Shown one piece after another: positions 1 through 64,000 of a stretch of DNA of 64,000 nucleotides. Origin of the DNA: a virus (Duplodnaviria; Caudoviricetes); IMG/VR virus record IMGVR_UViG_3300005686_000008. One strand, given 5' to 3'. Made by a program: the position numbers and the translations under genes. Within the stretch, counting starts at the first letter, position 1. Every line of letters begins with the position of its first letter. The notes under the pieces are model-generated. The model did no database searches. It saw only the letters and a program-made list of their open reading frames with translations, and was not told the DNA's origin.

Positions 1-20
1 TTATTGCTGGCTTTTCATCT

Positions 21-437
21 ATGATTGGAGCAACATCTCCAGAAAAGCCTATGGTTGAAGAACAACCAACAGTAAGAACAGATGGGTTTGTACCATTCCC
101 GGCATGGGTTAATGAAACGTCTTCAACTGGAAGATATCAGACTTCAACATCGGGCGCTGACCTAAGAGCGATCATGCTTATGAGAGAAAGGGTTGTTGTT
201 CCAAACACAAACCCTGTTCAATATACTAGTAGACCTGTATGGGTTGATGCGAATTTGATTTCTGAAATTACCCCAGCTCCGTCTACCGGACCTCATGCAG
301 GTCATACTCATGTTATTATAGTTGAGCCTTACACTCAAACAAGGATTATGGAAGGCCCTCCAGAAAACTATGCTTGGGTTTGGGCAAGAATCACGCTTAA
401 GAAGGTTTATTCCGTACCAACAACTCCGATGCAGTAA
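21..437 (+). CDS. hypothetical protein (may begin upstream of window)
   Basis: ORF on the dominant strand, no recognisable motif. Confidence 0.55.
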   Translation: MIGATSPEKPMVEEQPTVRTDGFVPFPAWVNETSSTGRYQTSTSGADLRAIMLMRERVVVPNTNPVQYTSRPVWVDANLISEITPAPSTGPHAGHTHVIIVEPYTQTRIMEGPPENYAWVWARITLKKVYSVPTTPMQ

Positions 438-456
438 AGAAAGGGATGATAGACAT

Positions 457-708
457 ATGCCATACGATCCAAGACCCGTAAGCGAAGGCGGCAATCGTGG
501 CGCTGGCGAAGAGTTTCAGCTTAAAGCCCCAAAAGGCAAGTTTAGGGTCATTTCTGTTGATACGTTTGATGGCGGGGATTGTTGTCATGGAGAGAAAAAT
601 AATCTCAATGACGCTATTAAGTTAGCGCAACAGCATTGTGGAACAATGCTTAAGGCATATGTCTATGATGATAAGGGAAGACAGGTTTGGAGTGGAGGCT
701 CTTTTTGA
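457..708 (+). CDS. hypothetical protein
   Basis: Start moved to ATG 457 (MPYDPRP) after AAAGGGA; stop overlaps next start. Confidence 0.6.
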   Translation: MPYDPRPVSEGGNRGAGEEFQLKAPKGKFRVISVDTFDGGDCCHGEKNNLNDAIKLAQQHCGTMLKAYVYDDKGRQVWSGGSF

Positions 709-1202
709 TGGTAATGAAAAGGCGAGGCTTTTCTCTTATAGAAGTAATGATATCGCTGTTTATCCTTGTATTAGGATTAATGACGATAAGCTACGTTATG
801 TCTTCAGTAACTGCAAGGCTTGTACGAAATACTAATGAGTTTAGAACGGAAGTCATCTTTCGTTCTATGGATGATTTTCCAATAACTCAAGAACTTGTTT
901 TAGGATGGAACGTTTTGCCTTCTATGTTATGGAATGGTTATTCAGTAGGAAGAGCGGCATATCTATATGAAGACAACTCCAAAGAAATAATAACTTGGAC
1001 ATGGAATAGGCCCGGAGTAGAAGAAACATCAATAGTAAATCTGTCTTCTTATAGCCCTTCAAGCGGTGACATTCTTGTTTCTTGTTCTGGCAATATATTT
1101 TACATTGATAATGAGATGCCTTCTGCTAACGAGTTTGAATTAACTAATCCTTTCTTGTTGATAAAATCTCGAATAATATTGGTAAAGTCTAAAAGAGAGT
1201 GA
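708..1202 (+). CDS. prepilin-type N-terminal cleavage/methylation domain protein
   Basis: MKRRG|FSLIEVMISLFILVLGL type III signal; SD GGAGG upstream. Confidence 0.8.
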   Translation: MVMKRRGFSLIEVMISLFILVLGLMTISYVMSSVTARLVRNTNEFRTEVIFRSMDDFPITQELVLGWNVLPSMLWNGYSVGRAAYLYEDNSKEIITWTWNRPGVEETSIVNLSSYSPSSGDILVSCSGNIFYIDNEMPSANEFELTNPFLLIKSRIILVKSKRE

Positions 1203-1211
1203 GGAACTCTA

Positions 1212-1775
1212 ATGAAGATCGTTGTCCCCGAATTTGCTTTTAGCCATTTCGATGATTCAAAGCATTTTCCTGCTATCCCGTTTACCTCTCCTGCTGAGTT
1301 TGAACGAGATTTGAATGAACGGAAACCAGTTGCAGAAATGCCTGGTTATGCTCCATTCTGTAAGTTGTTGTTCTTTAAGAACTGGACTCATGCCAGAGTT
1401 GGCATTGTTCCTATTACCCATCAAAACGAAGCATGGATCAAAAGCGAATATGAAGCTCGTAGAGAAACCGAACTTCCAGTTCTTGTTCGCTATTTAGAGG
1501 GAACCTGGGTTCCTCTTGCTGAATATCTTTGCGTCATTGTTTATGACAAAGAACAAATGGCAAAAGAAGGCACTGCAATCGACGGAGACTTTGCAGTTGT
1601 TAATATCTTGAGACTCATGGAGGCTGTTGAGCCTCCCATTCCTCCTATCACAATGATGCGCAACGCCCTTGGTGTTAGCGAAGGCGGGTCAGGCGTTCCG
1701 CTCGATAGAGAGAAGTACATGGCTTCTGTTGAGTTTTGGAACAAACACGTTGCCGTCAAACCTAGAGAGTCATAA
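1212..1775 (+). CDS. DUF3228-like protein
   Basis: GYAPFCK, YEARRETELPVL, PPITMMRNALGVSEGGSGVPLDREKY motifs. Confidence 0.75.
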   Translation: MKIVVPEFAFSHFDDSKHFPAIPFTSPAEFERDLNERKPVAEMPGYAPFCKLLFFKNWTHARVGIVPITHQNEAWIKSEYEARRETELPVLVRYLEGTWVPLAEYLCVIVYDKEQMAKEGTAIDGDFAVVNILRLMEAVEPPIPPITMMRNALGVSEGGSGVPLDREKYMASVEFWNKHVAVKPRES

Positions 1776-1776
1776 A

Positions 1777-2346
1777 ATGAGAGAGAAAAAATTCTGGCGA
1801 GAGTTAATTCGCGTAGTAGCAAAAAATGATCACACTATTATTGTTGTTATTCCCTCATGGAGACCCGAAGAAGGAGTAGACTTCAGTATAGGGGAGATTG
1901 GCGAAGAAACATGGGAAGCCTTACAAGTTGGCGGAAGATATTTTGCAATGGTCAATTCTGATGCAGAATACATGGTTGACCTTGAAATAAGAGACATTGA
2001 AACGAAGAATATAACTCCCGTTTCTCAAATGAGTGATGATTACATTAGGCAAAATGCCAAATCTCTTCCAGTAGATGATCTTGTTAAAGAACTTATAAGA
2101 CTAAGAGATGCGATTTGGGAACATCGGCAGCAAACCGGCGATAACTTGTGCTGGATAAATGATCTCAAATTGTGGCAGGCGGTTGATCCGTTGGCTTGCT
2201 ATAGACATGATATGGTTCCGGGGAGAGAAGAGTTTTTGGGCAACTGCGCAAGATATCACGAAAGTAGGGTAAAAGGATTGCCTTATGACGAGGCTCCTCA
2301 GAAAACTAGCGCCGTCACGAAAGACGGGAAAAGGATTGATCAATGA
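1777..2346 (+). CDS. hypothetical protein
   Basis: ATG directly after previous stop; C-terminal GDNLCWINDLKLW motif. Confidence 0.6.
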   Translation: MREKKFWRELIRVVAKNDHTIIVVIPSWRPEEGVDFSIGEIGEETWEALQVGGRYFAMVNSDAEYMVDLEIRDIETKNITPVSQMSDDYIRQNAKSLPVDDLVKELIRLRDAIWEHRQQTGDNLCWINDLKLWQAVDPLACYRHDMVPGREEFLGNCARYHESRVKGLPYDEAPQKTSAVTKDGKRIDQ

Positions 2347-2738
2347 AGCAGGTATTTCAAGCAAGTAATGGTAAAGTATTCGAGCATGCGGAAGATGCCG
2401 CTCATGAGGAAAGATTTATCGAAGAGGTAAATGATATCCTCAAGCCTTTCAAGGATAAAAAAATAGAACCTGGCGAGTTTGTTCAAAGAAACAGCGAACT
2501 CGTACAAAACATGATTGACAAGACCTACAGGGTTCTTCTCAGGTACTACGGCAACAGTTCGGAAATTCCGAAGCTCTGGAAAAAAGAACCTAGAGGTTTT
2601 GTTGGTAGGTATCTTGACGACGGGAACAGTCCTGCATACTCTATATATGGAGTTCTTTTGTCAATAGATAACATGAATCGCCAATGGGAACAGCCGTATT
2701 ATGCCCTTGCTGCAAACAGAGGCGAGTACCCCAGATAA
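2343..2738 (+). CDS. hypothetical protein
   Basis: ATGA overlap with previous gene. Confidence 0.65.
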   Translation: MKQVFQASNGKVFEHAEDAAHEERFIEEVNDILKPFKDKKIEPGEFVQRNSELVQNMIDKTYRVLLRYYGNSSEIPKLWKKEPRGFVGRYLDDGNSPAYSIYGVLLSIDNMNRQWEQPYYALAANRGEYPR

Positions 2739-2748
2739 GGAGGGTATA

Positions 2749-3168
2749 ATGGGAACCGAAGAAGGCTTACGGGAATTAATGAACGAGGTTGAATCTCTTG
2801 CCAAAAGAGTTGAGTCAGGAGAAATCCCTGAAACAGCAATGCCTCGATTTTTTTACTGCGGACATAAGCATGTATGCAGTTATACGGGGACAGAATGGTT
2901 CAAGTGTTCATGCGGTCATACTTGGTCTGTAAGCGAGTCTCAATACATAGACGATTGGAGAAAAGACAATAAAGTTCAGTATTCATGTCCTGCTTGTAAA
3001 AAGTCTGAACTGCCTCAGAATATACACTGGTATCATGAATATAATCAAGAATCTCGATGGGAATGTCTTGGATGTAAGCATCAATGGAATGCAAAAAACG
3101 GAGAAGTATGCCCATCGTGCAACTTGAATCACAAGGATTTTAGGCAATGCCAGCCGCCGACGTTATAA
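2749..3168 (+). CDS. zinc-ribbon protein
   Basis: Multiple CxxC/CxC pairs; SD AGGAGG. Confidence 0.6.
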   Translation: MGTEEGLRELMNEVESLAKRVESGEIPETAMPRFFYCGHKHVCSYTGTEWFKCSCGHTWSVSESQYIDDWRKDNKVQYSCPACKKSELPQNIHWYHEYNQESRWECLGCKHQWNAKNGEVCPSCNLNHKDFRQCQPPTL

Positions 3169-4199
3169 CCCCTAAACTGCTAGAACGCGATGATTTTCGC
3201 AAAGCAGTTTTCCTACGCGATAAACATACTTGTGTTATCTGTAAGGCCCCAGCGGTTGACGCTCATCATATCTTAGAGCGTAGGTTGTTTTCTGATGGTG
3301 GTTATTATTTGAATAACGGAGCAAGTCTCTGTTCTGATTGCCATTTGAAGGCAGAAATGACAACCATTTCTGTTGAGGATATTAGAGCCGCTTGCGGTAT
3401 TTCTGAAAATAGCAAAGTTCTTCCTGAACACCTTTATGATGATCAGCCTTATGACAAATGGGGGAATCCTATTCTTCCAAATGGAAGAAGAATGAGAGGA
3501 GAGCTTTTTGACGATTCTTCTGTTCAGAAAATACTGAACGAAGCAAATGTTCTTTCTCTATTTAGTAAATACGTTAAATACCCTAGAACGTGGCATCTTC
3601 CCTGGTCTCCTGGCGCAACCAAAGATGACCGCATTATCAAGACCACTGATCAATTCAAGGGTCAAGAAGTTGTTGTAACTATTAAGATGGACGGCGAAAA
3701 TACTACAATGTACAATGACTACATTCATGCTCGCTCTTTGTCTGATAAGAAGCACTGGTCTAAAAGTTGGATTAAGAACTTTCATGGTAGCATTGCTCAT
3801 GATATTCCAGAAGACATGAGGCTTGTTGTAGAAAACCTGTATGCCAAGCATTCTATCAAATATATAGAACTTGAAAGTTATTGCTATGGCATTTCTGCAT
3901 GGATGAATATGACTTGCCTTGAGTGGGATACTTCGTGCGAATGGTTTGCTCTTTTGGGGATTCCTGTTGTTCCGGTTCTTTATAGAGGAGAATGGGACGA
4001 AGAAAAGATTAGCTCTATTTTTGTTGATTACGATCTAAATGAGGGATATGTTGTAAGACTTGTTAGGTCTTTTCATTATAAGGATTTCTCTAAGAGCGTT
4101 GCAAAGTTTGTTAGGAAAGGTCATGTAACATCTGATGACCACTGGTTCTATGGAAAAGCGGGAGAAGTGAATAGTCTCAAGGAATCTAAAAATGTCTAG
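3147..4199 (+). CDS. HNH domain + ATP-dependent RNA ligase (Rnl2-like) fusion
   Basis: N-terminal RDKHTCVIC..DAHH..NGASLCSDCH (HNH); C-terminal KYPRTWHLPWSPG, KMDGEN (motif I), EGYVVR, AKFVR. Confidence 0.8.
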   Translation: MPAADVITPKLLERDDFRKAVFLRDKHTCVICKAPAVDAHHILERRLFSDGGYYLNNGASLCSDCHLKAEMTTISVEDIRAACGISENSKVLPEHLYDDQPYDKWGNPILPNGRRMRGELFDDSSVQKILNEANVLSLFSKYVKYPRTWHLPWSPGATKDDRIIKTTDQFKGQEVVVTIKMDGENTTMYNDYIHARSLSDKKHWSKSWIKNFHGSIAHDIPEDMRLVVENLYAKHSIKYIELESYCYGISAWMNMTCLEWDTSCEWFALLGIPVVPVLYRGEWDEEKISSIFVDYDLNEGYVVRLVRSFHYKDFSKSVAKFVRKGHVTSDDHWFYGKAGEVNSLKESKNV

Positions 4200-4716
4200 A
4201 ATAGCTGCCAAAATAGCCCCCAAGAAGCTTCTTAAGAAAATTGAAGATGCCATACGAAATCATTCTCTTTTTGAGAATGAAGAAGGCAGTGAATCTTGTG
4301 ATTTTTTCTATACTAATAGACATATTCTACTGTCTTTGAATCAAAAGCTTCAGAAAGACCTAAGTAAGATTCAGTTTGATCTTGAAAACTTTTATAGCGC
4401 CCCATTCAATCCTCCCGGAGATTCTGCTGCGATATTGGGTTTGCATACCTCCTCTTCTGGTTTGACTTTTTTAGGATGCGAGGCAGGAGGAGACTGGGAA
4501 TATCCAATCTACTTCATTATTTATTGGGATGGAGAAATTCTTAGAGGTTATATCCCAAATAAAGGTAACTATTACAATAAGAAGACTAAAATGGCATTCG
4601 GAAATTGTGAAAAGTCGGATTTTGAACAAGGATACGAATACGGTAGCTTTGATAACAAAAATGATTTCAATGCCATGCTTGCAGATATTCAAGAAAGAAT
4701 AGTCGTGAAGGGTTGA
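4192..4716 (+). CDS. hypothetical phage protein
   Basis: AGGDWEYP..FIIYWDG..LRGYIP motif; overlapping start. Confidence 0.65.
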   Translation: MSRIAAKIAPKKLLKKIEDAIRNHSLFENEEGSESCDFFYTNRHILLSLNQKLQKDLSKIQFDLENFYSAPFNPPGDSAAILGLHTSSSGLTFLGCEAGGDWEYPIYFIIYWDGEILRGYIPNKGNYYNKKTKMAFGNCEKSDFEQGYEYGSFDNKNDFNAMLADIQERIVVKG

Positions 4717-4719
4717 GCA

Positions 4720-5028
4720 ATGGAAAAGAAGCCATTTTTAGTAAATGTTGAAATAGAGTTTGCTATTTTCGCGGAAAATGAAGACGCCATTTATAATCAT
4801 CCCGATCTTAGACGAGCAGTAGAGGAGGCTTTATACACAAGCGACTCTTGTATTTCTTTTATAGATCCTTTAGATAGAATACCTAATGGATGGAGCGGAG
4901 ATTGCCTTGTTTATGGAACGGATGAAGATATAACATTAGAAGAGGCTCTAAATTGGAAGCCTAAAGAATCTGAACCAATAGATAAGTATACAATGCTGTT
5001 TCCATTTATGACGATAGATCCAGCATGA
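4720..5028 (+). CDS. hypothetical protein
   Basis: Tightly packed ORF. Confidence 0.6.
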   Translation: MEKKPFLVNVEIEFAIFAENEDAIYNHPDLRRAVEEALYTSDSCISFIDPLDRIPNGWSGDCLVYGTDEDITLEEALNWKPKESEPIDKYTMLFPFMTIDPA

Positions 5029-5366
5029 ATAAACAACAATCAATACAATCCCTATTCCTTGATATCTGCGAAGATGCATACAACCAGGGATTGTATATGT
5101 TTGGCATACTATCTTCAACAAGAAAAGGGCCGGAGCATCCAATGAGACAGCCCGGCTATTTTTACAATAGGCTTAGCGAAGAAGTAAAAGAAAGAATAAG
5201 AAACGAACTAAAGCCAGAGCATATGCAGTCTCTTCTTTACAAGTTTGTTGCTTGGGGGCCTGTTATCCCTTGGGAAGAACAAAGAATCTTAGACGCCAAA
5301 GACGGTTTCAAACGAGAAAAACTGAAGTTTGAACTAGAGTTAATGAAGCACGGTTGGCGTCCATAA
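5025..5366 (+). CDS. hypothetical protein
   Basis: ATGA overlap. Confidence 0.6.
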   Translation: MNKQQSIQSLFLDICEDAYNQGLYMFGILSSTRKGPEHPMRQPGYFYNRLSEEVKERIRNELKPEHMQSLLYKFVAWGPVIPWEEQRILDAKDGFKREKLKFELELMKHGWRP

Positions 5367-5389
5367 TTAAATAATACCTGACAAGGTAA

Positions 5390-5432
5390 ATTGCGCAATT
5401 ATTTGTATACTTACAAATGGAGATTGCGCAAT
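5390..5432 (+). promoter_or_regulatory. hairpin sequestering RBS and start codon of tail-fibre gene
   Basis: ATTGCGCAAT-T-ATTTGTA-TACT-TACAAAT-GGAG-ATTGCGCAAT(G) inverted repeat. Confidence 0.6.
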
Positions 5433-8166
5433 GGCTACAAAAATACAATTAAGACATGATACGTCTGCTAACTGGGTTCTTTATAACCCGGTTCTTTTAA
5501 TTGGAGAACTTGGATACGAAACTGATACTCTTAAGTCTAAACTTGGAGATGGAGTTTCTCGTTGGATAGATCTTGATTACGTTGTTGCTAGTGGGGCTGG
5601 AGGTGGTTCTGGCTTTAGTGGTTATTCAGCAGACTCTGGCTTTAGTGGTTATTCAGGTTATGGAGATTCCGGGTTCTCTGGATATTCTTCGACTTCTGGT
5701 TTTAGCGGTTATTCTGGATTTAGTGGATATTCTGCTGAATCTGGTTTCTCAGGATATTCTGGTTATGGACAGAGTGGATATTCTGGATATTCAGGCTTTA
5801 GCGGTTATAGTGGTTTCTCTGGCTATTCTGGCTTCTCAGGCTACTCAGGTTTCTCAGGATATTCTGGTTTCTCTGGATATTCAGGACGTTCTGGTTTCTC
5901 AGGCTATTCAGGTCGTTCAGGATTTTCAGGCTACTCAGGAATAAGCGGATATTCAGGAATAGATTATCCTTATGTTGGAGCATGGTCTGGTGCTTCGGTA
6001 TCTTATGTTTTGAGAGATACAGTTTCTCATAACGGAAGTTCTTATGTTTGTACATCAGGGCACACTTCTGGAGCAAGCACTGAACCTGGCGTAGGTGGTT
6101 CTTGGACTACTGTTTGGGATCTTACAACAGCATCAGGTTATAGCGGTTATTCCGGTTATGGACAGAGCGGCTTTAGTGGTTATTCAGGCTATGGAACATC
6201 AGGTTTCTCGGGATATTCCGGTTTTAGCGGTTATTCCTCAACATCTGGCTTCTCAGGTTATAGCGGATTTTCTGGATATTCTGGTCGTTCAGGATTTAGT
6301 GGTTATTCTGGATTATTCGGTGGAGATAGTCAACTATTCTATTTTGATGACGTTGTTCAAGATATTACTAATGCAAATGGATACATGGGAAGCAATGCTG
6401 TTGCTGGCGGCTTAACGAATGCTACAACTCTTATATATCTACATCAAAATAATCTAAATGGAGTAAGTATAGCTGATTGGGTTCGTAATATGACTCTTTC
6501 TACCAATTCTGTTGGTGGAAGAATAAGAGCTTCTTTACTTAGCACGCCAACTACATTTATTGACTATACAGTTACAGGCTCTGGCTCTGCTTTAGCTTTA
6601 CAGGGTGGATATTATTATGCGGTTCCAGTTACTTATGTTGCCGGTTCAACCGTTTCCGGTCTCGAATATATAATAATTTCATTTGTGTATGCTGGAAATA
6701 GCGGTTTCTCGGGATATTCTGGCTATGGAACATCAGGTTTCTCGGGTTATTCCGGTTATGGACAAAGCGGTTTCTCGGGATATTCTGGCTATGGGCAAAG
6801 CGGTTTCTCTGGATATTCTGGCTATGGGACTTCTGGATTTTCAGGCTATTCTGGATATGGAGCATCTGGCTTCTCGGGTTATAGTGGCTTCTCAGGTTAT
6901 TCTTCAACTTCTGGTTTTAGTGGTTATTCTGGCTTCTCTGGCTATTCTGCTGAATCAGGCTTCTCGGGATATTCTGGCTATGGGCAAAGCGGCTTCTCTG
7001 GATATTCTGGCTATGGGCAAAGCGGCTTCTCGGGATATTCTGGCTATGGACAGAGCGGCTTCTCAGGTTATTCAGGTTATGGACAGAGCGGCTTCAGCGG
7101 TTATAGCGGTTTCAGTGGTTATTCTGGCTTCTCTGGCTATTCTGCTGAATCTGGCTTCTCTGGCTATTCTGCTGAATCTGGCTTCTCAGGTTATAGTGGT
7201 TTCTCTGGATATTCTTCGACTTCTGGTTTTAGCGGTTATTCTGGATTTAGTGGATATTCTGCTGAATCTGGTTTCTCAGGCTATTCAGGTTATGGAACGT
7301 CAGGTTTTAGTGGTTATTCAGGTTTTAGTGGTTATTCAGGTTCTAGTTTTTCTGGAGACGCTTCTGAAATAATAAGCGGAACAATAAATACAGCAAGGTT
7401 GGGTTCAGGAACCGCTAATAATAACAGTTTTTTAAGAGGAGATAGCACTTGGACAGCTGCTCAGGCATTAGATCCTGAATTAACTGCTATAGTAAACTTA
7501 TCATCAAATGGGATTATAGTAAGAACATCTTCTTCTACAGCATCTGCTAGAACCTTGCAACAAGGAACTGGAATCTCTATATCAAACGGAGATGGTGTAG
7601 CAGGTGACCCTGTTATTTCTTTGTCTGGTAATACTTCAGGCTTCAGTGGCTATTCTGGTTATGGACAATCCGGCTTTAGTGGTTATTCTGGTTTCTCTGG
7701 ATATTCTGGAGAATCAGGCTTTAGTGGTTATTCTGGTTCTGGACAAAGTGGCTTCTCAGGATATTCTTCAATTTCAGGCTTCTCAGGATATTCTGGATCT
7801 GGTTCTGGAACTTATACTAGGATTATATCAGCGATGTTAACATCGCAAGGCGATACTGCTTACATGGTTATTCCTACATCTTCAACTATAACAGCATCAT
7901 ACATTACTGGTCTTTCTTCATCAGGAGCTGCAACTTCTGGATCTGCTGTTGTTGATATATTAAAAAGCAATGACGCAGGTTATCCTCCAACAGCATCAAT
8001 AGCAGCATCAGCAAAACCAACATTATCATCATCTAACAAATCTGTTGATAATACGCTCACTGGCTGGACCACAAGTATAACAGCTGGAGATTGGCTTGGA
8101 TTTAAATTAGATTCAATATCTACAGTTGCTTATGTTATTGTTTCTCTTAAAATAACTGTTCCATAA
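5431..8166 (+). CDS. tail fibre-like protein with SG(F/Y) repeats and carbohydrate-binding-like module
   Basis: N-terminal KIQLRHDTSANW..NPVLLIGELGYETDT..KLGDG (phage fibre/hyaluronidase N-term type); SGFSGY tracts; W..VSY..DTVSHNGSSYVC..HTS..PG..W module. Confidence 0.75.
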   Translation: MATKIQLRHDTSANWVLYNPVLLIGELGYETDTLKSKLGDGVSRWIDLDYVVASGAGGGSGFSGYSADSGFSGYSGYGDSGFSGYSSTSGFSGYSGFSGYSAESGFSGYSGYGQSGYSGYSGFSGYSGFSGYSGFSGYSGFSGYSGFSGYSGRSGFSGYSGRSGFSGYSGISGYSGIDYPYVGAWSGASVSYVLRDTVSHNGSSYVCTSGHTSGASTEPGVGGSWTTVWDLTTASGYSGYSGYGQSGFSGYSGYGTSGFSGYSGFSGYSSTSGFSGYSGFSGYSGRSGFSGYSGLFGGDSQLFYFDDVVQDITNANGYMGSNAVAGGLTNATTLIYLHQNNLNGVSIADWVRNMTLSTNSVGGRIRASLLSTPTTFIDYTVTGSGSALALQGGYYYAVPVTYVAGSTVSGLEYIIISFVYAGNSGFSGYSGYGTSGFSGYSGYGQSGFSGYSGYGQSGFSGYSGYGTSGFSGYSGYGASGFSGYSGFSGYSSTSGFSGYSGFSGYSAESGFSGYSGYGQSGFSGYSGYGQSGFSGYSGYGQSGFSGYSGYGQSGFSGYSGFSGYSGFSGYSAESGFSGYSAESGFSGYSGFSGYSSTSGFSGYSGFSGYSAESGFSGYSGYGTSGFSGYSGFSGYSGSSFSGDASEIISGTINTARLGSGTANNNSFLRGDSTWTAAQALDPELTAIVNLSSNGIIVRTSSSTASARTLQQGTGISISNGDGVAGDPVISLSGNTSGFSGYSGYGQSGFSGYSGFSGYSGESGFSGYSGSGQSGFSGYSSISGFSGYSGSGSGTYTRIISAMLTSQGDTAYMVIPTSSTITASYITGLSSSGAATSGSAVVDILKSNDAGYPPTASIAASAKPTLSSSNKSVDNTLTGWTTSITAGDWLGFKLDSISTVAYVIVSLKITVP
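5608..7800 (+). repeat. degenerate 9-nt coding repeats (tct-ggN-ttt/tat) encoding Ser-Gly-Phe/Tyr, in several blocks
   Basis: Directly visible in sequence and translation. Confidence 0.9.
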
Positions 8167-8179
8167 AAAAAGGAATTAT

Positions 8180-9220
8180 ATGGCTTTAACATCAATAGTT
8201 GGTTCTTTTATTTTTCCAGATACAAATTATGTTCCAGCAAATAATCCTAACTCTTTGATTCTTGATGCAACAAGAGACAAGATTGCTATGCCATATGTTT
8301 GTACTAAAACTGGTAACATATCAAAAGTTAGATTTATGACTTCCAGTGTTACGACTAGTGATACATTGAAAGTTTCATTTCAAGACAGAGACCTTGCTAC
8401 AGGTTATCCAGATGGCATAGTAGACGAATATAGAACATTATCTGTAACTACAGGACAAACATGGTATCAAACAGGAATAATGAGTAGTGACGGAACGGAT
8501 AATGGAACAAAAAGGGCAGTTACAAAAGGAGATAGATTTTGGATTGTATTTGAATTTAATAGTAGAGTTGCAGGTAATATGATTATATACATGACAAATA
8601 CTCCAACTGGAGATACTAACGAAGCATATTGCTCGCTTTCTACATCATCAGTATGGAGTAAAATAACTGGATGCGCTTGTGTAGAAATAGAATATGATGA
8701 TGGTTCAACAGTTTTTTCTCCATTTGCAATTCCAAGCATTAATAATGCAGCAACAATTGCAAGTAATACTAATCCAGATGAAATTGCCCTTAAATTCAAG
8801 TTTCCAGTACAAGTAGAAGTTACGGGAGCTTATGTTTTCATTGACTTAGATGCTAATTGTGATATTGTTTTATATGATAAAGACGGAACAACTGCTTTAG
8901 AAACCGTGTCCTTAGATTCAGATCAAAGAAATGGAACATCAGTATCTGGAACCCAAATAGAATTTGTTTCTTCAAGAACTTTAGAAGCAAATTCATATTA
9001 TTACCTTTCTATTAAACCAACTACTACAACAACTATTGGATACAGAACTTATGATTTTTACAACGCATCAAGTTTAGATATGGCTTGTGGAGGTCAAAAT
9101 TTCCACTTGGCCCAGAGAACTGATGCAGGATCGTGGACTCCTACTACAAATAAAAGACCTAAAATCTTTTTAAGAATCTCTAAGATAACTGCTAATTTTC
9201 CAATAGCATATAGCGGATAA
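8180..9220 (+). CDS. putative virion structural protein
   Basis: Thr/Ser-rich beta-type composition, co-linear with fibre gene. Confidence 0.55.
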   Translation: MALTSIVGSFIFPDTNYVPANNPNSLILDATRDKIAMPYVCTKTGNISKVRFMTSSVTTSDTLKVSFQDRDLATGYPDGIVDEYRTLSVTTGQTWYQTGIMSSDGTDNGTKRAVTKGDRFWIVFEFNSRVAGNMIIYMTNTPTGDTNEAYCSLSTSSVWSKITGCACVEIEYDDGSTVFSPFAIPSINNAATIASNTNPDEIALKFKFPVQVEVTGAYVFIDLDANCDIVLYDKDGTTALETVSLDSDQRNGTSVSGTQIEFVSSRTLEANSYYYLSIKPTTTTTIGYRTYDFYNASSLDMACGGQNFHLAQRTDAGSWTPTTNKRPKIFLRISKITANFPIAYSG

Positions 9221-9245
9221 TATTTTCAACAATAAAGGATTATAA

Positions 9246-11915
9246 ATGTCAGCAGGAAGACCAAAAGGAAATTTTTCTATTGCTTGGGCTGGTGCGGTTA
9301 CAAATGATGCGGCATCTGGTTCTGTTGCGTGGACAAATCCTTCTAATGCTGGGTTGCAAGATGATTCTTGGGCTACAGCATCTTTAACAAATAATGATAC
9401 TCAATATCTAAAGGCAACAAACTTTAATTTAATTCCAAGCATTCCAGCTACTGCAACTATAATAAGATTGAGTCCTGTTGTAAAAGGAAAAAGGAATGTT
9501 ACTTCTCCTTCTATTACTGATGCAGAAATCAAGTTTATAAAATCTGGAGTAATATCTGGAAATAGCTTTTCCAATGGGTCTGAATTGGGATCTAGTCAGA
9601 ATGTTGGATCTCAAAGAAACACCGTTTATTATGGAAGAGATAATGATGAAACTGGTGGACTTTCCTGGTCTTATTCAGATTTGACAAATGATACAAATTT
9701 TGGATTTGCTTATAGAGTTCAATCAACAGGAACGGCAACTGCAAGCGTGGACGCTCTTGGATTAATGGTATATTGGCAAGACACTCCCTCTGCCGTATGT
9801 ACAGCAAAAAGCCCAACAACAGGACAGCCTTCGGGAACTTTTATTAATGTGGATGCTCATTCTAGTATTATTGGAGATTCTTCATGGGAAAGAGTAGGAT
9901 TTAGATGGACAATAAAAGGTCCAGATGGATGGTCTATGACCACATTAGATCCAAGAAGAGGAACTGATATTAATGGGATTTCTCATAAATGGTCAACAGA
10001 CCTTACTGGAAGAACCATTTCTATTTATGCAGATAGAGCTGGTTCGTATAAATTCTTTTTTGATATGTATTTAGAAAATGGAAGTGTATTACGAAGCAAT
10101 GTTGTAACAGTAATTATAGATGCTAAAGCAACAACAAAAAGATATCTGAAGCCATCTTCAGGAAATAATGGAAATGATGGATTAACTGAAAACACTGCAT
10201 GGCAAACATGGTCTTACGCATTAACAAACACTCCAAATGATTGTACACTAATACTAGTAGATGATGAGACAATAAATGTAACATCAACTTCATCAAAATC
10301 CAATTGGACAAGGGTTTTAGTAACAAGGTCTAATACCGGAACGAATAGGCCTACTTTTAATATATCTGCAAGTCAAGCGCTTGGTACATTTACTGGAGAC
10401 GTTGATCTTGTATTTAAGGATATCAATTTTGGAGATTATACTGCCTATTCTGAATCAACAGTTCCTTATTTGATAAATGGATATAGTCATACTAGGTTAG
10501 GTATTATAAACTGTATTGGAGATAGATTTAACTCGGTTGTAGAAATAACATCTTTAGGGTCTAGTGATGGTATATTCATAATAAATAACAACTTAGGTAA
10601 CTTTAGAAGATACGTTTTATTTGCAGGTGGAGACCGAGTAAAAAACGTAGTCATAGCTGGCAATATAGTAAAGAGCGCAACAACAACAGGAGGAGAAGCC
10701 GCAATACGATTAGCGGCAGCTACTACTATTGATTGTTCTACTGGATATGGAGCTAATATTTTCTGGAATACTGCTCAATATAATCAAGGAGTTGCAAATG
10801 CTCAATCTTTTGTAAGAGTTGGTTGGTCTGGAGTTGATATTTGGGCTAATAGAGTTGATAAAATGGCGTGGGCGTATGCAGAAGGAGCTAACGGGGATAC
10901 TGTAGTTTCTCATATTATGGGAAACAGATTTGACGGAAATGATATAACTCAATCTAACGTATCAATAACAAATCAAAGGAATTCTTTTGGGTCTTTTTTC
11001 TGCAATCAATTTTTTGACGAAATGGATAGACCTTGGATTGCATCAAAAGCACTTGATTCTCTTAATTGGATACAAATTGCAAATACAACATGGAAAACAA
11101 CAACAGGGACAACTAGCATTGTTAATATTGAAAACGCAGATGGGACAACAAATCCTGGAGATATTTGGGGATTAGAGTTCAAAAATAGTTTATTCATTGC
11201 TGGATCAAGTTGGAACAGTACATGGTTTAGAGACCCTTCTTCACAAGGAACATTTGGATCAAGAAGTGCTAATATATCAAGAAATGTTTATAATAAAGCG
11301 GCTTCTACTAACTGGAGAAATGCCGGAACTTCTTTGAATCTTTCTAGCTGGAATGCGCTAAGCACTGTTGCCAATGAAGCGGCTGAATCTACTTTAACTT
11401 TAGCAGATATAGATGCTTCTACAAACTGGCTTCCTTCATCTGGGTTTACTACGGCAAGAACAAATGCATCTCCAGAACCTGGAGTATATTGGGATTATAG
11501 ATTTGTAAATAGAGATAATTCCGCAATAACATGGTCAACTGGATGTACTGGAACAGAAAGCGTTCCGTCCGCTCCATCTTTTACTATTACTCCTGGTTCA
11601 AGTCAAAATACTTTAGTATTAGGAAGTATAGGTAGCCTATTGAAAAGATCCATTTTTAGGTCTCTTACTTTTAGCGGACCTTACAATTGGATAGCAGAAA
11701 CAACCTCAAGTAATTTTGTTGATAATTTAGATGACAATTTAGTTGCTAATGGATTGACAAATGGAGTGACTTACTATTATGTTGTAGTAAATATTGATTC
11801 AATAAGGAATGTTTCTCCTTTTAGTTCAGAAATGAGTGGAACTCCAAGTTCAGAAGGAAAAACTTTGTTTATAGGGAATAGAAGTGGAACTCCATATTTC
11901 ATTTTTAACTCATAA
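9246..11915 (+). CDS. putative tail/receptor-binding protein (beta-helix, C-terminal FN3-like)
   Basis: GNNGNDGLTENTAWQT motif typical of beta-helix starts; GLTNGVTYYYVV..S..S FN3-like end. Confidence 0.6.
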   Translation: MSAGRPKGNFSIAWAGAVTNDAASGSVAWTNPSNAGLQDDSWATASLTNNDTQYLKATNFNLIPSIPATATIIRLSPVVKGKRNVTSPSITDAEIKFIKSGVISGNSFSNGSELGSSQNVGSQRNTVYYGRDNDETGGLSWSYSDLTNDTNFGFAYRVQSTGTATASVDALGLMVYWQDTPSAVCTAKSPTTGQPSGTFINVDAHSSIIGDSSWERVGFRWTIKGPDGWSMTTLDPRRGTDINGISHKWSTDLTGRTISIYADRAGSYKFFFDMYLENGSVLRSNVVTVIIDAKATTKRYLKPSSGNNGNDGLTENTAWQTWSYALTNTPNDCTLILVDDETINVTSTSSKSNWTRVLVTRSNTGTNRPTFNISASQALGTFTGDVDLVFKDINFGDYTAYSESTVPYLINGYSHTRLGIINCIGDRFNSVVEITSLGSSDGIFIINNNLGNFRRYVLFAGGDRVKNVVIAGNIVKSATTTGGEAAIRLAAATTIDCSTGYGANIFWNTAQYNQGVANAQSFVRVGWSGVDIWANRVDKMAWAYAEGANGDTVVSHIMGNRFDGNDITQSNVSITNQRNSFGSFFCNQFFDEMDRPWIASKALDSLNWIQIANTTWKTTTGTTSIVNIENADGTTNPGDIWGLEFKNSLFIAGSSWNSTWFRDPSSQGTFGSRSANISRNVYNKAASTNWRNAGTSLNLSSWNALSTVANEAAESTLTLADIDASTNWLPSSGFTTARTNASPEPGVYWDYRFVNRDNSAITWSTGCTGTESVPSAPSFTITPGSSQNTLVLGSIGSLLKRSIFRSLTFSGPYNWIAETTSSNFVDNLDDNLVANGLTNGVTYYYVVVNIDSIRNVSPFSSEMSGTPSSEGKTLFIGNRSGTPYFIFNS

Positions 11916-11924
11916 GGATATTTT

Positions 11925-12233
11925 ATGCCAATTATAGATGGTGGAAATGCAAATGATTCTTTTACTCAAAGCGTTAACGGAGGGTCTGCTAATTCAAGAT
12001 TTAATGATAATCTTGTTGGAGGTAATGCTAACTATAATTATGCAACATCTAATGCAGATTTAATATTTTTTATGAACCTAAAATTAGATACAACAGATTG
12101 TTGGTCTAGCTTTAATAAAAAATATAAATATTATCAGTTTTTAGTTCAAAATTCTCAAATTAAAAGCTTTTATAGACCAGATAATTTACCAGAAGAACCA
12201 ATTCCATCCGATAACCCAATATTAACATGTTAG
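11925..12233 (+). CDS. hypothetical protein with D/N-GG-x-A-N repeats
   Basis: IDGGNAN, VNGGSAN, VGGNAN repeats. Confidence 0.55.
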   Translation: MPIIDGGNANDSFTQSVNGGSANSRFNDNLVGGNANYNYATSNADLIFFMNLKLDTTDCWSSFNKKYKYYQFLVQNSQIKSFYRPDNLPEEPIPSDNPILTC

Positions 12234-12241
12234 GATATAAA

Positions 12242-12589
12242 ATGATTAAAATACTGTTAGCAATTATTGCAATATTGATGGCTGGTCCAGAACAAGAAAA
12301 ACCATACGTCGTTATTTATCCTATACAAGATTTAGAAATGGTCCTTCCAAACTATACAGAGGCTCCTCAACTAGATTTGAGCGCTATTCTAAGCGGGAAT
12401 AATCAGGGAAGCATATTTAGAGATGGTCAACCTCAGAATATAGTTACTGAGAAAAACTCTCAAGCCATTATTGAACTCATAGAAAATATTGTTGAACCTG
12501 AAGTTTGGGGAACGGAGGCTACTATCCGTTATTGGAAAGGAAATCTTATAATAAACGCCCCAAAAAGAATTCATGACAAAATCTACTGA
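12242..12589 (+). CDS. secreted protein, secretin N-domain-like
   Basis: Signal peptide; YPIQDL..IIELIENIVEPEVW..GNLIINAPKRIHDKI pattern. Confidence 0.5.
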   Translation: MIKILLAIIAILMAGPEQEKPYVVIYPIQDLEMVLPNYTEAPQLDLSAILSGNNQGSIFRDGQPQNIVTEKNSQAIIELIENIVEPEVWGTEATIRYWKGNLIINAPKRIHDKIY

Positions 12590-12658
12590 TTCATTGTAGG
12601 AATATTGCTCGTTTGTCGTTAATCTATCTTGAGTCCCCAAACACAGGAGAAACGATAA

Positions 12659-13717
12659 ATGGCAATACTTGAATATTTGTGGTTAGATGGTTACGCTCAT
12701 AATGAAGAACATCCTCAAGATGTAGCAAACATTCGTTCCAAAGTAAAAGTTATTGAAGGCAATAAGATAGGAAGTATTGAGGATCTTCCTCTTTGGAGTT
12801 TTGACGGTTCTAGTACCATGCAGGCTTCTGGCAATAAAAGCGATTGCCTATTGAAGCCTGTTTTTGTTTGTAATAATCCTTTGCGTTTTTCTTCTAGTCA
12901 CTCAACTCATATTGTGATGTGCGAAGTTTTAAATGCGGATGGAACTCCGCATAAAAGCAATGCTAGAGCAAAACTGACTGAAGTATGGAATAAGCATAAA
13001 AAACATAAGATGTGGTTTGCTCTAGAACAAGAATATGCAATCTACGATCAATATGGAGAGAATCCTTATATGTGGCCAGATAATGGTTATCCCTCTCCGC
13101 AGGGTCGTTATTATTGCGGCGTTGGCTCTGATGTTGCTTGGGGACGACAAATAAGCGATGAACATCTTGAGGCTTGCATTGATGCCGGACTGCCAATATC
13201 AGGCACGAACGCAGAAGTTATGCCTTCTCAGTGGGAATATCAAATTGGACCTAGCGAGGCTCCAACAATCGCAGACCAACATTGGGTTTCTAGGTTCTTG
13301 TTAAATCGTATTGCTGAAAAATATAAGGCTACTATCAAGCTTGACCCAAAGCCAGTCAAGGGGGATTGGAATGGAACTGGTTGTCATATTAATTTCAGCA
13401 CTGAAGAGATGAGAAAAAATCTCAACATTCAAGATGTTGAAATCATTTGCAAGGCATTGGAAAACAATATTCCAAAACATCTTTCAATGTATGGCAAATG
13501 CAATGAACAAAGACTGACTGGCAAGCATGAAACCTGTTCTATTCATCAGTTTAGATACGGAGATGCAGATAGAGGCGCTTCTATTCGTATTCCGCCAGGC
13601 GTCCTAAAGGCTGGCAAGGGGTATTTGGAGGATAGAAGACCTGCCGCAAATATAGACCCATACGAGGCTTGCATGGTTCTTATGGATACTGTTTGCGGAG
13701 TGTATCAGCCTTCTTGA
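12659..13717 (+). CDS. glnII: glutamine synthetase type II
   Basis: EYLWLDG, WSFDGSST, EQEY, PQGRYYCGVG, NAEVMPSQWEYQIGP, GDWNGTGCH, RLTGKHET, RGASIRIP, YLEDRRPAAN. Confidence 0.95.
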   Translation: MAILEYLWLDGYAHNEEHPQDVANIRSKVKVIEGNKIGSIEDLPLWSFDGSSTMQASGNKSDCLLKPVFVCNNPLRFSSSHSTHIVMCEVLNADGTPHKSNARAKLTEVWNKHKKHKMWFALEQEYAIYDQYGENPYMWPDNGYPSPQGRYYCGVGSDVAWGRQISDEHLEACIDAGLPISGTNAEVMPSQWEYQIGPSEAPTIADQHWVSRFLLNRIAEKYKATIKLDPKPVKGDWNGTGCHINFSTEEMRKNLNIQDVEIICKALENNIPKHLSMYGKCNEQRLTGKHETCSIHQFRYGDADRGASIRIPPGVLKAGKGYLEDRRPAANIDPYEACMVLMDTVCGVYQPS

Positions 13718-13741
13718 CTTGTGAAATTTACCGACTACAAT
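13714..13741 (+). promoter_or_regulatory. sigma70-like promoter for RNase P RNA
   Basis: TTGACT-16 nt-TACAAT, ending 7 nt before P1. Confidence 0.6.
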
Positions 13742-13747
13742 AGATAA

Positions 13748-13959
13748 GACAACAAGGTTCGATCTATCGCTCTACCCCGTAAGGGATGAGAGGAAGTTCG
13801 CGACTGCACCACCTACCGTTGGAGGCCTAAACAGCCGTTCGGACAACGTAAGCAGCAACTCAAACAGTCTGAGAGCGTCGGTGGCTCTATGAGGACGGGT
13901 TGAGGCCATTAGAGAAATGATAGAATAGAACAGAATCGCGGCTACGGAATCTTGTTGTT
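13748..13959 (+). ncRNA. rnpB: minimal RNase P RNA
   Basis: P1 GACAACAAGGTTC/GAATCTTGTTGTT; CR-I GAGGAAGTTCGCGAC; CR-V AACAGAATCGCGGCTAC (P4-type pairing); P2 TCTATC/GATAGA; T-run after. Confidence 0.8.
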
Positions 13960-14036
13960 TTTTATTTCATTGTGAAGGAATTGGCGATGCTCCGATAGAA
14001 ATACGAAATAACCCATGTTAACGCAGGAGACCGATA

Positions 14037-14354
14037 ATGAGCGCCATACTTTACATTGACACAACAGATAAAAACGTTTACTCTTTCCTTCCAGATGTTA
14101 CTGGTAAGGCAGTTATCGGTCTCGATTTGCCGCCTGGCGTTCCTGTTCAACTGCTTATAACTCAAGTTCAAGCCTTTATAGCAGGAATAACTCGATTCCC
14201 TATTCCTGTCATAATTAAGGCAACGTTTGCAGATCCTCCGATGCCTCCTCCGCCAAGCCCATCTCCAAGTCCGGCTCCTGAACCTTCCCCATCTCCAAGC
14301 CCGGCTCCTGAGCCATCACCATCTCCGTCTCCTTCCCCAAGTCCTGCTCCATAA
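14037..14354 (+). CDS. hypothetical protein with Pro-Ser-rich tail
   Basis: SD AGGAG; PSPSPSPAPE repeats. Confidence 0.65.
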   Translation: MSAILYIDTTDKNVYSFLPDVTGKAVIGLDLPPGVPVQLLITQVQAFIAGITRFPIPVIIKATFADPPMPPPPSPSPSPAPEPSPSPSPAPEPSPSPSPSPSPAP

Positions 14355-14371
14355 CATAGATTGAATATAAA

Positions 14372-14677
14372 TTGAACGCAGGATATTATGATAGAAATGA
14401 ATCGCTAGAACTCTTCTTAGAAAGACAGAGAAGATATGCCCTTATAATGAAGGGAACTCCTGAAGAACAGTCCAAACTGAAAAAGTTATGGATAGAAGCT
14501 AGTAGGCTCGCTGGTAGTGATTGGTGCGAATATTCTAATGAAGAAACAACCGATAAGGGTATAGAGGAGTCTGCTAAATTATTGGGCGAGTTTAGGATTC
14601 TCCTTGCAAACATTCTTCATCGTGAGGAAACAAAATGGCAAAGCGAGAATCAAACAAAAAGCAGTTTGGAAGTATAG
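14372..14677 (+). CDS. hypothetical protein
   Basis: ORF, TTG start uncertain. Confidence 0.5.
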   Translation: MNAGYYDRNESLELFLERQRRYALIMKGTPEEQSKLKKLWIEASRLAGSDWCEYSNEETTDKGIEESAKLLGEFRILLANILHREETKWQSENQTKSSLEV

Positions 14678-14973
14678 ACACTGTTATATCTTTTTTACAA
14701 ACTAGACCTGATGTTGGCGGGTTTATCATACAAAAGAACGAAGATACCATAGAGTTTGATGGTTATTTTTCAGACGAGTTTTTGGGCAAAACACCAGAAG
14801 AGGCCTTTGGCACGCTTACCGTAGTCATAGCATCTATGAGAAACATGGCCGATACTCTTACGAAAAGACTCATAGCCTTATCTGGTGTGCCAGAAAATGA
14901 TGTCAAAAAAGGTATATCAGAAATGTATTATGAGATTTCTAAGACAGAACCAAACAAGAAAGATGACGACTAA
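14635..14973 (+). CDS. hypothetical protein
   Basis: SD GAGG; ORF. Confidence 0.6.
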   Translation: MAKRESNKKQFGSIDTVISFLQTRPDVGGFIIQKNEDTIEFDGYFSDEFLGKTPEEAFGTLTVVIASMRNMADTLTKRLIALSGVPENDVKKGISEMYYEISKTEPNKKDDD

Positions 14974-14988
14974 ATAAAAGGCTGTTAT

Positions 14989-15222
14989 ATGATAAAGGGA
15001 CTCGCTGCAACGATGGATACCTTTATGACTCTGATGATGTCGTTTGTTCTTTTTGTGACTTTTGGATTTCTTGGAACATTTGTAAATGGCTGGTTCTTTT
15101 TTGCGAACGCATTTCTGATTGTTTACTTGCTGTTTTTTATTCCGGCAAGAAATAAAGCTCTTCAAATGGAAGAAATCTTTGAAAGCGACTCCAAGAATAG
15201 CGGTCCCAAGCCCTCCCATTGA
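14989..15222 (+). CDS. small membrane protein
   Basis: Two hydrophobic segments. Confidence 0.55.
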   Translation: MIKGLAATMDTFMTLMMSFVLFVTFGFLGTFVNGWFFFANAFLIVYLLFFIPARNKALQMEEIFESDSKNSGPKPSH

Positions 15223-15237
15223 TGAAGAAAGCGGCTA

Positions 15238-15248
15238 GACTAAACTTT
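15238..15248 (+). promoter_or_regulatory. conserved GRCTAAACTTY motif (one of 9 copies)
   Basis: Copies at 15238, 21867, 27886, 34075, 41964, 46045, 48901, 51304, 61672, all at gene boundaries; several have TTGNNN 16-17 nt before TAAACT. Confidence 0.6.
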
Positions 15249-15258
15249 TGCCGCAGAG

Positions 15259-16305
15259 ATGAAGGATACTATGGAAGCGAAAGCGATCCTGTCAATACCT
15301 GAAAATCAACCTGAGAGAATCTTCCCGAATTCGGAAGATGAAGCAAAGAGTGTTTTCCGGAAGTTGATAAAAGAGTGGCATCCAGACCACAATAAGAGCA
15401 GCGAAGCTCAGCAGGTAACATCTCACTTGCAAAAACTCTATGACGAGGTAATCGGTCGTATTCAAAAAGGAACCTGGTCTCTTCCTAACACCCTAACTTT
15501 TAAGGGTGTTGATGGTAAAGTTAGAACGGTCAAGTATCGTCGTAAGCGCAGTTTTGAACTGGGAGATTTTGCATACGGCGATAGAGTTGTATGCTATGTA
15601 GTAAAACCTGATTGCAAAGACTTGTTTGGCAGGGGACTTGAAACTATCAAGCATGGATTCAAGTACGAAAACAAGGAAATGGAAGAGGAAATTTCCAGGT
15701 ATCTTCCTAATCCTCTTGATTCTTTCGAGACTCAAGACGGTCATATGGTTCTTGTTCTTTCAAAGACTCCTGACGTTTTCCTGCTTCAAGATGTGTTAGA
15801 CCATTTCGGCGGAACTATTGATCCGAAGCATGTGGCATGGATTGTAAGCTGCATGCTTAATCTTGCATGCTACATGAGATACGCCGGAATAACCCATAAC
15901 GCGCTGTCAACAACCAATCTCTTCATTTCTCCACAATTTCATAGCATGGTCATACTCGGAGGTTGGTGGTATTCACAAAAAGTAGGGAAAAAGCTTGAGG
16001 CACTTCCTAGAATGTCGGCAGATATCGCTCCTATGGAGATGTTGGCCGATAAGATTGCAGACCACAAACTAGACCTTATGCTTGTCAGGGATATTGGGCT
16101 GGAACTTCTTGGTGATTCTTCTGGTTCTACTTTGCTACATGATGGCAAGACTCCTCAACCGTTAGTCAATTTCTTTAGAAGCATTACTGATGGTAACGCT
16201 TTTCAAGAGTATGAACGTTGGACGAAAAAGATTCTGATTGACAGTTTCGGCAAACGTCGCTTTGTCGAAATGAAAATTGAAGCAAGCGACATTTATAAGG
16301 ATTGA
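15259..16305 (+). CDS. J-domain (HPD) + degenerate protein kinase-like domain protein
   Basis: FRKLIKEWHPDHN J-domain motif; C-terminal HVAWI..L..ITHNAL..NLFI kinase-like fold. Confidence 0.7.
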   Translation: MKDTMEAKAILSIPENQPERIFPNSEDEAKSVFRKLIKEWHPDHNKSSEAQQVTSHLQKLYDEVIGRIQKGTWSLPNTLTFKGVDGKVRTVKYRRKRSFELGDFAYGDRVVCYVVKPDCKDLFGRGLETIKHGFKYENKEMEEEISRYLPNPLDSFETQDGHMVLVLSKTPDVFLLQDVLDHFGGTIDPKHVAWIVSCMLNLACYMRYAGITHNALSTTNLFISPQFHSMVILGGWWYSQKVGKKLEALPRMSADIAPMEMLADKIADHKLDLMLVRDIGLELLGDSSGSTLLHDGKTPQPLVNFFRSITDGNAFQEYERWTKKILIDSFGKRRFVEMKIEASDIYKD

Positions 16306-16308
16306 ATA

Positions 16309-17217
16309 ATGGGAAATTCACGTTGGGATAGCGATAGTTGGACGAGTTATAGCGCTTCTGTTTCTTCGGCCCCTCGCGCAGCCATTTTTACCAGTAATGG
16401 AATGGATGATTCCCTTGATCCCAAGAAGATCAAGTTCCGTGAATCTGTTGATTCGGCTGCAAATCCGAATTCAACTCCCATTATGATTGGGGTTGATGAA
16501 ACTGGTTCAATGGGCGCTCTTGCTGAACAGATTATCAAGGAAGGCCTTGGAATCGTTATGAAGGAGATTTACGAGCGCAAGCCCGTTACTGATCCTCATT
16601 GCCTTTTGGCCGGCGTTGGCGATGCTGCTGCTGACCAGTCTCCTCTTCAGGTGACTCAGTTTGAGGCGGCTGTTGAGCCTTTGACAAAGCAGATTGAGAA
16701 GATTTACCTTGAAGGTAATGGCGGCGGCAACAACGGCGAGTCTTACAATCTCCTCTGGTACTTCGCTGCTCATAAGACGAAGTGCGATGCGATTAGCAAG
16801 CGCAAGCGCAAGGGGTATCTCTTCACTGTTGGTGACGAGAGGGTTCTTCCTAGCCTTACGAAGAGCCAGATCCAGAGGATTTTCGGCGATGATGTAGAGT
16901 CTGATATCAAGACCAAGGATCTTCTCAATCAGGTGAAGAAGCACTGGGAAGTCTTCCATATCATCGTTGAAACCAGCGCAACAAGGGATCAGGGCGCTAT
17001 TGAAAACTGGCGCGAGATTCTTGGCGAACGTGCTATCGTTATCCCCAACAAGGATAGTCTCGCAGAGATTATTGTTTCAACCATTCAGGTCAACGAAGGC
17101 GCTGACGCTGATAAGGTTGCTGATTCTTGGGACGGTTCAACTGCTGTTGTTGTTCGCGATGCTCTCAAGAACCTGAGTAAGTCATCCAGCGGTTCGAGCG
17201 ACCTGGTTCGCATGTAA
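16309..17217 (+). CDS. vWA domain protein
   Basis: MIDAS DETGSMG; GGGNNGESY; FTVGDE. Confidence 0.8.
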   Translation: MGNSRWDSDSWTSYSASVSSAPRAAIFTSNGMDDSLDPKKIKFRESVDSAANPNSTPIMIGVDETGSMGALAEQIIKEGLGIVMKEIYERKPVTDPHCLLAGVGDAAADQSPLQVTQFEAAVEPLTKQIEKIYLEGNGGGNNGESYNLLWYFAAHKTKCDAISKRKRKGYLFTVGDERVLPSLTKSQIQRIFGDDVESDIKTKDLLNQVKKHWEVFHIIVETSATRDQGAIENWREILGERAIVIPNKDSLAEIIVSTIQVNEGADADKVADSWDGSTAVVVRDALKNLSKSSSGSSDLVRM

Positions 17218-17242
17218 TCTCGCTTCAACAGGAGAATGTTAG

Positions 17243-18502
17243 ATGAACGTCACGGCAGTCATTGGCGCTAACTTCGGAGATGAAGGCAAGGGCCTAATGA
17301 CCGATTATTTCAGCGATAAAAAGACTGTCGTGGTACGACATAATGGCGGAGCGCAGGCTGGACACACTGTTGTTACTCCTGATGGTATTCGCCATGTATT
17401 TAGTCATTTTGGTAGCGGTACTCTTGCGGGTGCCGCTACCTTTCTTGGCCCTCGCTTTATTATCAATCCTCTTCTCTGGAAGAAAGAATTGGGGATTCTA
17501 AAGAAGATGGGTTTTGACCCAAAGGTTTTCTATGCTGGCGGGCTTGTAACCACTCCGTATGACATGCTAATTAACGAAGAGATCGAACGGTCTCGCGGAG
17601 ATGGTCGTCATGGCTCTTGCGGCGTTGGGATTAATGAGACAGTAACCCGTCATTATTCGGAAAAGTTTGCTTTTCCTCGTCTTAGGATTGACTCTAAGTG
17701 TAATATCCTGACTCGCAATAAAATTGTCAATACCGTAAAAAATATTCGCGACGAATATTGCGCTGCTCGCATCAAGGAGATTGGACTTTCTCCCAAGGCT
17801 TCATTCTACAGTATTTTCAATTCCGAAGCCTTACTTGAACGTTATGTTGACAATGTTATTGAGTTTGCCGAGCATTGCATCGAAATCAACACGGATGCCC
17901 AGGGTCTTAGAACTATGGGCATTCATCTTGGCGGCGAAGTCAATAACCTTGTGTTTGAAGGAGCGCAAGGTCTCCTTCTTGATGAAGAGCATTATTTCTT
18001 CCCTCATGTAACTAGAAGCAAGACTGGCCTAAATAACGTTCTTGATATTTGTCGCCAGTTTGAAATTAAAGAGGCTGATGCAACTTATGTTACTAGAGCG
18101 TATATGACCCGTCATGGACAAGGCCCATTTCCTAGCGAAGAAAAAGAACTCAAGTACGAAGATAAGACAAATGTTACTAATGAGTTTCAGGGAAGCCTTC
18201 GTTTTGGCTCTCTTGATGTTGACCTTACAAGCAAGGCTATTAGGAACGATCTTATCCTAGCTAGCGATAGGTTCTTTGAGCATACTGGTTGGGAACCCAT
18301 CAAGGTAAATCCTTCAATAGCTATTACCTGTCTTGATCAGGTCGGAAAAGAGATTTGTGTTTATGATGATGGAGAGAGATTTACTCTCAATGATGTTAAT
18401 GATCTGGTAGATATTTTTGTTGATAAGTGTAATATCCATGATTTTTATACAAGTTATGGCCCAACAAGAGCAAAAATATCTCCTCTATGCGTTGGAAAGT
18501 AA
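17243..18502 (+). CDS. purA: adenylosuccinate synthetase-like protein
   Basis: GANFGDEGKG, GGAQAGHT, FEGAQGLLLD, PHVTRS, RAYMTRHGQGPF. Confidence 0.85.
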   Translation: MNVTAVIGANFGDEGKGLMTDYFSDKKTVVVRHNGGAQAGHTVVTPDGIRHVFSHFGSGTLAGAATFLGPRFIINPLLWKKELGILKKMGFDPKVFYAGGLVTTPYDMLINEEIERSRGDGRHGSCGVGINETVTRHYSEKFAFPRLRIDSKCNILTRNKIVNTVKNIRDEYCAARIKEIGLSPKASFYSIFNSEALLERYVDNVIEFAEHCIEINTDAQGLRTMGIHLGGEVNNLVFEGAQGLLLDEEHYFFPHVTRSKTGLNNVLDICRQFEIKEADATYVTRAYMTRHGQGPFPSEEKELKYEDKTNVTNEFQGSLRFGSLDVDLTSKAIRNDLILASDRFFEHTGWEPIKVNPSIAITCLDQVGKEICVYDDGERFTLNDVNDLVDIFVDKCNIHDFYTSYGPTRAKISPLCVGK

Positions 18503-18505
18503 TAA

Positions 18506-18958
18506 ATGGATAACATACTGTTTGACATTCGAGGCGATAAAGGGCAGTTCAAAGCCGCAATGGATTATATCAAATCTATTGCTCCAGGCGGCAAAGCCGT
18601 TCGCTATGCTATTGTTCCCACAAAAGGATTGGTTCTTTTCTGGCATGAACAAGATGATAAAATTGTTAAACTAGACTTCCCGTATATAACAGATCCTAAA
18701 TGGAATAAGGATACTGCCAAATCTTTTAATGTTGAACTTAAAAAGTTTGATATTCCTTGGGAGAAGTTTGTAGAGGCGTGGGTTTTTTCTACAGATCCTA
18801 CTCAGTTTGAACTTGATGAATGGGAAAGAGACCTAGAAGATTTTGATGGTAGCACTGGTAATGGTTTTAGAATAACTTGCGATACATGGGGTCATGTTGG
18901 TGGAAACCATTATGCATTTGCTATCATAAAGCCGATTTTTGCATGGTATGGCAAATAA
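18506..18958 (+). CDS. hypothetical phage protein
   Basis: Packed ORF ending PIFAWYGK. Confidence 0.65.
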   Translation: MDNILFDIRGDKGQFKAAMDYIKSIAPGGKAVRYAIVPTKGLVLFWHEQDDKIVKLDFPYITDPKWNKDTAKSFNVELKKFDIPWEKFVEAWVFSTDPTQFELDEWERDLEDFDGSTGNGFRITCDTWGHVGGNHYAFAIIKPIFAWYGK

Positions 18959-18971
18959 AAGGAATTGAAAT

Positions 18972-19331
18972 ATGAGTATTGGAACCTCAGAAGCAAAGAG
19001 TATGCTCAAGAAATGGAACAGCCTTCAAAAGGTTGCTGATAAGCTAGGTCTTTACATTTCTGATGAATATTCAGATCAAGACTATGAATATGTAGTTGTC
19101 CCAAAGAATATGAAGAGGCATCTTCCTGTCCTTATTGGTCTTCATGATCAAAATGGGTTCCGCAACAATTTCCCAATTTGGTATCTTGAAAATATGGATA
19201 GCATTTTAGACTTCCTTGGAGGCATTGCGCTTTCTCAAGGGAAAGTCTTGACTGTAGAAGATAACGATCATGACAAATGGATTCTTGCAGATCCTGAAAA
19301 GTTTAGCGCTAAAGACCTGAACAGGGATTGA
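18972..19331 (+). CDS. hypothetical protein
   Basis: SD AAGGA; ORF. Confidence 0.6.
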   Translation: MSIGTSEAKSMLKKWNSLQKVADKLGLYISDEYSDQDYEYVVVPKNMKRHLPVLIGLHDQNGFRNNFPIWYLENMDSILDFLGGIALSQGKVLTVEDNDHDKWILADPEKFSAKDLNRD

Positions 19332-19336
19332 TATAA

Positions 19337-19410
19337 GCCCCCGTAAGCTCAATGGTAGAGTTAGGAGTCTCTAAAACTCTTTGTTGCAGGTTCGAGTCCT
19401 GCCGGGGGCG
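19337..19410 (+). tRNA. amber suppressor tRNA, anticodon CUA
   Basis: Acceptor GCCCCCG/CGGGGGC; D arm GCTC/GAGT; anticodon arm GGAGT-CTCTAAA-ACTCT; T arm GCAGG-TTCGAGT-CCTGC. Confidence 0.85.
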
Positions 19411-19413
19411 TTT

Positions 19414-19626
19414 ATGGATTTCAAGTATTTAGAACGAAAGCATGGGAGGGCTTTTGTTGTTCAATTGAGAAAAGATTTCAAGGATTTTGAAACTCATATT
19501 AACAATGGAGGCTTTGTTCCCGGCGGAGGCTGGTGCAGCTGTCACGAAAGATATGACTGTCCATGCTGGAAAGAAAGATGGCCTGACCTTGCAAACGAAC
19601 CTTATCCAAGAAAGAAACAATTATGA
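19414..19626 (+). CDS. hypothetical protein
   Basis: ATG just after tRNA; Cys cluster. Confidence 0.5.
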   Translation: MDFKYLERKHGRAFVVQLRKDFKDFETHINNGGFVPGGGWCSCHERYDCPCWKERWPDLANEPYPRKKQL

Positions 19627-19835
19627 TTTATGCATTTGCATGGGATTGCTATTCTAATCAGCCTTGGCTCTTTGTAGCTAAAGACGAACAAGAAATGCTT
19701 GAAAAGCTAAAGAGAGAGTTCAAAGAGATAGGTAATACTCTCAAAGAACTAAAAGAAAATCTTCGCAAGTCTGATTTTGGGCAGGGGTCTAGGGGTGGAA
19801 ATTTTGAAATCGTAACCCCAAGAGAACCAAAATGA
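19623..19835 (+). CDS. hypothetical protein
   Basis: ATGA overlaps. Confidence 0.55.
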   Translation: MIYAFAWDCYSNQPWLFVAKDEQEMLEKLKREFKEIGNTLKELKENLRKSDFGQGSRGGNFEIVTPREPK

Positions 19836-20071
19836 AATTTGAGATAGAAGGTAAAGTTCTTATTGCAAATCAACGGCAAGTAAACGGCCCGGATACTTGT
19901 CGGGAGTTAGATATTACTTACCTGTGTTCCATGCAAGATGCTGATGGCGATTTTATTGGAAATGATAATATCCATATTTCTCTTCCTTATAATATGAAGT
20001 TCAAAGAATCTGCTTTGATGAATATGGAAGGTAAAAGGATTAAAATAACAGTTGAATTGGAGACAGCGTAA
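19832..20071 (+). CDS. hypothetical protein
   Basis: ATGA overlap. Confidence 0.55.
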   Translation: MKFEIEGKVLIANQRQVNGPDTCRELDITYLCSMQDADGDFIGNDNIHISLPYNMKFKESALMNMEGKRIKITVELETA

Positions 20072-20515
20072 ATGTACACAACTCTTTCTCTCAAACAAGT
20101 TGACGAAGTTTTCAAGAACGATGGTCTTATTTTAATCATTCTTCATGAAAAACATGGGACTCGTAACGTTGTATCTGAATCTTCTGATGGTTTTTTCAAG
20201 TTCTTTCTTGAACTTCTTAAGGACCGCAAAGATTTTGGCTACTTCCATGAGCCTGATGAACCTCAGAGTCCAAGCATGTCAGAAGATGCTGCTAATGCAT
20301 TACCAGCTGGACCTGTCAAGAAAATGGCTTTGGCAGAAATTGAAAACTACAAGCAAAGTCTCAGGTTCTACAAAAATGATAGAAACGAGTTCTTGACTGT
20401 CAATAAGGCGCTGGAAGAGGGAAATGGTCGTCTTGCTTATTCTATACTTAAATCTCGTTCCGATATGGGAGCTGAGTACGAAGAAATGACAGTTGAAGAG
20501 CCGGAGTATGCCTAA
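20072..20515 (+). CDS. hypothetical protein
   Basis: Packed ORF. Confidence 0.6.
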   Translation: MYTTLSLKQVDEVFKNDGLILIILHEKHGTRNVVSESSDGFFKFFLELLKDRKDFGYFHEPDEPQSPSMSEDAANALPAGPVKKMALAEIENYKQSLRFYKNDRNEFLTVNKALEEGNGRLAYSILKSRSDMGAEYEEMTVEEPEYA

Positions 20516-20829
20516 TGGTTAAGACAACTATTGTTGAAGTGAGTCAGTTTCTTCCTCCGAATGGTAGAAGGATTGTGGCTCAAGTGGAACTCCCGTCTCA
20601 TATTAAAGAAAAATACGAATCTATTATAAGTAGCGGATGTAGACTGACTTATGAGGTTCTTGGCAATGGCGTGGCTTCTATGACAATAGAAGAACCCGCT
20701 CTTGGCGATTTCGTGATTAGGCTATCTCCGTCTGGTCAAAAAGCCGATTTGGTTCTTACCAAAATGATTGAGTCCTTTAACCAAGAGGAATTCGATAAAT
20801 GGAAGAACCAAAGAAAACAATTCATGTAA
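20515..20829 (+). CDS. hypothetical protein
   Basis: TAATG overlap. Confidence 0.6.
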   Translation: MVKTTIVEVSQFLPPNGRRIVAQVELPSHIKEKYESIISSGCRLTYEVLGNGVASMTIEEPALGDFVIRLSPSGQKADLVLTKMIESFNQEEFDKWKNQRKQFM

Positions 20830-20947
20830 AAGATTCCAAATCCGCCAGCGAACAAAAAACTCCGCAAGGCGGCAAATATCACAAGTATATCTTTAAGAAA
20901 ACTCGCCCAAATAGGTTTTCTGCTGCCAAAAATAATAGGCGAGATCA

Positions 20948-21895
20948 ATGACAAAATATGATCTTTACAAAAGAAATGAAAAAATGATAAGGGAAGAATG
21001 GTTCAAAAACCATATTCCTGAGCTTGTCATTTTTCAAGATGATTTTATCAAAATCAAATGGAAAGAACCCGGTACATGGAATATGGCCGTTGTTTACTAC
21101 ATTGACTGTAAGATGGCTTATCTTATGGTTGCTGGTGATCTTGGAGAAGCAACTTATCAATGGTCAGCCCCGATTAGTCTTGATTTCGTCGGCGGATGCA
21201 ACTTAGATTACTTCAATGGCAAATGCAGAGCGAGTTCATGCGGAGAACGAGGCCAAGAGTGGAGTCAGGAAGTTGCAGAAGATTGGGTTCGTTCCTATAT
21301 TGAAGATCATACTCTTGGAGAAGATCAAGGCGATTCTATTTTCGAGTCTTTGTTTTCAGATGGATATGTTGAAGGTCTTCTCAAAGAAAAAGACCCAGAG
21401 ATTGCTCGCTTCTATACAGAAGAAGACTACAAGAGTTGGCGAGAGATTTCTAGAGAAGAAAAAAACAGGTTTATTGCGATTGCCAAAGAATATCTAAGCA
21501 ATCTTGCTAAGACTTCTGAGTGGAAGAAGTTTAGTAAGGTTGATTATCGCAGAGAACTCATTGAAAAGCAAGAAAAGTTTGAGGATTTAGGCCCTGACGC
21601 TATTGGCGCTTGCGAATCTGAGTTTTCTTGGCTTAGGTGGATAGGTGATAATGGATACGAGTTCTTTGGTGATGACTACTACGAGTTTGGAGATATTGGA
21701 CGCACCATATCTCTTCGGGTTCAATCTCACCTAATTGGACTAAAAATGATTCGCGAAGGTATACTTGCCGGCAAGTATATGAATCCTAGTACCAGATGTC
21801 CCTGGCTAAAGTTTTCGAATTGGTTCAGGGGGAAGTTCAAAAAAATCACAAAAATCCGTGGTCCCAGGCTAAACTTTCTGCGGAAAAGCCGATAG
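20948..21895 (+). CDS. hypothetical phage protein
   Basis: 315-aa ORF; L.VAGDLGEA.Y..YF.GK motif. Confidence 0.7.
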   Translation: MTKYDLYKRNEKMIREEWFKNHIPELVIFQDDFIKIKWKEPGTWNMAVVYYIDCKMAYLMVAGDLGEATYQWSAPISLDFVGGCNLDYFNGKCRASSCGERGQEWSQEVAEDWVRSYIEDHTLGEDQGDSIFESLFSDGYVEGLLKEKDPEIARFYTEEDYKSWREISREEKNRFIAIAKEYLSNLAKTSEWKKFSKVDYRRELIEKQEKFEDLGPDAIGACESEFSWLRWIGDNGYEFFGDDYYEFGDIGRTISLRVQSHLIGLKMIREGILAGKYMNPSTRCPWLKFSNWFRGKFKKITKIRGPRLNFLRKSR

Positions 21896-21902
21896 AGTAA
21901 GA

Positions 21903-22065
21903 GTAGAGTTGTTCGGAAAGTCTGGTATATGTCTCGTATAAACCCTTTTGAAGGCGGGGCAAGCCGCCGCCCGTAAGAGGGGTAGGGTGTAAAAGTACAC
22001 CACCTATGATCAGGGTGGAAGTTGGCTCCCAACCAGCGTTTACCAGATTTTTCGAACAACTCTGC
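21903..22065 (+). ncRNA. structured RNA of unknown family (leader of Pth2-like gene)
   Basis: ~25-bp closing stem GTAGAGTTGTTCGGAAAGTCTGGTA/TACCAGATTTTTCGAACAACTCTGC enclosing GC-rich hairpins (GGCGG/CCGCC, GGTGTA/TACACC, ACCCT/AGGGT). Confidence 0.6.
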
Positions 22066-22081
22066 ATAAAAGGAGTTCAAA

Positions 22082-23281
22082 ATGACGTAGGTACAAACAC
22101 AACCCGTATACTTGTATGTTCTCGTAAGGGAAGACCTTACACCCGTTTCTCAAGTCGCCGTTCAATCGGCGCATGCGGTTATTGAGGCCATTCGAACCTT
22201 TGCTCCCGGCTAGAACCAGGAACATCCGCATCTTGTTCTTCTTTCCGTGAAAAACGAAGAAGAGCTACTGAAGGCCCATGATCGCCTTCAGTATTTTGGC
22301 ATTCAGGTCGCCAAGTTCCAAGAACCTGATTTACTTCGCAAAATTGATACAAAACTTCTTGTAGACCGAAGTAATCCAGTTTCTAAACTGATCAATGGTC
22401 ATCGAGAGTTTAGCAATGTTGCAAGTTTTGCAACATGGAACACAATTTTCTTTGGTATACCCCAAAGAATTGTCAGTTCTATCAATTCCATTATAAACAA
22501 ACCCTCTTTTGCTAAATGGCTTAAGTATTGTTGCTGGTTTTTGACCACAGTATATGCAATCGCTTTGTGTAAGCCTCTTAATATCTTCAAAAGACAAATT
22601 AAAAGATTTGTTTCGTTCTTTTGCACTCTTCTTGTAACTAGCAAACAAAATATTGAAAGGTCCATCAGGATTCCTGATCGAAGTTTTCCAACTACATCCG
22701 CAATTATCGGAAATTCCGCTTCTGAGATTGTGTCCAGAAACAATTTTTTGAGTTCCGCAGGAACATTTACAAAGAAAATACCTACCTCTTCCAGTTATAT
22801 GAGAGGGGCGAGGAACTACAGAAATGACCTTCCATTTCCCGTAAACTTTGCCTGTTTCATCTTTTCCAGTGTTTTGAGTTTGACCAAGGCAGCCACAACT
22901 TTTACTTGTTCCATTGCGAAGACTCTTGCCCATTACCATACGTTGTGTTTTATTAGGACATTGGCATTCGCAAAAGAAAAACTTTGCACTAGAAACAATC
23001 CCTTCAGGTTTTTTGCCTTCAGAAATAACCTTCCATCTACCAAAGATACTACCAATAGGAATTTCAATTTTCATATCCCCTCCAATAAAGTAGTATCGAC
23101 TGTTTCTTCAATAAACAATAATTGCGATAGTTACGAAATAACAGCTATCGCTACGGAACCGCTTCCTGCGGACTCCAAGCTGCGCCGCAAGTTTAGTTGC
23201 TACAACCTTCTCAATTTAGATCCTGGCGAAACCTCTCAAAAAGAGACTGAGCTATCCCCTGCGCGAAAGGAAACTATATGA
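22082..23281 (+). CDS. Pth2-like peptidyl-tRNA hydrolase with two in-frame TAG codons and a large in-frame insertion
   Basis: SD AAGGAG; MT*VQTQPVYLYVLVREDL..QVAVQSAHA..PG*NQEHPHLVLLSVKNEEELL..FQEPD[insert]EITAIATEP..RKFS..LL; TAG at 22088 and 22211. Confidence 0.7.
22331..23074 (-). CDS. HNH-type homing endonuclease (antisense, inside Pth2-like gene)
   Basis: Two G..GxWKVIS..CxCxC..LR.G.S..CGC repeats; CIYCG..NGIDRTDNSLGYTKENCVPCCKTCN; SD GGAGGG; only convincing minus-strand gene. Confidence 0.85.
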   Translation of the reverse strand: MKIEIPIGSIFGRWKVISEGKKPEGIVSSAKFFFCECQCPNKTQRMVMGKSLRNGTSKSCGCLGQTQNTGKDETGKVYGKWKVISVVPRPSHITGRGRYFLCKCSCGTQKIVSGHNLRSGISDNCGCSWKTSIRNPDGPFNILFASYKKSAKERNKSFNLSFEDIKRLTQSDCIYCGQKPATILKPFSKRGFVYNGIDRTDNSLGYTKENCVPCCKTCNIAKLSMTIDQFRNWITSVYKKFCINFAK

Positions 23282-23841
23282 ACAGTTTTCCCGTCATTGT
23301 TATCAGCCATATTCAAGATTGCGAACTTGGAAGTTATTTCAGAGGCGAATGCGATTGGAGGCACTGCAAAAGCGCCAACATGGAAACGGGCATTTTCAAC
23401 TCTCTTGAAGATATTGCCAATCATATCGTAAAGCTTGACAGACAATTCTTTGATGAAGTTCAAAGAACTAACTTCTATAGCGAGTTTGAAGAAAAGATCG
23501 CCAGGAACATTACCAAAGAACACGACCCAAAGTTTGAATATTCTCACTTGATTATTTCCAAGAACAGTTTTTCTGATGATAACTTCGGTATCAGCGGAGA
23601 AAACGGGACCATTAATACTCCGACAGACTGGGAATACACGGATGAACTTCTGAAACTCGTTGTTCAGAAAAAGAAAACCGCAACAGCAAATAGGCTTGCA
23701 AATGAGGAGAAACAAAAGATAGAAAAGGAGCAAAAGCAAAAACAACAAGAACAGCAAGAGCAAGAAAGAATGCGTTTGTTAAATGAGGAGCATGATAAAC
23801 AAGAATATGCTCGTCTCAAGGAAAAGTACGAAAACAAGTAA
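23278..23841 (+). CDS. hypothetical protein with coiled-coil tail
   Basis: ATGA overlap; Q/E/K-rich C-terminus. Confidence 0.6.
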   Translation: MNSFPVIVISHIQDCELGSYFRGECDWRHCKSANMETGIFNSLEDIANHIVKLDRQFFDEVQRTNFYSEFEEKIARNITKEHDPKFEYSHLIISKNSFSDDNFGISGENGTINTPTDWEYTDELLKLVVQKKKTATANRLANEEKQKIEKEQKQKQQEQQEQERMRLLNEEHDKQEYARLKEKYENK

Positions 23842-23866
23842 CCATTTTTAGAAAGGAAAACAGTTT

Positions 23867-24322
23867 ATGACTACGACTCAGAATATTCAGAAGAACAAGT
23901 TCAATCAGGACGCTTATCAAAGCCGTTGGGGTTTCCATGCTTGCGATTACCAGACTTTCCTCAAGATTAAGAAGCTTTATGGCTTCTATTGGAAGGCTCT
24001 TCGTCGTAATGGCGAATGGAATCGCTGGAATAGGAAGGAGCCTCAAAATAGGATTCTTCGCAAGTGGTATCGTAATGCTCAGGGACAAAAGACTGGATAC
24101 GAGATTGTTGGGCCTAAGCCTGAACCTAAGCTGTATCCTGTTTTCGGTGCTTTGAATTATGTTCTTCAGGGAGACCATGCTCTGAAGGCTATGGGAGTTG
24201 TTGATGCTTACTTGACTGCAAGGCATCCTTATCCAACTGCCGAAGAGGTTCCTCAACTTGGATTGACAATTGAGCAGATCAACAATATGCTCGCTCATCT
24301 TGAAGAGTTTGAGGCTCAATAA
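23867..24322 (+). CDS. hypothetical protein
   Basis: SD AAGGA; followed by terminator. Confidence 0.7.
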   Translation: MTTTQNIQKNKFNQDAYQSRWGFHACDYQTFLKIKKLYGFYWKALRRNGEWNRWNRKEPQNRILRKWYRNAQGQKTGYEIVGPKPEPKLYPVFGALNYVLQGDHALKAMGVVDAYLTARHPYPTAEEVPQLGLTIEQINNMLAHLEEFEAQ

Positions 24323-24327
24323 ATATA

Positions 24328-24359
24328 AGCCACCTAGGAGAAATCTTAGGTGGTTGTTT
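24328..24359 (+). terminator. intrinsic terminator
   Basis: AGCCACCTAGGA-GAAA-TCTTAGGTGGTT followed by GTTT. Confidence 0.6.
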
Positions 24360-24706
24360 GGTGAAAAGTTACAGGAAACCGTAAAAAGTGAAAAACGATT
24401 GCCTATGCTTGATAGGTCTTTGGCGATTTCCTAGTTCCCCATGATGGCGATATCCCTCCAGAAATGCGTTTTTAGGCCCCACAAGGGCTAAAAATCGAGT
24501 TTTCTCATATTTGCGACGTATAGACGCAAGTTTTAGATGAAACGAAATTACAGAAATAGAACGGCTTTAGACGATGGGTTATTGGTGAAACTCAAATGGT
24601 TAGCATCTACTACCTACCGATAAGGGTAGTTCATAGATAGGGTCAATGGCTAAGAAGCGGGTCATGACTCAAAACAGGTTCGCTTCATTCGAAAAGGATC
24701 GATGAA

Positions 24707-25897
24707 ATGTTGAAGATTAACACAATGCTTGCAGTTCTGGGTATGGCGCTCGCTACAACGAGCTATGGCCAGACGGCGGTTTCTAATGAAGACCGCTCTT
24801 TGACTACGGCTCTTATTGCTGATGCTCAGACCAGAACTGGCTGCGACAGCAATGGTGTAACCGGACATGATTCGTCCGGTTTCTTTCTTTCCGGCAATGA
24901 CGGTTTTAGGATGAATATTGGCGGCGACTTCCAGTTCCGCTATACCTATAACAACAGCGATGATGCTGATGCAGAGTATGGGTTTAATATTCCTCTTACC
25001 CGTCTTCGTTTCAACGGAACGATTCATAACAGTCTTGACTTTATGATCGAGCCGGGCTTTAACGATGACAGCGGCGACGTAGACCTGTATAATGCCTTCA
25101 TTGGTTGGCAGGCTATGGATAATGGAAGGTTGCAGTTTGGTCAGTTCCAGCTTCCTTTCTTGAGGGAAGATAGCACTCCCGACCGCTTCCAGCTTGCTGC
25201 TGATAAGTCCATCATGTCTTACATCTTTGGTCAGGGATACTCCCAGGGCGTTCAGTTTGCATATGACGCTGGCGATTTCCGCATGATTGGAGCCTTCTCT
25301 GACGGATTCAATTCTGCCAATACGGATTACACAGATCCTGCTGAGGCTGATTATTCCCTGACTGCAAGGGCTGAGTATCTTGTTGCTGGATCTAGGTCTG
25401 ATTTCTCAGACTTTACTGCTCAACAGAATCAGCAGAACTCCCTGCTCTTGGGCGGCGCTGTAAACTACCAGGACAGCGACCTTCAGAGTAATGTATTCTC
25501 CTATACGGGAGATGTTTCTTGGGAGAACAGCGGATGGAATGCCTATCTTGCTGGCGTAGGTCGTAATATGGACGATCTTGGCGAGAGCTTCAACGATTAC
25601 GGCGTTGAGCTTCAGGGCGGATATAGGGTTACTGAACAGATTGAGCCGTTCGTTCGTTACGATGCAATCTTTGCTGATAGCGCAAGGAATCTTGCGAACG
25701 ACGACATGAACTTCCTTACCGCTGGCGTAAACTATTACCTTTACGGTCATGCGGCCAAGTTTACTGCTGATGCGGTCTGGTCTCTGGATGACACTTCTGG
25801 TCTTAGCTCTTTGGGCGATTTCTCTCATACGGGAGTCCTCGGTTCACCTGAAGACAATGAGATCACTCTCCGTCTCCAGTTCCAAGTTCTCTTCTAA
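24707..25897 (+). CDS. outer-membrane porin (OprO/P-like, planctomycete-type)
   Basis: Signal peptide; FQFRY, RLRFNG, FGQFQLPF, GVNYY, C-terminal LRLQFQVLF beta-barrel signature. Confidence 0.8.
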   Translation: MLKINTMLAVLGMALATTSYGQTAVSNEDRSLTTALIADAQTRTGCDSNGVTGHDSSGFFLSGNDGFRMNIGGDFQFRYTYNNSDDADAEYGFNIPLTRLRFNGTIHNSLDFMIEPGFNDDSGDVDLYNAFIGWQAMDNGRLQFGQFQLPFLREDSTPDRFQLAADKSIMSYIFGQGYSQGVQFAYDAGDFRMIGAFSDGFNSANTDYTDPAEADYSLTARAEYLVAGSRSDFSDFTAQQNQQNSLLLGGAVNYQDSDLQSNVFSYTGDVSWENSGWNAYLAGVGRNMDDLGESFNDYGVELQGGYRVTEQIEPFVRYDAIFADSARNLANDDMNFLTAGVNYYLYGHAAKFTADAVWSLDDTSGLSSLGDFSHTGVLGSPEDNEITLRLQFQVLF

Positions 25898-25922
25898 ATC
25901 TACTTGAAGTTTGCACAAGTTC

Positions 25923-25951
25923 AAGGGCCGTCCACTCGGGCGGCCCTTTTT
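25923..25951 (+). terminator. intrinsic terminator
   Basis: AAGGGCCGTCC-ACTC-GGGCGGCCCTTTTT. Confidence 0.8.
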
Positions 25952-25971
25952 GCTTGATGCTATAATGTCTT

Positions 25972-26595
25972 ATGTCTATCTTTCAATATCAATGCACTAT
26001 TTGCAAGAAGTTTCACGATTCCATATCTGAGGCGTCCTCTTGTAAAGAAAACTGTCTCAAGAACAAAGACAGCAGGAATGTCATTGATATATACAAGTAT
26101 TGGAAAACAGAGGCAATAAAGGCAGACCTTGACAAGAAGCGCCACAATTTTTCTGTTTTGATTACAAATCACTTCCATGACTTCAATATTGGGGCTGTTA
26201 TTCGTAACGCAAACGCCTTTCTCGCTTCCAAGGTTTATATATTGGGCAAGAAAAAGTTTGACGCAAGAGGGGCGGTTGGAACAAACCACTATGAGAATCT
26301 GGTGAATATTGATTCGATGGACGATTTACCTCTTGGGAGCGTTATTATTGGATTTGATGATGTTCCTAAAGCAAAGCCGATAGATAGCTATTTGTGGAAT
26401 AAATCTCAACATATTATCATGTGTTTTGGGCAAGAAAGCGTTGGTCTTACCGAAAATGTCCTAAGTCGATGCAATGAAGTCTTGTATATAAGACAGTATG
26501 GCTCAGTAAGAAGCCTAAATGTTGGTTGCGCAAGCGCTATTGCAATGTTCTCGTATTGCCAGCAACTTATCGGAGGACAAAGGCTTGAAAAATAG
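25972..26595 (+). CDS. SpoU/TrmH family RNA methyltransferase
   Basis: NIGAVIRNA, FGQESVGL, IRQYGSVRSLNVGCASAI. Confidence 0.9.
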   Translation: MSIFQYQCTICKKFHDSISEASSCKENCLKNKDSRNVIDIYKYWKTEAIKADLDKKRHNFSVLITNHFHDFNIGAVIRNANAFLASKVYILGKKKFDARGAVGTNHYENLVNIDSMDDLPLGSVIIGFDDVPKAKPIDSYLWNKSQHIIMCFGQESVGLTENVLSRCNEVLYIRQYGSVRSLNVGCASAIAMFSYCQQLIGGQRLEK

Positions 26596-26621
26596 TAGGT
26601 AAGTAGAAAGAGAAACTTCAT

Positions 26622-26864
26622 ATGACAGATAACCTACCTTCCTTTGGTAAACCATTCAAACCTGTCGTTTTTGCAAGGTTCATGTTAGAAAACGGCGATT
26701 CGATATCAATAGAAGGAAACTCGATAACTCAAGTGTTTTTTGAAATGCACAAGAGATTTCCGGAAAACTTCAAATATAAGTCGATAGAGTTTTCTGGGAA
26801 AGACCATGAAGAAGCAAAAAAGAACATGGAAGAATTTTTCTTCCTTGTAAAGAAATATGGATAG
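26622..26864 (+). CDS. hypothetical protein (paralog of 27133..27447)
   Basis: Shared DSI..G..F....FPE..K...SG....AK.N pattern. Confidence 0.55.
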   Translation: MTDNLPSFGKPFKPVVFARFMLENGDSISIEGNSITQVFFEMHKRFPENFKYKSIEFSGKDHEEAKKNMEEFFFLVKKYG

Positions 26865-26869
26865 TAAAC

Positions 26870-27118
26870 ATGGAAAAGCACAGTAAAGCAGCATTGGATT
26901 CTATTTCATGTCCGTTCGCAGTAAACTTTGCTGATTTCAATTTTGGCAGCATACGGTCTGTTATTTCTGTAGACGATTATGCATGTTCCATAATCGTTGA
27001 AACAGAAGATAATCAAAGATTCCTTATTGAAATTCCGAAGAATATTTTTTCTGCAATATGGAGTGCAGGAGAGAAGAATGTTATCGAGCAGGATCCTGGA
27101 TTCAATGATATGTACTAA
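26870..27118 (+). CDS. hypothetical protein
   Basis: Packed ORF. Confidence 0.55.
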   Translation: MEKHSKAALDSISCPFAVNFADFNFGSIRSVISVDDYACSIIVETEDNQRFLIEIPKNIFSAIWSAGEKNVIEQDPGFNDMY

Positions 27119-27132
27119 ACGAGGGAGGAGCT

Positions 27133-27447
27133 ATGAAAAGGATGGCGGCATTTGATTTTGAAATAGTTAGATTACTAGGACCGCCAAGAATAAGCTGTAA
27201 GTTTATAACAGACACAAATGATTCTATTACTTTTTATGGCGATACCGTTGAAGACATATTTGAACAATGCAAAAACAAGTTTCCAGAAGGCATGAAAACT
27301 AAAGGCATTATACTAAGCGGAGCAAATCCGATAGATGCCAAATATAACTTCTGCGCTTTAATAAGTCTTGGCCTAAGTAGCGGTTATTTCAAAGATACCG
27401 ATTTCAATGGACAAGATGAAGAACAAGAAAACGAAGATGAGCAATAG
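27133..27447 (+). CDS. hypothetical protein (paralog of 26622..26864)
   Basis: SD GGAGGAG; shared motif. Confidence 0.6.
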   Translation: MKRMAAFDFEIVRLLGPPRISCKFITDTNDSITFYGDTVEDIFEQCKNKFPEGMKTKGIILSGANPIDAKYNFCALISLGLSSGYFKDTDFNGQDEEQENEDEQ

Positions 27448-27853
27448 CGACCAGCTAAGTTCTGAGCCTGAATTTTCTCAAGAATATGGATGTATTCCTA
27501 ACAATTATACTCTTTACGCTCATTCGTGGACATCAGAAATTCATGTAAGTAAAAGGGTTGAAGAAATGACATTCCCATCAGATATTTTTGCTCGTATATT
27601 CGAATATGATAAAGAGTCTGCTCTTACTCTTCTGTTTATGCAATCTTGTATAGATAGCAGAACCAATAAAGAGGTAACTCCAGAATTCCTAGAAAAAACC
27701 TACACAAAGGTTTCCGCTATAGCTAAAAAACTTGCCAGTCAGATGGAAGAGGCTCAGAGAAAGAAAAACCGAGATGTACTATCTACGCCTCAGCCCTGTT
27801 CTCCTCTTGAAAAAAATCCATGCAAGTCTTTGGAGATGAGAGTCCCAATGTGA
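27437..27853 (+). CDS. hypothetical protein
   Basis: Overlapping ORF. Confidence 0.55.
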   Translation: MSNSDQLSSEPEFSQEYGCIPNNYTLYAHSWTSEIHVSKRVEEMTFPSDIFARIFEYDKESALTLLFMQSCIDSRTNKEVTPEFLEKTYTKVSAIAKKLASQMEEAQRKKNRDVLSTPQPCSPLEKNPCKSLEMRVPM

Positions 27854-27947
27854 CTCTTTTGGTGCTTTGCTTTTTAGTAGACGCCGACTAAACTTTCTAT
27901 CTCTAACTGAATGGTGTCTCAGCAGACAAACATTGAGGATATACCAA

Positions 27948-38056: not shown

Positions 38057-38424
38057 AAAGGCTCATGGCTATATCATTAGTTTGTTTTGCTTCTCTTTTC
38101 GGTTGCGAAGATAAAGTCGAAATTCCGAATCCTCCATTGACAAAAGGGTGGGTTTGCGAAAAGAGGTTTATCCCATCTACAGCTTTGCAGCTTCAGCAGG
38201 CTTGCAAAACAACTGACGGTCTTGTTCATAACATACTGGTTGAATCACCTGAAATGTATGTTATTGTTATTTCTACCAGCGAAGAACTTCCTGCTTCAAA
38301 CAGGAAGCTACTTAAGTACGGTTTTTATCAGGTATCTCCCATCCTGTTTTCTGAGACTCAGTTAGGAGCAGAAATCGACGTAAAAACAAATGACGGTTTC
38401 AAGCCAATTTTGATCAGTCAGTAA
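38053..38424 (+). CDS. putative lipoprotein
   Basis: Signal peptide with LFG|C lipobox. Confidence 0.55.
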   Translation: MKRLMAISLVCFASLFGCEDKVEIPNPPLTKGWVCEKRFIPSTALQLQQACKTTDGLVHNILVESPEMYVIVISTSEELPASNRKLLKYGFYQVSPILFSETQLGAEIDVKTNDGFKPILISQ

Positions 38425-38443
38425 GATTTTTCGTGAAAAGTGC

Positions 38444-38472
38444 TTGACAGAGAAGGAATTGGCCGATAGACT
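38444..38472 (+). promoter_or_regulatory. sigma70-like promoter of tRNA cluster
   Basis: TTGACA-17 nt (ending GGCCGA)-TAGACT. Confidence 0.7.
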
Positions 38473-38614
38473 AAGTATAAGGTAAGAATCATGAACAGCA
38501 GCTTCAAATTTCTTGAACAGAGGAACTTCCAAGAGCGTCGATAAGACGCCAAGGAAGCTGCACCGGCTCGCCGTATAAGGCTTGAGCCAACCGATTCAAA
38601 ACCAAAATGCATTA

Positions 38615-38687
38615 GGCCCTGTCGTCTAGAGGTTTAGGACGTAAGACTTTCAATCTTTCAACCGGAGTTCGATTCTCCGCAGGGTCA
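38615..38687 (+). tRNA. tRNA-Glu(TTC)
   Basis: GGCCCTG/CAGGGTC; loop CTTTCAA; T loop TTCGATT. Confidence 0.9.
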
Positions 38688-38716
38688 TTTTAGTCAGGTT
38701 TTTTATCAGGAAAAAG

Positions 38717-39214
38717 ATGAGTAAGATTTGTACGAAATGCAAACAACCAGGAACCTTTTGCAAAGATAGCAAAAGCAAAGACGGGTTACAATCTCAATGT
38801 AAGATTTGCAAATCTAAACAGATTGTTTCTTACCTTCAAAAAAATAAGGACAAAAGATCAAAATCTGGTCCAGAAAAAAGATTACGTTACTACTATAAGC
38901 ATAAAATTTCTATGAATATGTCTCGCATAATTCGTAGATCATTGCAAGGCTTGAAGAAAGGAAATCATTGGGAACAGCTTGTAGGGTATTCGGTTGAAGA
39001 GTTAAAGCAACACCTAGAAAAACTCTTCAAAGAAGGAATGAATTGGGAAAATTATGGGAAATGGCATATTGATCATGTTATTCCAGTTTCTTCCTTCAAT
39101 ATTGTTTCTGTAAATTGTGAGGATTTTAAAAAATGTTGGGACATTAAGAATCTACAGCCTTTATGGGCTAAAGATAACTTGAGCAAATCAAATAAAATCG
39201 GCCCTATCTGCTAA
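38717..39214 (+). CDS. HNH homing endonuclease
   Basis: CTKC..CKIC; GMNWENYGKWHIDHVIP..NLQPLWAKDNLSK. Confidence 0.9.
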   Translation: MSKICTKCKQPGTFCKDSKSKDGLQSQCKICKSKQIVSYLQKNKDKRSKSGPEKRLRYYYKHKISMNMSRIIRRSLQGLKKGNHWEQLVGYSVEELKQHLEKLFKEGMNWENYGKWHIDHVIPVSSFNIVSVNCEDFKKCWDIKNLQPLWAKDNLSKSNKIGPIC

Positions 39215-39271
39215 CGGCTAGGCTCCCTGATTCTCAGTCAGGTAATACGAGTTCGAATCTCGTTAGGGTCA
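39200..39271 (+). tRNA. tRNA-Glu(CTC)
   Basis: GGCCCTA/TAGGGTC; CCTGA-TTCTCAG-TCAGG; overlaps HNH stop. Confidence 0.85.
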
Positions 39272-39285
39272 TTGAAAAGTTAAGA

Positions 39286-39357
39286 GGCTCCATCGTCTAA
39301 TTGGCAGGACACCACCCTCTCAAGGTGAAAATATGGGTTCAAATCCCATTGGAGTCA
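39286..39357 (+). tRNA. tRNA-Glu(CTC)
   Basis: GGCTCCA/TGGAGTC; CACC-CTCTCAA-GGTG. Confidence 0.85.
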
Positions 39358-39367
39358 TTATAAATGA

Positions 39368-39439
39368 GGCCCTGTAGCATTATGGGTAGATCGGAAGACT
39401 TTCAATCTTCAGGACCGGGTTCAAGCCCCGGCAGGGTCA
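39368..39439 (+). tRNA. tRNA-Glu(TTC)
   Basis: GGCCCTG/CAGGGTC; GAAGA-CTTTCAA-TCTTC; weak D arm. Confidence 0.8.
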
Positions 39440-39606
39440 TTTATGAAAAAGAACACCACTAAGAAGTATTGGTACTTTACTGAAAGAACCGAATGCGTAC
39501 TTTGCGGATATTGCGATACTGTCAAGTTTAGAAAGACTGGCAAAAAACCAAAAGATCCTAAGAAACGTAGCTCTTATAAGCAAATGGCATGTAGCGAGCA
39601 TTTCTT

Positions 39607-39852
39607 ATGAAAAAAGAACTCCTTAAGTTACTTGGGCAACTAGCAGACGAAGCAAAAAGCTTTGGAGTTTATGAACAATATAGCGAAGCAGGAGAAACCC
39701 TATCCGCCGCTTCTGACCGAGTTTATGAACTAACAGCAGAAATTGTTCAACTTGCTACAGGCAAGAAGCCAACAAAGAAAGAACTTGAAGAGGTTCTTTC
39801 TGTTAGCGTTGGCGAAAAAGGGATGTATGATTGTGAAGATGAAGAAGAGTAA
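39607..39852 (+). CDS. hypothetical protein
   Basis: ORF between tRNAs. Confidence 0.55.
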   Translation: MKKELLKLLGQLADEAKSFGVYEQYSEAGETLSAASDRVYELTAEIVQLATGKKPTKKELEEVLSVSVGEKGMYDCEDEEE

Positions 39853-39879
39853 GTAGTTTTGCCGATATAGCTAGATATT

Positions 39880-39953
39880 ACTCCCGTGGCTCGACTGGAT
39901 TAGGCGGAGGTTTTCTAAACCTCTCAAAGCGGGTTCGAATCCTGCCGGGAGTG
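39880..39953 (+). tRNA. tRNA-Arg(TCT)
   Basis: ACTCCCG/CGGGAGT; GAGGT-TTTCTAA-ACCTC; TTCGAAT. Confidence 0.85.
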
Positions 39954-39957
39954 CTTT

Positions 39958-40170
39958 ATGGGCTTTGAACTAATTCTCTTTCTGAAATTAGCAGCCATAT
40001 TATCATTGTTATTTCTTTTACGACGCGACCGTTACGCCGGTAAATGCAAACTACATCTTTGTGACCTGAAAGCATTTATAGGTCCAGACTGTGGCGGCTA
40101 TACCTATTGCCCTATATGTCACGGTGAAGAAAAGGAGATAACAAATGCCAGAACTAAAGAGAAGACCTGA
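39958..40170 (+). CDS. small membrane-anchored Cys-rich protein
   Basis: Hydrophobic N-terminus, CPIC. Confidence 0.45.
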   Translation: MGFELILFLKLAAILSLLFLLRRDRYAGKCKLHLCDLKAFIGPDCGGYTYCPICHGEEKEITNARTKEKT

Positions 40171-40369
40171 TTTGACAAGCATGGAATTGCAGAAATTCGT
40201 TGGAGAAGACTACCTGCGAATAAAGGCCGAACTTGAAAAGGCAGGCTTGAAAGTATTCTGCGGAGAACACCATGAGAAAAGAGAAATCACTTCTTCGCTT
40301 GACCGTCATGTAGATATCAGATACGATAAGGGTAATCGAGAGATCATACGCATTTGGCGAACAGGCTAG
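40145..40369 (+). CDS. hypothetical protein
   Basis: SD AAGGAG. Confidence 0.55.
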   Translation: MPELKRRPDLTSMELQKFVGEDYLRIKAELEKAGLKVFCGEHHEKREITSSLDRHVDIRYDKGNREIIRIWRTG

Positions 40370-40375
40370 GTCAAA

Positions 40376-40582
40376 ATGGCAAAAAAGAAACCCAAAACCT
40401 CTTGTTGCGAAGCCATGAAAGGGCAGATAGAACGGGAATGCCCGGTTCATCCGAATAAAATTGAATGTCCAGACTTTGTTGTAATCAAAACAAAGTCTGG
40501 TTTTGGTATTCCAATCCGAGATGGTGGTAGAAGCTTTCTTGCAATAAACTTTTGCCCTTGGTGCGGAACTCGTATTACTTAA
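40376..40582 (+). CDS. small zinc-binding protein
   Basis: CC..M..C..H..ECPD..IPIRDGG..INFCPWCG. Confidence 0.65.
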   Translation: MAKKKPKTSCCEAMKGQIERECPVHPNKIECPDFVVIKTKSGFGIPIRDGGRSFLAINFCPWCGTRIT

Positions 40583-40595
40583 TTCGGGTAGATAA

Positions 40596-41942
40596 ATGGA
40601 TACTAAAAGGGTTTACAAAAATCCTAACATGGAAAAAAGGAGGCAAGAATTGCTCAAGAAGGAGCAGGCTTCTTTTTTGTTAATTTCTAACAAGAACAGA
40701 TATGTCCATAAGCCCGAAAGAATCGATCTTGCCTTTGAAAAATCCAAAGAATACATTGCCAATGGCAAAATCCCCCACAGAGAAGATAAACTCGTAAATT
40801 TGTTTATTCCTCTTGGAAAAAGCAATTCTGCTTATCTTCTTCGTCTTCTCAAAACTGTTGAAAAAGAAACAGATTTCTTTGAAGATGAAAAGTATTGCTG
40901 GAAGTTTCTAAATGGATGCATGATAATGGCGTATTGGGGAGACTTCTGGGTAAGAGAGCCGGAAGTTTGGAAAAACAAAACCCATAATGTTGAAAAGCAG
41001 TTTACCAGCTTATTGCATTACCTTTTTGCCAAGTACCCCGTTCCTTCCTTCATGAACGAGGCTTTCTTGTCCAATGATGGAATGGGTTCGAAAAAGCAAG
41101 AATGGTTCTTGCATATGGGTAGCGGTCAAAACATAAGAACAGCGCATGGGTTGCCATACCCGATGACAAGAATGATGGCTCACCTGTTTTCTGAGGCTCC
41201 TTCAGATTTCAAAATCATGGAAGCCTTCAGGTTTGCTCATATCCGCTCTCTTGACGGCTCTATGCCCATAATCAAAGGGTGGCTTGAGTCCCCATTGGCT
41301 ATTGATTTTAGCAACATGGATTTCTGGGATTCCGTTGTTCGCTTTTTTATTGATAACCCGATGCTTGACCCCAGCAAGATTTCTTCCATTATTGATTACA
41401 TTTATAACCAAAAATACGTTGATACTCTTCTCGTAACTCCTGATGGCACAAGAATTAATCGGGGACCAGCGCAGCCTAACTTCACAATGAAGGGAAGGAA
41501 TCCCGAAGCGTTATTGACTCAAGTTGAGAAATGGCATACCCATACAGCTATCAGCAAAAAGAATTCTTTCTTGCAATGGAAGTCTTGCGGCATTCCTGGC
41601 GGTCGCATTGAAGAAGGTTCAGAAAAAGGCAGGAAAGTATACAGCATTGTTGAACTTCTTAACTCTACCGAGTTGAAAGAAGAAGGCAAAACAATGCACC
41701 ACTGCGTTGCAACATACGCATCTTCTTGTTCTTCTGGCAGAAATGCTGTTTACTCCGTTGCTCAGGTTGAAGGAAACGAATGCGGAAGAAAAGCCACAAT
41801 ATCGCTTAACCTTTCTGGCAAGCCAACCTTACAGGAAGCTCGCGGTAAATACAACGAAACACTAAGCGTCCCTGTTGCGAGGATAATTCGAACTTGGGCA
41901 AATTTGAGAAACGTTGCTATTTCAAATTGGGCAAAGTTGTGA
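40596..41942 (+). CDS. PcfJ-like domain protein
   Basis: LFAKYPVP.F; L.EEGKTMHHCVATY; QEARGKYN. Confidence 0.8.
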   Translation: MDTKRVYKNPNMEKRRQELLKKEQASFLLISNKNRYVHKPERIDLAFEKSKEYIANGKIPHREDKLVNLFIPLGKSNSAYLLRLLKTVEKETDFFEDEKYCWKFLNGCMIMAYWGDFWVREPEVWKNKTHNVEKQFTSLLHYLFAKYPVPSFMNEAFLSNDGMGSKKQEWFLHMGSGQNIRTAHGLPYPMTRMMAHLFSEAPSDFKIMEAFRFAHIRSLDGSMPIIKGWLESPLAIDFSNMDFWDSVVRFFIDNPMLDPSKISSIIDYIYNQKYVDTLLVTPDGTRINRGPAQPNFTMKGRNPEALLTQVEKWHTHTAISKKNSFLQWKSCGIPGGRIEEGSEKGRKVYSIVELLNSTELKEEGKTMHHCVATYASSCSSGRNAVYSVAQVEGNECGRKATISLNLSGKPTLQEARGKYNETLSVPVARIIRTWANLRNVAISNWAKL

Positions 41943-42007
41943 TTTGATAGGGTTGCGGCCTCAGACTAAACTTCTTTCGATTTCCGTATAGGTACAGGAC
42001 CGAGCGA

Positions 42008-42652
42008 ATGGGAACAGGCATAGGACAACAGTTTCAAAAGATGCTTAGCCACTTGGTGGCTTTTCATCGAATGGAAAAAGTCCTAGAAACAGGTACGTTT
42101 ACTGGTAATGGTTCTACAAAGTGCTTGTCCGATGCTTTGGAAATGGTAGGCCCTTCTTCTTTGTTATGGACTATTGAAATCAATCATAGATACCTGAAAA
42201 TTGCGCAAGACTTCTGTAAGGGAAAAGCGAACATCGTATACTGTTTAGGTTCTAGCGTTCCCAAGAACCTGGTTCCTACGGTAGAAGATACAAAACTTTG
42301 GATTGAAAGTAACCTTGCAGAGAATCCAAAGATAAGAGTTGACTATAAGGGGTCTCCAGAAAAGTATGTTGAGGAATCTTCTGGTCAGTATGTTATTTAT
42401 GATCTTCTTGGCCTACTAATTCCTAAAATCAAGTATGACCTTATACTCCTTGATTCAGCAGGTCATATAGGTTTTGTTGAGTTTTCCTACCTAATGACCA
42501 TTCTTAACTATCCTACATTTATCGCCTTGGACGATATCAATCATATCAAACACTGGAAAACGTCTCAACAGATTTTTTCAGACAAGAGATTTGAGGTTAT
42601 CTTCAAGACAGATGAAAGATACGGCTCGATGGTTGCCAAGTTTACCCCATGA
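42008..42652 (+). CDS. class I SAM-dependent methyltransferase-like protein
   Basis: VLETGTFTGNGST, TIEIN, LLDSAGH, LDD. Confidence 0.7.
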   Translation: MGTGIGQQFQKMLSHLVAFHRMEKVLETGTFTGNGSTKCLSDALEMVGPSSLLWTIEINHRYLKIAQDFCKGKANIVYCLGSSVPKNLVPTVEDTKLWIESNLAENPKIRVDYKGSPEKYVEESSGQYVIYDLLGLLIPKIKYDLILLDSAGHIGFVEFSYLMTILNYPTFIALDDINHIKHWKTSQQIFSDKRFEVIFKTDERYGSMVAKFTP

Positions 42653-42655
42653 TTT

Positions 42656-42859
42656 ATGCAAATAACTTCGCAAAAACTACTTGTACTTTTGAAAGCTAGC
42701 AAAGAAATGGCTAGACTGTATGAAATAACAGATTCCGATGCCATGCAAAAGGGATTGGAAATCATGGGCGATATAGCCTCTGAATTCTCATCAGATGAAT
42801 TGCAAAAGATGATTGAAGAGGTTGAGAAAGAAATTTGTCCCAGTAGCTCAGTTGAATAG
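42656..42859 (+). CDS. hypothetical protein
   Basis: ORF whose end runs into a tRNA 5' remnant. Confidence 0.45.
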   Translation: MQITSQKLLVLLKASKEMARLYEITDSDAMQKGLEIMGDIASEFSSDELQKMIEEVEKEICPSSSVE

Positions 42860-42861
42860 AG
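42837..42861 (+). pseudogene. 5' remnant of split tRNA-Arg
   Basis: GTCCCAG-TA-GCTC-AGTTGAATA-GAG; acceptor strand pairs with CTGGGAC at 43382-43388. Confidence 0.75.
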
Positions 42862-42874
42862 AGTGTATAAAAAT

Positions 42875-42947
42875 GTCCTCGTAGCTCAATTGGAAGAGCA
42901 ACAGCCTTCTAAGCTGTAGGTTACTGGTTCGAGTCCAGTCGGGGATG
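42875..42947 (+). tRNA. tRNA-Arg(TCT)
   Basis: GTCCTCG/CGGGGAT; ACAGC-CTTCTAA-GCTGT; TTCGAGT. Confidence 0.9.
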
Positions 42948-43006
42948 CTTGATTAGAAGAAGGATTTCTAAACAGTTCTTTGTATTTCACCTATAGGAGG
43001 TGAAAT

Positions 43007-43354
43007 ATGAGGAAATGTCAAAAATGTCAGGTAGAAAAAAATGAAGAAGAGTTTTATGCGACAACTCGCAAAAACAGCTATTGTAAAGTCTGTTTTAATG
43101 AGTATTGCATAAACAGATGGAAGCAAAGAAAAATTGATGCAGTTAACTACAAAGGTGGCAAATGCGTAATATGTGGATATAAAAAGAATCATTCCGCATT
43201 AGATTTCCACCACAGAAATCCTAAAGAAAAAGATGTTGATTGGAGTCAATTAAGACTTAGAAGTTGGAAAAAGATTATTGAGGAACTCAATAAATGCGAT
43301 CTAGTTTGTAGAAACTGTCATGCGGAAATCCATAATCCGCAGTCAAGCTTCTAA
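43007..43354 (+). CDS. HNH homing endonuclease
   Basis: YKGGKCVICGY..ALDFHH..KCDLVCRNCHAEIH; RBS in hairpin. Confidence 0.9.
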   Translation: MRKCQKCQVEKNEEEFYATTRKNSYCKVCFNEYCINRWKQRKIDAVNYKGGKCVICGYKKNHSALDFHHRNPKEKDVDWSQLRLRSWKKIIEELNKCDLVCRNCHAEIHNPQSSF

Positions 43355-43389
43355 GCGGCAGGTCACAGGTTTGAGTCCTGTCTGGGACG
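43347..43389 (+). pseudogene. 3' remnant of split tRNA-Arg(TCT)
   Basis: CTTCTAA loop, GCGGC, AGGTC, ACAGG-TTTGAGT-CCTGT, CTGGGAC-G. Confidence 0.75.
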
Positions 43390-43565
43390 TTTATGAAAGT
43401 TATTAGAAGCGAACATGGAATTGAATTAATTCCAGAAACGGAGTTCGAAAAAGAGTGCTTGAGGCTAATTGCCAATAGAGCAGTAACTCCTGTTTGGACA
43501 GACTCTTGGAACCGAAGCGGCAATCTCAAGATTGAAGCTAAAGAACCAGATTGGGGAACGTAGTC

Positions 43566-44039
43566 ATGTCAGAGATGCACGACTGTCCTCAATGTAATAA
43601 AAGGCATGTTTCATGGGACGCTCGATGCGGCTCATGGTTATGCCTAACAATTGGATGCGGATATTCTACGAAAGTTTATCCACGATTGAAGAAAGAGAAC
43701 GGAACAATGAACGGTCCCGAATCCCTTTATTCTCTCCGGTTTCCTAACGGATTCAAGATTGATGACGAATCAGCCCTGTCTGAAATGTATGTTAAGGACA
43801 GGATTGACTGCGAAGCGACTGGAAACATCAAGTTTCTCATTTCAAAATGGCAGTTTTTATGTCCTTCGATTCAAGGTAAAACCAATATCAACAACGATGA
43901 CGTTCTTGTTCCTCGCGAACTTTTGCATCTTGCTATATTCGCTCGTAAGTTTGGGGTTAGCGAAGGATTGATTTTCTTCCAACTCATTAATAGCGGTAAA
44001 TTAACTGTTGATCAAGATGGATTTGTAAGAAGCAAGTAA
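43566..44039 (+). CDS. hypothetical protein with N-terminal zinc ribbon
   Basis: CPQC..CLTIGC. Confidence 0.55.
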   Translation: MSEMHDCPQCNKRHVSWDARCGSWLCLTIGCGYSTKVYPRLKKENGTMNGPESLYSLRFPNGFKIDDESALSEMYVKDRIDCEATGNIKFLISKWQFLCPSIQGKTNINNDDVLVPRELLHLAIFARKFGVSEGLIFFQLINSGKLTVDQDGFVRSK

Positions 44040-44231
44040 GGATTTAGACATGAAATACCTTTGTTTTATCTTTGGAGTTCTTTTGATTGCCGGCGCTTTG
44101 GCCGCTTGGGTTTTCTATGGCAAGCCCGGTGAGGATGGGGGAGGCCATGCCTTTGTTGGCATTGCTGGCGCTGTTATTGCAGGTTGGGGCGTAAGTATTC
44201 ATGAACGGGAACTGGAAAAGAAATAAATCAA

Positions 44232-44305
44232 GCTCTCGTAGCTCAGTTGGATAGAGCAGCGGTTTCCTAAACCGCAGGTCGTGCGTTCGAGTCGCGCCGG
44301 GAGCG
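44232..44305 (+). tRNA. tRNA-Arg(CCT)
   Basis: GCTCTCG/CGGGAGC; GCGGT-TTCCTAA-ACCGC. Confidence 0.9.
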
Positions 44306-44324
44306 TTTAACTCAGGAGAGTACA

Positions 44325-44618
44325 ATGTTCAACCCTGTCGAGTGGATGAAAGAGCAGTATGCCGAATCATTTTGCCTTAGTATGGTAACTCTCATACTGT
44401 CAGTCCCTCTTTCTGTATTCGCATTGGGGCTTGAAATTGGCTGGTTGTTTTATGTTTCTGTTTTCGTAACACTCTTTGCTATTGTCTTGTTTATAACTAC
44501 GCTGGTCCTTTTTGTTCTCGAAGAAAAGCGTAAGGAAACGGAAGCAGCAGAAAGAAAGAAGAAATACTATGGAAATGCCGTTGACAAATCTGGAGAGAGT
44601 TCGTCAAGGAAGGCTTGA
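44325..44618 (+). CDS. membrane protein
   Basis: SD AGGAG; two TM segments. Confidence 0.6.
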   Translation: MFNPVEWMKEQYAESFCLSMVTLILSVPLSVFALGLEIGWLFYVSVFVTLFAIVLFITTLVLFVLEEKRKETEAAERKKKYYGNAVDKSGESSSRKA

Positions 44619-46050
44619 GAAGATTCGAGAACTTGGTATTGACCCATACGGAATTCCAGTTTTTGAAATAAAGCCTATTTATGAGGTTGTTGATTCGTTT
44701 ATAGGTAATGAATCTACAGCTTCTCCAGAGTATCTTGCAAGAGAATGGAGAACGCAAGGTCGCATTGTCTTACTAAGAGACAATGGCGGTCTTATTTGGC
44801 TTAAGATTCGAGATGATTCCAGAGAGGTTCAAATTGCCATTAGCAAGAAGGATGTAGTTGGAGAGAAGACTTTTCAACTTGCCAAGCTTCTTGACCTTGG
44901 AGATATTGTATTTGTTGTAGGCACGTTGCGCAGGACAAAGACTGGCGAAATTACTATATGGGCGACGGATGTTGGATTGGCCTGTAAGAGCCTCGCCCAT
45001 CCTCCTGATAAGGTTGCAGGACTTCAGGATGTTGAATTGAGATATCGTAAGCGGTACATTGATATGGCCTTTAATGAAGGCTTTATCAAGACTCTTAAGA
45101 TTCGTTCAAGAATCATTCAACTTTTACGTTCAGAGTTTGAAGATAGGCGTTATATCGAAGTTGAAACGCCGATGCTTCATCCTATTGCTGGCGGCGCTGC
45201 GGCAAGACCATTCAAGACCCATCTAAACGCCCTTGATATTCCTCTTTATATGAGAGTTGCTCCAGAACTCTATCTCAAGAGGCTCATTGTTGGAGGAATG
45301 AGAAGAGTCTTTGAAATCAATCGCAACTTCCGTAATGAGGGGATTGATGCAACTCACAATCCTGAGTTTACCGCCCTTGAAGCGTATGCTATCAATGAAG
45401 ATGTATTCTCATTGATGAATCTGGTTGAAAGCATTATTAAGGACGTAGCCCGTAACCTTTTCAGGAGTCCCCCTTCAAGCAATCCGCTCCCGGATCCTGT
45501 TCATGTTTACAATTACGATGGATACGAAATTGACTTGCGTTCTCCGTTCAAGATTGTCAGCTATAGCGAACTCTATCATAGAGCAACAGGTCTTACTTTG
45601 ACCGAGGATACGGACTTTGTAAAGGCCAATGAAATATTTGAAGAGAAGGCAGAAGTCCTTATTGACCCAAGAATTCCTACGTTTGTTCATGGATATCCTG
45701 CCGCTATTTCTCCTCTTACAAAGGTTGCTTCCAAGCAGTCAATTATTGCGCAAAGAGCAGATTTGTTTATTGGCGGCATGGAAATTGGAACTATCTATAC
45801 TGAGCAAAACGATCCGAATGTTCAATATAACGTGTTTACCAATCAACTTGCCGGGGACGATGACGAAGAATCTACCCATAGAACCTTAGATGAAGATTTC
45901 ATTGAAGCCTTGAAGGTTGGTATGCCTCCTACCGGAGGACTTGGAATCGGCATTGATAGGTTAGTAATGCTTTTGACTGGAAACACAAGTGTTAGAGACG
46001 TTATCGCATTCCCGTTTATGAGGCCGCTTCACTCAGCAGTGGCCGACTAA
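44569..46050 (+). CDS. lysS: lysyl-tRNA synthetase, class II
   Basis: OB-fold GRIV..LDLGDIV; RYRKRYID, EVETPML, GGAAARPF, APELYLKRL, FRNEGID.THNPEFT, GMPPTGGLGIGIDRL. Confidence 0.95.
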   Translation: MEMPLTNLERVRQGRLEKIRELGIDPYGIPVFEIKPIYEVVDSFIGNESTASPEYLAREWRTQGRIVLLRDNGGLIWLKIRDDSREVQIAISKKDVVGEKTFQLAKLLDLGDIVFVVGTLRRTKTGEITIWATDVGLACKSLAHPPDKVAGLQDVELRYRKRYIDMAFNEGFIKTLKIRSRIIQLLRSEFEDRRYIEVETPMLHPIAGGAAARPFKTHLNALDIPLYMRVAPELYLKRLIVGGMRRVFEINRNFRNEGIDATHNPEFTALEAYAINEDVFSLMNLVESIIKDVARNLFRSPPSSNPLPDPVHVYNYDGYEIDLRSPFKIVSYSELYHRATGLTLTEDTDFVKANEIFEEKAEVLIDPRIPTFVHGYPAAISPLTKVASKQSIIAQRADLFIGGMEIGTIYTEQNDPNVQYNVFTNQLAGDDDEESTHRTLDEDFIEALKVGMPPTGGLGIGIDRLVMLLTGNTSVRDVIAFPFMRPLHSAVAD

Positions 46051-46086
46051 ACTTTTGAATCAAGACTCGTTAAAAAGGAGCAGTAT

Positions 46087-46713
46087 ATGAGTATGAGCAT
46101 GCAAGCGGCAATCCAGAAGTTTCGTTCCGAGTACAAAGGCCCTCCGATCTATTTCTTTATCACTGGCGGCGGGCATTCCTGCCTTGATTTCCGTCGTTTC
46201 CCGGGAGCGAGCAAGTTGCTTCGCGGAGCGTTTGAACCTTACGCTTCTGAGGAAATTGCAGAATTCATGAATGGATTTCACCAGGGCGGACAACATATCG
46301 ACCCTAGCAATTTTTCATTCTGTACTGAACAGATGACGATTGATGCGCTTAGCGCTTTGAGCGGTTTTGTTCATGATACCATCGCCTTAATGGTAGTTGT
46401 CAATTCCGCCCTTACTACTGACCGTTGGCGCAGGGGAGATAATCGCTCCTATATCGCAACCAGTCGCGGCAACCTCTTCAAGTTCAATATTAACAAGTTG
46501 GACGAGGAAACCTACGGAGTCCTCCAGAGGAATAAGCCGGCGCTCATTGATGATATTCGTCATATGGAAGATGCGAAAGTTGGGCAAGTTGTCTTGGCGA
46601 TTATCATGAATGATCCAACCATGATGCCATCTCTTGATGCTGGCGAAAGTTTGGACGTTATTTGTCGCGGCGATATCTATCAGAATCACGTTGACCACTT
46701 TGCATCTTGCTAA
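46087..46713 (+). CDS. CinA-like domain protein
   Basis: ITGGG....PGASKLL....PY; SALTTDRWRRGDNR. Confidence 0.55.
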   Translation: MSMSMQAAIQKFRSEYKGPPIYFFITGGGHSCLDFRRFPGASKLLRGAFEPYASEEIAEFMNGFHQGGQHIDPSNFSFCTEQMTIDALSALSGFVHDTIALMVVVNSALTTDRWRRGDNRSYIATSRGNLFKFNINKLDEETYGVLQRNKPALIDDIRHMEDAKVGQVVLAIIMNDPTMMPSLDAGESLDVICRGDIYQNHVDHFASC

Positions 46714-46720
46714 GTCAAAC

Positions 46721-47371
46721 ATGAACACTGATCTCATTAAGACCTTTTACGAGACGACTGCGGGCGACCGCAACCGTCTCTTTTCATTCGTAGTAAAGCC
46801 TGACGGAACTCCTATGGAGTTTCATCAATTCATTGCCGAGCAAAAACTTCAAATATCTATAATTGAAGATTCTTTTGTAGTAATACCAGGAAGTTTCAAT
46901 CCCCTTCATGACGCTCATAGAAGGTTTTTTGATAATGCTCCAAAAAACTATGGGAATAGTTGGCGCAAAGTTGTAGCAGTTTTTGAATTGTCTATTCATA
47001 GAAAAGATAAAGAATTTCTTCCTTTTGAAGAGATGGCAAAGAGAATTGAACAGTTTAGAGGATATGCGCCTGTTTGGGTAACAAATGCCTGCTATTTCAT
47101 TGAAAAAGCAGGACTTAGTATTCCTATTTGTCCTTTTTTTGAAATTGGATTTGATACTGCTGAAAGATTAATTTCTGACCACGGGGTAATTGGAGTTCAA
47201 GGTATAGATGCTAAATTTACAGTCAATCCAAGAGAAATTAATGGAAAACTTTGGACTATTGATGATTTGAAAGTTCAGTTTGGAATTACTCCTTACAATA
47301 TGCATCCTTCTCTTACTGTTTATGATACAGTAGGGATAAGTTCAACGGGTATTAGGAATGGTGTAAAATGA
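46721..47371 (+). CDS. HxGH nucleotidyltransferase (NadD/NMNAT-like)
   Basis: PGSFNPLHDAH, FELS...DK, IGFDTAERL, ISSTGIR. Confidence 0.7.
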   Translation: MNTDLIKTFYETTAGDRNRLFSFVVKPDGTPMEFHQFIAEQKLQISIIEDSFVVIPGSFNPLHDAHRRFFDNAPKNYGNSWRKVVAVFELSIHRKDKEFLPFEEMAKRIEQFRGYAPVWVTNACYFIEKAGLSIPICPFFEIGFDTAERLISDHGVIGVQGIDAKFTVNPREINGKLWTIDDLKVQFGITPYNMHPSLTVYDTVGISSTGIRNGVK

Positions 47372-47988
47372 TTATTGGCGAATCCCCATATAGTGTTGTT
47401 GCAACGAAATGGCATACATGGTTCTGCGAAGGACCGTACCAGAGCGGTAAGCAATGGAAAACCGAAAAAGAAGCCATTGATGAATGCAATCTTCTTAATT
47501 CTGTATATAACACTGGAGCAGCTAAAACGCATTCTGTTTCAGATGTTATGGTTTGTAAACTTCCTTATCAGGATGATTTCTTTGTTCATGCCCAAATGGA
47601 CGGGAAAGATGTATGGCTTTGTCAAGATGGAACTTGGACATTCAATGAAACTGATGAAAAAGTTTCTCTTCCGGGAAATACTGGCTTGAAGATGCTGGTT
47701 GAAAATAAAGACCTTGCCAAACTTGAAAGTGACATTGCCAACGCCTATCGTTGTGCTAAAGAGTACGTTCCAGATTACCCTTGGGACGATTCTCGCCAAA
47801 CTGCCTCCCAAGCGGTTTGGGCTTGCGGAGAATCGTATAGCGGAGTATGTAAGGCTTGCGAGGATTGGCAAAGACTTTTCAAGCATTTTGCCCCTGATGC
47901 TTATTCTAGGCTTTTGAGTACAAGTACCAGAGAGTATATTGAACTAGTCAAAAAACTAGAAGAGCAGGAAAAAAAGAATGAATCGTAA
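47368..47988 (+). CDS. hypothetical protein
   Basis: ATGA overlap. Confidence 0.6.
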   Translation: MIIGESPYSVVATKWHTWFCEGPYQSGKQWKTEKEAIDECNLLNSVYNTGAAKTHSVSDVMVCKLPYQDDFFVHAQMDGKDVWLCQDGTWTFNETDEKVSLPGNTGLKMLVENKDLAKLESDIANAYRCAKEYVPDYPWDDSRQTASQAVWACGESYSGVCKACEDWQRLFKHFAPDAYSRLLSTSTREYIELVKKLEEQEKKNES

Positions 47989-48913
47989 AGGCCTATGTTG
48001 TATTCATGTCGGATTACAAAAGTCTGGCTCCAAGTTTCAAACGATGACTTGGAGCAGATTTTCTCAAATAGGCCGAACCGCTGCCCTACCTATTTTGGCG
48101 GAAAGATATAAAAACAACCTTTCTATTATTTTGAAGATTCTTCATTGTTGCGCGCAAAAGGGCTGGTGCTATAGAGTTAGCAGCGATATCTTTCCCCTCA
48201 TGACTCATCCAGAGGCTAATCTAAAATGGGAAGATATTCCCAATCATGATGAACTAACCCGTCTTTTTCTTTCTTGCGCAAAAGAAATCTATACCAATAA
48301 TATTCGAGTTTCATGTCATCCAGACCAATTCAATGTTCTCGCTAGTCTAAATGACAAGTCTGTTGCTCAAACTATTACCGAACTTAATCATCATGGCTGG
48401 TTCATGGAACGCTTAGATAGCACAGGCTATCATTCTCCCATCAACATCCACCTTAATTGTTCTAGCGGAGACCCCAAAGAAATAGCCAAAAGGTTTAAGG
48501 ATGGTTTAGATAGGCTTGATAAGCATACTAAGCCTCGGTTGGTTATTGAAAACGAAGATAAAGGCATTTGGAATGTTCGCAATCTTATTGAACATATCCA
48601 CGAACTCACTGGAGTTCCCATTACATTTGATTATTTACATCATAAATGTAATGATGGCGGTTTGACAGAAAAAGAGGCTTTTGAGCTTTGTATTCAGACA
48701 TGGGGTAAGACTAGACCATTGTTTCATTTCTCAGAATCTTTACCTGGTCAGAAGAATCTTAGGAAGCACGCTGACTATCCGACCTATGTACCTGATACTT
48801 ATGGGTATGAAATTGACCTAGATTACGAGTTCAAGCAAAAAGATTTAGCTCTCGAAAGAGCAGAAAAAATAGCCCAAAACCTTGCAGGTGAAGAGTTGCA
48901 GGCTAAACTTTAG
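47978..48913 (+). CDS. uvsE: UV DNA damage endonuclease
   Basis: YRVSSDIFP, HPDQFNVL, INIH, LVIENED, FDYLHH, HFSES, HAD, EFKQKD. Confidence 0.92.
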   Translation: MNRKGLCCIHVGLQKSGSKFQTMTWSRFSQIGRTAALPILAERYKNNLSIILKILHCCAQKGWCYRVSSDIFPLMTHPEANLKWEDIPNHDELTRLFLSCAKEIYTNNIRVSCHPDQFNVLASLNDKSVAQTITELNHHGWFMERLDSTGYHSPINIHLNCSSGDPKEIAKRFKDGLDRLDKHTKPRLVIENEDKGIWNVRNLIEHIHELTGVPITFDYLHHKCNDGGLTEKEAFELCIQTWGKTRPLFHFSESLPGQKNLRKHADYPTYVPDTYGYEIDLDYEFKQKDLALERAEKIAQNLAGEELQAKL

Positions 48914-49005
48914 ACGGAAAAATGGTGAGCAGATTCAAGTTCTACAGAAAACTAGCCGATAGAGACTACGAGGACGCCTACCAACGCACTCAAGACAATC
49001 AAAAA

Positions 49006-49092
49006 GGCTTTGGCCGAAGGAATGACGGTTAACAACCCCACCACTTAGGAGTTCTGCCGTAAGGCTTCCGTTGTCCACCCCTTGCCTCAGCC
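49006..49092 (+). ncRNA. Y RNA-like element 1
   Basis: GGCT..GGC-CG-AAG / CTT-GCC..AGCC bulged terminal helix; second stem GGAATGACGG/CCGTTGTCC; GGTTAAC. Confidence 0.7.
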
Positions 49093-49133
49093 ATTTCTTG
49101 CTGATTCAGGTCTAACGATCTGGAAGAAGCATT

Positions 49134-49264
49134 AGTTCCGAGTCGAAGCATTTTAGGTTAACAACGTTTGGGTTTCAGTAGCTTTCTATGACGCAGATAA
49201 AGAAGGTAATCCCGAAAGGGCTTCCCAATACTCTGCACTCCTAAAGGCATCCCTTACTCGGACT
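49134..49264 (+). ncRNA. Y RNA-like element 2
   Basis: TCCGAGT-CG-AAG / CTT-ACTCGGA; second stem GCATTTTAGG/CCTAAAGGC; GGTTAAC. Confidence 0.75.
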
Positions 49265-49308
49265 TTGAATAGCAAGGCTCTAAAAGAGAAATCTAATAGA
49301 GCTTATTT

Positions 49309-49386
49309 GAGAAGATAGAAGTCGAAGGTAGAAGGTTAACATATTGCAAAAAAGACCTTTTGCCACCAACTTACTTCTAGCTTTTC
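49309..49386 (+). ncRNA. Y RNA-like element 3
   Basis: TAGAAGT-CG-AAG / CTT-ACTTCTA; second stem GGTAGAAGGTT/GACCTTTTGCC; GGTTAAC. Confidence 0.75.
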
Positions 49387-49402
49387 TTGACAATTGAATA
49401 AT

Positions 49403-49525
49403 GCGCCTGTAGTGTAATGGCTAGCACGCTAAAACATCCTGACCAATTACTTACCGAACAGGTCGAACGGAAAGGGTTATCTCTATATCCCAGAGGTAGT
49501 TTGGGTTCGAATCCCAACGGGCGCT
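49403..49525 (+). ncRNA. tRNA-like Y RNA (YrlA-like, circularly permuted)
   Basis: Acceptor GCGCCTG/CGGGCGC, D arm GTG..TAATGGCTAG..CAC, T arm TTGGG-TTCGAAT-CCCAA; anticodon arm replaced by CTTACC-GAACA-GGTCGAACGG module. Confidence 0.75.
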
Positions 49526-49550
49526 TTGTAAACGAATGTTGGAAGTTACA

Positions 49551-49585
49551 TACTTCAGTAATAGTTACTGAAGTCGAATAAGGAG
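49551..49585 (+). promoter_or_regulatory. Ro-site-like hairpin abutting the ro60 Shine-Dalgarno
   Basis: ACTTCAGTAA-TAG-TTACTGAAGT-CGAA-T-AAGGAG. Confidence 0.5.
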
Positions 49586-49592
49586 ATTGCAA

Positions 49593-51293
49593 ATGGCAAA
49601 CTATGGAAAGTTGACTGGTTCTCTTAGCTCCAAGACCCCAAAGGCTACCCCTCAGACGGTACAGACTCCTGGAACCGTTCAGAATAACGCCGGTGGTTTC
49701 GTTTTTGAGATTAATAAGTGGGACCGCCTGGACCGCTTCCTGATCCTCGGTACGGATGGGGCAACCTATTACTGTACTGAGCGCAAGATGACTCTTGATA
49801 ATGCTAAGAACGTTATTGAGTGCATTAAGGAGGATGGTCTGCGCACCGTTCAGCGCATCGTTGAAATCAGCGATGCTGGTCGCGCTCCAAAGAACGACCC
49901 TGCCTTGTTTGCTCTTGCGCTTTGCGCAGGTCATGATTCGGCTACGCCCGAGACTCGTCGCGCTGCTCTTGCTGCGCTTCCGAAGGTTGCTCGTATTGGA
50001 ACTCACTTGTTCCAGTTCGCGCACTTCGTTGACGGTTTCCGTGGTTGGGGTTCTGGTCTTCGTAACGCTATCGCCAACTGGTATAACGGTATGAAGCCTG
50101 ACCGCTTGGCTCTTCAGGTTGTCAAGTATCCTCAGCGCACCGCAGAAGAGGGTAACTCCAAGTCTTCCTGGTCGCATGATGACTTGCTTCGCAAGTGTCA
50201 CGCAAGGGGCGACGAGCTTCACAATATGATCTATGCTTATGTAACTCGCGAAGGCAAGTTGCCTGACCCTGTACCTGAGCAGCTTGTTATCCTTGAGGGT
50301 GCAAGCAAGATCAAGGGTCAGACTAACCCGAGCATCGTTGCTTCTCTTGTCGAGGAGTACCAGCTTCCTCACGAGCTGATCCCGAAGGAAGTCGCTAACG
50401 ATCCGAAGGTATGGCAGGCTCTCTTGCCTCACATGCCTATCACCGCTACTATGCGCGTTCTCAACCGCCTTACTTCGTATGGAGTTCTTAAGCCGTTCTC
50501 CAGCGAACTCAAGATGGTTACTGAGCGCTTGACCAACGTTGAGCAGATCAAGAAGGGTCGCGTTCACCCGTTGGCCGTTCTTGGCGCTCTCAAGACTTAC
50601 TCCGCAGGTCGCGGAGTTCGCGGAAGCCTTACCTGGTCGCCAATCGCCCAGGTATCTGACGCTCTCAACGAGATGCTTTACCTTGCGTTCGACGCAATCG
50701 AGCCAACTGGTAAGAACATCCTTTTGGGTCTTGACGTTTCTGGTTCTATGACCGGCGGTAGCGTTGGTGGACTTGACTTCGTTACGCCTCGCGAGGCATC
50801 TGCTGTTATGGCGATGGTTACGGCGCGCAGCGAAAAGAACTGGCACGTTATCGGCTTCACTTCTGGCGGATATTCCTACGAGAAGGGAACTTCTGGTAGG
50901 TATGGTTTCGGCGGGAACTACGGAGTTACCGAAATCAATATCAGCCCGAAGGACAAGCTTGATACGGTTTGCAACAAGATTGAGAAGCTTCCAATGGGAG
51001 GTACTGATTGTGCCCTGCCGATCATGTATGCTCTTGAGAAGGGTCTTAATGTTGACGCCTTCGTTACCTACACGGATAACGAGACTTGGGCTGGTTCTAT
51101 CAAGCCTCACGAGGCTTTGAAGATGTATCGCAATCAGCGTAACCCGCAGGCGAAGGTGATTGCGGTTGGTATGACGGCTACGGAGTACAGCATCGTTGAC
51201 GAGAACGACGCAGGTTCTATGAACTTCGTTGGATTCGACACGAGCGCCCCGGCTCTCATGGCGGACTTCATCCGTAAGGATTTGCGCCGCTAA
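49593..51293 (+). CDS. rsr: Ro60/TROVE-domain RNA-binding protein (Rsr)
   Basis: NNAGGFVF..RFLILGT.G.TYY, RIGTHLF.F..RGWG, LLRKCH, MPITATMRVL, vWA LDVSGSM, GGTDCALP, TDNETW, GFD; SD AAGGAG. Confidence 0.95.
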   Translation: MANYGKLTGSLSSKTPKATPQTVQTPGTVQNNAGGFVFEINKWDRLDRFLILGTDGATYYCTERKMTLDNAKNVIECIKEDGLRTVQRIVEISDAGRAPKNDPALFALALCAGHDSATPETRRAALAALPKVARIGTHLFQFAHFVDGFRGWGSGLRNAIANWYNGMKPDRLALQVVKYPQRTAEEGNSKSSWSHDDLLRKCHARGDELHNMIYAYVTREGKLPDPVPEQLVILEGASKIKGQTNPSIVASLVEEYQLPHELIPKEVANDPKVWQALLPHMPITATMRVLNRLTSYGVLKPFSSELKMVTERLTNVEQIKKGRVHPLAVLGALKTYSAGRGVRGSLTWSPIAQVSDALNEMLYLAFDAIEPTGKNILLGLDVSGSMTGGSVGGLDFVTPREASAVMAMVTARSEKNWHVIGFTSGGYSYEKGTSGRYGFGGNYGVTEINISPKDKLDTVCNKIEKLPMGGTDCALPIMYALEKGLNVDAFVTYTDNETWAGSIKPHEALKMYRNQRNPQAKVIAVGMTATEYSIVDENDAGSMNFVGFDTSAPALMADFIRKDLRR

Positions 51294-51319
51294 CCGTTCT
51301 ACAGGCTAAACTTTCACAT

Positions 51320-51350
51320 GCCCCTCGGTGGACTCCATCGAGGGGCTTTT
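51320..51350 (+). terminator. intrinsic terminator
   Basis: GCCCCTCGGTGG-ACT-CCATCGAGGGGC-TTTT. Confidence 0.8.
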
Positions 51351-51372
51351 CATTTAAGCCGACAATTTTGCA

Positions 51373-51774
51373 ATGCTACCTCCATATAAACCCTTTGACT
51401 TTAATTCACCTGAAAAGGCGATGATTTACTATGCTAATGACGGCAAAAGCCCTCCCTGGGGTTCTTATCCTTGCGTAGCATGCAGAGGAAAGGGATGGGA
51501 TTATGACCCAGACGACCCTCCCGATCCAGTCGAAGGATATAAACTTGTACGAAGATTGAAATGCAGCAAGTGTAAAGGTCAAAAATATTCAACCTCGGCA
51601 GAAGATAAAGCTGGCTTTGAAAACTTCATAGAAGAAAGCAGAAGAAACTATGAAGCCAAAGTAAAAGAATATGAAAATCACACCAAAACTGTAGCAGAAG
51701 CTTTATCCAAACTTAACGAAGTCGAAATAAACGCTCTTAAGAAAGAATGGACCAAAAGGAATTTTCAATTATGA
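51373..51774 (+). CDS. protein with DnaJ-type zinc-finger motifs
   Basis: CVACRGKG, CSKCKG. Confidence 0.55.
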   Translation: MLPPYKPFDFNSPEKAMIYYANDGKSPPWGSYPCVACRGKGWDYDPDDPPDPVEGYKLVRRLKCSKCKGQKYSTSAEDKAGFENFIEESRRNYEAKVKEYENHTKTVAEALSKLNEVEINALKKEWTKRNFQL

Positions 51775-52169
51775 AAACCACTAGATGTCAAGACTGCTTA
51801 TCTGAGTTTACGGATAAAGAAATAGAGGGAGCAACAAGTTGCCCTTCTTGTAACTCGACTAGAAGGCCTATTTGGATATCTGAAGATGTTCTTCTTCCTA
51901 TAAACTGGCATGAGCTTCGCTGTTTGACCATATGGGCATCAAACTGGGCAGAAACCTTTCCAGATGATGAAGATCATAATGACTCAAAGATTTGGTTCCA
52001 GAGACTTCTAAACAGGATTAATAAGCTCAGACCTCCCGGTGGAGGGGCTTTAACTTTGGTACAGGAAGTGAAAGAACTCCAAAGGTTCTTTCCTTCTGCC
52101 GAGTTGATAGATGGAAAAGGAACAACCATAGTTCCTCCAAAAGAAGAAATAGAAAGGAAAGAAGAATGA
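51771..52169 (+). CDS. zinc-ribbon protein
   Basis: CQDC..CPSC. Confidence 0.55.
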   Translation: MKTTRCQDCLSEFTDKEIEGATSCPSCNSTRRPIWISEDVLLPINWHELRCLTIWASNWAETFPDDEDHNDSKIWFQRLLNRINKLRPPGGGALTLVQEVKELQRFFPSAELIDGKGTTIVPPKEEIERKEE

Positions 52170-52402
52170 AAATTGCTATTGTTGTAACCAAAAAGGGTAG
52201 GATTTGCCCTGATTATGGATTTTGGCCCGATCCTGAAGAGGCTTTCAGAAGTCTTGTTGAAATGAGTGAAAATGGCAATAAAGCCTTAGAGAAACATAAT
52301 GTTATTGTTTATGATCTCAAGAAGCTTGTTAGCTTTCTTGCTCCCGATAAAACAATTCCTGGCGTTGATTCAGACTATTATGAAGTAGAGGAAGAAGAAT
52401 GA
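52166..52402 (+). CDS. hypothetical protein
   Basis: ATGA overlap. Confidence 0.55.
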   Translation: MKIAIVVTKKGRICPDYGFWPDPEEAFRSLVEMSENGNKALEKHNVIVYDLKKLVSFLAPDKTIPGVDSDYYEVEEEE

Positions 52403-52716
52403 AAAAGATTCTTGCAGTTTCGTTTTTGGCTATTCTAATTTCTGGTTGTATATCTGCCAAAAAACAAAAGAATCCTCTTGAAGATATTGCAAACCCGCAT
52501 GTTATTGTAAAACCAGGAAGCGTTGTAACAATAAGCGTAGAAAATATGTTTATTTATGATGCCAAAGATGTCTGTATTGATATATGTAAAGACGGAGAAA
52601 TAGTTGTTACTTTTACTGAAGTTTCTACAGGCAATAGATGCTCGGTATGGGGTGACGTACAAGTTGTTAACTTGTCTGAGAGCGAATGGAAAGTTAGAGA
52701 TTATTCGAGAGAATAA
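52399..52716 (+). CDS. putative lipoprotein
   Basis: MKKILAVSFLAILISG|C lipobox. Confidence 0.6.
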   Translation: MKKILAVSFLAILISGCISAKKQKNPLEDIANPHVIVKPGSVVTISVENMFIYDAKDVCIDICKDGEIVVTFTEVSTGNRCSVWGDVQVVNLSESEWKVRDYSRE

Positions 52717-52718
52717 AA

Positions 52719-53384
52719 ATGAAATGCAAAGTTGTACGAAAAGAGAAATGGAATGTATGGGGAATGAATGATGGTTCCCTTTATATATTTCATGAAGACG
52801 ACTTCGATGGAGACGTATTCAAAAATCTCAAGGTCGGGGATGAAATAAATAACAAAAACTATTGGTATAAGATGAACCGCAAAACGCTTAGCAAGGTTCT
52901 TAAATCAATAAAGCCAAAGAAAAAGAAAAACTACAACAAGGCTATGGTCTTTCTTGATAATCCAATAAAGGTCCAACATAAGACAAATTCTTTTGGCGGC
53001 ATTCCTGACGGTTCTGTAGTTAAAGCCTACCTTATCGCCTCAAAGGGCGGGCAGCACCTTATTTATTGCGCGAAAGACTGTTTCTTTGATGGAGAAATTG
53101 ATAGCGGAACAGGTTCTGTAAATATATGCGTAAAGAGGGGAAACTACTACTATGGCAAATACAAAAATGACAACATTATGAGAGGATGGAGGAATGTTGG
53201 CGAAGAAAGCATTGCCGAATTCCTTAACCGATTCCTTGATGGTTTACTTGGAGACTATTATGAAGAAGAGGATCTTGTAAGCAAATACACAGATACTCAG
53301 CTCAATAAGGTCTTCAAGAAGATTGATGCTATTGAGTTAGCTGAAGCAAAAAAGCAACTGGCAAAGCATAAAAAGGAAGAATAA
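52719..53384 (+). CDS. hypothetical protein
   Basis: Packed ORF. Confidence 0.6.
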   Translation: MKCKVVRKEKWNVWGMNDGSLYIFHEDDFDGDVFKNLKVGDEINNKNYWYKMNRKTLSKVLKSIKPKKKKNYNKAMVFLDNPIKVQHKTNSFGGIPDGSVVKAYLIASKGGQHLIYCAKDCFFDGEIDSGTGSVNICVKRGNYYYGKYKNDNIMRGWRNVGEESIAEFLNRFLDGLLGDYYEEEDLVSKYTDTQLNKVFKKIDAIELAEAKKQLAKHKKEE

Positions 53385-53614
53385 TGATAGTCGCAAAAAC
53401 TACGCCTACAGATCAAGGTGTTATAATTGACTTCTTTGATGAAGATGGCGATTCCGTATCAATATGTTTGTCGGTAGAAGATGCATCTAAGTTCAAAGAA
53501 GACCTATCAGTGGCGATAGAAGAGGCAAAGAGATTGGTTCCAAGAACAGACAATCCAACTCCCGGATATGCGGGGGAGCCAACAGATATAAACTTTGGAG
53601 GGAGTGATTTCTAA
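53384..53614 (+). CDS. hypothetical protein
   Basis: TAATG overlap. Confidence 0.55.
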   Translation: MIVAKTTPTDQGVIIDFFDEDGDSVSICLSVEDASKFKEDLSVAIEEAKRLVPRTDNPTPGYAGEPTDINFGGSDF

Positions 53615-53829
53615 TGTCATTTACGATTCTTGTTACATGCGAAAATATTGGCGGAGTAGAATTCAAGAACTATGAAGGCATAGTTACTCTTGAAAAGGTT
53701 CAAAACGTAGACATTGATAGTTACAATATTGAAGCCCTTGTTGAAATGATAGGTCAAGATAGAGTTCTTGATGCTATTGGTAGAGAAGCGGTTATAAAGT
53801 ATTTTGACATTGAAGAAAAGGATGAATAA
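53614..53829 (+). CDS. hypothetical protein
   Basis: TAATG overlap. Confidence 0.55.
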   Translation: MSFTILVTCENIGGVEFKNYEGIVTLEKVQNVDIDSYNIEALVEMIGQDRVLDAIGREAVIKYFDIEEKDE

Positions 53830-54269
53830 TGGATTTGCGCAAGAAAATAAAGGTGTCTTCGTATCATCGAATCAATATTCCGCTTGGAGAGTCTTATACC
53901 GTTGACGATGAAGATGGTAATGAAACAACTGAATACGGGACAGTTGATAGGACTACTTTATCTGAGATTCTTTCTGAAATTGAAACATTAGGTATTCCTA
54001 GTTCAGAGTTTGAAAATATTCACATTTTTATTGATTATGAAAACCGTCATGATCCATCAATAACAGTTGAATATAGAAAACAAAAGACTCAAGAAGAGAT
54101 GGACAAGGAAATGGAATCCCTGCGTAAGGAATACGAAAAGAAACAGAAAGATAAAGAAAGAGCGCATCAGGAAAAGATGAAGAAGAAATCTGAAAAGCAG
54201 AAGATTATTGCTTCTCTTACGCCAGAACAGAGAAAGGCTTTAGGGTACGATGGCAACTCCTTATCCTAA
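53829..54269 (+). CDS. hypothetical protein
   Basis: TAATG overlap; C-terminal LTPEQRKALG. Confidence 0.6.
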   Translation: MDLRKKIKVSSYHRINIPLGESYTVDDEDGNETTEYGTVDRTTLSEILSEIETLGIPSSEFENIHIFIDYENRHDPSITVEYRKQKTQEEMDKEMESLRKEYEKKQKDKERAHQEKMKKKSEKQKIIASLTPEQRKALGYDGNSLS

Positions 54270-54576
54270 ACTAGTGGCATCTCTAACTCACATGCATGAT
54301 GCTTGGGTTGTTGGTAGCGCCGCAGACCCAGGAAATGAGAAGCCGAGAGATTGGGATGTTATGGTTCCTTTTTCCCAGTGGAATGCCGCTTCACAACTCA
54401 TTCCAAAAGATGCAAAACCAAACACCTTTGGTGGTTGGAAGGTAAAAACGGAAGAAGGCGACGAAATTGATGTATGGCCCGGAGAACTAGGGGTTCTGAT
54501 GCAAAATGCCAAAGCGAGGTATGCGTGGCACGTTAGGACCGGAACGAGGCTATTAGTTCAAAGAGATTCTCAATGA
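54250..54576 (+). CDS. minimal Pol-beta-type nucleotidyltransferase-like protein
   Basis: WVVGSAA..PRDWDV..EIDVW (GS, DxD, D). Confidence 0.55.
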   Translation: MATPYPKLVASLTHMHDAWVVGSAADPGNEKPRDWDVMVPFSQWNAASQLIPKDAKPNTFGGWKVKTEEGDEIDVWPGELGVLMQNAKARYAWHVRTGTRLLVQRDSQ

Positions 54577-54992
54577 TTTTTACAAGAGAAAAGCTCACAG
54601 ATGAGTTTTGCAACATTGCCGCCTTTATGGACGAAAATGCAGAACTGGTATTAGAATTGTACAATAAAGCCTTGATGTTGAACCTTGATGCACCAGAAAC
54701 TGGAGCAGAAAGTCACGGCATTCTTTGCACAATTGTGGCTGTTTGTTTGCTTTCAAACGAAGAAGACCCCAAGTATCCTCTTTCTTATGAAGAAGAAGAT
54801 TTACAACGCATTGCTGAGGTTGCCGAGGGTGTTGACTTCTTAGTTACTCTTCAAAGTATGGTTAATAACGGTTCTATTATAGAGAGTAAAATAGACGGCA
54901 GGATTCATTACACAACAGCCCCGGAGAAGATTGCAAATGGCAACAAGAAAGCCCGTAAAAGCAAAACCAGTAGCAAGAAAAAGAAGAAGTAA
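54573..54992 (+). CDS. hypothetical protein
   Basis: ATGA overlap. Confidence 0.55.
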   Translation: MIFTREKLTDEFCNIAAFMDENAELVLELYNKALMLNLDAPETGAESHGILCTIVAVCLLSNEEDPKYPLSYEEEDLQRIAEVAEGVDFLVTLQSMVNNGSIIESKIDGRIHYTTAPEKIANGNKKARKSKTSSKKKKK

Positions 54993-55233
54993 TACAAAGT
55001 TCAAGTGGTACGACAAGAAAGATACTTCCTTTCTTGCCATAAAGAACAAATACGGCGATGAATACAATGTTCCCATCTACAGAGTAGATGGAGAAACTAT
55101 ATATACTTTCGAGATAATAGGCCCCATTTCTGCTATTGATAGCGGCGAAGGAAAAACTATCAAGGAATGCAAAATGAAGGCCATTAAAATCCTCGCCTCC
55201 TTTTTGAACATCAAGAACATGGTGAACGCATGA
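54937..55233 (+). CDS. hypothetical protein
   Basis: SD GGAG; basic N-terminus. Confidence 0.5.
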   Translation: MATRKPVKAKPVARKRRSNTKFKWYDKKDTSFLAIKNKYGDEYNVPIYRVDGETIYTFEIIGPISAIDSGEGKTIKECKMKAIKILASFLNIKNMVNA

Positions 55234-55514
55234 GTAGGGTCAAGAAGAACATACAAGTTGGACAGTATTGGCGAGTCAAGTACAGGAAGTATGAAGATAT
55301 TGTTCTCGTAAAAGAAGTCGTTCCCGAAGAAGACGGATTTTCATGTATCGTTTCTCAGGATATTGATAGACCATATGTTAACTACTTTTCTGGAGAACTC
55401 TTCAAGGAACAAGACTTTGTTGAGCAGTTAGATAAAAAGTGCTTTTATATATCAAGGTCTAAATTCCTTATGGAAGAAACAACAAAATGCTTAAAAATAG
55501 CAGCAAAGGAGTAA
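55230..55514 (+). CDS. hypothetical protein
   Basis: ATGA overlap. Confidence 0.55.
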   Translation: MSRVKKNIQVGQYWRVKYRKYEDIVLVKEVVPEEDGFSCIVSQDIDRPYVNYFSGELFKEQDFVEQLDKKCFYISRSKFLMEETTKCLKIAAKE

Positions 55515-55517
55515 GTT

Positions 55518-55796
55518 ATGTTTGAGTTCTTTATAGTAAAAGGCAGCAAAGATGAACCTTTTTACAAAGCATCTGATGATATCTGCTTTCCGGATATACT
55601 GAAAGCTTGGCAACAGATCGCCTATCTCGCTGAAACAAATAATAAAAGGATAACGGATTATTACATAGTAAGACTTGCGGCTACTAACCATGAAGAGATT
55701 ACGCAATGCTTCTGGGCTGCTGCTAATGGACAGGGAGCGAAGATAAAATCGTATAAGGTTCTGAATTCTATAGCCATACATGAGGGAGACCCATGA
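55518..55796 (+). CDS. hypothetical protein
   Basis: SD AAGGAG. Confidence 0.55.
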   Translation: MFEFFIVKGSKDEPFYKASDDICFPDILKAWQQIAYLAETNNKRITDYYIVRLAATNHEEITQCFWAAANGQGAKIKSYKVLNSIAIHEGDP

Positions 55797-56350
55797 TTAG
55801 AAGAAGAGTAAATTTCTATGCAGGGCCTGGCGTAGGTAAATCAACAACCGCTTCTTTTGTTTTTGCCGCGATAAAGAACAAGATTATCCATGAAGGATTA
55901 GATGTTCAGGTTGAACTTGTTCAAGAATACATAAAGTCTTGGGCTTGGGAAGGACGAAAACCAAGAGGATTTGATCAAGTTTATGTTTGCGCAAAGCAAA
56001 TGAGAAGAGAAGAAATTCCTTTACGCAACGGCGTTGATATGGTTATATCAGACTCTCCTCTTCTTCTTCAGTGCGCTTATGCCAAGAAAAACGATGTTCC
56101 ATGCTGGGAACATCTTGTTGGAATGGTTGAAGAGTTTGAAAAGGAATATCCATCTATTCATATCTTCTTGGAAAGGGGGGATAGACCATACGTTGCTAAG
56201 GGTAGATATGAAACCCCAGAGCAGGCGAGAATAATGGATAATTACGTTAGAAGTATGTTGACTCTGTATGCTCCATTTTTTACGAGTGTAAGCTATACAG
56301 ATACGGATAGAATTGTCGAAATGATTATGCCAGAAATAAGGAGCAAATAA
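55793..56350 (+). CDS. P-loop kinase (NadR/AAA_28-like)
   Basis: AGPGVGKST, EYIK.WAW, SDSPLL, GRYET. Confidence 0.7.
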   Translation: MIRRRVNFYAGPGVGKSTTASFVFAAIKNKIIHEGLDVQVELVQEYIKSWAWEGRKPRGFDQVYVCAKQMRREEIPLRNGVDMVISDSPLLLQCAYAKKNDVPCWEHLVGMVEEFEKEYPSIHIFLERGDRPYVAKGRYETPEQARIMDNYVRSMLTLYAPFFTSVSYTDTDRIVEMIMPEIRSK

Positions 56351-56881
56351 ATGTTTAGTATGAATCTTGCAGAAATGATGGTAAGACTTAGCTTTGATCT
56401 TCACGAAATGCAGGCTGGATTTCTCAATCAAGATGAGCAAATCGTTAGAGATAGCATCGTTAAGATGATGATGTCTTTGGAAGAGATTTACACCGAATTC
56501 AGTATCACAGACAGGCAAATGCAAGAGAACCTTGCTCAGTCTCAAGCCTGTTGCGGCGGCGGATGTAGCTGCCAGCCATCTAGCGGAAATGTTCACCCCG
56601 GCTTTTCTGCATACAGTTCAGTTAAACCTCAATCGCCTACTCCCGTTACTCAGCCAACGAAAACTGATAGCGATTGGATAATGGTAGTAAGCTCTAATAT
56701 TGCTGCTATCAAATACGATGATGAGTCAGAGACTCTTTCAGTTAGATTTAAGGACGGAGATGAATATGAATATTTTGATGTTCCTTCCGGTCTATATGAT
56801 GATTTTATGAGCGCTTCGTCTAAGGGAAGATTCTTCCATCAGAATATCAAGGATAATTACTTTTACAACAGGCTGAATTAA
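56351..56881 (+). CDS. KTSC domain protein
   Basis: VVSSNIAAIKYD..LSVRFKDG.EYEYFDVP....MSASSKGRFF. Confidence 0.85.
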   Translation: MFSMNLAEMMVRLSFDLHEMQAGFLNQDEQIVRDSIVKMMMSLEEIYTEFSITDRQMQENLAQSQACCGGGCSCQPSSGNVHPGFSAYSSVKPQSPTPVTQPTKTDSDWIMVVSSNIAAIKYDDESETLSVRFKDGDEYEYFDVPSGLYDDFMSASSKGRFFHQNIKDNYFYNRLN

Positions 56882-57507
56882 TGGAAACGTCAGATATCAT
56901 CATGCGAGCGGCTTTGGCTATGGTTGAAATGGACCCATCTATCAATATAGATGAAGCCAAAAAGAGAATAATGAAGCATACCGGGTTTCCTGCCACAAAG
57001 GAAAACAGAGACAGATCTTATACTCGCCTAAGTTGGGACTCGTATTTTATGTCTCTGGCTTTCCTTGTGGCGATGAGGTCTCCTGATTCTCAAACCCAGC
57101 ATGGTTGCGTTATAGTTGATCCTGATAATAGAGTCATTTCAACTGGCTATAATGGTTTCCTACAAGGCGCTAACGATCTTGAGATGCCAAATAAAAGGCC
57201 CGAGAAATATCAACACATAATCCATTCAGAAGTAAACGCCATACTTGCAGCAAAACAGGATTTGAAAGATTGCATGCTTTATGTTACTGGGCCTCCGTGC
57301 AACGAATGTCTTAAGTTGATAGCGAAGGTTGGAATTAAAAACATTGTGATTGGCGATAGAGGGCATGTAACCTCAGACGGATACTTGGAACTTCATACTC
57401 TTATTTGTTCAATGCATAATATCAATGTAAGAAAGTTTATTGGCAAACTTGCTTATCTTGATGGCAGAGAGATAGAAAAGGACGATTCTGGTTATGCGAA
57501 GCAGTGA
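56881..57507 (+). CDS. dCMP deaminase
   Basis: WDSYFM, RSPD..TQHGC, TGYNG, HSEVNA, PCNEC. Confidence 0.9.
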   Translation: METSDIIMRAALAMVEMDPSINIDEAKKRIMKHTGFPATKENRDRSYTRLSWDSYFMSLAFLVAMRSPDSQTQHGCVIVDPDNRVISTGYNGFLQGANDLEMPNKRPEKYQHIIHSEVNAILAAKQDLKDCMLYVTGPPCNECLKLIAKVGIKNIVIGDRGHVTSDGYLELHTLICSMHNINVRKFIGKLAYLDGREIEKDDSGYAKQ

Positions 57508-57572
57508 GATGTCAACAAGAAGGCTTCTTGAACTAAGAGATCTAGATTCTCTGGTTCTAGACATAGTGCTAA

Positions 57573-57920
57573 ATGGTGAAAAAAACTGTCGATTGGAAAA
57601 TCGGAGTTCCACCTTTTTCGTCAAAAATCGAGTATTCTTGGGCTGTAGCCGAGAAAGTGAATCTGTTTGACACTATAATCGTTGCGAAAAAGGGGTTGGA
57701 ATGGTGGGCTTTCCGTAAGGGAACCGAACAACCAACTCTCTTTGGAGAAGGTCTTGAAAAGGAAATAGACTTGTTAGGACTCAAACCTGTTGCAATGGGT
57801 TTATCCTTTGAAGAAGTAGTTTGTAGAGCATCTCTTGTTTTGGCATCGGATAAGAAAAATGAGCAAACCAGTCGGTCCAATCAACAGTGTAATCGAGAAC
57901 CTGAGAAGGTTAGTTCCTGA
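57573..57920 (+). CDS. hypothetical protein
   Basis: PPFS..I..SWAVAEK..VCRASL pattern. Confidence 0.5.
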   Translation: MVKKTVDWKIGVPPFSSKIEYSWAVAEKVNLFDTIIVAKKGLEWWAFRKGTEQPTLFGEGLEKEIDLLGLKPVAMGLSFEEVVCRASLVLASDKKNEQTSRSNQQCNREPEKVSS

Positions 57921-58842
57921 CCGCGAAGAAAAAATTGCAATCTGTTGTTCAGGCGGGGCTGATTCTATGGCCCTGCTTTTTTGCGCGCAAAAATCAGGTT
58001 ACAACCTTCTTGTTATTCATTGCATGCATGACATGAGGCCATTGACTGAATCTCAAAAAGATAGAGACCTTGTAAGAGACTATTGCAAGTCTCACGATCT
58101 TCCATTTCATGAAGTGAATGTCTTCCTGAAAAACAAGATTCAAAATCCCACGGAAGAAGCGTATAGAGATTGTAGATATGATACAATCAAGAGGATTGCA
58201 AGCTTATATAGAGTAAGCTACGTTGCAACTGGACACCATGCTGATGATCAAATTGAAACAATGATCATGAAACTTTGCAGGGGTTCAGGACTGAGAGGTT
58301 TATCAGGCATTTCTGATAGACTCGTTGATGACGGTTTAATATATATTCGTCCTATGCTAGATATCTCTAAGCAAGATACTTACGATATTTGTAGTTTCAA
58401 CAAAATCCCATATAATGAAGATTCTACTAACAAGGATGTTGACTATACAAGAAATGCTATTCGGCAAAAAGTCCTACCTGTTCTAAAGGGGCTTTTCCCT
58501 AATTGCGCGCAGAAATCAAGCGATGCCGCAAGGATTCTTAGCAACGCGCAAGACCTTGCAAAGAGGTCTTGTTTAGACCTTGCAAAATATGAAACTGTTA
58601 GAGACCACTCCGTAAGCATTCCTACTGCTGCTATGGTTTTGTCTAATGATATTACGATTTATGAATGGCTTAGGGACGCATTCTCTAAAGTCGCAAGTAA
58701 GTCATATGATTCTATTAACAAAGAAAACGTGGATAAGGTAGTTTCAACAATCAGGACAAAAGGTTCAAAGAAGTTTGATTGGCCTTGCAAAGTAAAGGTT
58801 GTTGTAAACAGGAATGAGGTAAAACTAGAGTGTAAAGAATAG
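57859..58842 (+). CDS. tilS: tRNA(Ile)-lysidine synthetase
   Basis: SGGADSMAL, H.MR, R..RY, TGHHADDQIET, RGSGLRGL, RPML, DSTN..YTRNAIR. Confidence 0.9.
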   Translation: MSKPVGPINSVIENLRRLVPDREEKIAICCSGGADSMALLFCAQKSGYNLLVIHCMHDMRPLTESQKDRDLVRDYCKSHDLPFHEVNVFLKNKIQNPTEEAYRDCRYDTIKRIASLYRVSYVATGHHADDQIETMIMKLCRGSGLRGLSGISDRLVDDGLIYIRPMLDISKQDTYDICSFNKIPYNEDSTNKDVDYTRNAIRQKVLPVLKGLFPNCAQKSSDAARILSNAQDLAKRSCLDLAKYETVRDHSVSIPTAAMVLSNDITIYEWLRDAFSKVASKSYDSINKENVDKVVSTIRTKGSKKFDWPCKVKVVVNRNEVKLECKE

Positions 58843-58857
58843 AGTTTTGGAGAAACT

Positions 58858-59766
58858 ATGGAAATCGCATATAAAGAACTATGGGACAACAGGCCTAAAT
58901 CTACAGAAGAATTGATTGATAAATATCTTTATATGACTAATCATACTGACAAAGAAAACTTGTCAGATGCTTTTTTGGGACTTCATGAAGCTATAACTAA
59001 ATTCGATCCTAATAAGGGGATTATGTTTGAAAAATTTGCTCCCCTTTATATCAAAGGAAGAGTTACGGATGGAGTACGTCAAGAAAAGAGATTGAGGGGC
59101 AATGCTATAATCTCTAAGAAAATGAAAGAAAAAGCAAAGGCAGATCAACTTTACAAAGAAACTGGAATAAGAGAACATAGCTCCACTTTCTATATCCAAA
59201 GCATTGATGGGAAAGCGGACTTTGGAGATGAAGACAAAACATTACTTCGTTCTCTTTCTGTAAAAAGAAGTTTGCCCCATCATTCTTTGTGTATTAAGGA
59301 GCTGGAAGATTTTGAATACAAAGTGTATACTCTTGTTACGGAGGGTCATTCTTTACTAAATGTAAGCGAGAGACTTGGAACAACAGAGTTTCATGTAACA
59401 GAGACTGTCAACTCTATCTATTCAAAGTTTTCTGGCAATCTTGAAAATAAACGAATAATAGATCCAAAAGCTAATAGGAAATCCGGTAAAAACTGGATTG
59501 ACTTTGATAAACTAGAAGACTTTTTTGTTTCAGATGTTTTTGATTGTCTGTCTGAAAGAGATAAAAAGATAATTACGCTTATTGTTCAAGGGTATACTTT
59601 TGCAAAGATTTGTAAGATATTCAACATGACACCATCTGGGATTGGCGCTGTTTACAAAAGATGTATGGATTCTCTTACAGATGAAAACGAAAGAAATAAA
59701 ATCATAAACTCTCATAGAAGAAGGATAGCTAATGGAACAAAAGAAGAAAGTCTCGCCAGTTGTTAA
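58858..59766 (+). CDS. RNA polymerase sigma factor-like protein
   Basis: GLHEAITKFDPNKG..FEKFA..YIKG (region 2); two region-4-like HTH segments (LSERDKKII). Confidence 0.7.
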   Translation: MEIAYKELWDNRPKSTEELIDKYLYMTNHTDKENLSDAFLGLHEAITKFDPNKGIMFEKFAPLYIKGRVTDGVRQEKRLRGNAIISKKMKEKAKADQLYKETGIREHSSTFYIQSIDGKADFGDEDKTLLRSLSVKRSLPHHSLCIKELEDFEYKVYTLVTEGHSLLNVSERLGTTEFHVTETVNSIYSKFSGNLENKRIIDPKANRKSGKNWIDFDKLEDFFVSDVFDCLSERDKKIITLIVQGYTFAKICKIFNMTPSGIGAVYKRCMDSLTDENERNKIINSHRRRIANGTKEESLASC

Positions 59767-60598
59767 ATGGCTCATAGAAGAAGGCACCTTCTCCGAAGAC
59801 ATAACCCCTATTGTTGAAGAGATTCGCAATCAAGGAATGGTTGCAGAAACAACTCGCTATAAGCCATTTGAAAGTGGAGAGTACAATCAGTTTGGGGACG
59901 ACGACTGCGTTATAGTTCTTGGTTCTATTAACCTCATTCGTCAAATACAAAAGCAAAAACCCTGGATTCCTGGGTACTTTGCGAACTTCCACAATTTTGA
60001 TTGTCTTTGTTACTATGCTTATTTCGGCGAGTTTCTTTGGAACAAAGACTATTACATCATGCCGCTTGGAGATGTAAAAAGAAGGTTCGATTCCTTACAG
60101 CTCAAGCATGGAAGGCTGTTTATCCGTCCATGTAGCGGAACTAAGAACTTTACTGGTCAGATTCTGGACTACGGAGAACTACTTAGGTATCAAGACCAAT
60201 ACGGTAAACCGGACCTTCCTGTGGTAATTGCTCCTGCATTCGACATAAAGAGCGAGTTCCGTATCTTCTGCTCAGGAAACAGCGTTATTGCTGGTTCGAT
60301 GTATTATAATCAAAATGCGGACTATGAAACGGCTCCTATAGATTTGTCATCCGATGAGAAATATTCTTCTATAGCCGTAAAATACGCCCAGCATATCCTT
60401 GAAAACGTTTCCTGGAGGCCTGATAAGGTTTTCGCTATGGATATCGGGTTAGGTTGCGAAAGATTTGGAGCAGTACCCCAGCTTATCGAGATTAACAGTT
60501 TTAGCTGTAGCGGATGGTATAAGACCCCTCCTGCAAAATTAGTTGCAGAAGCGGCTCGCCTGGCTCGCGAAGAATGGGAAGAAATTAATAATATATAG
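59732..60598 (+). CDS. ATP-grasp domain protein (R2K/DUF4343-like)
   Basis: FIRP...KNFTG, EFRIF, MDIG, IEINSFSCSGWY. Confidence 0.75.
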   Translation: MEQKKKVSPVVKWLIEEGTFSEDITPIVEEIRNQGMVAETTRYKPFESGEYNQFGDDDCVIVLGSINLIRQIQKQKPWIPGYFANFHNFDCLCYYAYFGEFLWNKDYYIMPLGDVKRRFDSLQLKHGRLFIRPCSGTKNFTGQILDYGELLRYQDQYGKPDLPVVIAPAFDIKSEFRIFCSGNSVIAGSMYYNQNADYETAPIDLSSDEKYSSIAVKYAQHILENVSWRPDKVFAMDIGLGCERFGAVPQLIEINSFSCSGWYKTPPAKLVAEAARLAREEWEEINNI

Positions 60599-60668
60599 AA
60601 GGATATTTAACCCTCCTCTGTGAACCAAATTAATAACAATTTGGTGGCTTTTTTACAGAGGAGATACA

Positions 60669-61622
60669 ATGAGGCCGATACCTTGTCTCTTGTCGATTAT
60701 CCTTACTTTCTTAGCCGTATTTTCTGTTGCCAAAGCCGGGGTGACAGTAATACCGTTAAATAGCAATGATAAAAATGCTCAAGACTTCCCGTTTGTTGGA
60801 AGCCTTGTCAATATAAACACTGGAGCATCTGGCTCTGCTGTTGTTATAGGCGATGGAAGTCATATTATTACCGCAAGGCATGTTATAACTCATGATGGAA
60901 CTCAGGAAGGCCTTGTTCTCGAAGGCGCAAACTTCGTATTCACTCTTGAAGGAGAAGGCTTCTTAGTAGAGAGAGTTTTTGCAAACGAATCTTCAGATGT
61001 TGCTATACTTAAACTAATCAAAAAAGCTCCTTGCTCTATAAAGCTTTATAATTCAGAAGATTCTTTGAATAAAGATTTCTACGGAGTTGGATTTGGAAAA
61101 GGCTCAACTATGGCGTGTTCTAATCTTATCATATGGGATCTTCCATATGGAACTAAGAGAATATTTAAGAACACTATCTTGGGTTCCAGGTATGAAATTC
61201 GAATAAGTAATAATAAAATAACGTTAGAGAAAAAACTGTTTTTTGTGCTTAGAGAATCTGGTAATTCTTTTTACAAGCCAATAGAAGGAGAGGGAATGCA
61301 TGGTCCCGGAGACTCTGGCGGCGGTATCTTTATCAACAACAACGGAAATATGGAATTGGTTGCTATTATAAATTCCATCCTCCCTCAGTCTCCTATTGCC
61401 GGTTTTGTAGCTGATCTGTATTACTGTAAGAGTTGGATAGAATCCATTGTTCCAAACTCATTTGCGGATAAGCAATCTATAAAACTAAAAATTGATCCAT
61501 CTATTGTTGCTGGAACAGCAGTTTTTTCTGTTCTTTGTATAAAAAGAGAACAGGTATACGCTATTTATACTTTTACTCGTCGCAAAAAACTTACACTATT
61601 GAAGTCTCGAAGAGTCGCATAA
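60669..61622 (+). CDS. secreted trypsin-like serine protease
   Basis: Signal peptide; ITARH, DVAIL, GDSGGG. Confidence 0.85.
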   Translation: MRPIPCLLSIILTFLAVFSVAKAGVTVIPLNSNDKNAQDFPFVGSLVNINTGASGSAVVIGDGSHIITARHVITHDGTQEGLVLEGANFVFTLEGEGFLVERVFANESSDVAILKLIKKAPCSIKLYNSEDSLNKDFYGVGFGKGSTMACSNLIIWDLPYGTKRIFKNTILGSRYEIRISNNKITLEKKLFFVLRESGNSFYKPIEGEGMHGPGDSGGGIFINNNGNMELVAIINSILPQSPIAGFVADLYYCKSWIESIVPNSFADKQSIKLKIDPSIVAGTAVFSVLCIKREQVYAIYTFTRRKKLTLLKSRRVA

Positions 61623-61720
61623 CCACTTGAAAACAAACGTATTTGCATCGCTTGCCTAAGATTCCTTTGCAGGCTAAACTTTCCTAGAAGAAATGGGAAA
61701 TAGCCTTGAAAGGAATTGCA

Positions 61721-63661
61721 ATGGCAGACACACCCCCAACAAACGCCTATACCGGAGCAAAAATCCAAGTCCTTAAAGGATTGGAAGCGGTGAGGCATCG
61801 TCCAGCGATGTACATTGGTGATACGGAGAAGAAAGGTCTTCATCATCTTATCTGGGAGATTCTTGATAACTCCGTAGATGAAGCAATGGCAGGTTTCGCA
61901 AAGAACATCAATATCGTAATTGAAAAAGATGGAGAAACAATCTCTGTAGAGGATGATGGAAGAGGTATTCCTGTTGATATGCATCCAACGGAGCATAAGT
62001 CTTCGCTGGAAGTCGCAATGACGGTTCTCCATGCTGGCGGAAAGATGACTTCTGATTCCAGCGGCTATGTTGCTTCTGGCGGTCTACATGGCGTTGGAGC
62101 GTCTTGCGTAAATGCTTTGTCTGACAAAATGACTGTTGAAGTCTGGAGAGATGGTCATTTATGGAAACAGGAATATTCTAGAGGAGAACCTTTGGCTAAG
62201 GTGTCAAAGGTTTGTAAACTCGATAAGCACGATAAGCAAAATGGCACTAAATCAACTTGGCATGCTGATGGCCAGATTTTCAAGCATAGCGTAAAACTTG
62301 ATGAAAGCGAAATCCTTCGTCGTCTTCGTGAAACTGCATTCTTGAATCGTGGCCTTAAGATTTCATTCAATAATCTTGCAACAGGCACGAAACTCGATTT
62401 CAAGTTTGATGGAGGCATTGGCGATTATGTTCTCTATCTTGTTCAAGGCAAGAATGGCATTTATCCAGACGCTCCTATTTATGGACAGAAAACATTGGAT
62501 GGGATGCAAGTAGAAGTGGCCCTGTCCTGGACGGATGAAGATGATAGTTTGATTTTTTCTTATGCCAACAACATTCATACTGTTGATGGAGGAACCCATC
62601 TATCTGGTTTCAAAACATCTTTGACCAGAACGATCAATAAGATTGGGTATTCGAGCGGAAACCTCAAAGAAAAAGATGAAAGCCTTGAAGGTAGAGACAT
62701 TCAAGAGGGTCTAACAGCTATTGTTAGCATTCGCCTTCCTCAACCTCAATTCGTTGGTCAAACGAAGGCAAAACTAGGTACAGTTGAAGCAGAAGCCATT
62801 GTTAGTACGGTTACTGCTGATGTTCTTACTGACTTCCTTGAACGCAATCCAAAATCTCTTGAGAGAATCGTTGAAAGAGCGCAACTTTCCCAACGCGCAA
62901 GAAAAGCAGCAAAGGATGCCGCTTCTGCTTTGAAGAAGAAAAGTTTCCTTGGAAGTAGCGGAAGAATTCCTGGTAAACTTAGGGATTGCCGTAGTGGAGA
63001 CGTAACTATCAATGAACTCTTCATTGTAGAAGGCGACTCTGCTGCTGGTTCTGCCAGCGGCGGAAGAGATAGCGAAGTACAAGCGATCTTGTCCAATAAA
63101 GGCAAGATTATCAACGCTGAAAAGTGTACAATCAATGACCTGTTCAAGAATGATGAAATTATCAATTTGATGCTTTGCATCGGTACTGGCGTAAGAGACC
63201 AGTTTGATCTTAGCAAGTTGAAGTACGGCAAAATCATCATCATGTCGGACGCCGATGATGACGGCTACCATATCCGTACATTGTTGCTTACGTTCTTCTA
63301 CCGCTTTATGCGTCCGCTTGTTGAGCATGGTCATGTTTATGTTGCTCAGGCCCCGCTTTATATGATTGATAGGAAGAATGATCCGGTTTACTGCTGGACA
63401 GATAAAGAACTTCAAGAAAGTCTTTCTACCATTGGCGCTAAGCATGACGTTAAGCGTTTCAAGGGTCTTGGCGAAATGGATGCCGAGCAGCTTGCGGAAA
63501 CAACAATGAGGAAGGGGAAGAGAAGGCTTTTGCAGGTTACTATGGAAGACGCCGCAGAAGCCGAACGACTTTTGACCGTACTCATGGGGAAAAATGTCGC
63601 TCTTCGCAGGCAACACATCACTGAGAATGTAAATAATTCCGCCGTTAACGTTGAGGTATAA
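61721..63661 (+). CDS. gyrB: DNA gyrase/type IIA topoisomerase subunit B
   Basis: RPAMYIG, EILDNSVDE, DDGRGIP, GGLHGVG, VEGDSA, SDADDDG, RFKGLGEM. Confidence 0.95.
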   Translation: MADTPPTNAYTGAKIQVLKGLEAVRHRPAMYIGDTEKKGLHHLIWEILDNSVDEAMAGFAKNINIVIEKDGETISVEDDGRGIPVDMHPTEHKSSLEVAMTVLHAGGKMTSDSSGYVASGGLHGVGASCVNALSDKMTVEVWRDGHLWKQEYSRGEPLAKVSKVCKLDKHDKQNGTKSTWHADGQIFKHSVKLDESEILRRLRETAFLNRGLKISFNNLATGTKLDFKFDGGIGDYVLYLVQGKNGIYPDAPIYGQKTLDGMQVEVALSWTDEDDSLIFSYANNIHTVDGGTHLSGFKTSLTRTINKIGYSSGNLKEKDESLEGRDIQEGLTAIVSIRLPQPQFVGQTKAKLGTVEAEAIVSTVTADVLTDFLERNPKSLERIVERAQLSQRARKAAKDAASALKKKSFLGSSGRIPGKLRDCRSGDVTINELFIVEGDSAAGSASGGRDSEVQAILSNKGKIINAEKCTINDLFKNDEIINLMLCIGTGVRDQFDLSKLKYGKIIIMSDADDDGYHIRTLLLTFFYRFMRPLVEHGHVYVAQAPLYMIDRKNDPVYCWTDKELQESLSTIGAKHDVKRFKGLGEMDAEQLAETTMRKGKRRLLQVTMEDAAEAERLLTVLMGKNVALRRQHITENVNNSAVNVEV

Positions 63662-63665
63662 TAAG

Positions 63666-64000
63666 ATGGCAAAGAGAAAGCCCCACAACCCCGAACTAGA
63701 CCTTCCTGATACCATTGAGCAGATGGAATTCAGCAAAGTCATTGATGGAGCGTTTACAAAATACGCTTATAAGGTCATTGAAGACCGAGCGATTCCTGAT
63801 GCTCGCGACGGAATGAAACCGTCTCAGCGCAGGATTTTGTACGCTATGGACCAACTTGGATTGGCTCCAACAAAGAAGCATATGAAGTGCGCCAAGATCG
63901 TCGGCGAGACGATGGGTAACTACCACCCGCATGGAAACTTGGCCCTTTATGGAACGCTTGTGGGCATGGCTCAGCCTTGGGGGATTAGGACTCCCCTCGT
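63666..64000 (+). CDS. gyrA: DNA gyrase/type IIA topoisomerase subunit A (5' part, truncated by window)
   Basis: RAIPDARDGMKPSQRRILYAM..KCAKIVGETMGNYHPHG (read by hand; not in ORF track). Confidence 0.92.
   Translation, partial: MAKRKPHNPELDLPDTIEQMEFSKVIDGAFTKYAYKVIEDRAIPDARDGMKPSQRRILYAMDQLGLAPTKKHMKCAKIVGETMGNYHPHGNLALYGTLVGMAQPWGIRTPL

What the first reader, a model, noticed from the sequence alone, without database searches (positions are those of the whole stretch)
48914..51350. Phage Ro60 locus with a tandem array of four structurally homologous Y RNAs
Seen: the ~680-nt gap before ro60 has four copies of one architecture with divergent sequence but compensatory pairing. Each has a 5' strand NNN-CG-AA(C)G opposite a CTT-NNN 3' strand (GGCCGAAG/CTTGCC, AGTCGAAG/CTTACT twice, GGTCGAACG/CTTACC), a second stem and a GGTTA(A/T)C motif. 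The distal domains differ (about 80, 90, 120 and 130 nt overall) and small hairpins separate the units. Established: bacterial Y RNAs bind Ro60/Rsr through a GNCGAAN(0-1)G bulged helix, lie next to rsr, and tether Ro to effectors such as PNPase. Inference: one phage Ro60 may be paired with a repertoire of interchangeable RNA adaptors. That would be a modular RNP system, possibly for RNA repair or as decoys against host tRNA-targeting defences.
Basis: partly seen in the sequence, partly recalled or inferred. Interest (0 to 1): 0.9.

Follow-up and report, generated by a model that had tools for sequence, protein, structure and literature searches.

The report
Phage Ro60 gene with Y-RNA array
A large phage carries a gene for the ring-shaped RNA-binding protein Ro60 preceded by four different small RNA genes that share one Ro60 "handle"; one is built like a tRNA, and a fifth copy of the handle sits on the Ro60 gene's own ribosome-binding site, which extends a known bacterial and phage system and is not a new kind of system.

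Summary
The 679-nt gap upstream of a full-length Ro60 gene (49593-51293) holds four co-oriented units sharing helix, CGAA, about 6 nt, then GGTTA(A/T)C: 4 motif hits where 0.11 are expected (P about 6e-6). Relatives support all four with compensatory base changes. A covariance model trained only on units from 13 unrelated Ro60 loci ranks U3, U1 and U2 first, second and fourth in the whole window.

- Unit sizes are 87, 126, 64 and 123 nt.
- The AAG/CTT pairing is not conserved. CGAA lies in an internal loop.
- Spacer hairpin 2 is not conserved; spacer 1 was not compared.
- Unit 4 is a tRNA-shaped RNA (acceptor, D and T arms) whose anticodon arm carries the handle closed by a loop. This is the reverse circular permutation of the published YrlA.

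I also found a fifth handle, in hairpin form, abutting the ro60 Shine-Dalgarno. It covaries in relatives and recurs in five Ro60 lineages, which suggests autoregulation.

Arrays of about 2-8 such units are the rule in the phage and metagenome Ro60 loci I examined. Y RNAs next to phage Ro60 are already published (Chen 2014; phage phiLo 2025). This scan had already noted the tRNA-shaped form and the leader hairpin on other DNA. Transcription, processing and Ro60 binding remain untested. Verdict: real, a new variant of a known kind.

The parts
48934..48984 (+). Conserved three-block element upstream of unit 1: TTCAAG (48934-48939), GCCGATA (48955-48961), CCTACCAA (48977-48984). Candidate promoter or start of the array transcript.
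   Evidence: The three blocks are invariant, with similar spacing, in the window, L001, L003, L013 and L114. It is not a sigma-70 consensus match, so the function is inferred only.
49006..49092 (+). Unit 1, a simple Y-like RNA of 87 nt. It has a two-part terminal helix, a CGAA loop, helix 2 ending in the GG of GGTTAAC, and a distal GNRA-capped hairpin.
   Evidence: Motif. Alignment with L001, L003 and L114: 96% of cells paired, 6 pairs changed on both sides, 0/500 shuffles, slid controls 37-55%. Independent model R2: rank 2 in the window, 15.7 bits, E 0.27, boundaries 49007-49091.
49099..49131 (+). Spacer hairpin 1.
   Evidence: Single-sequence fold only (z -2.6). No comparison with relatives was made.
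49137..49262 (+). Unit 2, a Y-like RNA of 126 nt with a 7-bp terminal helix, a CGAA loop, helix 2, and a branched distal domain holding a CCC-GAAA-GGG hairpin.
   Evidence: Motif. Homologue in viral contig L162: 7 of 33 pairs changed on both sides, including 4 of 7 in the terminal helix. R2: rank 4 in the window, 14.3 bits, E 0.55, boundaries 49136-49263.
49275..49304 (+). Spacer hairpin 2, probably not a conserved element.
   Evidence: Fold z -2.3. In the relative seen in runs X9/X10, two of three stem changes break pairs.
49316..49379 (+). Unit 3, a minimal Y-like RNA of 64 nt with a 7-bp terminal helix, a CGAA / ACCAACTT internal loop, an 11-bp helix 2 and an A-rich 16-nt loop.
   Evidence: Alignment with L001, L003, L114 and L013: 93% paired, 13 of 20 pairs changed on both sides, 0/500 shuffles, slid controls 39-52%. 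R2: best hit of the whole window, 32.3 bits, E 3.8e-5.
49403..49525 (+). Unit 4, a tRNA-topology Y-like RNA of 123 nt. It has a 7-bp acceptor stem formed by the two ends, a D arm and a T arm. The anticodon arm is replaced by a long arm carrying the handle as a hairpin (CTTACC-gaaca-GGT-CGAA-C-GG ... GGGTTATC).
   Evidence: Rfam tRNA 39.6 bits with a 66-nt insert. Twelve such units in five Ro60 lineages: 99% of acceptor/D/T cells paired and all 7 acceptor pairs covary. ARAGORN with introns gives inconsistent anticodons and intron sites. C49407T with G49520A in a relative is compensatory in the acceptor stem.
49549..49585 (+). H5, a fifth handle in hairpin form on the ro60 ribosome-binding site: ACATA, a 10-bp helix (49552-49561 / 49565-49574), CGAA (49575-49578), then AAGGAG (49580-49585). 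The ATG is at 49593.
   Evidence: Fold z -3.4. Alignment with L001, L003, L013 and L114: 95% paired, 4 of 8 pairs changed on both sides, slid controls 20-42%. G49558A with C49568T is compensatory. The same kind of hairpin lies within 40 nt of the ro60 start in 6 of 21 loci against 0.017 expected per leader, P about 1e-6.
49593..51293 (+). ro60 (rsr) gene, 566 aa, with TROVE and vWA domains and a DxSxS MIDAS motif.
   Evidence: Pfam PF05731 and PF25045. PHROG 850. PDB 2NVO E 8.5e-108, 9NEN and 1YVP. MIDAS (L-D-V-S-G-S-M) read.
51320..51356 (+). Intrinsic terminator closing the array-ro60 unit.
   Evidence: 12-bp stem with 9 G-C pairs followed by a T run. No terminator-like site on the + strand between 48914 and 51293.

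Best explanation
The segment 48934-51356 is most likely one transcription unit of a large tailed phage. It encodes four different Y-RNA-like partner RNAs followed by their protein, Ro60.

Each RNA carries the same handle: a helix, then CGAA in an internal loop opposite an A/C-rich strand ending in (C/A)TT, then a second helix closed by the GG of GGTTAHC. By homology with YrlA/YrlB and with the phiLo Yrl RNAs, this handle is the Ro60-binding site. The distal modules differ: GNRA-capped hairpins in U1 and U2, an A-rich loop in U3, and a complete tRNA body in U4. One Ro60 ring could therefore be loaded with four alternative adaptors.

U4 has the 5'/3' ends of a real tRNA. Host RNase P and 3'-end tRNA-processing enzymes are expected to cut it out, which would also separate the upstream Y RNAs from the ro60 mRNA.

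The ro60 mRNA begins with a fifth, loop-closed copy of the handle two nucleotides from the Shine-Dalgarno. Free Ro60 bound there would block the ribosome, and Y RNAs would compete for it. This would be autogenous control by target mimicry.

Shown: the sequence features, their conservation and covariation, and their linkage to Ro60. Inferred: transcription as one unit, processing, Ro60 binding, repression, and what the distal modules recruit.
For: - Ro60 is intact and orthologous.
- There are four motif copies where 0.11 are expected.
- Over 21 Ro60 loci the motif occurs at 1.96/kb beside the gene on its strand against 0.19/kb elsewhere. 51 of 69 of the nearby copies have a closing helix of 7 bp or more, against 14 of 66 elsewhere.
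- Covariation: U3 13/20 pairs, U1 6/20, U2 7/33 from a single homologue, U4 body 12/16 with 99% pairing, H5 4/8.
- Model R2, built from 18 units of 13 other loci, ranks U3, U1 and U2 as hits 1, 2 and 4 of the window with full-length alignments. In 606 kb it hits only Ro60-linked loci, always on the ro60 strand, and none of 54 control viral loci.
- The handle matches published GNCGAAN0-1G and the following YUAY (PMC4201824). Phage phiLo Ro60 binds two upstream CGAA RNAs (PMC12135203).
- M. smegmatis YrlA is an RNase P substrate.
- There are no terminators inside the array and a strong one after ro60.
- H5 is kept in the window although the ORF that contains it in relatives is deleted here.
- Weak hint of expression: a 415-nt contig from a metatranscriptome library, about 90% identical, covers 49251-49651.
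Against: - There are no transcript ends, no binding data and no host.
- The RNA-library contig may be contaminating DNA, and a contig cannot show a single transcript.
- U1 and U2 are individually non-significant with R2 (E 0.27 and 0.55). A model built from U3-type sequences alone does not find U1, U2 or U4.
- Single-sequence folding energies are unremarkable.
- The handle helix of U4 is only 3 bp in the window.
- No recognisable sigma-70 promoter was found.
- The Rfam Y-RNA and YrlA models do not hit.
- The U2 homologue in L162 has no Ro60 gene within 14.7 kb.
- The leader hairpin is absent from about two thirds of the Ro60 lineages I examined.
Confidence: 0.72

Rival explanations
1. The repeats are not separate stable RNAs. 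They are cis-acting Ro60 operator sites in one long, structured ro60 mRNA leader, acting as a multi-site titration or feedback device.
For: All units are co-oriented with ro60, with no internal promoter or terminator consensus. One handle copy lies directly on the RBS. The RNA-library contig is contiguous from U2 to ro60.
Against: Homologous elements in Salmonella, M. smegmatis, D. radiodurans and phage phiLo are discrete RNAs that bind Ro60. U4 has the full substrate features of tRNA-processing enzymes. In L004, L017 and L026 the units lie downstream of ro60. The U2 homologue in L162 is not next to a Ro60 gene.
Confidence: 0.12
2. The RNAs, U4 especially, act mainly without Ro60. They could be tRNA mimics or decoys for host tRNA-targeting nucleases or tRNA-binding enzymes, or partners of another protein.
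For: U4 is a near-perfect tRNA body. The phage invests in translation and RNA repair: 8 tRNAs, a class II aaRS and an RNA ligase. A U2 homologue occurs without an adjacent Ro60 gene.
Against: The one feature shared by all units is the Ro60-type handle, and its genomic linkage to Ro60 is strong. U4 has no anticodon stem-loop, which is the usual target of anticodon nucleases.
Confidence: 0.1
3. Unit 4 is an ordinary tRNA gene interrupted by an intron or insertion, and the other units are unrelated hairpins.
For: It reaches the Rfam tRNA gathering score. ARAGORN with the intron option calls it tRNA-Arg(CCT) with a 33-nt intron.
Against: Across 12 homologues ARAGORN assigns different amino acids and non-canonical, shifting intron positions. 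There is no conserved 5-bp anticodon stem with a 7-nt loop. The 'intron' always contains the CG(A/G)A handle followed by GGTTATC. Known bacterial tRNA introns are long group I introns (general knowledge).
Confidence: 0.03
4. Chance similarity or decaying repeats with no function.
For: Single-sequence fold z-scores are modest. The loose 'helix + CGR' pattern alone is common.
Against: Poisson P of 6e-6 for the motif cluster, compensatory changes in every unit, and recovery by an independent model.
Confidence: 0.01

Closest known systems
YrlA (Y RNA-like A; Rfam RF02553; Salmonella, M. smegmatis, mycobacteriophages; Chen et al. 2014, PMC4201824; Wang et al. 2018, 10.1101/312249)
   Same: It is encoded beside and on the same strand as Ro60/Rsr. 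It has the GNCGAAN0-1G motif followed by a conserved YUAY (here GGTTA[T/A]C). It has a tRNA-like module with tRNA-type D and T arms and a 7-bp acceptor-like stem.
   Different: YrlA is a circularly permuted tRNA: its ends lie in the Ro-binding stem, the order is T arm, closed acceptor loop, D arm. Unit 4 has the normal tRNA order with open acceptor ends, and its Ro-type handle is closed by a loop. RF02553 does not hit the window, though it finds the Dandelion phage YrlA at 36 bits. I found no description of this layout in the papers searched.
YrlB of S. Typhimurium / M. smegmatis, and Yrl1/Yrl2 of Thermus phage phiLo (PMC12135203)
   Same: These are short RNAs upstream of ro60 with a terminal stem, an internal loop holding CGAA and a second stem, without a full tRNA module. 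phiLo Ro60 binds both Yrl RNAs and, with host PNPase, forms a RYPER-like ternary complex.
   Different: Here there are three such units plus a tRNA-shaped one. Their sequences are unrelated outside the handle, and binding is untested.
D. radiodurans Yrn1/Yrn2 and the four small RNAs upstream of rsr; metazoan Y RNAs (2-4 per species) and nematode sbRNAs
   Same: Several Y RNAs serve one Ro60, with a bulged or looped helix as the Ro site and a variable distal module that tethers effectors such as PNPase. One Ro60-adjacent unit in L020 even reaches the gathering score of the nematode sbRNA family RF01656.
   Different: In Yrn1 and the animal RNAs both strands of the Ro helix are conserved. Here only the 5'-strand motif and a short A/C-rich opposite strand are conserved.
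Autogenous translational repression by target mimicry (E. coli ribosomal proteins S8, L1, S15, L20; T4 RegA and gp32)
   Same: A copy of the protein's RNA-binding site sits on its own mRNA next to the Shine-Dalgarno (H5).
   Different: The resemblance is purely computational. I found no report of Ro60/Rsr autoregulation in the library.

Membership tests
Ro60 / Rsr (TROVE) protein | TROVE HEAT-repeat ring plus a C-terminal vWA domain with MIDAS, and full-length similarity to solved Ro60/Rsr. | tested here: met
   Pfam PF05731 (E 7.7e-30) and PF25045 (E 1.7e-52). 2NVO E 8.5e-108 over residues 15-563. DVSGS read.
Bacterial/phage Y RNA, YrlA type (Chen 2014; RF02553) | Encoded within 4 kb of a Ro60 orthologue and on the same strand. 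| tested here: met
   All four units lie 68-587 nt upstream of ro60 on the + strand.
Bacterial/phage Y RNA, YrlA type (Chen 2014; RF02553) | GNCGAAN0-1G motif near the 5' end, followed by conserved YUAY. | tested here: met
   GCCGAAG, GTCGAAG (twice) and GTCGAACG, each followed by GGTTA(A/T)C. In U4 the motif is internal because of the permutation.
Bacterial/phage Y RNA, YrlA type (Chen 2014; RF02553) | tRNA-like domain in the order T arm, closed acceptor-like stem-loop, D arm, enclosed by the Ro-binding stem. | tested here: not met
   U1-U3 have no T or D arm. U4 has the order D arm, handle arm, T arm with open acceptor ends. There is no RF02553 hit at E up to 10, whereas the Dandelion phage YrlA scores 36 bits.
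Bacterial/phage Y RNA (any type) | A stable transcript that is bound by Ro60. | not testable with these tools
   The only relevant datum is a metatranscriptome-library contig of a relative over 49251-49651. It cannot show ends, strand or binding.
Simple Ro60-adjacent Y-like RNA (YrlB / phiLo Yrl-like), as modelled by R2 | Terminal helix, CG(A/G)A internal loop and helix 2 ending in GGTTAYC, detected by a covariance model trained on other lineages. | tested here: met
   U3 scores 32.3 bits, E 3.8e-5. U1 (E 0.27) and U2 (E 0.55) are individually inconclusive but rank 2 and 4 of 128 kb with full-length alignments. The model hits no control locus.
tRNA | Cloverleaf with a 7-bp acceptor stem, D arm (A14, G18G19) and T arm (GTTCRANYC). 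| tested here: met
   Applies to U4 only: Rfam RF00005 39.6 bits; 12 homologues with 99% pairing.
tRNA | 5-bp anticodon stem with a 7-nt loop presenting an anticodon. | tested here: not met
   A 66-nt insert replaces it. The forced intron models disagree among homologues.
Autogenous translational operator (target mimicry) | A copy of the protein's RNA target adjacent to or overlapping its own RBS, conserved. | tested here: met
   H5: helix plus CGAA, 2 nt from AAGGAG. It covaries and recurs in 6 of 21 leaders, P about 1e-6.
Autogenous translational operator (target mimicry) | The protein binds the leader and represses its own translation. | not testable with these tools

The most novel reading that the evidence does not exclude
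Phage Ro60 systems are self-regulating, modular RNP kits. A tRNA-punctuated operon delivers several adaptor RNAs. One of them is a genuine tRNA-ended Y RNA that receives CCA, and perhaps an amino acid, and so couples the Ro60 ring to tRNA-handling or translation machinery. Ro60 measures the free adaptor pool through a Y-RNA mimic on its own ribosome-binding site.
Probability: 0.25. Interest if true: 0.75.

Novelty: new variant of a known kind. Interest (0 to 1): 0.55.

Why it matters
Ro60/Y-RNA particles are conserved from bacteria to humans, where they are a major lupus and Sjogren autoantigen, yet the function of the Y RNAs' variable modules is still poorly understood.

This locus, together with the two dozen related loci compared here, shows three things. 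Phages routinely pair one Ro60 with a set of about 2-8 different Y-like RNAs. One recurrent member is a tRNA with normal ends whose anticodon arm is the Ro site, the form Wang et al. 2018 speculated YrlA might be processed into. Several lineages place a copy of the handle on the ro60 ribosome-binding site.

All three points give simple, testable hypotheses on adaptor choice, processing by tRNA enzymes and feedback control, in a compact 2.4-kb cassette that can be expressed in a laboratory host.

Tried and rejected
- Rfam at gathering and at E up to 10 gave no Y_RNA or YrlA hit in the gap, only tRNA for U4.
- Whole-gap and single-unit folding energies are not distinctive, with z from -0.5 to -2.7.
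- A loose 'helix + CGR + (A/T)T' scan is non-specific: 145 hits against about 160 in shuffles.
- Model R1, built from U3-type homologues only, did not recover U1, U2 or U4. U1 scored 11 bits, E 5.
- MAFFT alignments of the tRNA-shaped units were too poor in the middle to define the long arm. Several pairings for GGGTTAT remain possible.
- RNAalifold on A10 predicted only helix 1. Helix 2 is offset by one column in the MAFFT alignment.
- A sigma-70 promoter scan found nothing on the + strand.
- No whole genome is held for the window.
- A pattern scan of viral contigs for GTCGAAG-N5-8-GGTTAAC returned mostly single chance hits. Only L114 was a relative.
- Reads: all runs are contigs, so no ends, strand or level can be read. 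Parts of the stretch without cover in the RNA run say nothing.
- The supplement of Chen 2014 and the 2020 Annual Review were not available.
- The intron-tRNA reading of U4 was rejected.
- I considered whether U4's acceptor stem and discriminator point to a specific aminoacyl-tRNA synthetase. Neither is conserved among homologues, so I make no claim.
Full report
**What is there**

The ORF 49593-51293 (+) encodes a 566-aa protein with Pfam TROVE and Ro60-type vWA domains and PHROG 850 'RNA-binding protein'. It has full-length similarity to D. radiodurans Rsr (2NVO, E 8.5e-108) and to vertebrate Ro60 (9NEN, 1YVP). A DxSxS MIDAS motif is readable.

The window is phage DNA. It holds tail-fibre proteins, an RNA ligase, a PurZ-like enzyme, topoisomerase II, eight tRNAs and a class II aminoacyl-tRNA synthetase. 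Its closest relatives are IMG/VR viral contigs of 100-258 kb and a 464-kb metagenome contig. The window itself is held in bioreactor-sludge metagenome runs.

**The observation**

The 679-nt gap between uvdE (47978-48913) and ro60 contains four copies of GNCGAA(N)G followed after 6-7 nt by GGTTA(A/T)C. The strict pattern occurs 21 times elsewhere in the window on both strands. Four copies in 679 nt on one strand therefore compare with 0.11 expected (Poisson P 6e-6).

The units are:
- U1, 49006-49092
- U2, 49137-49262
- U3, 49316-49379
- U4, 49403-49525

No credible ORF covers them.

**Comparative support, unit by unit**

Related Ro60 loci were fetched from IMG/VR, JGI metagenomes and GenBank phages.

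- U3 aligns with units in L001, L003, L114 and L013. 93% of cells pair, 13 of 20 pairs change on both sides, 0/500 shuffles reach this, and slid controls give 39-52%.
- U1 aligns with L001, L003 and L114. 96% of cells pair and 6 pairs change on both sides. Its distal hairpin keeps a GNRA loop (GTAA, GCAA, GAAA, GCAA).
- U2 has one homologue, in L162. 7 of 33 pairs change on both sides, four of them in the terminal helix.

These alignments define the shared architecture:
- Helix 1 is formed by the two ends.
- CGAA lies in an internal loop opposite an 8-nt A/C-rich strand ending in (C/A)TT.
- Helix 2 opens with the G that follows CGAA and closes with the GG(TT) of GGTTAAC.
- A variable distal part follows.

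**Independent model**

I aligned 18 simple units from 13 other Ro60 loci, none from the window's clade, and built covariance model R2.

- Scanning the whole window on both strands without filters, the top hits were U3 (32.3 bits, E 3.8e-5), U1 (15.7 bits, E 0.27), a small hairpin at 13738-13769 on the minus strand, and U2 (14.3 bits, E 0.55). Each unit was aligned end to end at the boundaries derived above.
- Over 606 kb, including 54 unrelated viral loci, all 13 hits at E up to 1 lay in Ro60-linked loci on the ro60 strand.
- Across 21 Ro60 loci the strict motif is ten times denser beside the gene (1.96 against 0.19 per kb) and far more often closed by a helix of 7 bp or more (51/69 against 14/66).

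**Unit 4**

U4 matches the Rfam tRNA model at 39.6 bits with a 66-nt insert in the anticodon arm. It has a 7-bp acceptor stem made by its two ends, T8 A9, a D arm with A14 and G18G19, and a GGGTTCGAATCCC T arm.

Between the D and T arms lies a long arm. In it, the strand that is 3' in ordinary units (…ACTT-ACC) comes first, then a GAACA loop, then GGT-CGAA-C-GG … GGGTTATC.

Published YrlA is the opposite permutation: its ends are in the Ro stem and its acceptor stem is closed.

Twelve such tRNA-topology units occur in five Ro60 lineages: the window clade, L004/L008, L005/L019/L023, L020 and L025. In L004 there are three in tandem, and in L020 and L025 they sit alongside canonical YrlA-order units. 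Their acceptor, D and T stems pair in 99% of cells, and all seven acceptor pairs covary.

ARAGORN forced to allow introns assigns six different amino acids and shifting, non-canonical intron sites. An intron-containing tRNA is therefore rejected.

The exact pairing of the long arm, including what GGGTTAT pairs with, remains unresolved. One compensatory change between the window and L003 (C-G to T-A) supports TCCT/AGGG.

**A fifth handle on the ribosome-binding site**

Directly upstream of ro60 lies ACATA, a 10-bp hairpin, CGAA, T, then AAGGAG (49549-49585; fold z -3.4).

- The same element is present in L001, L003, L013 and L114 with 4 of 8 helix pairs changed on both sides. A relative seen in runs X9/X10 adds a G-C to A-T exchange.
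- In those relatives the hairpin lies inside the 3' end of a roughly 185-aa ORF with a weak, sub-threshold ParB-like hit. The window lacks that ORF: it retains only the ATGTTG start fused to the hairpin. The hairpin is therefore maintained for its own sake.
- Loop-closed handles of the lineage's own flavour also lie within 40 nt of the ro60 start in L004, L011 (Streptomyces phage Wofford), L025 and L028. That is 6 of 21 leaders against 0.017 expected per leader, binomial P about 1e-6.

I found no paper on Ro60/Rsr autoregulation.

**Context and expression**

- A three-block element (TTCAAG … GCCGATA … CCTACCAA) precedes unit 1 in all five members of the clade.
- No terminator-like site lies within the array, and a 12-bp terminator follows ro60.
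- A 415-nt contig from a wastewater metatranscriptome library, about 90% identical, covers 49251-49651, running from the 3' end of U2 to the ro60 start. The same variant is present in a DNA run of that study, so this is only a weak hint of expression.
- Changes in that relative preserve pairing in U3 helix 2 and in the U4 acceptor stem, but break spacer hairpin 2.

**How common, and what is known**

By eye and by script, multi-unit arrays are the rule:
- L007, four units, one of them a canonical YrlA
- L006, four units
- L005, five upstream units alternating simple and tRNA-shaped, plus one downstream
- L004, two upstream and five downstream
- Mycobacterium phage Dandelion, three
- L025, at least six

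Array content varies even among close relatives: window U1-U2-U3-U4, L001 three units, L013 one. L003 and L114 carry an extra structured RNA of about 300 nt.

From the literature:
- Chen et al. 2014 reported YrlA-like RNAs near Ro60 in 254 bacteria and 22 phages, at least two Y RNAs in each species they examined experimentally, and four small RNAs upstream of D. radiodurans rsr.
- The phiLo study showed a phage Ro60 binding two upstream CGAA RNAs and assembling with host PNPase.
- Wang et al. 2018 speculated that some YrlA RNAs might be processed to look more like canonical tRNAs.

None of the papers I could search describes a genomically encoded tRNA-topology Y RNA or a handle on the ro60 RBS.

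This scan's own earlier notes report both features on other genomes, and the tRNA-shaped unit on this window. I reached both features before reading those notes, and I tested them here independently.

**Verdict**

The array is real and is best read as four Ro60 partner RNAs plus an operator-like fifth handle. It is a new variant of a known kind, not a new system. Binding, processing and function are all inferred.

Noticed in passing
window 19337-19410 (+): A tRNA with anticodon CTA, an amber suppressor that ARAGORN labels tRNA-Pyl (Rfam tRNA 54.8 bits). The phage may read TAG in some genes or interfere with host termination.
   Followed up: no
window 17243-18502 (+): This ORF matches PHROG 1211 (E 2.9e-59), which carries the PurZ-type adenylosuccinate-synthetase annotation. 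That hints at a 2-aminoadenine (Z-base) genome.
   Followed up: no
window 44512-46050 (+) and 38615-44305: The phage encodes a class II aminoacyl-tRNA synthetase of the Asp/Lys/Asn type with an OB anticodon-binding domain. It lies next to a cluster of four tRNA-Glu and three tRNA-Arg genes.
   Followed up: no
window 3147-4199 (+) and 47978-48913 (+): An RNA ligase (PHROG 24030, E 1.6e-125, with an HNH-like N-terminus) is present. A UvdE UV-damage endonuclease lies immediately upstream of the Y-RNA array. Together these suggest a damage or RNA-repair theme around Ro60.
   Followed up: partly
L003 1895-2215 and L114 7015-7335: In two relatives the array contains an extra conserved RNA of about 300 nt. 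18 of 70 predicted pairs are compensatory between just two sequences, and there is no Rfam match. It is absent from the window.
   Followed up: partly
L001 2432-2988, L003, L013, L114 (between the last unit and ro60): Relatives carry an ORF of about 185 aa with a DG(H/L)HR motif and a weak, sub-threshold ParB-like nuclease hit (PF08857, E 0.005). The window has lost it, keeping only the start codon region fused to the H5 hairpin.
   Followed up: partly
L162 3905-4045 (-): A clear homologue of unit 2 sits in a 17-kb viral contig beside a tRNA gene and an HNH-like ORF. No Ro60 gene was found in the 14.7 kb held, so a Y-like RNA may be unlinked from Ro60, or Ro60 may lie elsewhere in that phage.
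   Followed up: partly
L020 1179-1247: The simple unit just upstream of this metagenomic ro60 reaches the gathering score of Rfam RF01656, the nematode sbRNAs ceN72-3/ceN74-2 (42.8 bits). From memory, these are regarded as nematode Y-RNA homologues.
   Followed up: no
window 13738-13769 (-): A 32-nt hairpin with a helix-CGAA ... CTT-helix layout is picked up by both handle models (12-14 bits, E 0.5-3). It lies on the strand opposite to all the large ORFs. It is probably chance or a + strand terminator-like hairpin.
   Followed up: no
window 48934-48984 (+): The blocks TTCAAG, GCCGATA and CCTACCAA, at similar spacing, are invariant upstream of the first Y unit in five related phages. This may be a phage-specific promoter. 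It is not a sigma-70 consensus.
   Followed up: partly

What the first reader, a model, noticed from the sequence alone, without database searches (positions are those of the whole stretch)
49403..49525. Circularly permuted YrlA: intact tRNA body whose anticodon arm is replaced by a Ro-binding module
Seen: canonical tRNA order (acceptor GCGCCTG, D arm, T arm with TTCGAAT, acceptor CGGGCGC). Between the D and T arms lies ~70 nt in which the Ro-site 3' strand (CTTACC) comes before the 5' strand (GGTCGAACGG), joined by a GAACA loop. This is the reverse of elements 1-3. Established: YrlA RNAs mimic tRNA, but their ends form the Ro stem and the acceptor stem is normally closed by a loop. Inference: this permutation gives free acceptor ends that RNase P and CCA-adding enzyme could mature, and possibly aminoacylate. 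It could be an intermediate between tRNA and YrlA.
Basis: partly seen in the sequence, partly recalled or inferred. Interest (0 to 1): 0.85.

Follow-up and report, generated by a model that had tools for sequence, protein, structure and literature searches.

The report
tRNA-shaped Y RNA beside phage Ro60
This phage gene encodes a small RNA shaped like a complete tRNA, but with the docking site for the RNA-surveillance protein Ro60 where the anticodon arm should be; it belongs to a widespread arrangement of the known tRNA-mimicking Y RNAs that I could not find described.

Summary
The element has a 7-bp acceptor stem with open ends, a D arm, a 42-nt hairpin carrying the Ro60-site motif GUCGAACG with a bulged C, a second hairpin, a T arm and a discriminator. 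It lies 68 nt upstream of a Ro60 (TROVE+vWA) gene.

Rfam's tRNA model scores it 39.6 bits. Rfam's YrlA model (RF02553) does not match it. ARAGORN calls it only when introns are allowed.

It is not a one-off. A covariance model found 98 such elements in 56 of 167 Ro60 loci, in phage contigs and six bacterial phyla. All lie on the Ro60 strand, and all five helices covary. This order is about as common as the published permuted YrlA order (strict scan: 51 vs 40 loci, 3 with both), with at least 10 switches on the Ro60 tree.

It is best read as a YrlA-class Y RNA in native tRNA order, probably matured by RNase P and CCA addition. Processing, Ro60 binding and charging are untested. No paper I could reach describes this order, but two reviews were not readable. 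The scan noted the same class before, in a giant virus (e1-5486589).

The parts
49403..49409 (+). Acceptor stem, 5' strand (GCGCCUG); predicted RNase P cleavage site 5' of 49403 (U at -1)
   Evidence: Pairs 7/7 with 49518-49524. Rfam tRNA alignment. All 7 pairs covary across 98 relatives, 99.3% paired. A relative carries 49407 C>U together with 49520 G>A.
49410..49427 (+). U8-A9 and D arm (GUGU / AAUGGCUA / GCAC), with A14, A15 and the GG of the D loop
   Evidence: U8A9 in 86/98, A14 in 97/98, GG in 93/98 family members. A15 (49417) matches U48 (49500); the 15:48 Levitt pair is G:C or A:U in 79/84.
49428..49435 (+). G26 and the single-stranded linker CUAAAAC
   Evidence: Canonical YrlA of Gordonia phage BearBQ has the similar linker GCUAAAC after its D arm. 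Recurrent in the family.
49436..49477 (+). Ro60-binding module as a closed hairpin. Basal stem AUCCU/AGGGU (49436-40 / 49473-77). CC/GG (49443-44 / 49469-70). Conserved helix ACC/GGU plus U-G and U-A (49451-55 / 49461-63, 49465-66) with bulged C at 49464. GAACA loop (49456-60).
   Evidence: Constrained fold. Motif GUCGAACG fits GNCGAAN0-1G of Chen 2014. In 98 relatives the basal stem is 87% paired with 5/5 pairs covarying, and the Ro helix is 90.5% paired.
49478..49498 (+). V hairpin: 7-bp stem UAUCUCU/AGAGGUA with 7-nt loop AUAUCCC, opening with the conserved UUAUC junction
   Evidence: The segment starts UUAUC or UUACC in 83/98 relatives.
49499..49517 (+). G47-U48 and T arm (UUGGG / UUCGAAU / CCCAA)
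   Evidence: T stem 99.6% paired across the family, 4/5 pairs covary. UU/AA becomes CC/GG in L003.
49518..49525 (+). Acceptor stem 3' strand (CGGGCGC) and discriminator U; CCA is not encoded (UUG follows)
   Evidence: CCA is encoded in only 10/84 family members.
49593..51293 (+). Ro60/Rsr gene, the presumed protein partner
   Evidence: Pfam TROVE 7.7e-30 and vWA_Ro60 1.7e-52. NCBIfam Rsr 487 bits, below its cutoff of 900.
49000..49385 (+). Three simple Y-RNA-like elements in the usual orientation (ends paired, NCGAAG strand first); context for the fourth
   Evidence: Folds; motifs read. Relatives L009 and L019 keep these but lack the tRNA-shaped element.

Best explanation
The element is a Y RNA of the YrlA class, the tRNA-mimicking partner RNA of Ro60, built in native tRNA order.

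Shown by sequence and comparison: an open 7-bp acceptor stem, D and T arms with the tRNA tertiary-contact nucleotides, and a loop-closed bulged helix carrying the Ro60-site motif where the anticodon arm sits. The gene is always on the Ro60 strand and close to the Ro60 gene.

Inferred mechanism:
1. It is transcribed with the three upstream Y RNAs and ro60.
2. RNase P cuts 5' of G49403. The 3' trailer is trimmed and host CCA-adding enzyme adds CCA, giving an RNA of about 126 nt.
3. Phage Ro60 binds the bulged helix at the tip of the long arm.
4. The exposed tRNA-like body, now with a free acceptor end, serves as the effector module that brings a tRNA-binding factor to Ro60 or blocks it.

[quoted passage not shown] The identity of the effector is unknown.
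For: - Rfam tRNA hit of 39.6 bits with a 66-nt insertion.
- The Ro60 gene starts 68 nt downstream.
- Model R1 found 98 elements of at least 59 bits in 56 of 167 Ro60 loci, 54 of them not in the seed. All are on the Ro60 strand, at a median of 560 nt from the gene.
- 95.3% of cells are paired, against 73% in shuffles and at most 51% when partners are slid. Acceptor, D, basal, Ro and T helices all covary.
- The Levitt 15:48 pair covaries.
- The modules match canonical permuted YrlA in phages BearBQ and LolaVinca one for one.
- The element is more conserved than the flanking genes.
- A metatranscriptome contig of a 91%-identical relative spans 49251-49651 and carries a compensatory acceptor-stem change.
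- M. smegmatis YrlA is cut by RNase P and receives CCA in vivo (Chen 2014, PMC4201824).
- U at -1, G1:C72 and a 12-bp acceptor/T stack are typical RNase P substrate features (established knowledge).
Against: - There is no direct evidence for the RNA's ends, CCA addition or Ro60 binding. The only RNA evidence is an assembled contig, which could be a precursor or DNA carry-over.
- The unconstrained MFE does not form the D arm, and the energy z-score is only -1.76.
- The window's sequence was in the R1 seed, so its own 83-bit score is by construction.
- Close relatives L009 and L019 lack the element within 3 kb, so it is dispensable.
- The strict GNCGAAN0-1G motif occurs in only 24/98 members; 84/98 have the looser GNCG core.
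Confidence: 0.8

Rival explanations
1. It is mainly a processing signal. On this reading, a tRNA-like punctuation mark lets RNase P and RNase Z cut the polycistronic transcript, releasing Y RNA 3 and the ro60 mRNA, and the released tRNA-shaped piece has no further role.
For: It sits exactly between Y RNA 3 and ro60. An RNA-library contig of a relative spans Y3, the element and the ro60 start. No promoter-like site is found on the + strand in 48700-49700.
Against: A mere cleavage signal would not need a conserved Ro60-site helix, basal stem and V hairpin, all of which covary. In 31/98 cases the element lies downstream of ro60, and many occur in tandem.
Confidence: 0.08
2. It is an intron-containing tRNA gene. 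On this reading, the roughly 49-nt insert is removed and the halves joined (for example by an RtcB-type ligase) to give a decoding tRNA.
For: ARAGORN -i calls a tRNA with a 33-nt intron here and in 93/98 relatives. After the insert is deleted in silico, 81/98 give a cloverleaf. About 30 relatives have CUNNNAA loops. Wang 2018 raised the possibility of processing towards tRNA.
Against: The would-be anticodon is not conserved among close relatives (AUC, AUC, UAC). Across the family it scatters over 40+ triplets, including A34, stop and irregular loops. The window's loop has C, not a purine, at position 37. The insert is a conserved protein-binding motif syntenic with Ro60. It is too short for a group I intron, and no bacterial endonuclease for such a site is known (established knowledge).
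Confidence: 0.04
3. It is a decaying pseudo-tRNA that happens to lie near Ro60 and has no function.
For: Close relatives L009 and L019 lack it. Phage tRNA clusters turn over quickly.
Against: It is 92% identical to L001 while the flanks are 72-75% identical. There are compensatory substitutions. The same architecture is kept at 39-50% Ro60 identity across phyla.
Confidence: 0.03
4. It is a misread canonical YrlA. On this reading, the real RNA has its ends in the Ro stem and uses the T arm of this unit with the D arm of a neighbouring unit.
For: In tandem arrays Rfam's YrlA model does hit across unit junctions (L004 5067-5139, L091 2409-2532). Neighbouring acceptor strands are often cross-complementary, median 5.5 of 7 against 3.9 at random.
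Against: The window has a single unit. No D arm follows the T arm, and no T arm precedes the D arm. RF02553 gives no hit at E<=10. 26 of the 52 loci found by the strict scan have only one unit.
Confidence: 0.02

Closest known systems
YrlA (Y RNA-like A; Rfam RF02553; S. Typhimurium, mycobacteriophages; Chen 2014 PMC4201824; Wang 2018 10.1101/312249)
   Same: Encoded beside Ro60 on the same strand. Shares the GNCGAA(N)G bulged Ro helix, the GGUUAUC junction, the V region, the T and D arms with tRNA tertiary nucleotides, the Levitt-pair covariation and the CUAAAAC linker after the D arm.
   Different: The order is circularly permuted. In YrlA the ends lie in the Ro stem, the T arm precedes the D arm, and the acceptor-like stem is closed by a loop with no free CCA end. 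Here the D arm precedes the T arm, the acceptor stem is open and the Ro helix is closed by a GAACA loop. The Rfam model does not match.
[quoted passage not shown]
   Same: A 7-bp acceptor stem with free, tRNA-like ends on a Ro60-bound tRNA mimic.
   Different: The M. smegmatis product is two RNA pieces held together by base pairing. Here one continuous chain would give the same shape.
D. radiodurans Yrn1 and metazoan Y RNAs (RF00019)
   Same: A bulged Ro60-binding helix plus an effector module; Yrn1 has a T-arm-like hairpin.
   Different: Their 5' and 3' ends form the Ro stem, and they have no full tRNA body or acceptor stem.
tmRNA and viral tRNA-like structures
   Same: tRNA mimics with a free acceptor end.
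   Different: Those are aminoacylated and act in translation or replication, and have no Ro60 site. Charging is untested here.
Thermus phage phiLo Yrl1/Yrl2 with phiRo60 (PMC12135203)
   Same: Phage-encoded Ro60 with Y-like RNAs just upstream that carry the CGAA motif.
   Different: Those are simple stem-bulge-stem RNAs, like elements 1-3 here, with no tRNA body.

Membership tests
YrlA (Rfam RF02553; Chen 2014) | Encoded within about 4 kb of a Ro60/Rsr gene, on the same strand | tested here: met
   The element ends 68 nt before the Ro60 start codon, same strand.
YrlA (Rfam RF02553; Chen 2014) | Ro60-site helix with motif GNCGAAN0-1G | tested here: met
   GUCGAACG at 49462-49469, opposite CUUACC, with bulged C at 49464. 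Actual binding cannot be tested here.
YrlA (Rfam RF02553; Chen 2014) | tRNA-like domain: T arm, D arm, U8-A9 equivalent, Levitt pair | tested here: met
   RF00005 39.6 bits; A15:U48; family statistics.
YrlA (Rfam RF02553; Chen 2014) | Topology: RNA ends in the Ro stem, T arm 5' of D arm, acceptor-like stem closed by a loop | tested here: not met
   D arm (49412-27) precedes T arm (49501-17); the acceptor strands are the outermost segments; the Ro helix is closed by GAACA.
YrlA (Rfam RF02553; Chen 2014) | Match to the RF02553 covariance model (gathering 69 bits) | tested here: not met
   No hit at E<=10 in 48700-49700. As a control, the model gives 31-43 bits on canonical loci L037, L164 and L145.
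tRNA (RF00005) | Cloverleaf body: 7-bp acceptor stem, D arm and T arm above the curated score | tested here: met
   39.6 bits against a gathering score of 29.
tRNA (RF00005) | 5-bp anticodon stem with a 7-nt loop (U33, purine 37) directly after position 26 | tested here: not met
   A linker and the 42-nt Ro module (49 nt together) occupy that place. The next hairpin's loop, AUAUCCC, has C at position 37. ARAGORN makes no call without the intron option.
tRNA (RF00005) | Anticodon conserved among orthologues | tested here: not met
   After in-silico removal of the insert: AUC (window), AUC (L003), UAC (L001). Across 98 members the triplets are scattered.
tRNA (RF00005) | CCA end, aminoacylation and decoding | not testable with these tools
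   CCA is not encoded (UUG follows the discriminator).
Intron-containing tRNA (group I or bulge-helix-bulge) | Intron with a self-splicing core or a BHB motif, yielding a functional tRNA | tested here: inconclusive
   The insert of 33-49 nt is far too short for a group I core (established knowledge). A BHB motif was not searched for. No joints were seen in the contigs laid, which cannot exclude splicing.

The most novel reading that the evidence does not exclude
The tRNA-ordered form is the ancestral Ro60 partner: a tRNA that acquired a Ro60-binding hairpin at position 26/27. The permuted YrlA then arose from it repeatedly, through tandem duplication. Its members are matured like tRNAs and carry a chargeable CCA end. 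The 41/98 members with a G-1:C73 pair, the tRNA-His identity mark, would be histidylated, so Ro60 particles in these phages and bacteria would carry an aminoacylatable tRNA.
Probability: 0.12. Interest if true: 0.85.

Novelty: new variant of a known kind. Interest (0 to 1): 0.66.

Why it matters
Bacterial and phage Ro60 particles are poorly understood. The role of the tRNA-like domain of their most conserved RNA partner is an open question, and so is its origin. [quoted passage not shown]

About a third of the Ro60 loci sampled here instead encode the same modules in true tRNA order, with open acceptor ends. Three things follow:
1. The published census, built on permuted-order models with tandem-tRNA hits discarded, probably misses a major class and may have read some tandem units as YrlA.
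2. Tandem arrays of these units supply a concrete bridge between tRNA and YrlA.
3. Processing, CCA addition and possible charging become directly testable, including in cultured Sorangium and Polyangium strains.

For phages, a Ro60-like protein has been reported to counter a defence system (bioRxiv 10.1101/2024.10.10.617714). A Ro60-tethered tRNA look-alike is therefore a candidate player in tRNA-centred conflicts.

Tried and rejected
- blastn of 48900-49600 against 50,697 GenBank phages found no match.
- No whole genome is held for the window, so other copies could not be sought.
- L117 ("Enterobacteriaceae" MAG) was examined as a possible Salmonella-type control. It holds only ordinary tRNAs downstream of Ro60.
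- RNAalifold on MAFFT alignments recovered only the tRNA body. The inner helices had to be specified by hand and then tested.
- MFE folding of the element alone does not give the D arm, and folding the insert alone is not better than shuffles.
- The promoter and terminator scan gave nothing on the + strand.
- Public runs: the window is held at full identity only in four bioreactor-sludge DNA runs, probably its source. The one RNA run gave a single contig of a 91% relative, which cannot show ends, strand or level.
- LysRS lies 3.3 kb upstream. I checked it in case it was an AspRS matching the pseudo-anticodon AUC; it is lysine-tRNA ligase, so there is no link.
- Literature: the Sim & Wolin 2018 and Sim et al. 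2020 reviews, Burroughs & Aravind 2016 and the Chen 2014 supplements are not held. The novelty claim therefore rests on the papers I could search.
- A direction for the change between the two orders was not assigned, because the tree is unrooted with at least 10 changes.

Full report
**What is there**

At 49403-49525 (+) the sequence reads in strict tRNA order:
- acceptor 5' strand GCGCCUG;
- U8-A9;
- D arm GUGU/AAUGGCUA/GCAC;
- G26 and a CUAAAAC linker;
- a 42-nt hairpin (49436-49477);
- a 7-bp hairpin with a 7-nt loop (49478-49498);
- GU;
- T arm UUGGG/UUCGAAU/CCCAA;
- acceptor 3' strand CGGGCGC;
- discriminator U.

Inside the 42-nt hairpin the strand CUUACC comes first. A GAACA loop follows, and then GGUCGAACGG. 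This gives ACC/GGU, a bulged C (49464), and U-G and U-A pairs. GUCGAACG fits the YrlA Ro60-site motif GNCGAAN0-1G (Chen 2014).

Detectors agree with this reading. Rfam's tRNA model scores the element 39.6 bits, above its gathering score of 29, and treats 66 nt as an insertion at the anticodon arm. ARAGORN does not call it by default. With introns allowed it reports a "tRNA-Arg(cct) with a 33-nt intron" at exactly these coordinates, through a poor anticodon stem. With the acceptor, D and T stems enforced, the fold has the hairpins described and costs -35.1 kcal/mol, against an MFE of -37.2.

**Context**

The ORF at 49593-51293 is a Ro60/Rsr protein, with TROVE and vWA_Ro60 domains and an NCBIfam Rsr match. 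The 680-nt gap before it also holds three simple Y-like RNAs. Their ends pair and the NCGAAG strand comes first, the opposite order to element 4.

The window is phage-like. It has eight tRNAs, UvdE and a lysyl-tRNA synthetase. Its Ro60 relatives sit on IMG/VR contigs of 28-258 kb. Public runs that hold it at full identity are bioreactor-sludge metagenomes.

**It is a family, not a one-off**

Ro60 relatives were fetched from IMG/VR (83 loci) and from GTDB genomes (80 loci), with 3-kb flanks. Rfam's tRNA model already gave 122-127-nt hits next to Ro60 at only 39-48% protein identity.

A simple pattern scan required perfect acceptor, D and T stems at a length of 100-150 nt. Almost every hit it returned also carried the Ro-site motif, which was not part of the filter.

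A covariance model (R1) was built from 44 such elements, with a hand-set structure. It found 98 elements at 59 bits or more (E<=1e-12) in 56 of 167 loci, and 54 of these were not in the seed. Lengths fall in two groups, about 70-79 nt for ordinary tRNAs and about 110-139 nt for this class. All 98 lie on the Ro60 strand, 67 upstream and 31 downstream, at a median of about 560 nt.

On the alignment of the 98:
- 95.3% of cells are paired, against 73% in shuffles and at most 51% when partners are slid.
- The acceptor stem is 99.3% paired, and all 7 pairs covary.
- The D stem is 99% paired.
- The basal stem is 87% paired, and all 5 pairs covary.
- The Ro helix is 90.5% paired.
- The T stem is 99.6% paired.

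That alignment is fitted to the model. The tertiary Levitt pair 15:48 was never selected for, and it is G:C in 47, A:U in 32 and other in 5 of 84.

Within the window's own clade the element is 92% identical to L001, while the flanks are 72-75% identical. L003 shows C4:G69 changed to U:A and UU/AA changed to CC/GG in the T stem. A metatranscriptome contig of a 91% relative carries 49407 C>U together with 49520 G>A.

**Relation to YrlA**

Published YrlA has its ends in the Ro stem, the T arm 5' of the D arm, and an acceptor-like stem closed by a loop with no free CCA. It is described as resembling a circularly permuted tRNA (Wang 2018).

I confirmed that order in cultured actinophages. In Gordonia phage BearBQ the locus reads:
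- Ro 5' strand;
- UUAUC;
- V hairpin with loop CUGCUAA;
- T arm;
- 7-bp stem with a GCGA loop;
- D arm;
- GCUAAAC;
- Ro 3' strand.

This is module for module the window's element, cut at a different place.

Rfam has this family as RF02553. It gives no hit in the window at E<=10. It gives 31-43 bits on canonical loci. It also hits across the junction between two tandem tRNA-ordered units (L004 5067-5139, L091 2409-2532).

A strict pattern scan classed 51 loci as tRNA order, 40 as YrlA order, 3 as both and 75 as neither. On a FastTree of the Ro60 proteins the two orders cluster, with 10 changes against 28.6 in shuffles. They are not each a single clade.

The tRNA order was the only form found in Armatimonadota, Gemmatimonadota and Abditibacteriota and the main one in Myxococcota, was mixed with the YrlA order in Chloroflexota, and occurred on 22 IMG/VR contigs. 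The YrlA order was the only form found in Verrucomicrobiota, Poribacteria, Pseudomonadota, Actinomycetota and the two actinophage records that had either form.

Chen 2014 reported few YrlAs in delta-proteobacteria and discarded hits that overlapped annotated tandem tRNAs. That would hide this class.

**Function**

The shown facts are the architecture, the synteny and the conservation. The rest is inferred.

U at -1, G1:C72 and a 7+5-bp coaxial stack make a good RNase P substrate. CCA is not encoded here, and is encoded in only 10/84 relatives, so it would be added after transcription. M. smegmatis YrlA, the one YrlA with a 7-bp acceptor-like stem, is cut by RNase P and receives CCA in vivo. 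The tRNA-ordered form would give the same shape in one chain.

Ro60 would hold the tip of the long arm and leave the tRNA elbow and acceptor end free for an unknown tRNA-binding effector. This parallels Yrn1, which tethers PNPase. A phage Ro60-like protein has been reported to counter the ppl defence system (bioRxiv 10.1101/2024.10.10.617714). Any link to this RNA is speculation.

**Rivals**

An intron-containing decoding tRNA is unlikely. After the insert is removed in silico, 81/98 give a cloverleaf. However, the "anticodons" scatter over more than 40 triplets, including A34, stop and irregular loops. They also differ among close relatives (AUC, AUC, UAC), and the window has C at position 37.

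A misread canonical YrlA is excluded for the window, because it has a single unit.

A pure processing signal or a decaying pseudogene does not explain the covarying Ro module.

**Evolution**

Neighbouring units in tandem arrays often have cross-complementary acceptor strands, a median of 5.5 of 7 pairs against 3.9 at random. A transcript running from the Ro 5' strand of one unit to the Ro 3' strand of the next therefore is a YrlA. This fits the tRNA-dimer model for YrlA origin cited in Wang 2018 and makes the tRNA-ordered class a plausible precursor. The direction is not established.

**Novelty and limits**

I found no description of the tRNA-ordered form in any paper I could search. Two key reviews and the Chen 2014 supplements were not readable. 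The scan noted the same class once before, in a giant virus (e1-5486589).

RNA ends, CCA addition, Ro60 binding and charging are all untested.

Noticed in passing
Family members, e.g. L004:4974-5099, L012:4993-5126, L074:2153-2279, L132:2770-2893 (not the window, which has U-1/U73): 41 of 98 tRNA-ordered elements have G at -1 and C as discriminator. In the strict set every C73 (34/34) is paired with G-1, against 7/152 ordinary tRNAs in the same loci. G-1:C73 is the identity mark of bacterial tRNA-His, so a large subclass may mimic, or be charged like, tRNA-His.
   Followed up: partly
V hairpins of relatives, e.g. L084:4861-4985, L132:2770-2893, L098:2431-2552; also canonical YrlA in L165 about 2198-2215: In about 30 members, the hairpin between the Ro module and the T arm has a 3-5-bp stem and a 7-nt loop reading CUNNNAA, like an anticodon loop (C32 U33 ... 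A37 A38). A class-I-type variable loop (A/G)GGUC follows it. The Ro module may therefore be an insertion at position 26/27 rather than a replacement of the anticodon arm.
   Followed up: partly
L004:5067-5139 and L091:2409-2532: Rfam's YrlA model matches across the junction of two tandem tRNA-ordered units (T arm of one, D arm of the next). Some published YrlA predictions with long or variable acceptor-like stems could be such junctions.
   Followed up: partly
L164:2045-2356 (Mycobacterium phage LolaVinca): The canonical YrlA is flanked by two half-units, each with its own potentially closed Ro hairpin. The Ro 3' strand CUGCCUCC can pair either with the upstream GGAGGCAG (YrlA fold) or with the downstream GGAGGC (own-unit hairpin). 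These are alternative folds reminiscent of a tandem origin.
   Followed up: partly
L084, L090, L092, L093, L143, L152, L158 (bacterial Ro60 loci): Ro60 and its tRNA-shaped Y RNAs sit inside large arrays of ordinary tRNA genes, with 10-25 tRNA hits within 7.6 kb.
   Followed up: no
window 49546-49585: A perfect 10-bp hairpin (ACUUCAGUAA / UUACUGAAGU) ends in GUCGAA immediately before the ro60 Shine-Dalgarno sequence. Its stem changes in the relative's contigs (49551, 49558, 49568, 49578). The first-stage note e1-5466586 suggests autoregulation.
   Followed up: no
L001:2430-2956 and L003:2422-2955: In the two closest relatives that have the element, about 530 nt lie between it and the ro60 leader hairpin. 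In the window they are adjacent.
   Followed up: no
window 44512-46050 and 19337-19410: The phage encodes a lysyl-tRNA synthetase (NCBIfam 496 bits, above its cutoff) and a tRNA with anticodon CUA, which ARAGORN labels Pyl.
   Followed up: no
L091:2621-2729, L110:2148-2253, L059:2665-2773: Short members (105-109 nt) lack the V hairpin altogether. L091's copy also gets a sub-threshold Rfam tmRNA hit of 31.7 bits.
   Followed up: no
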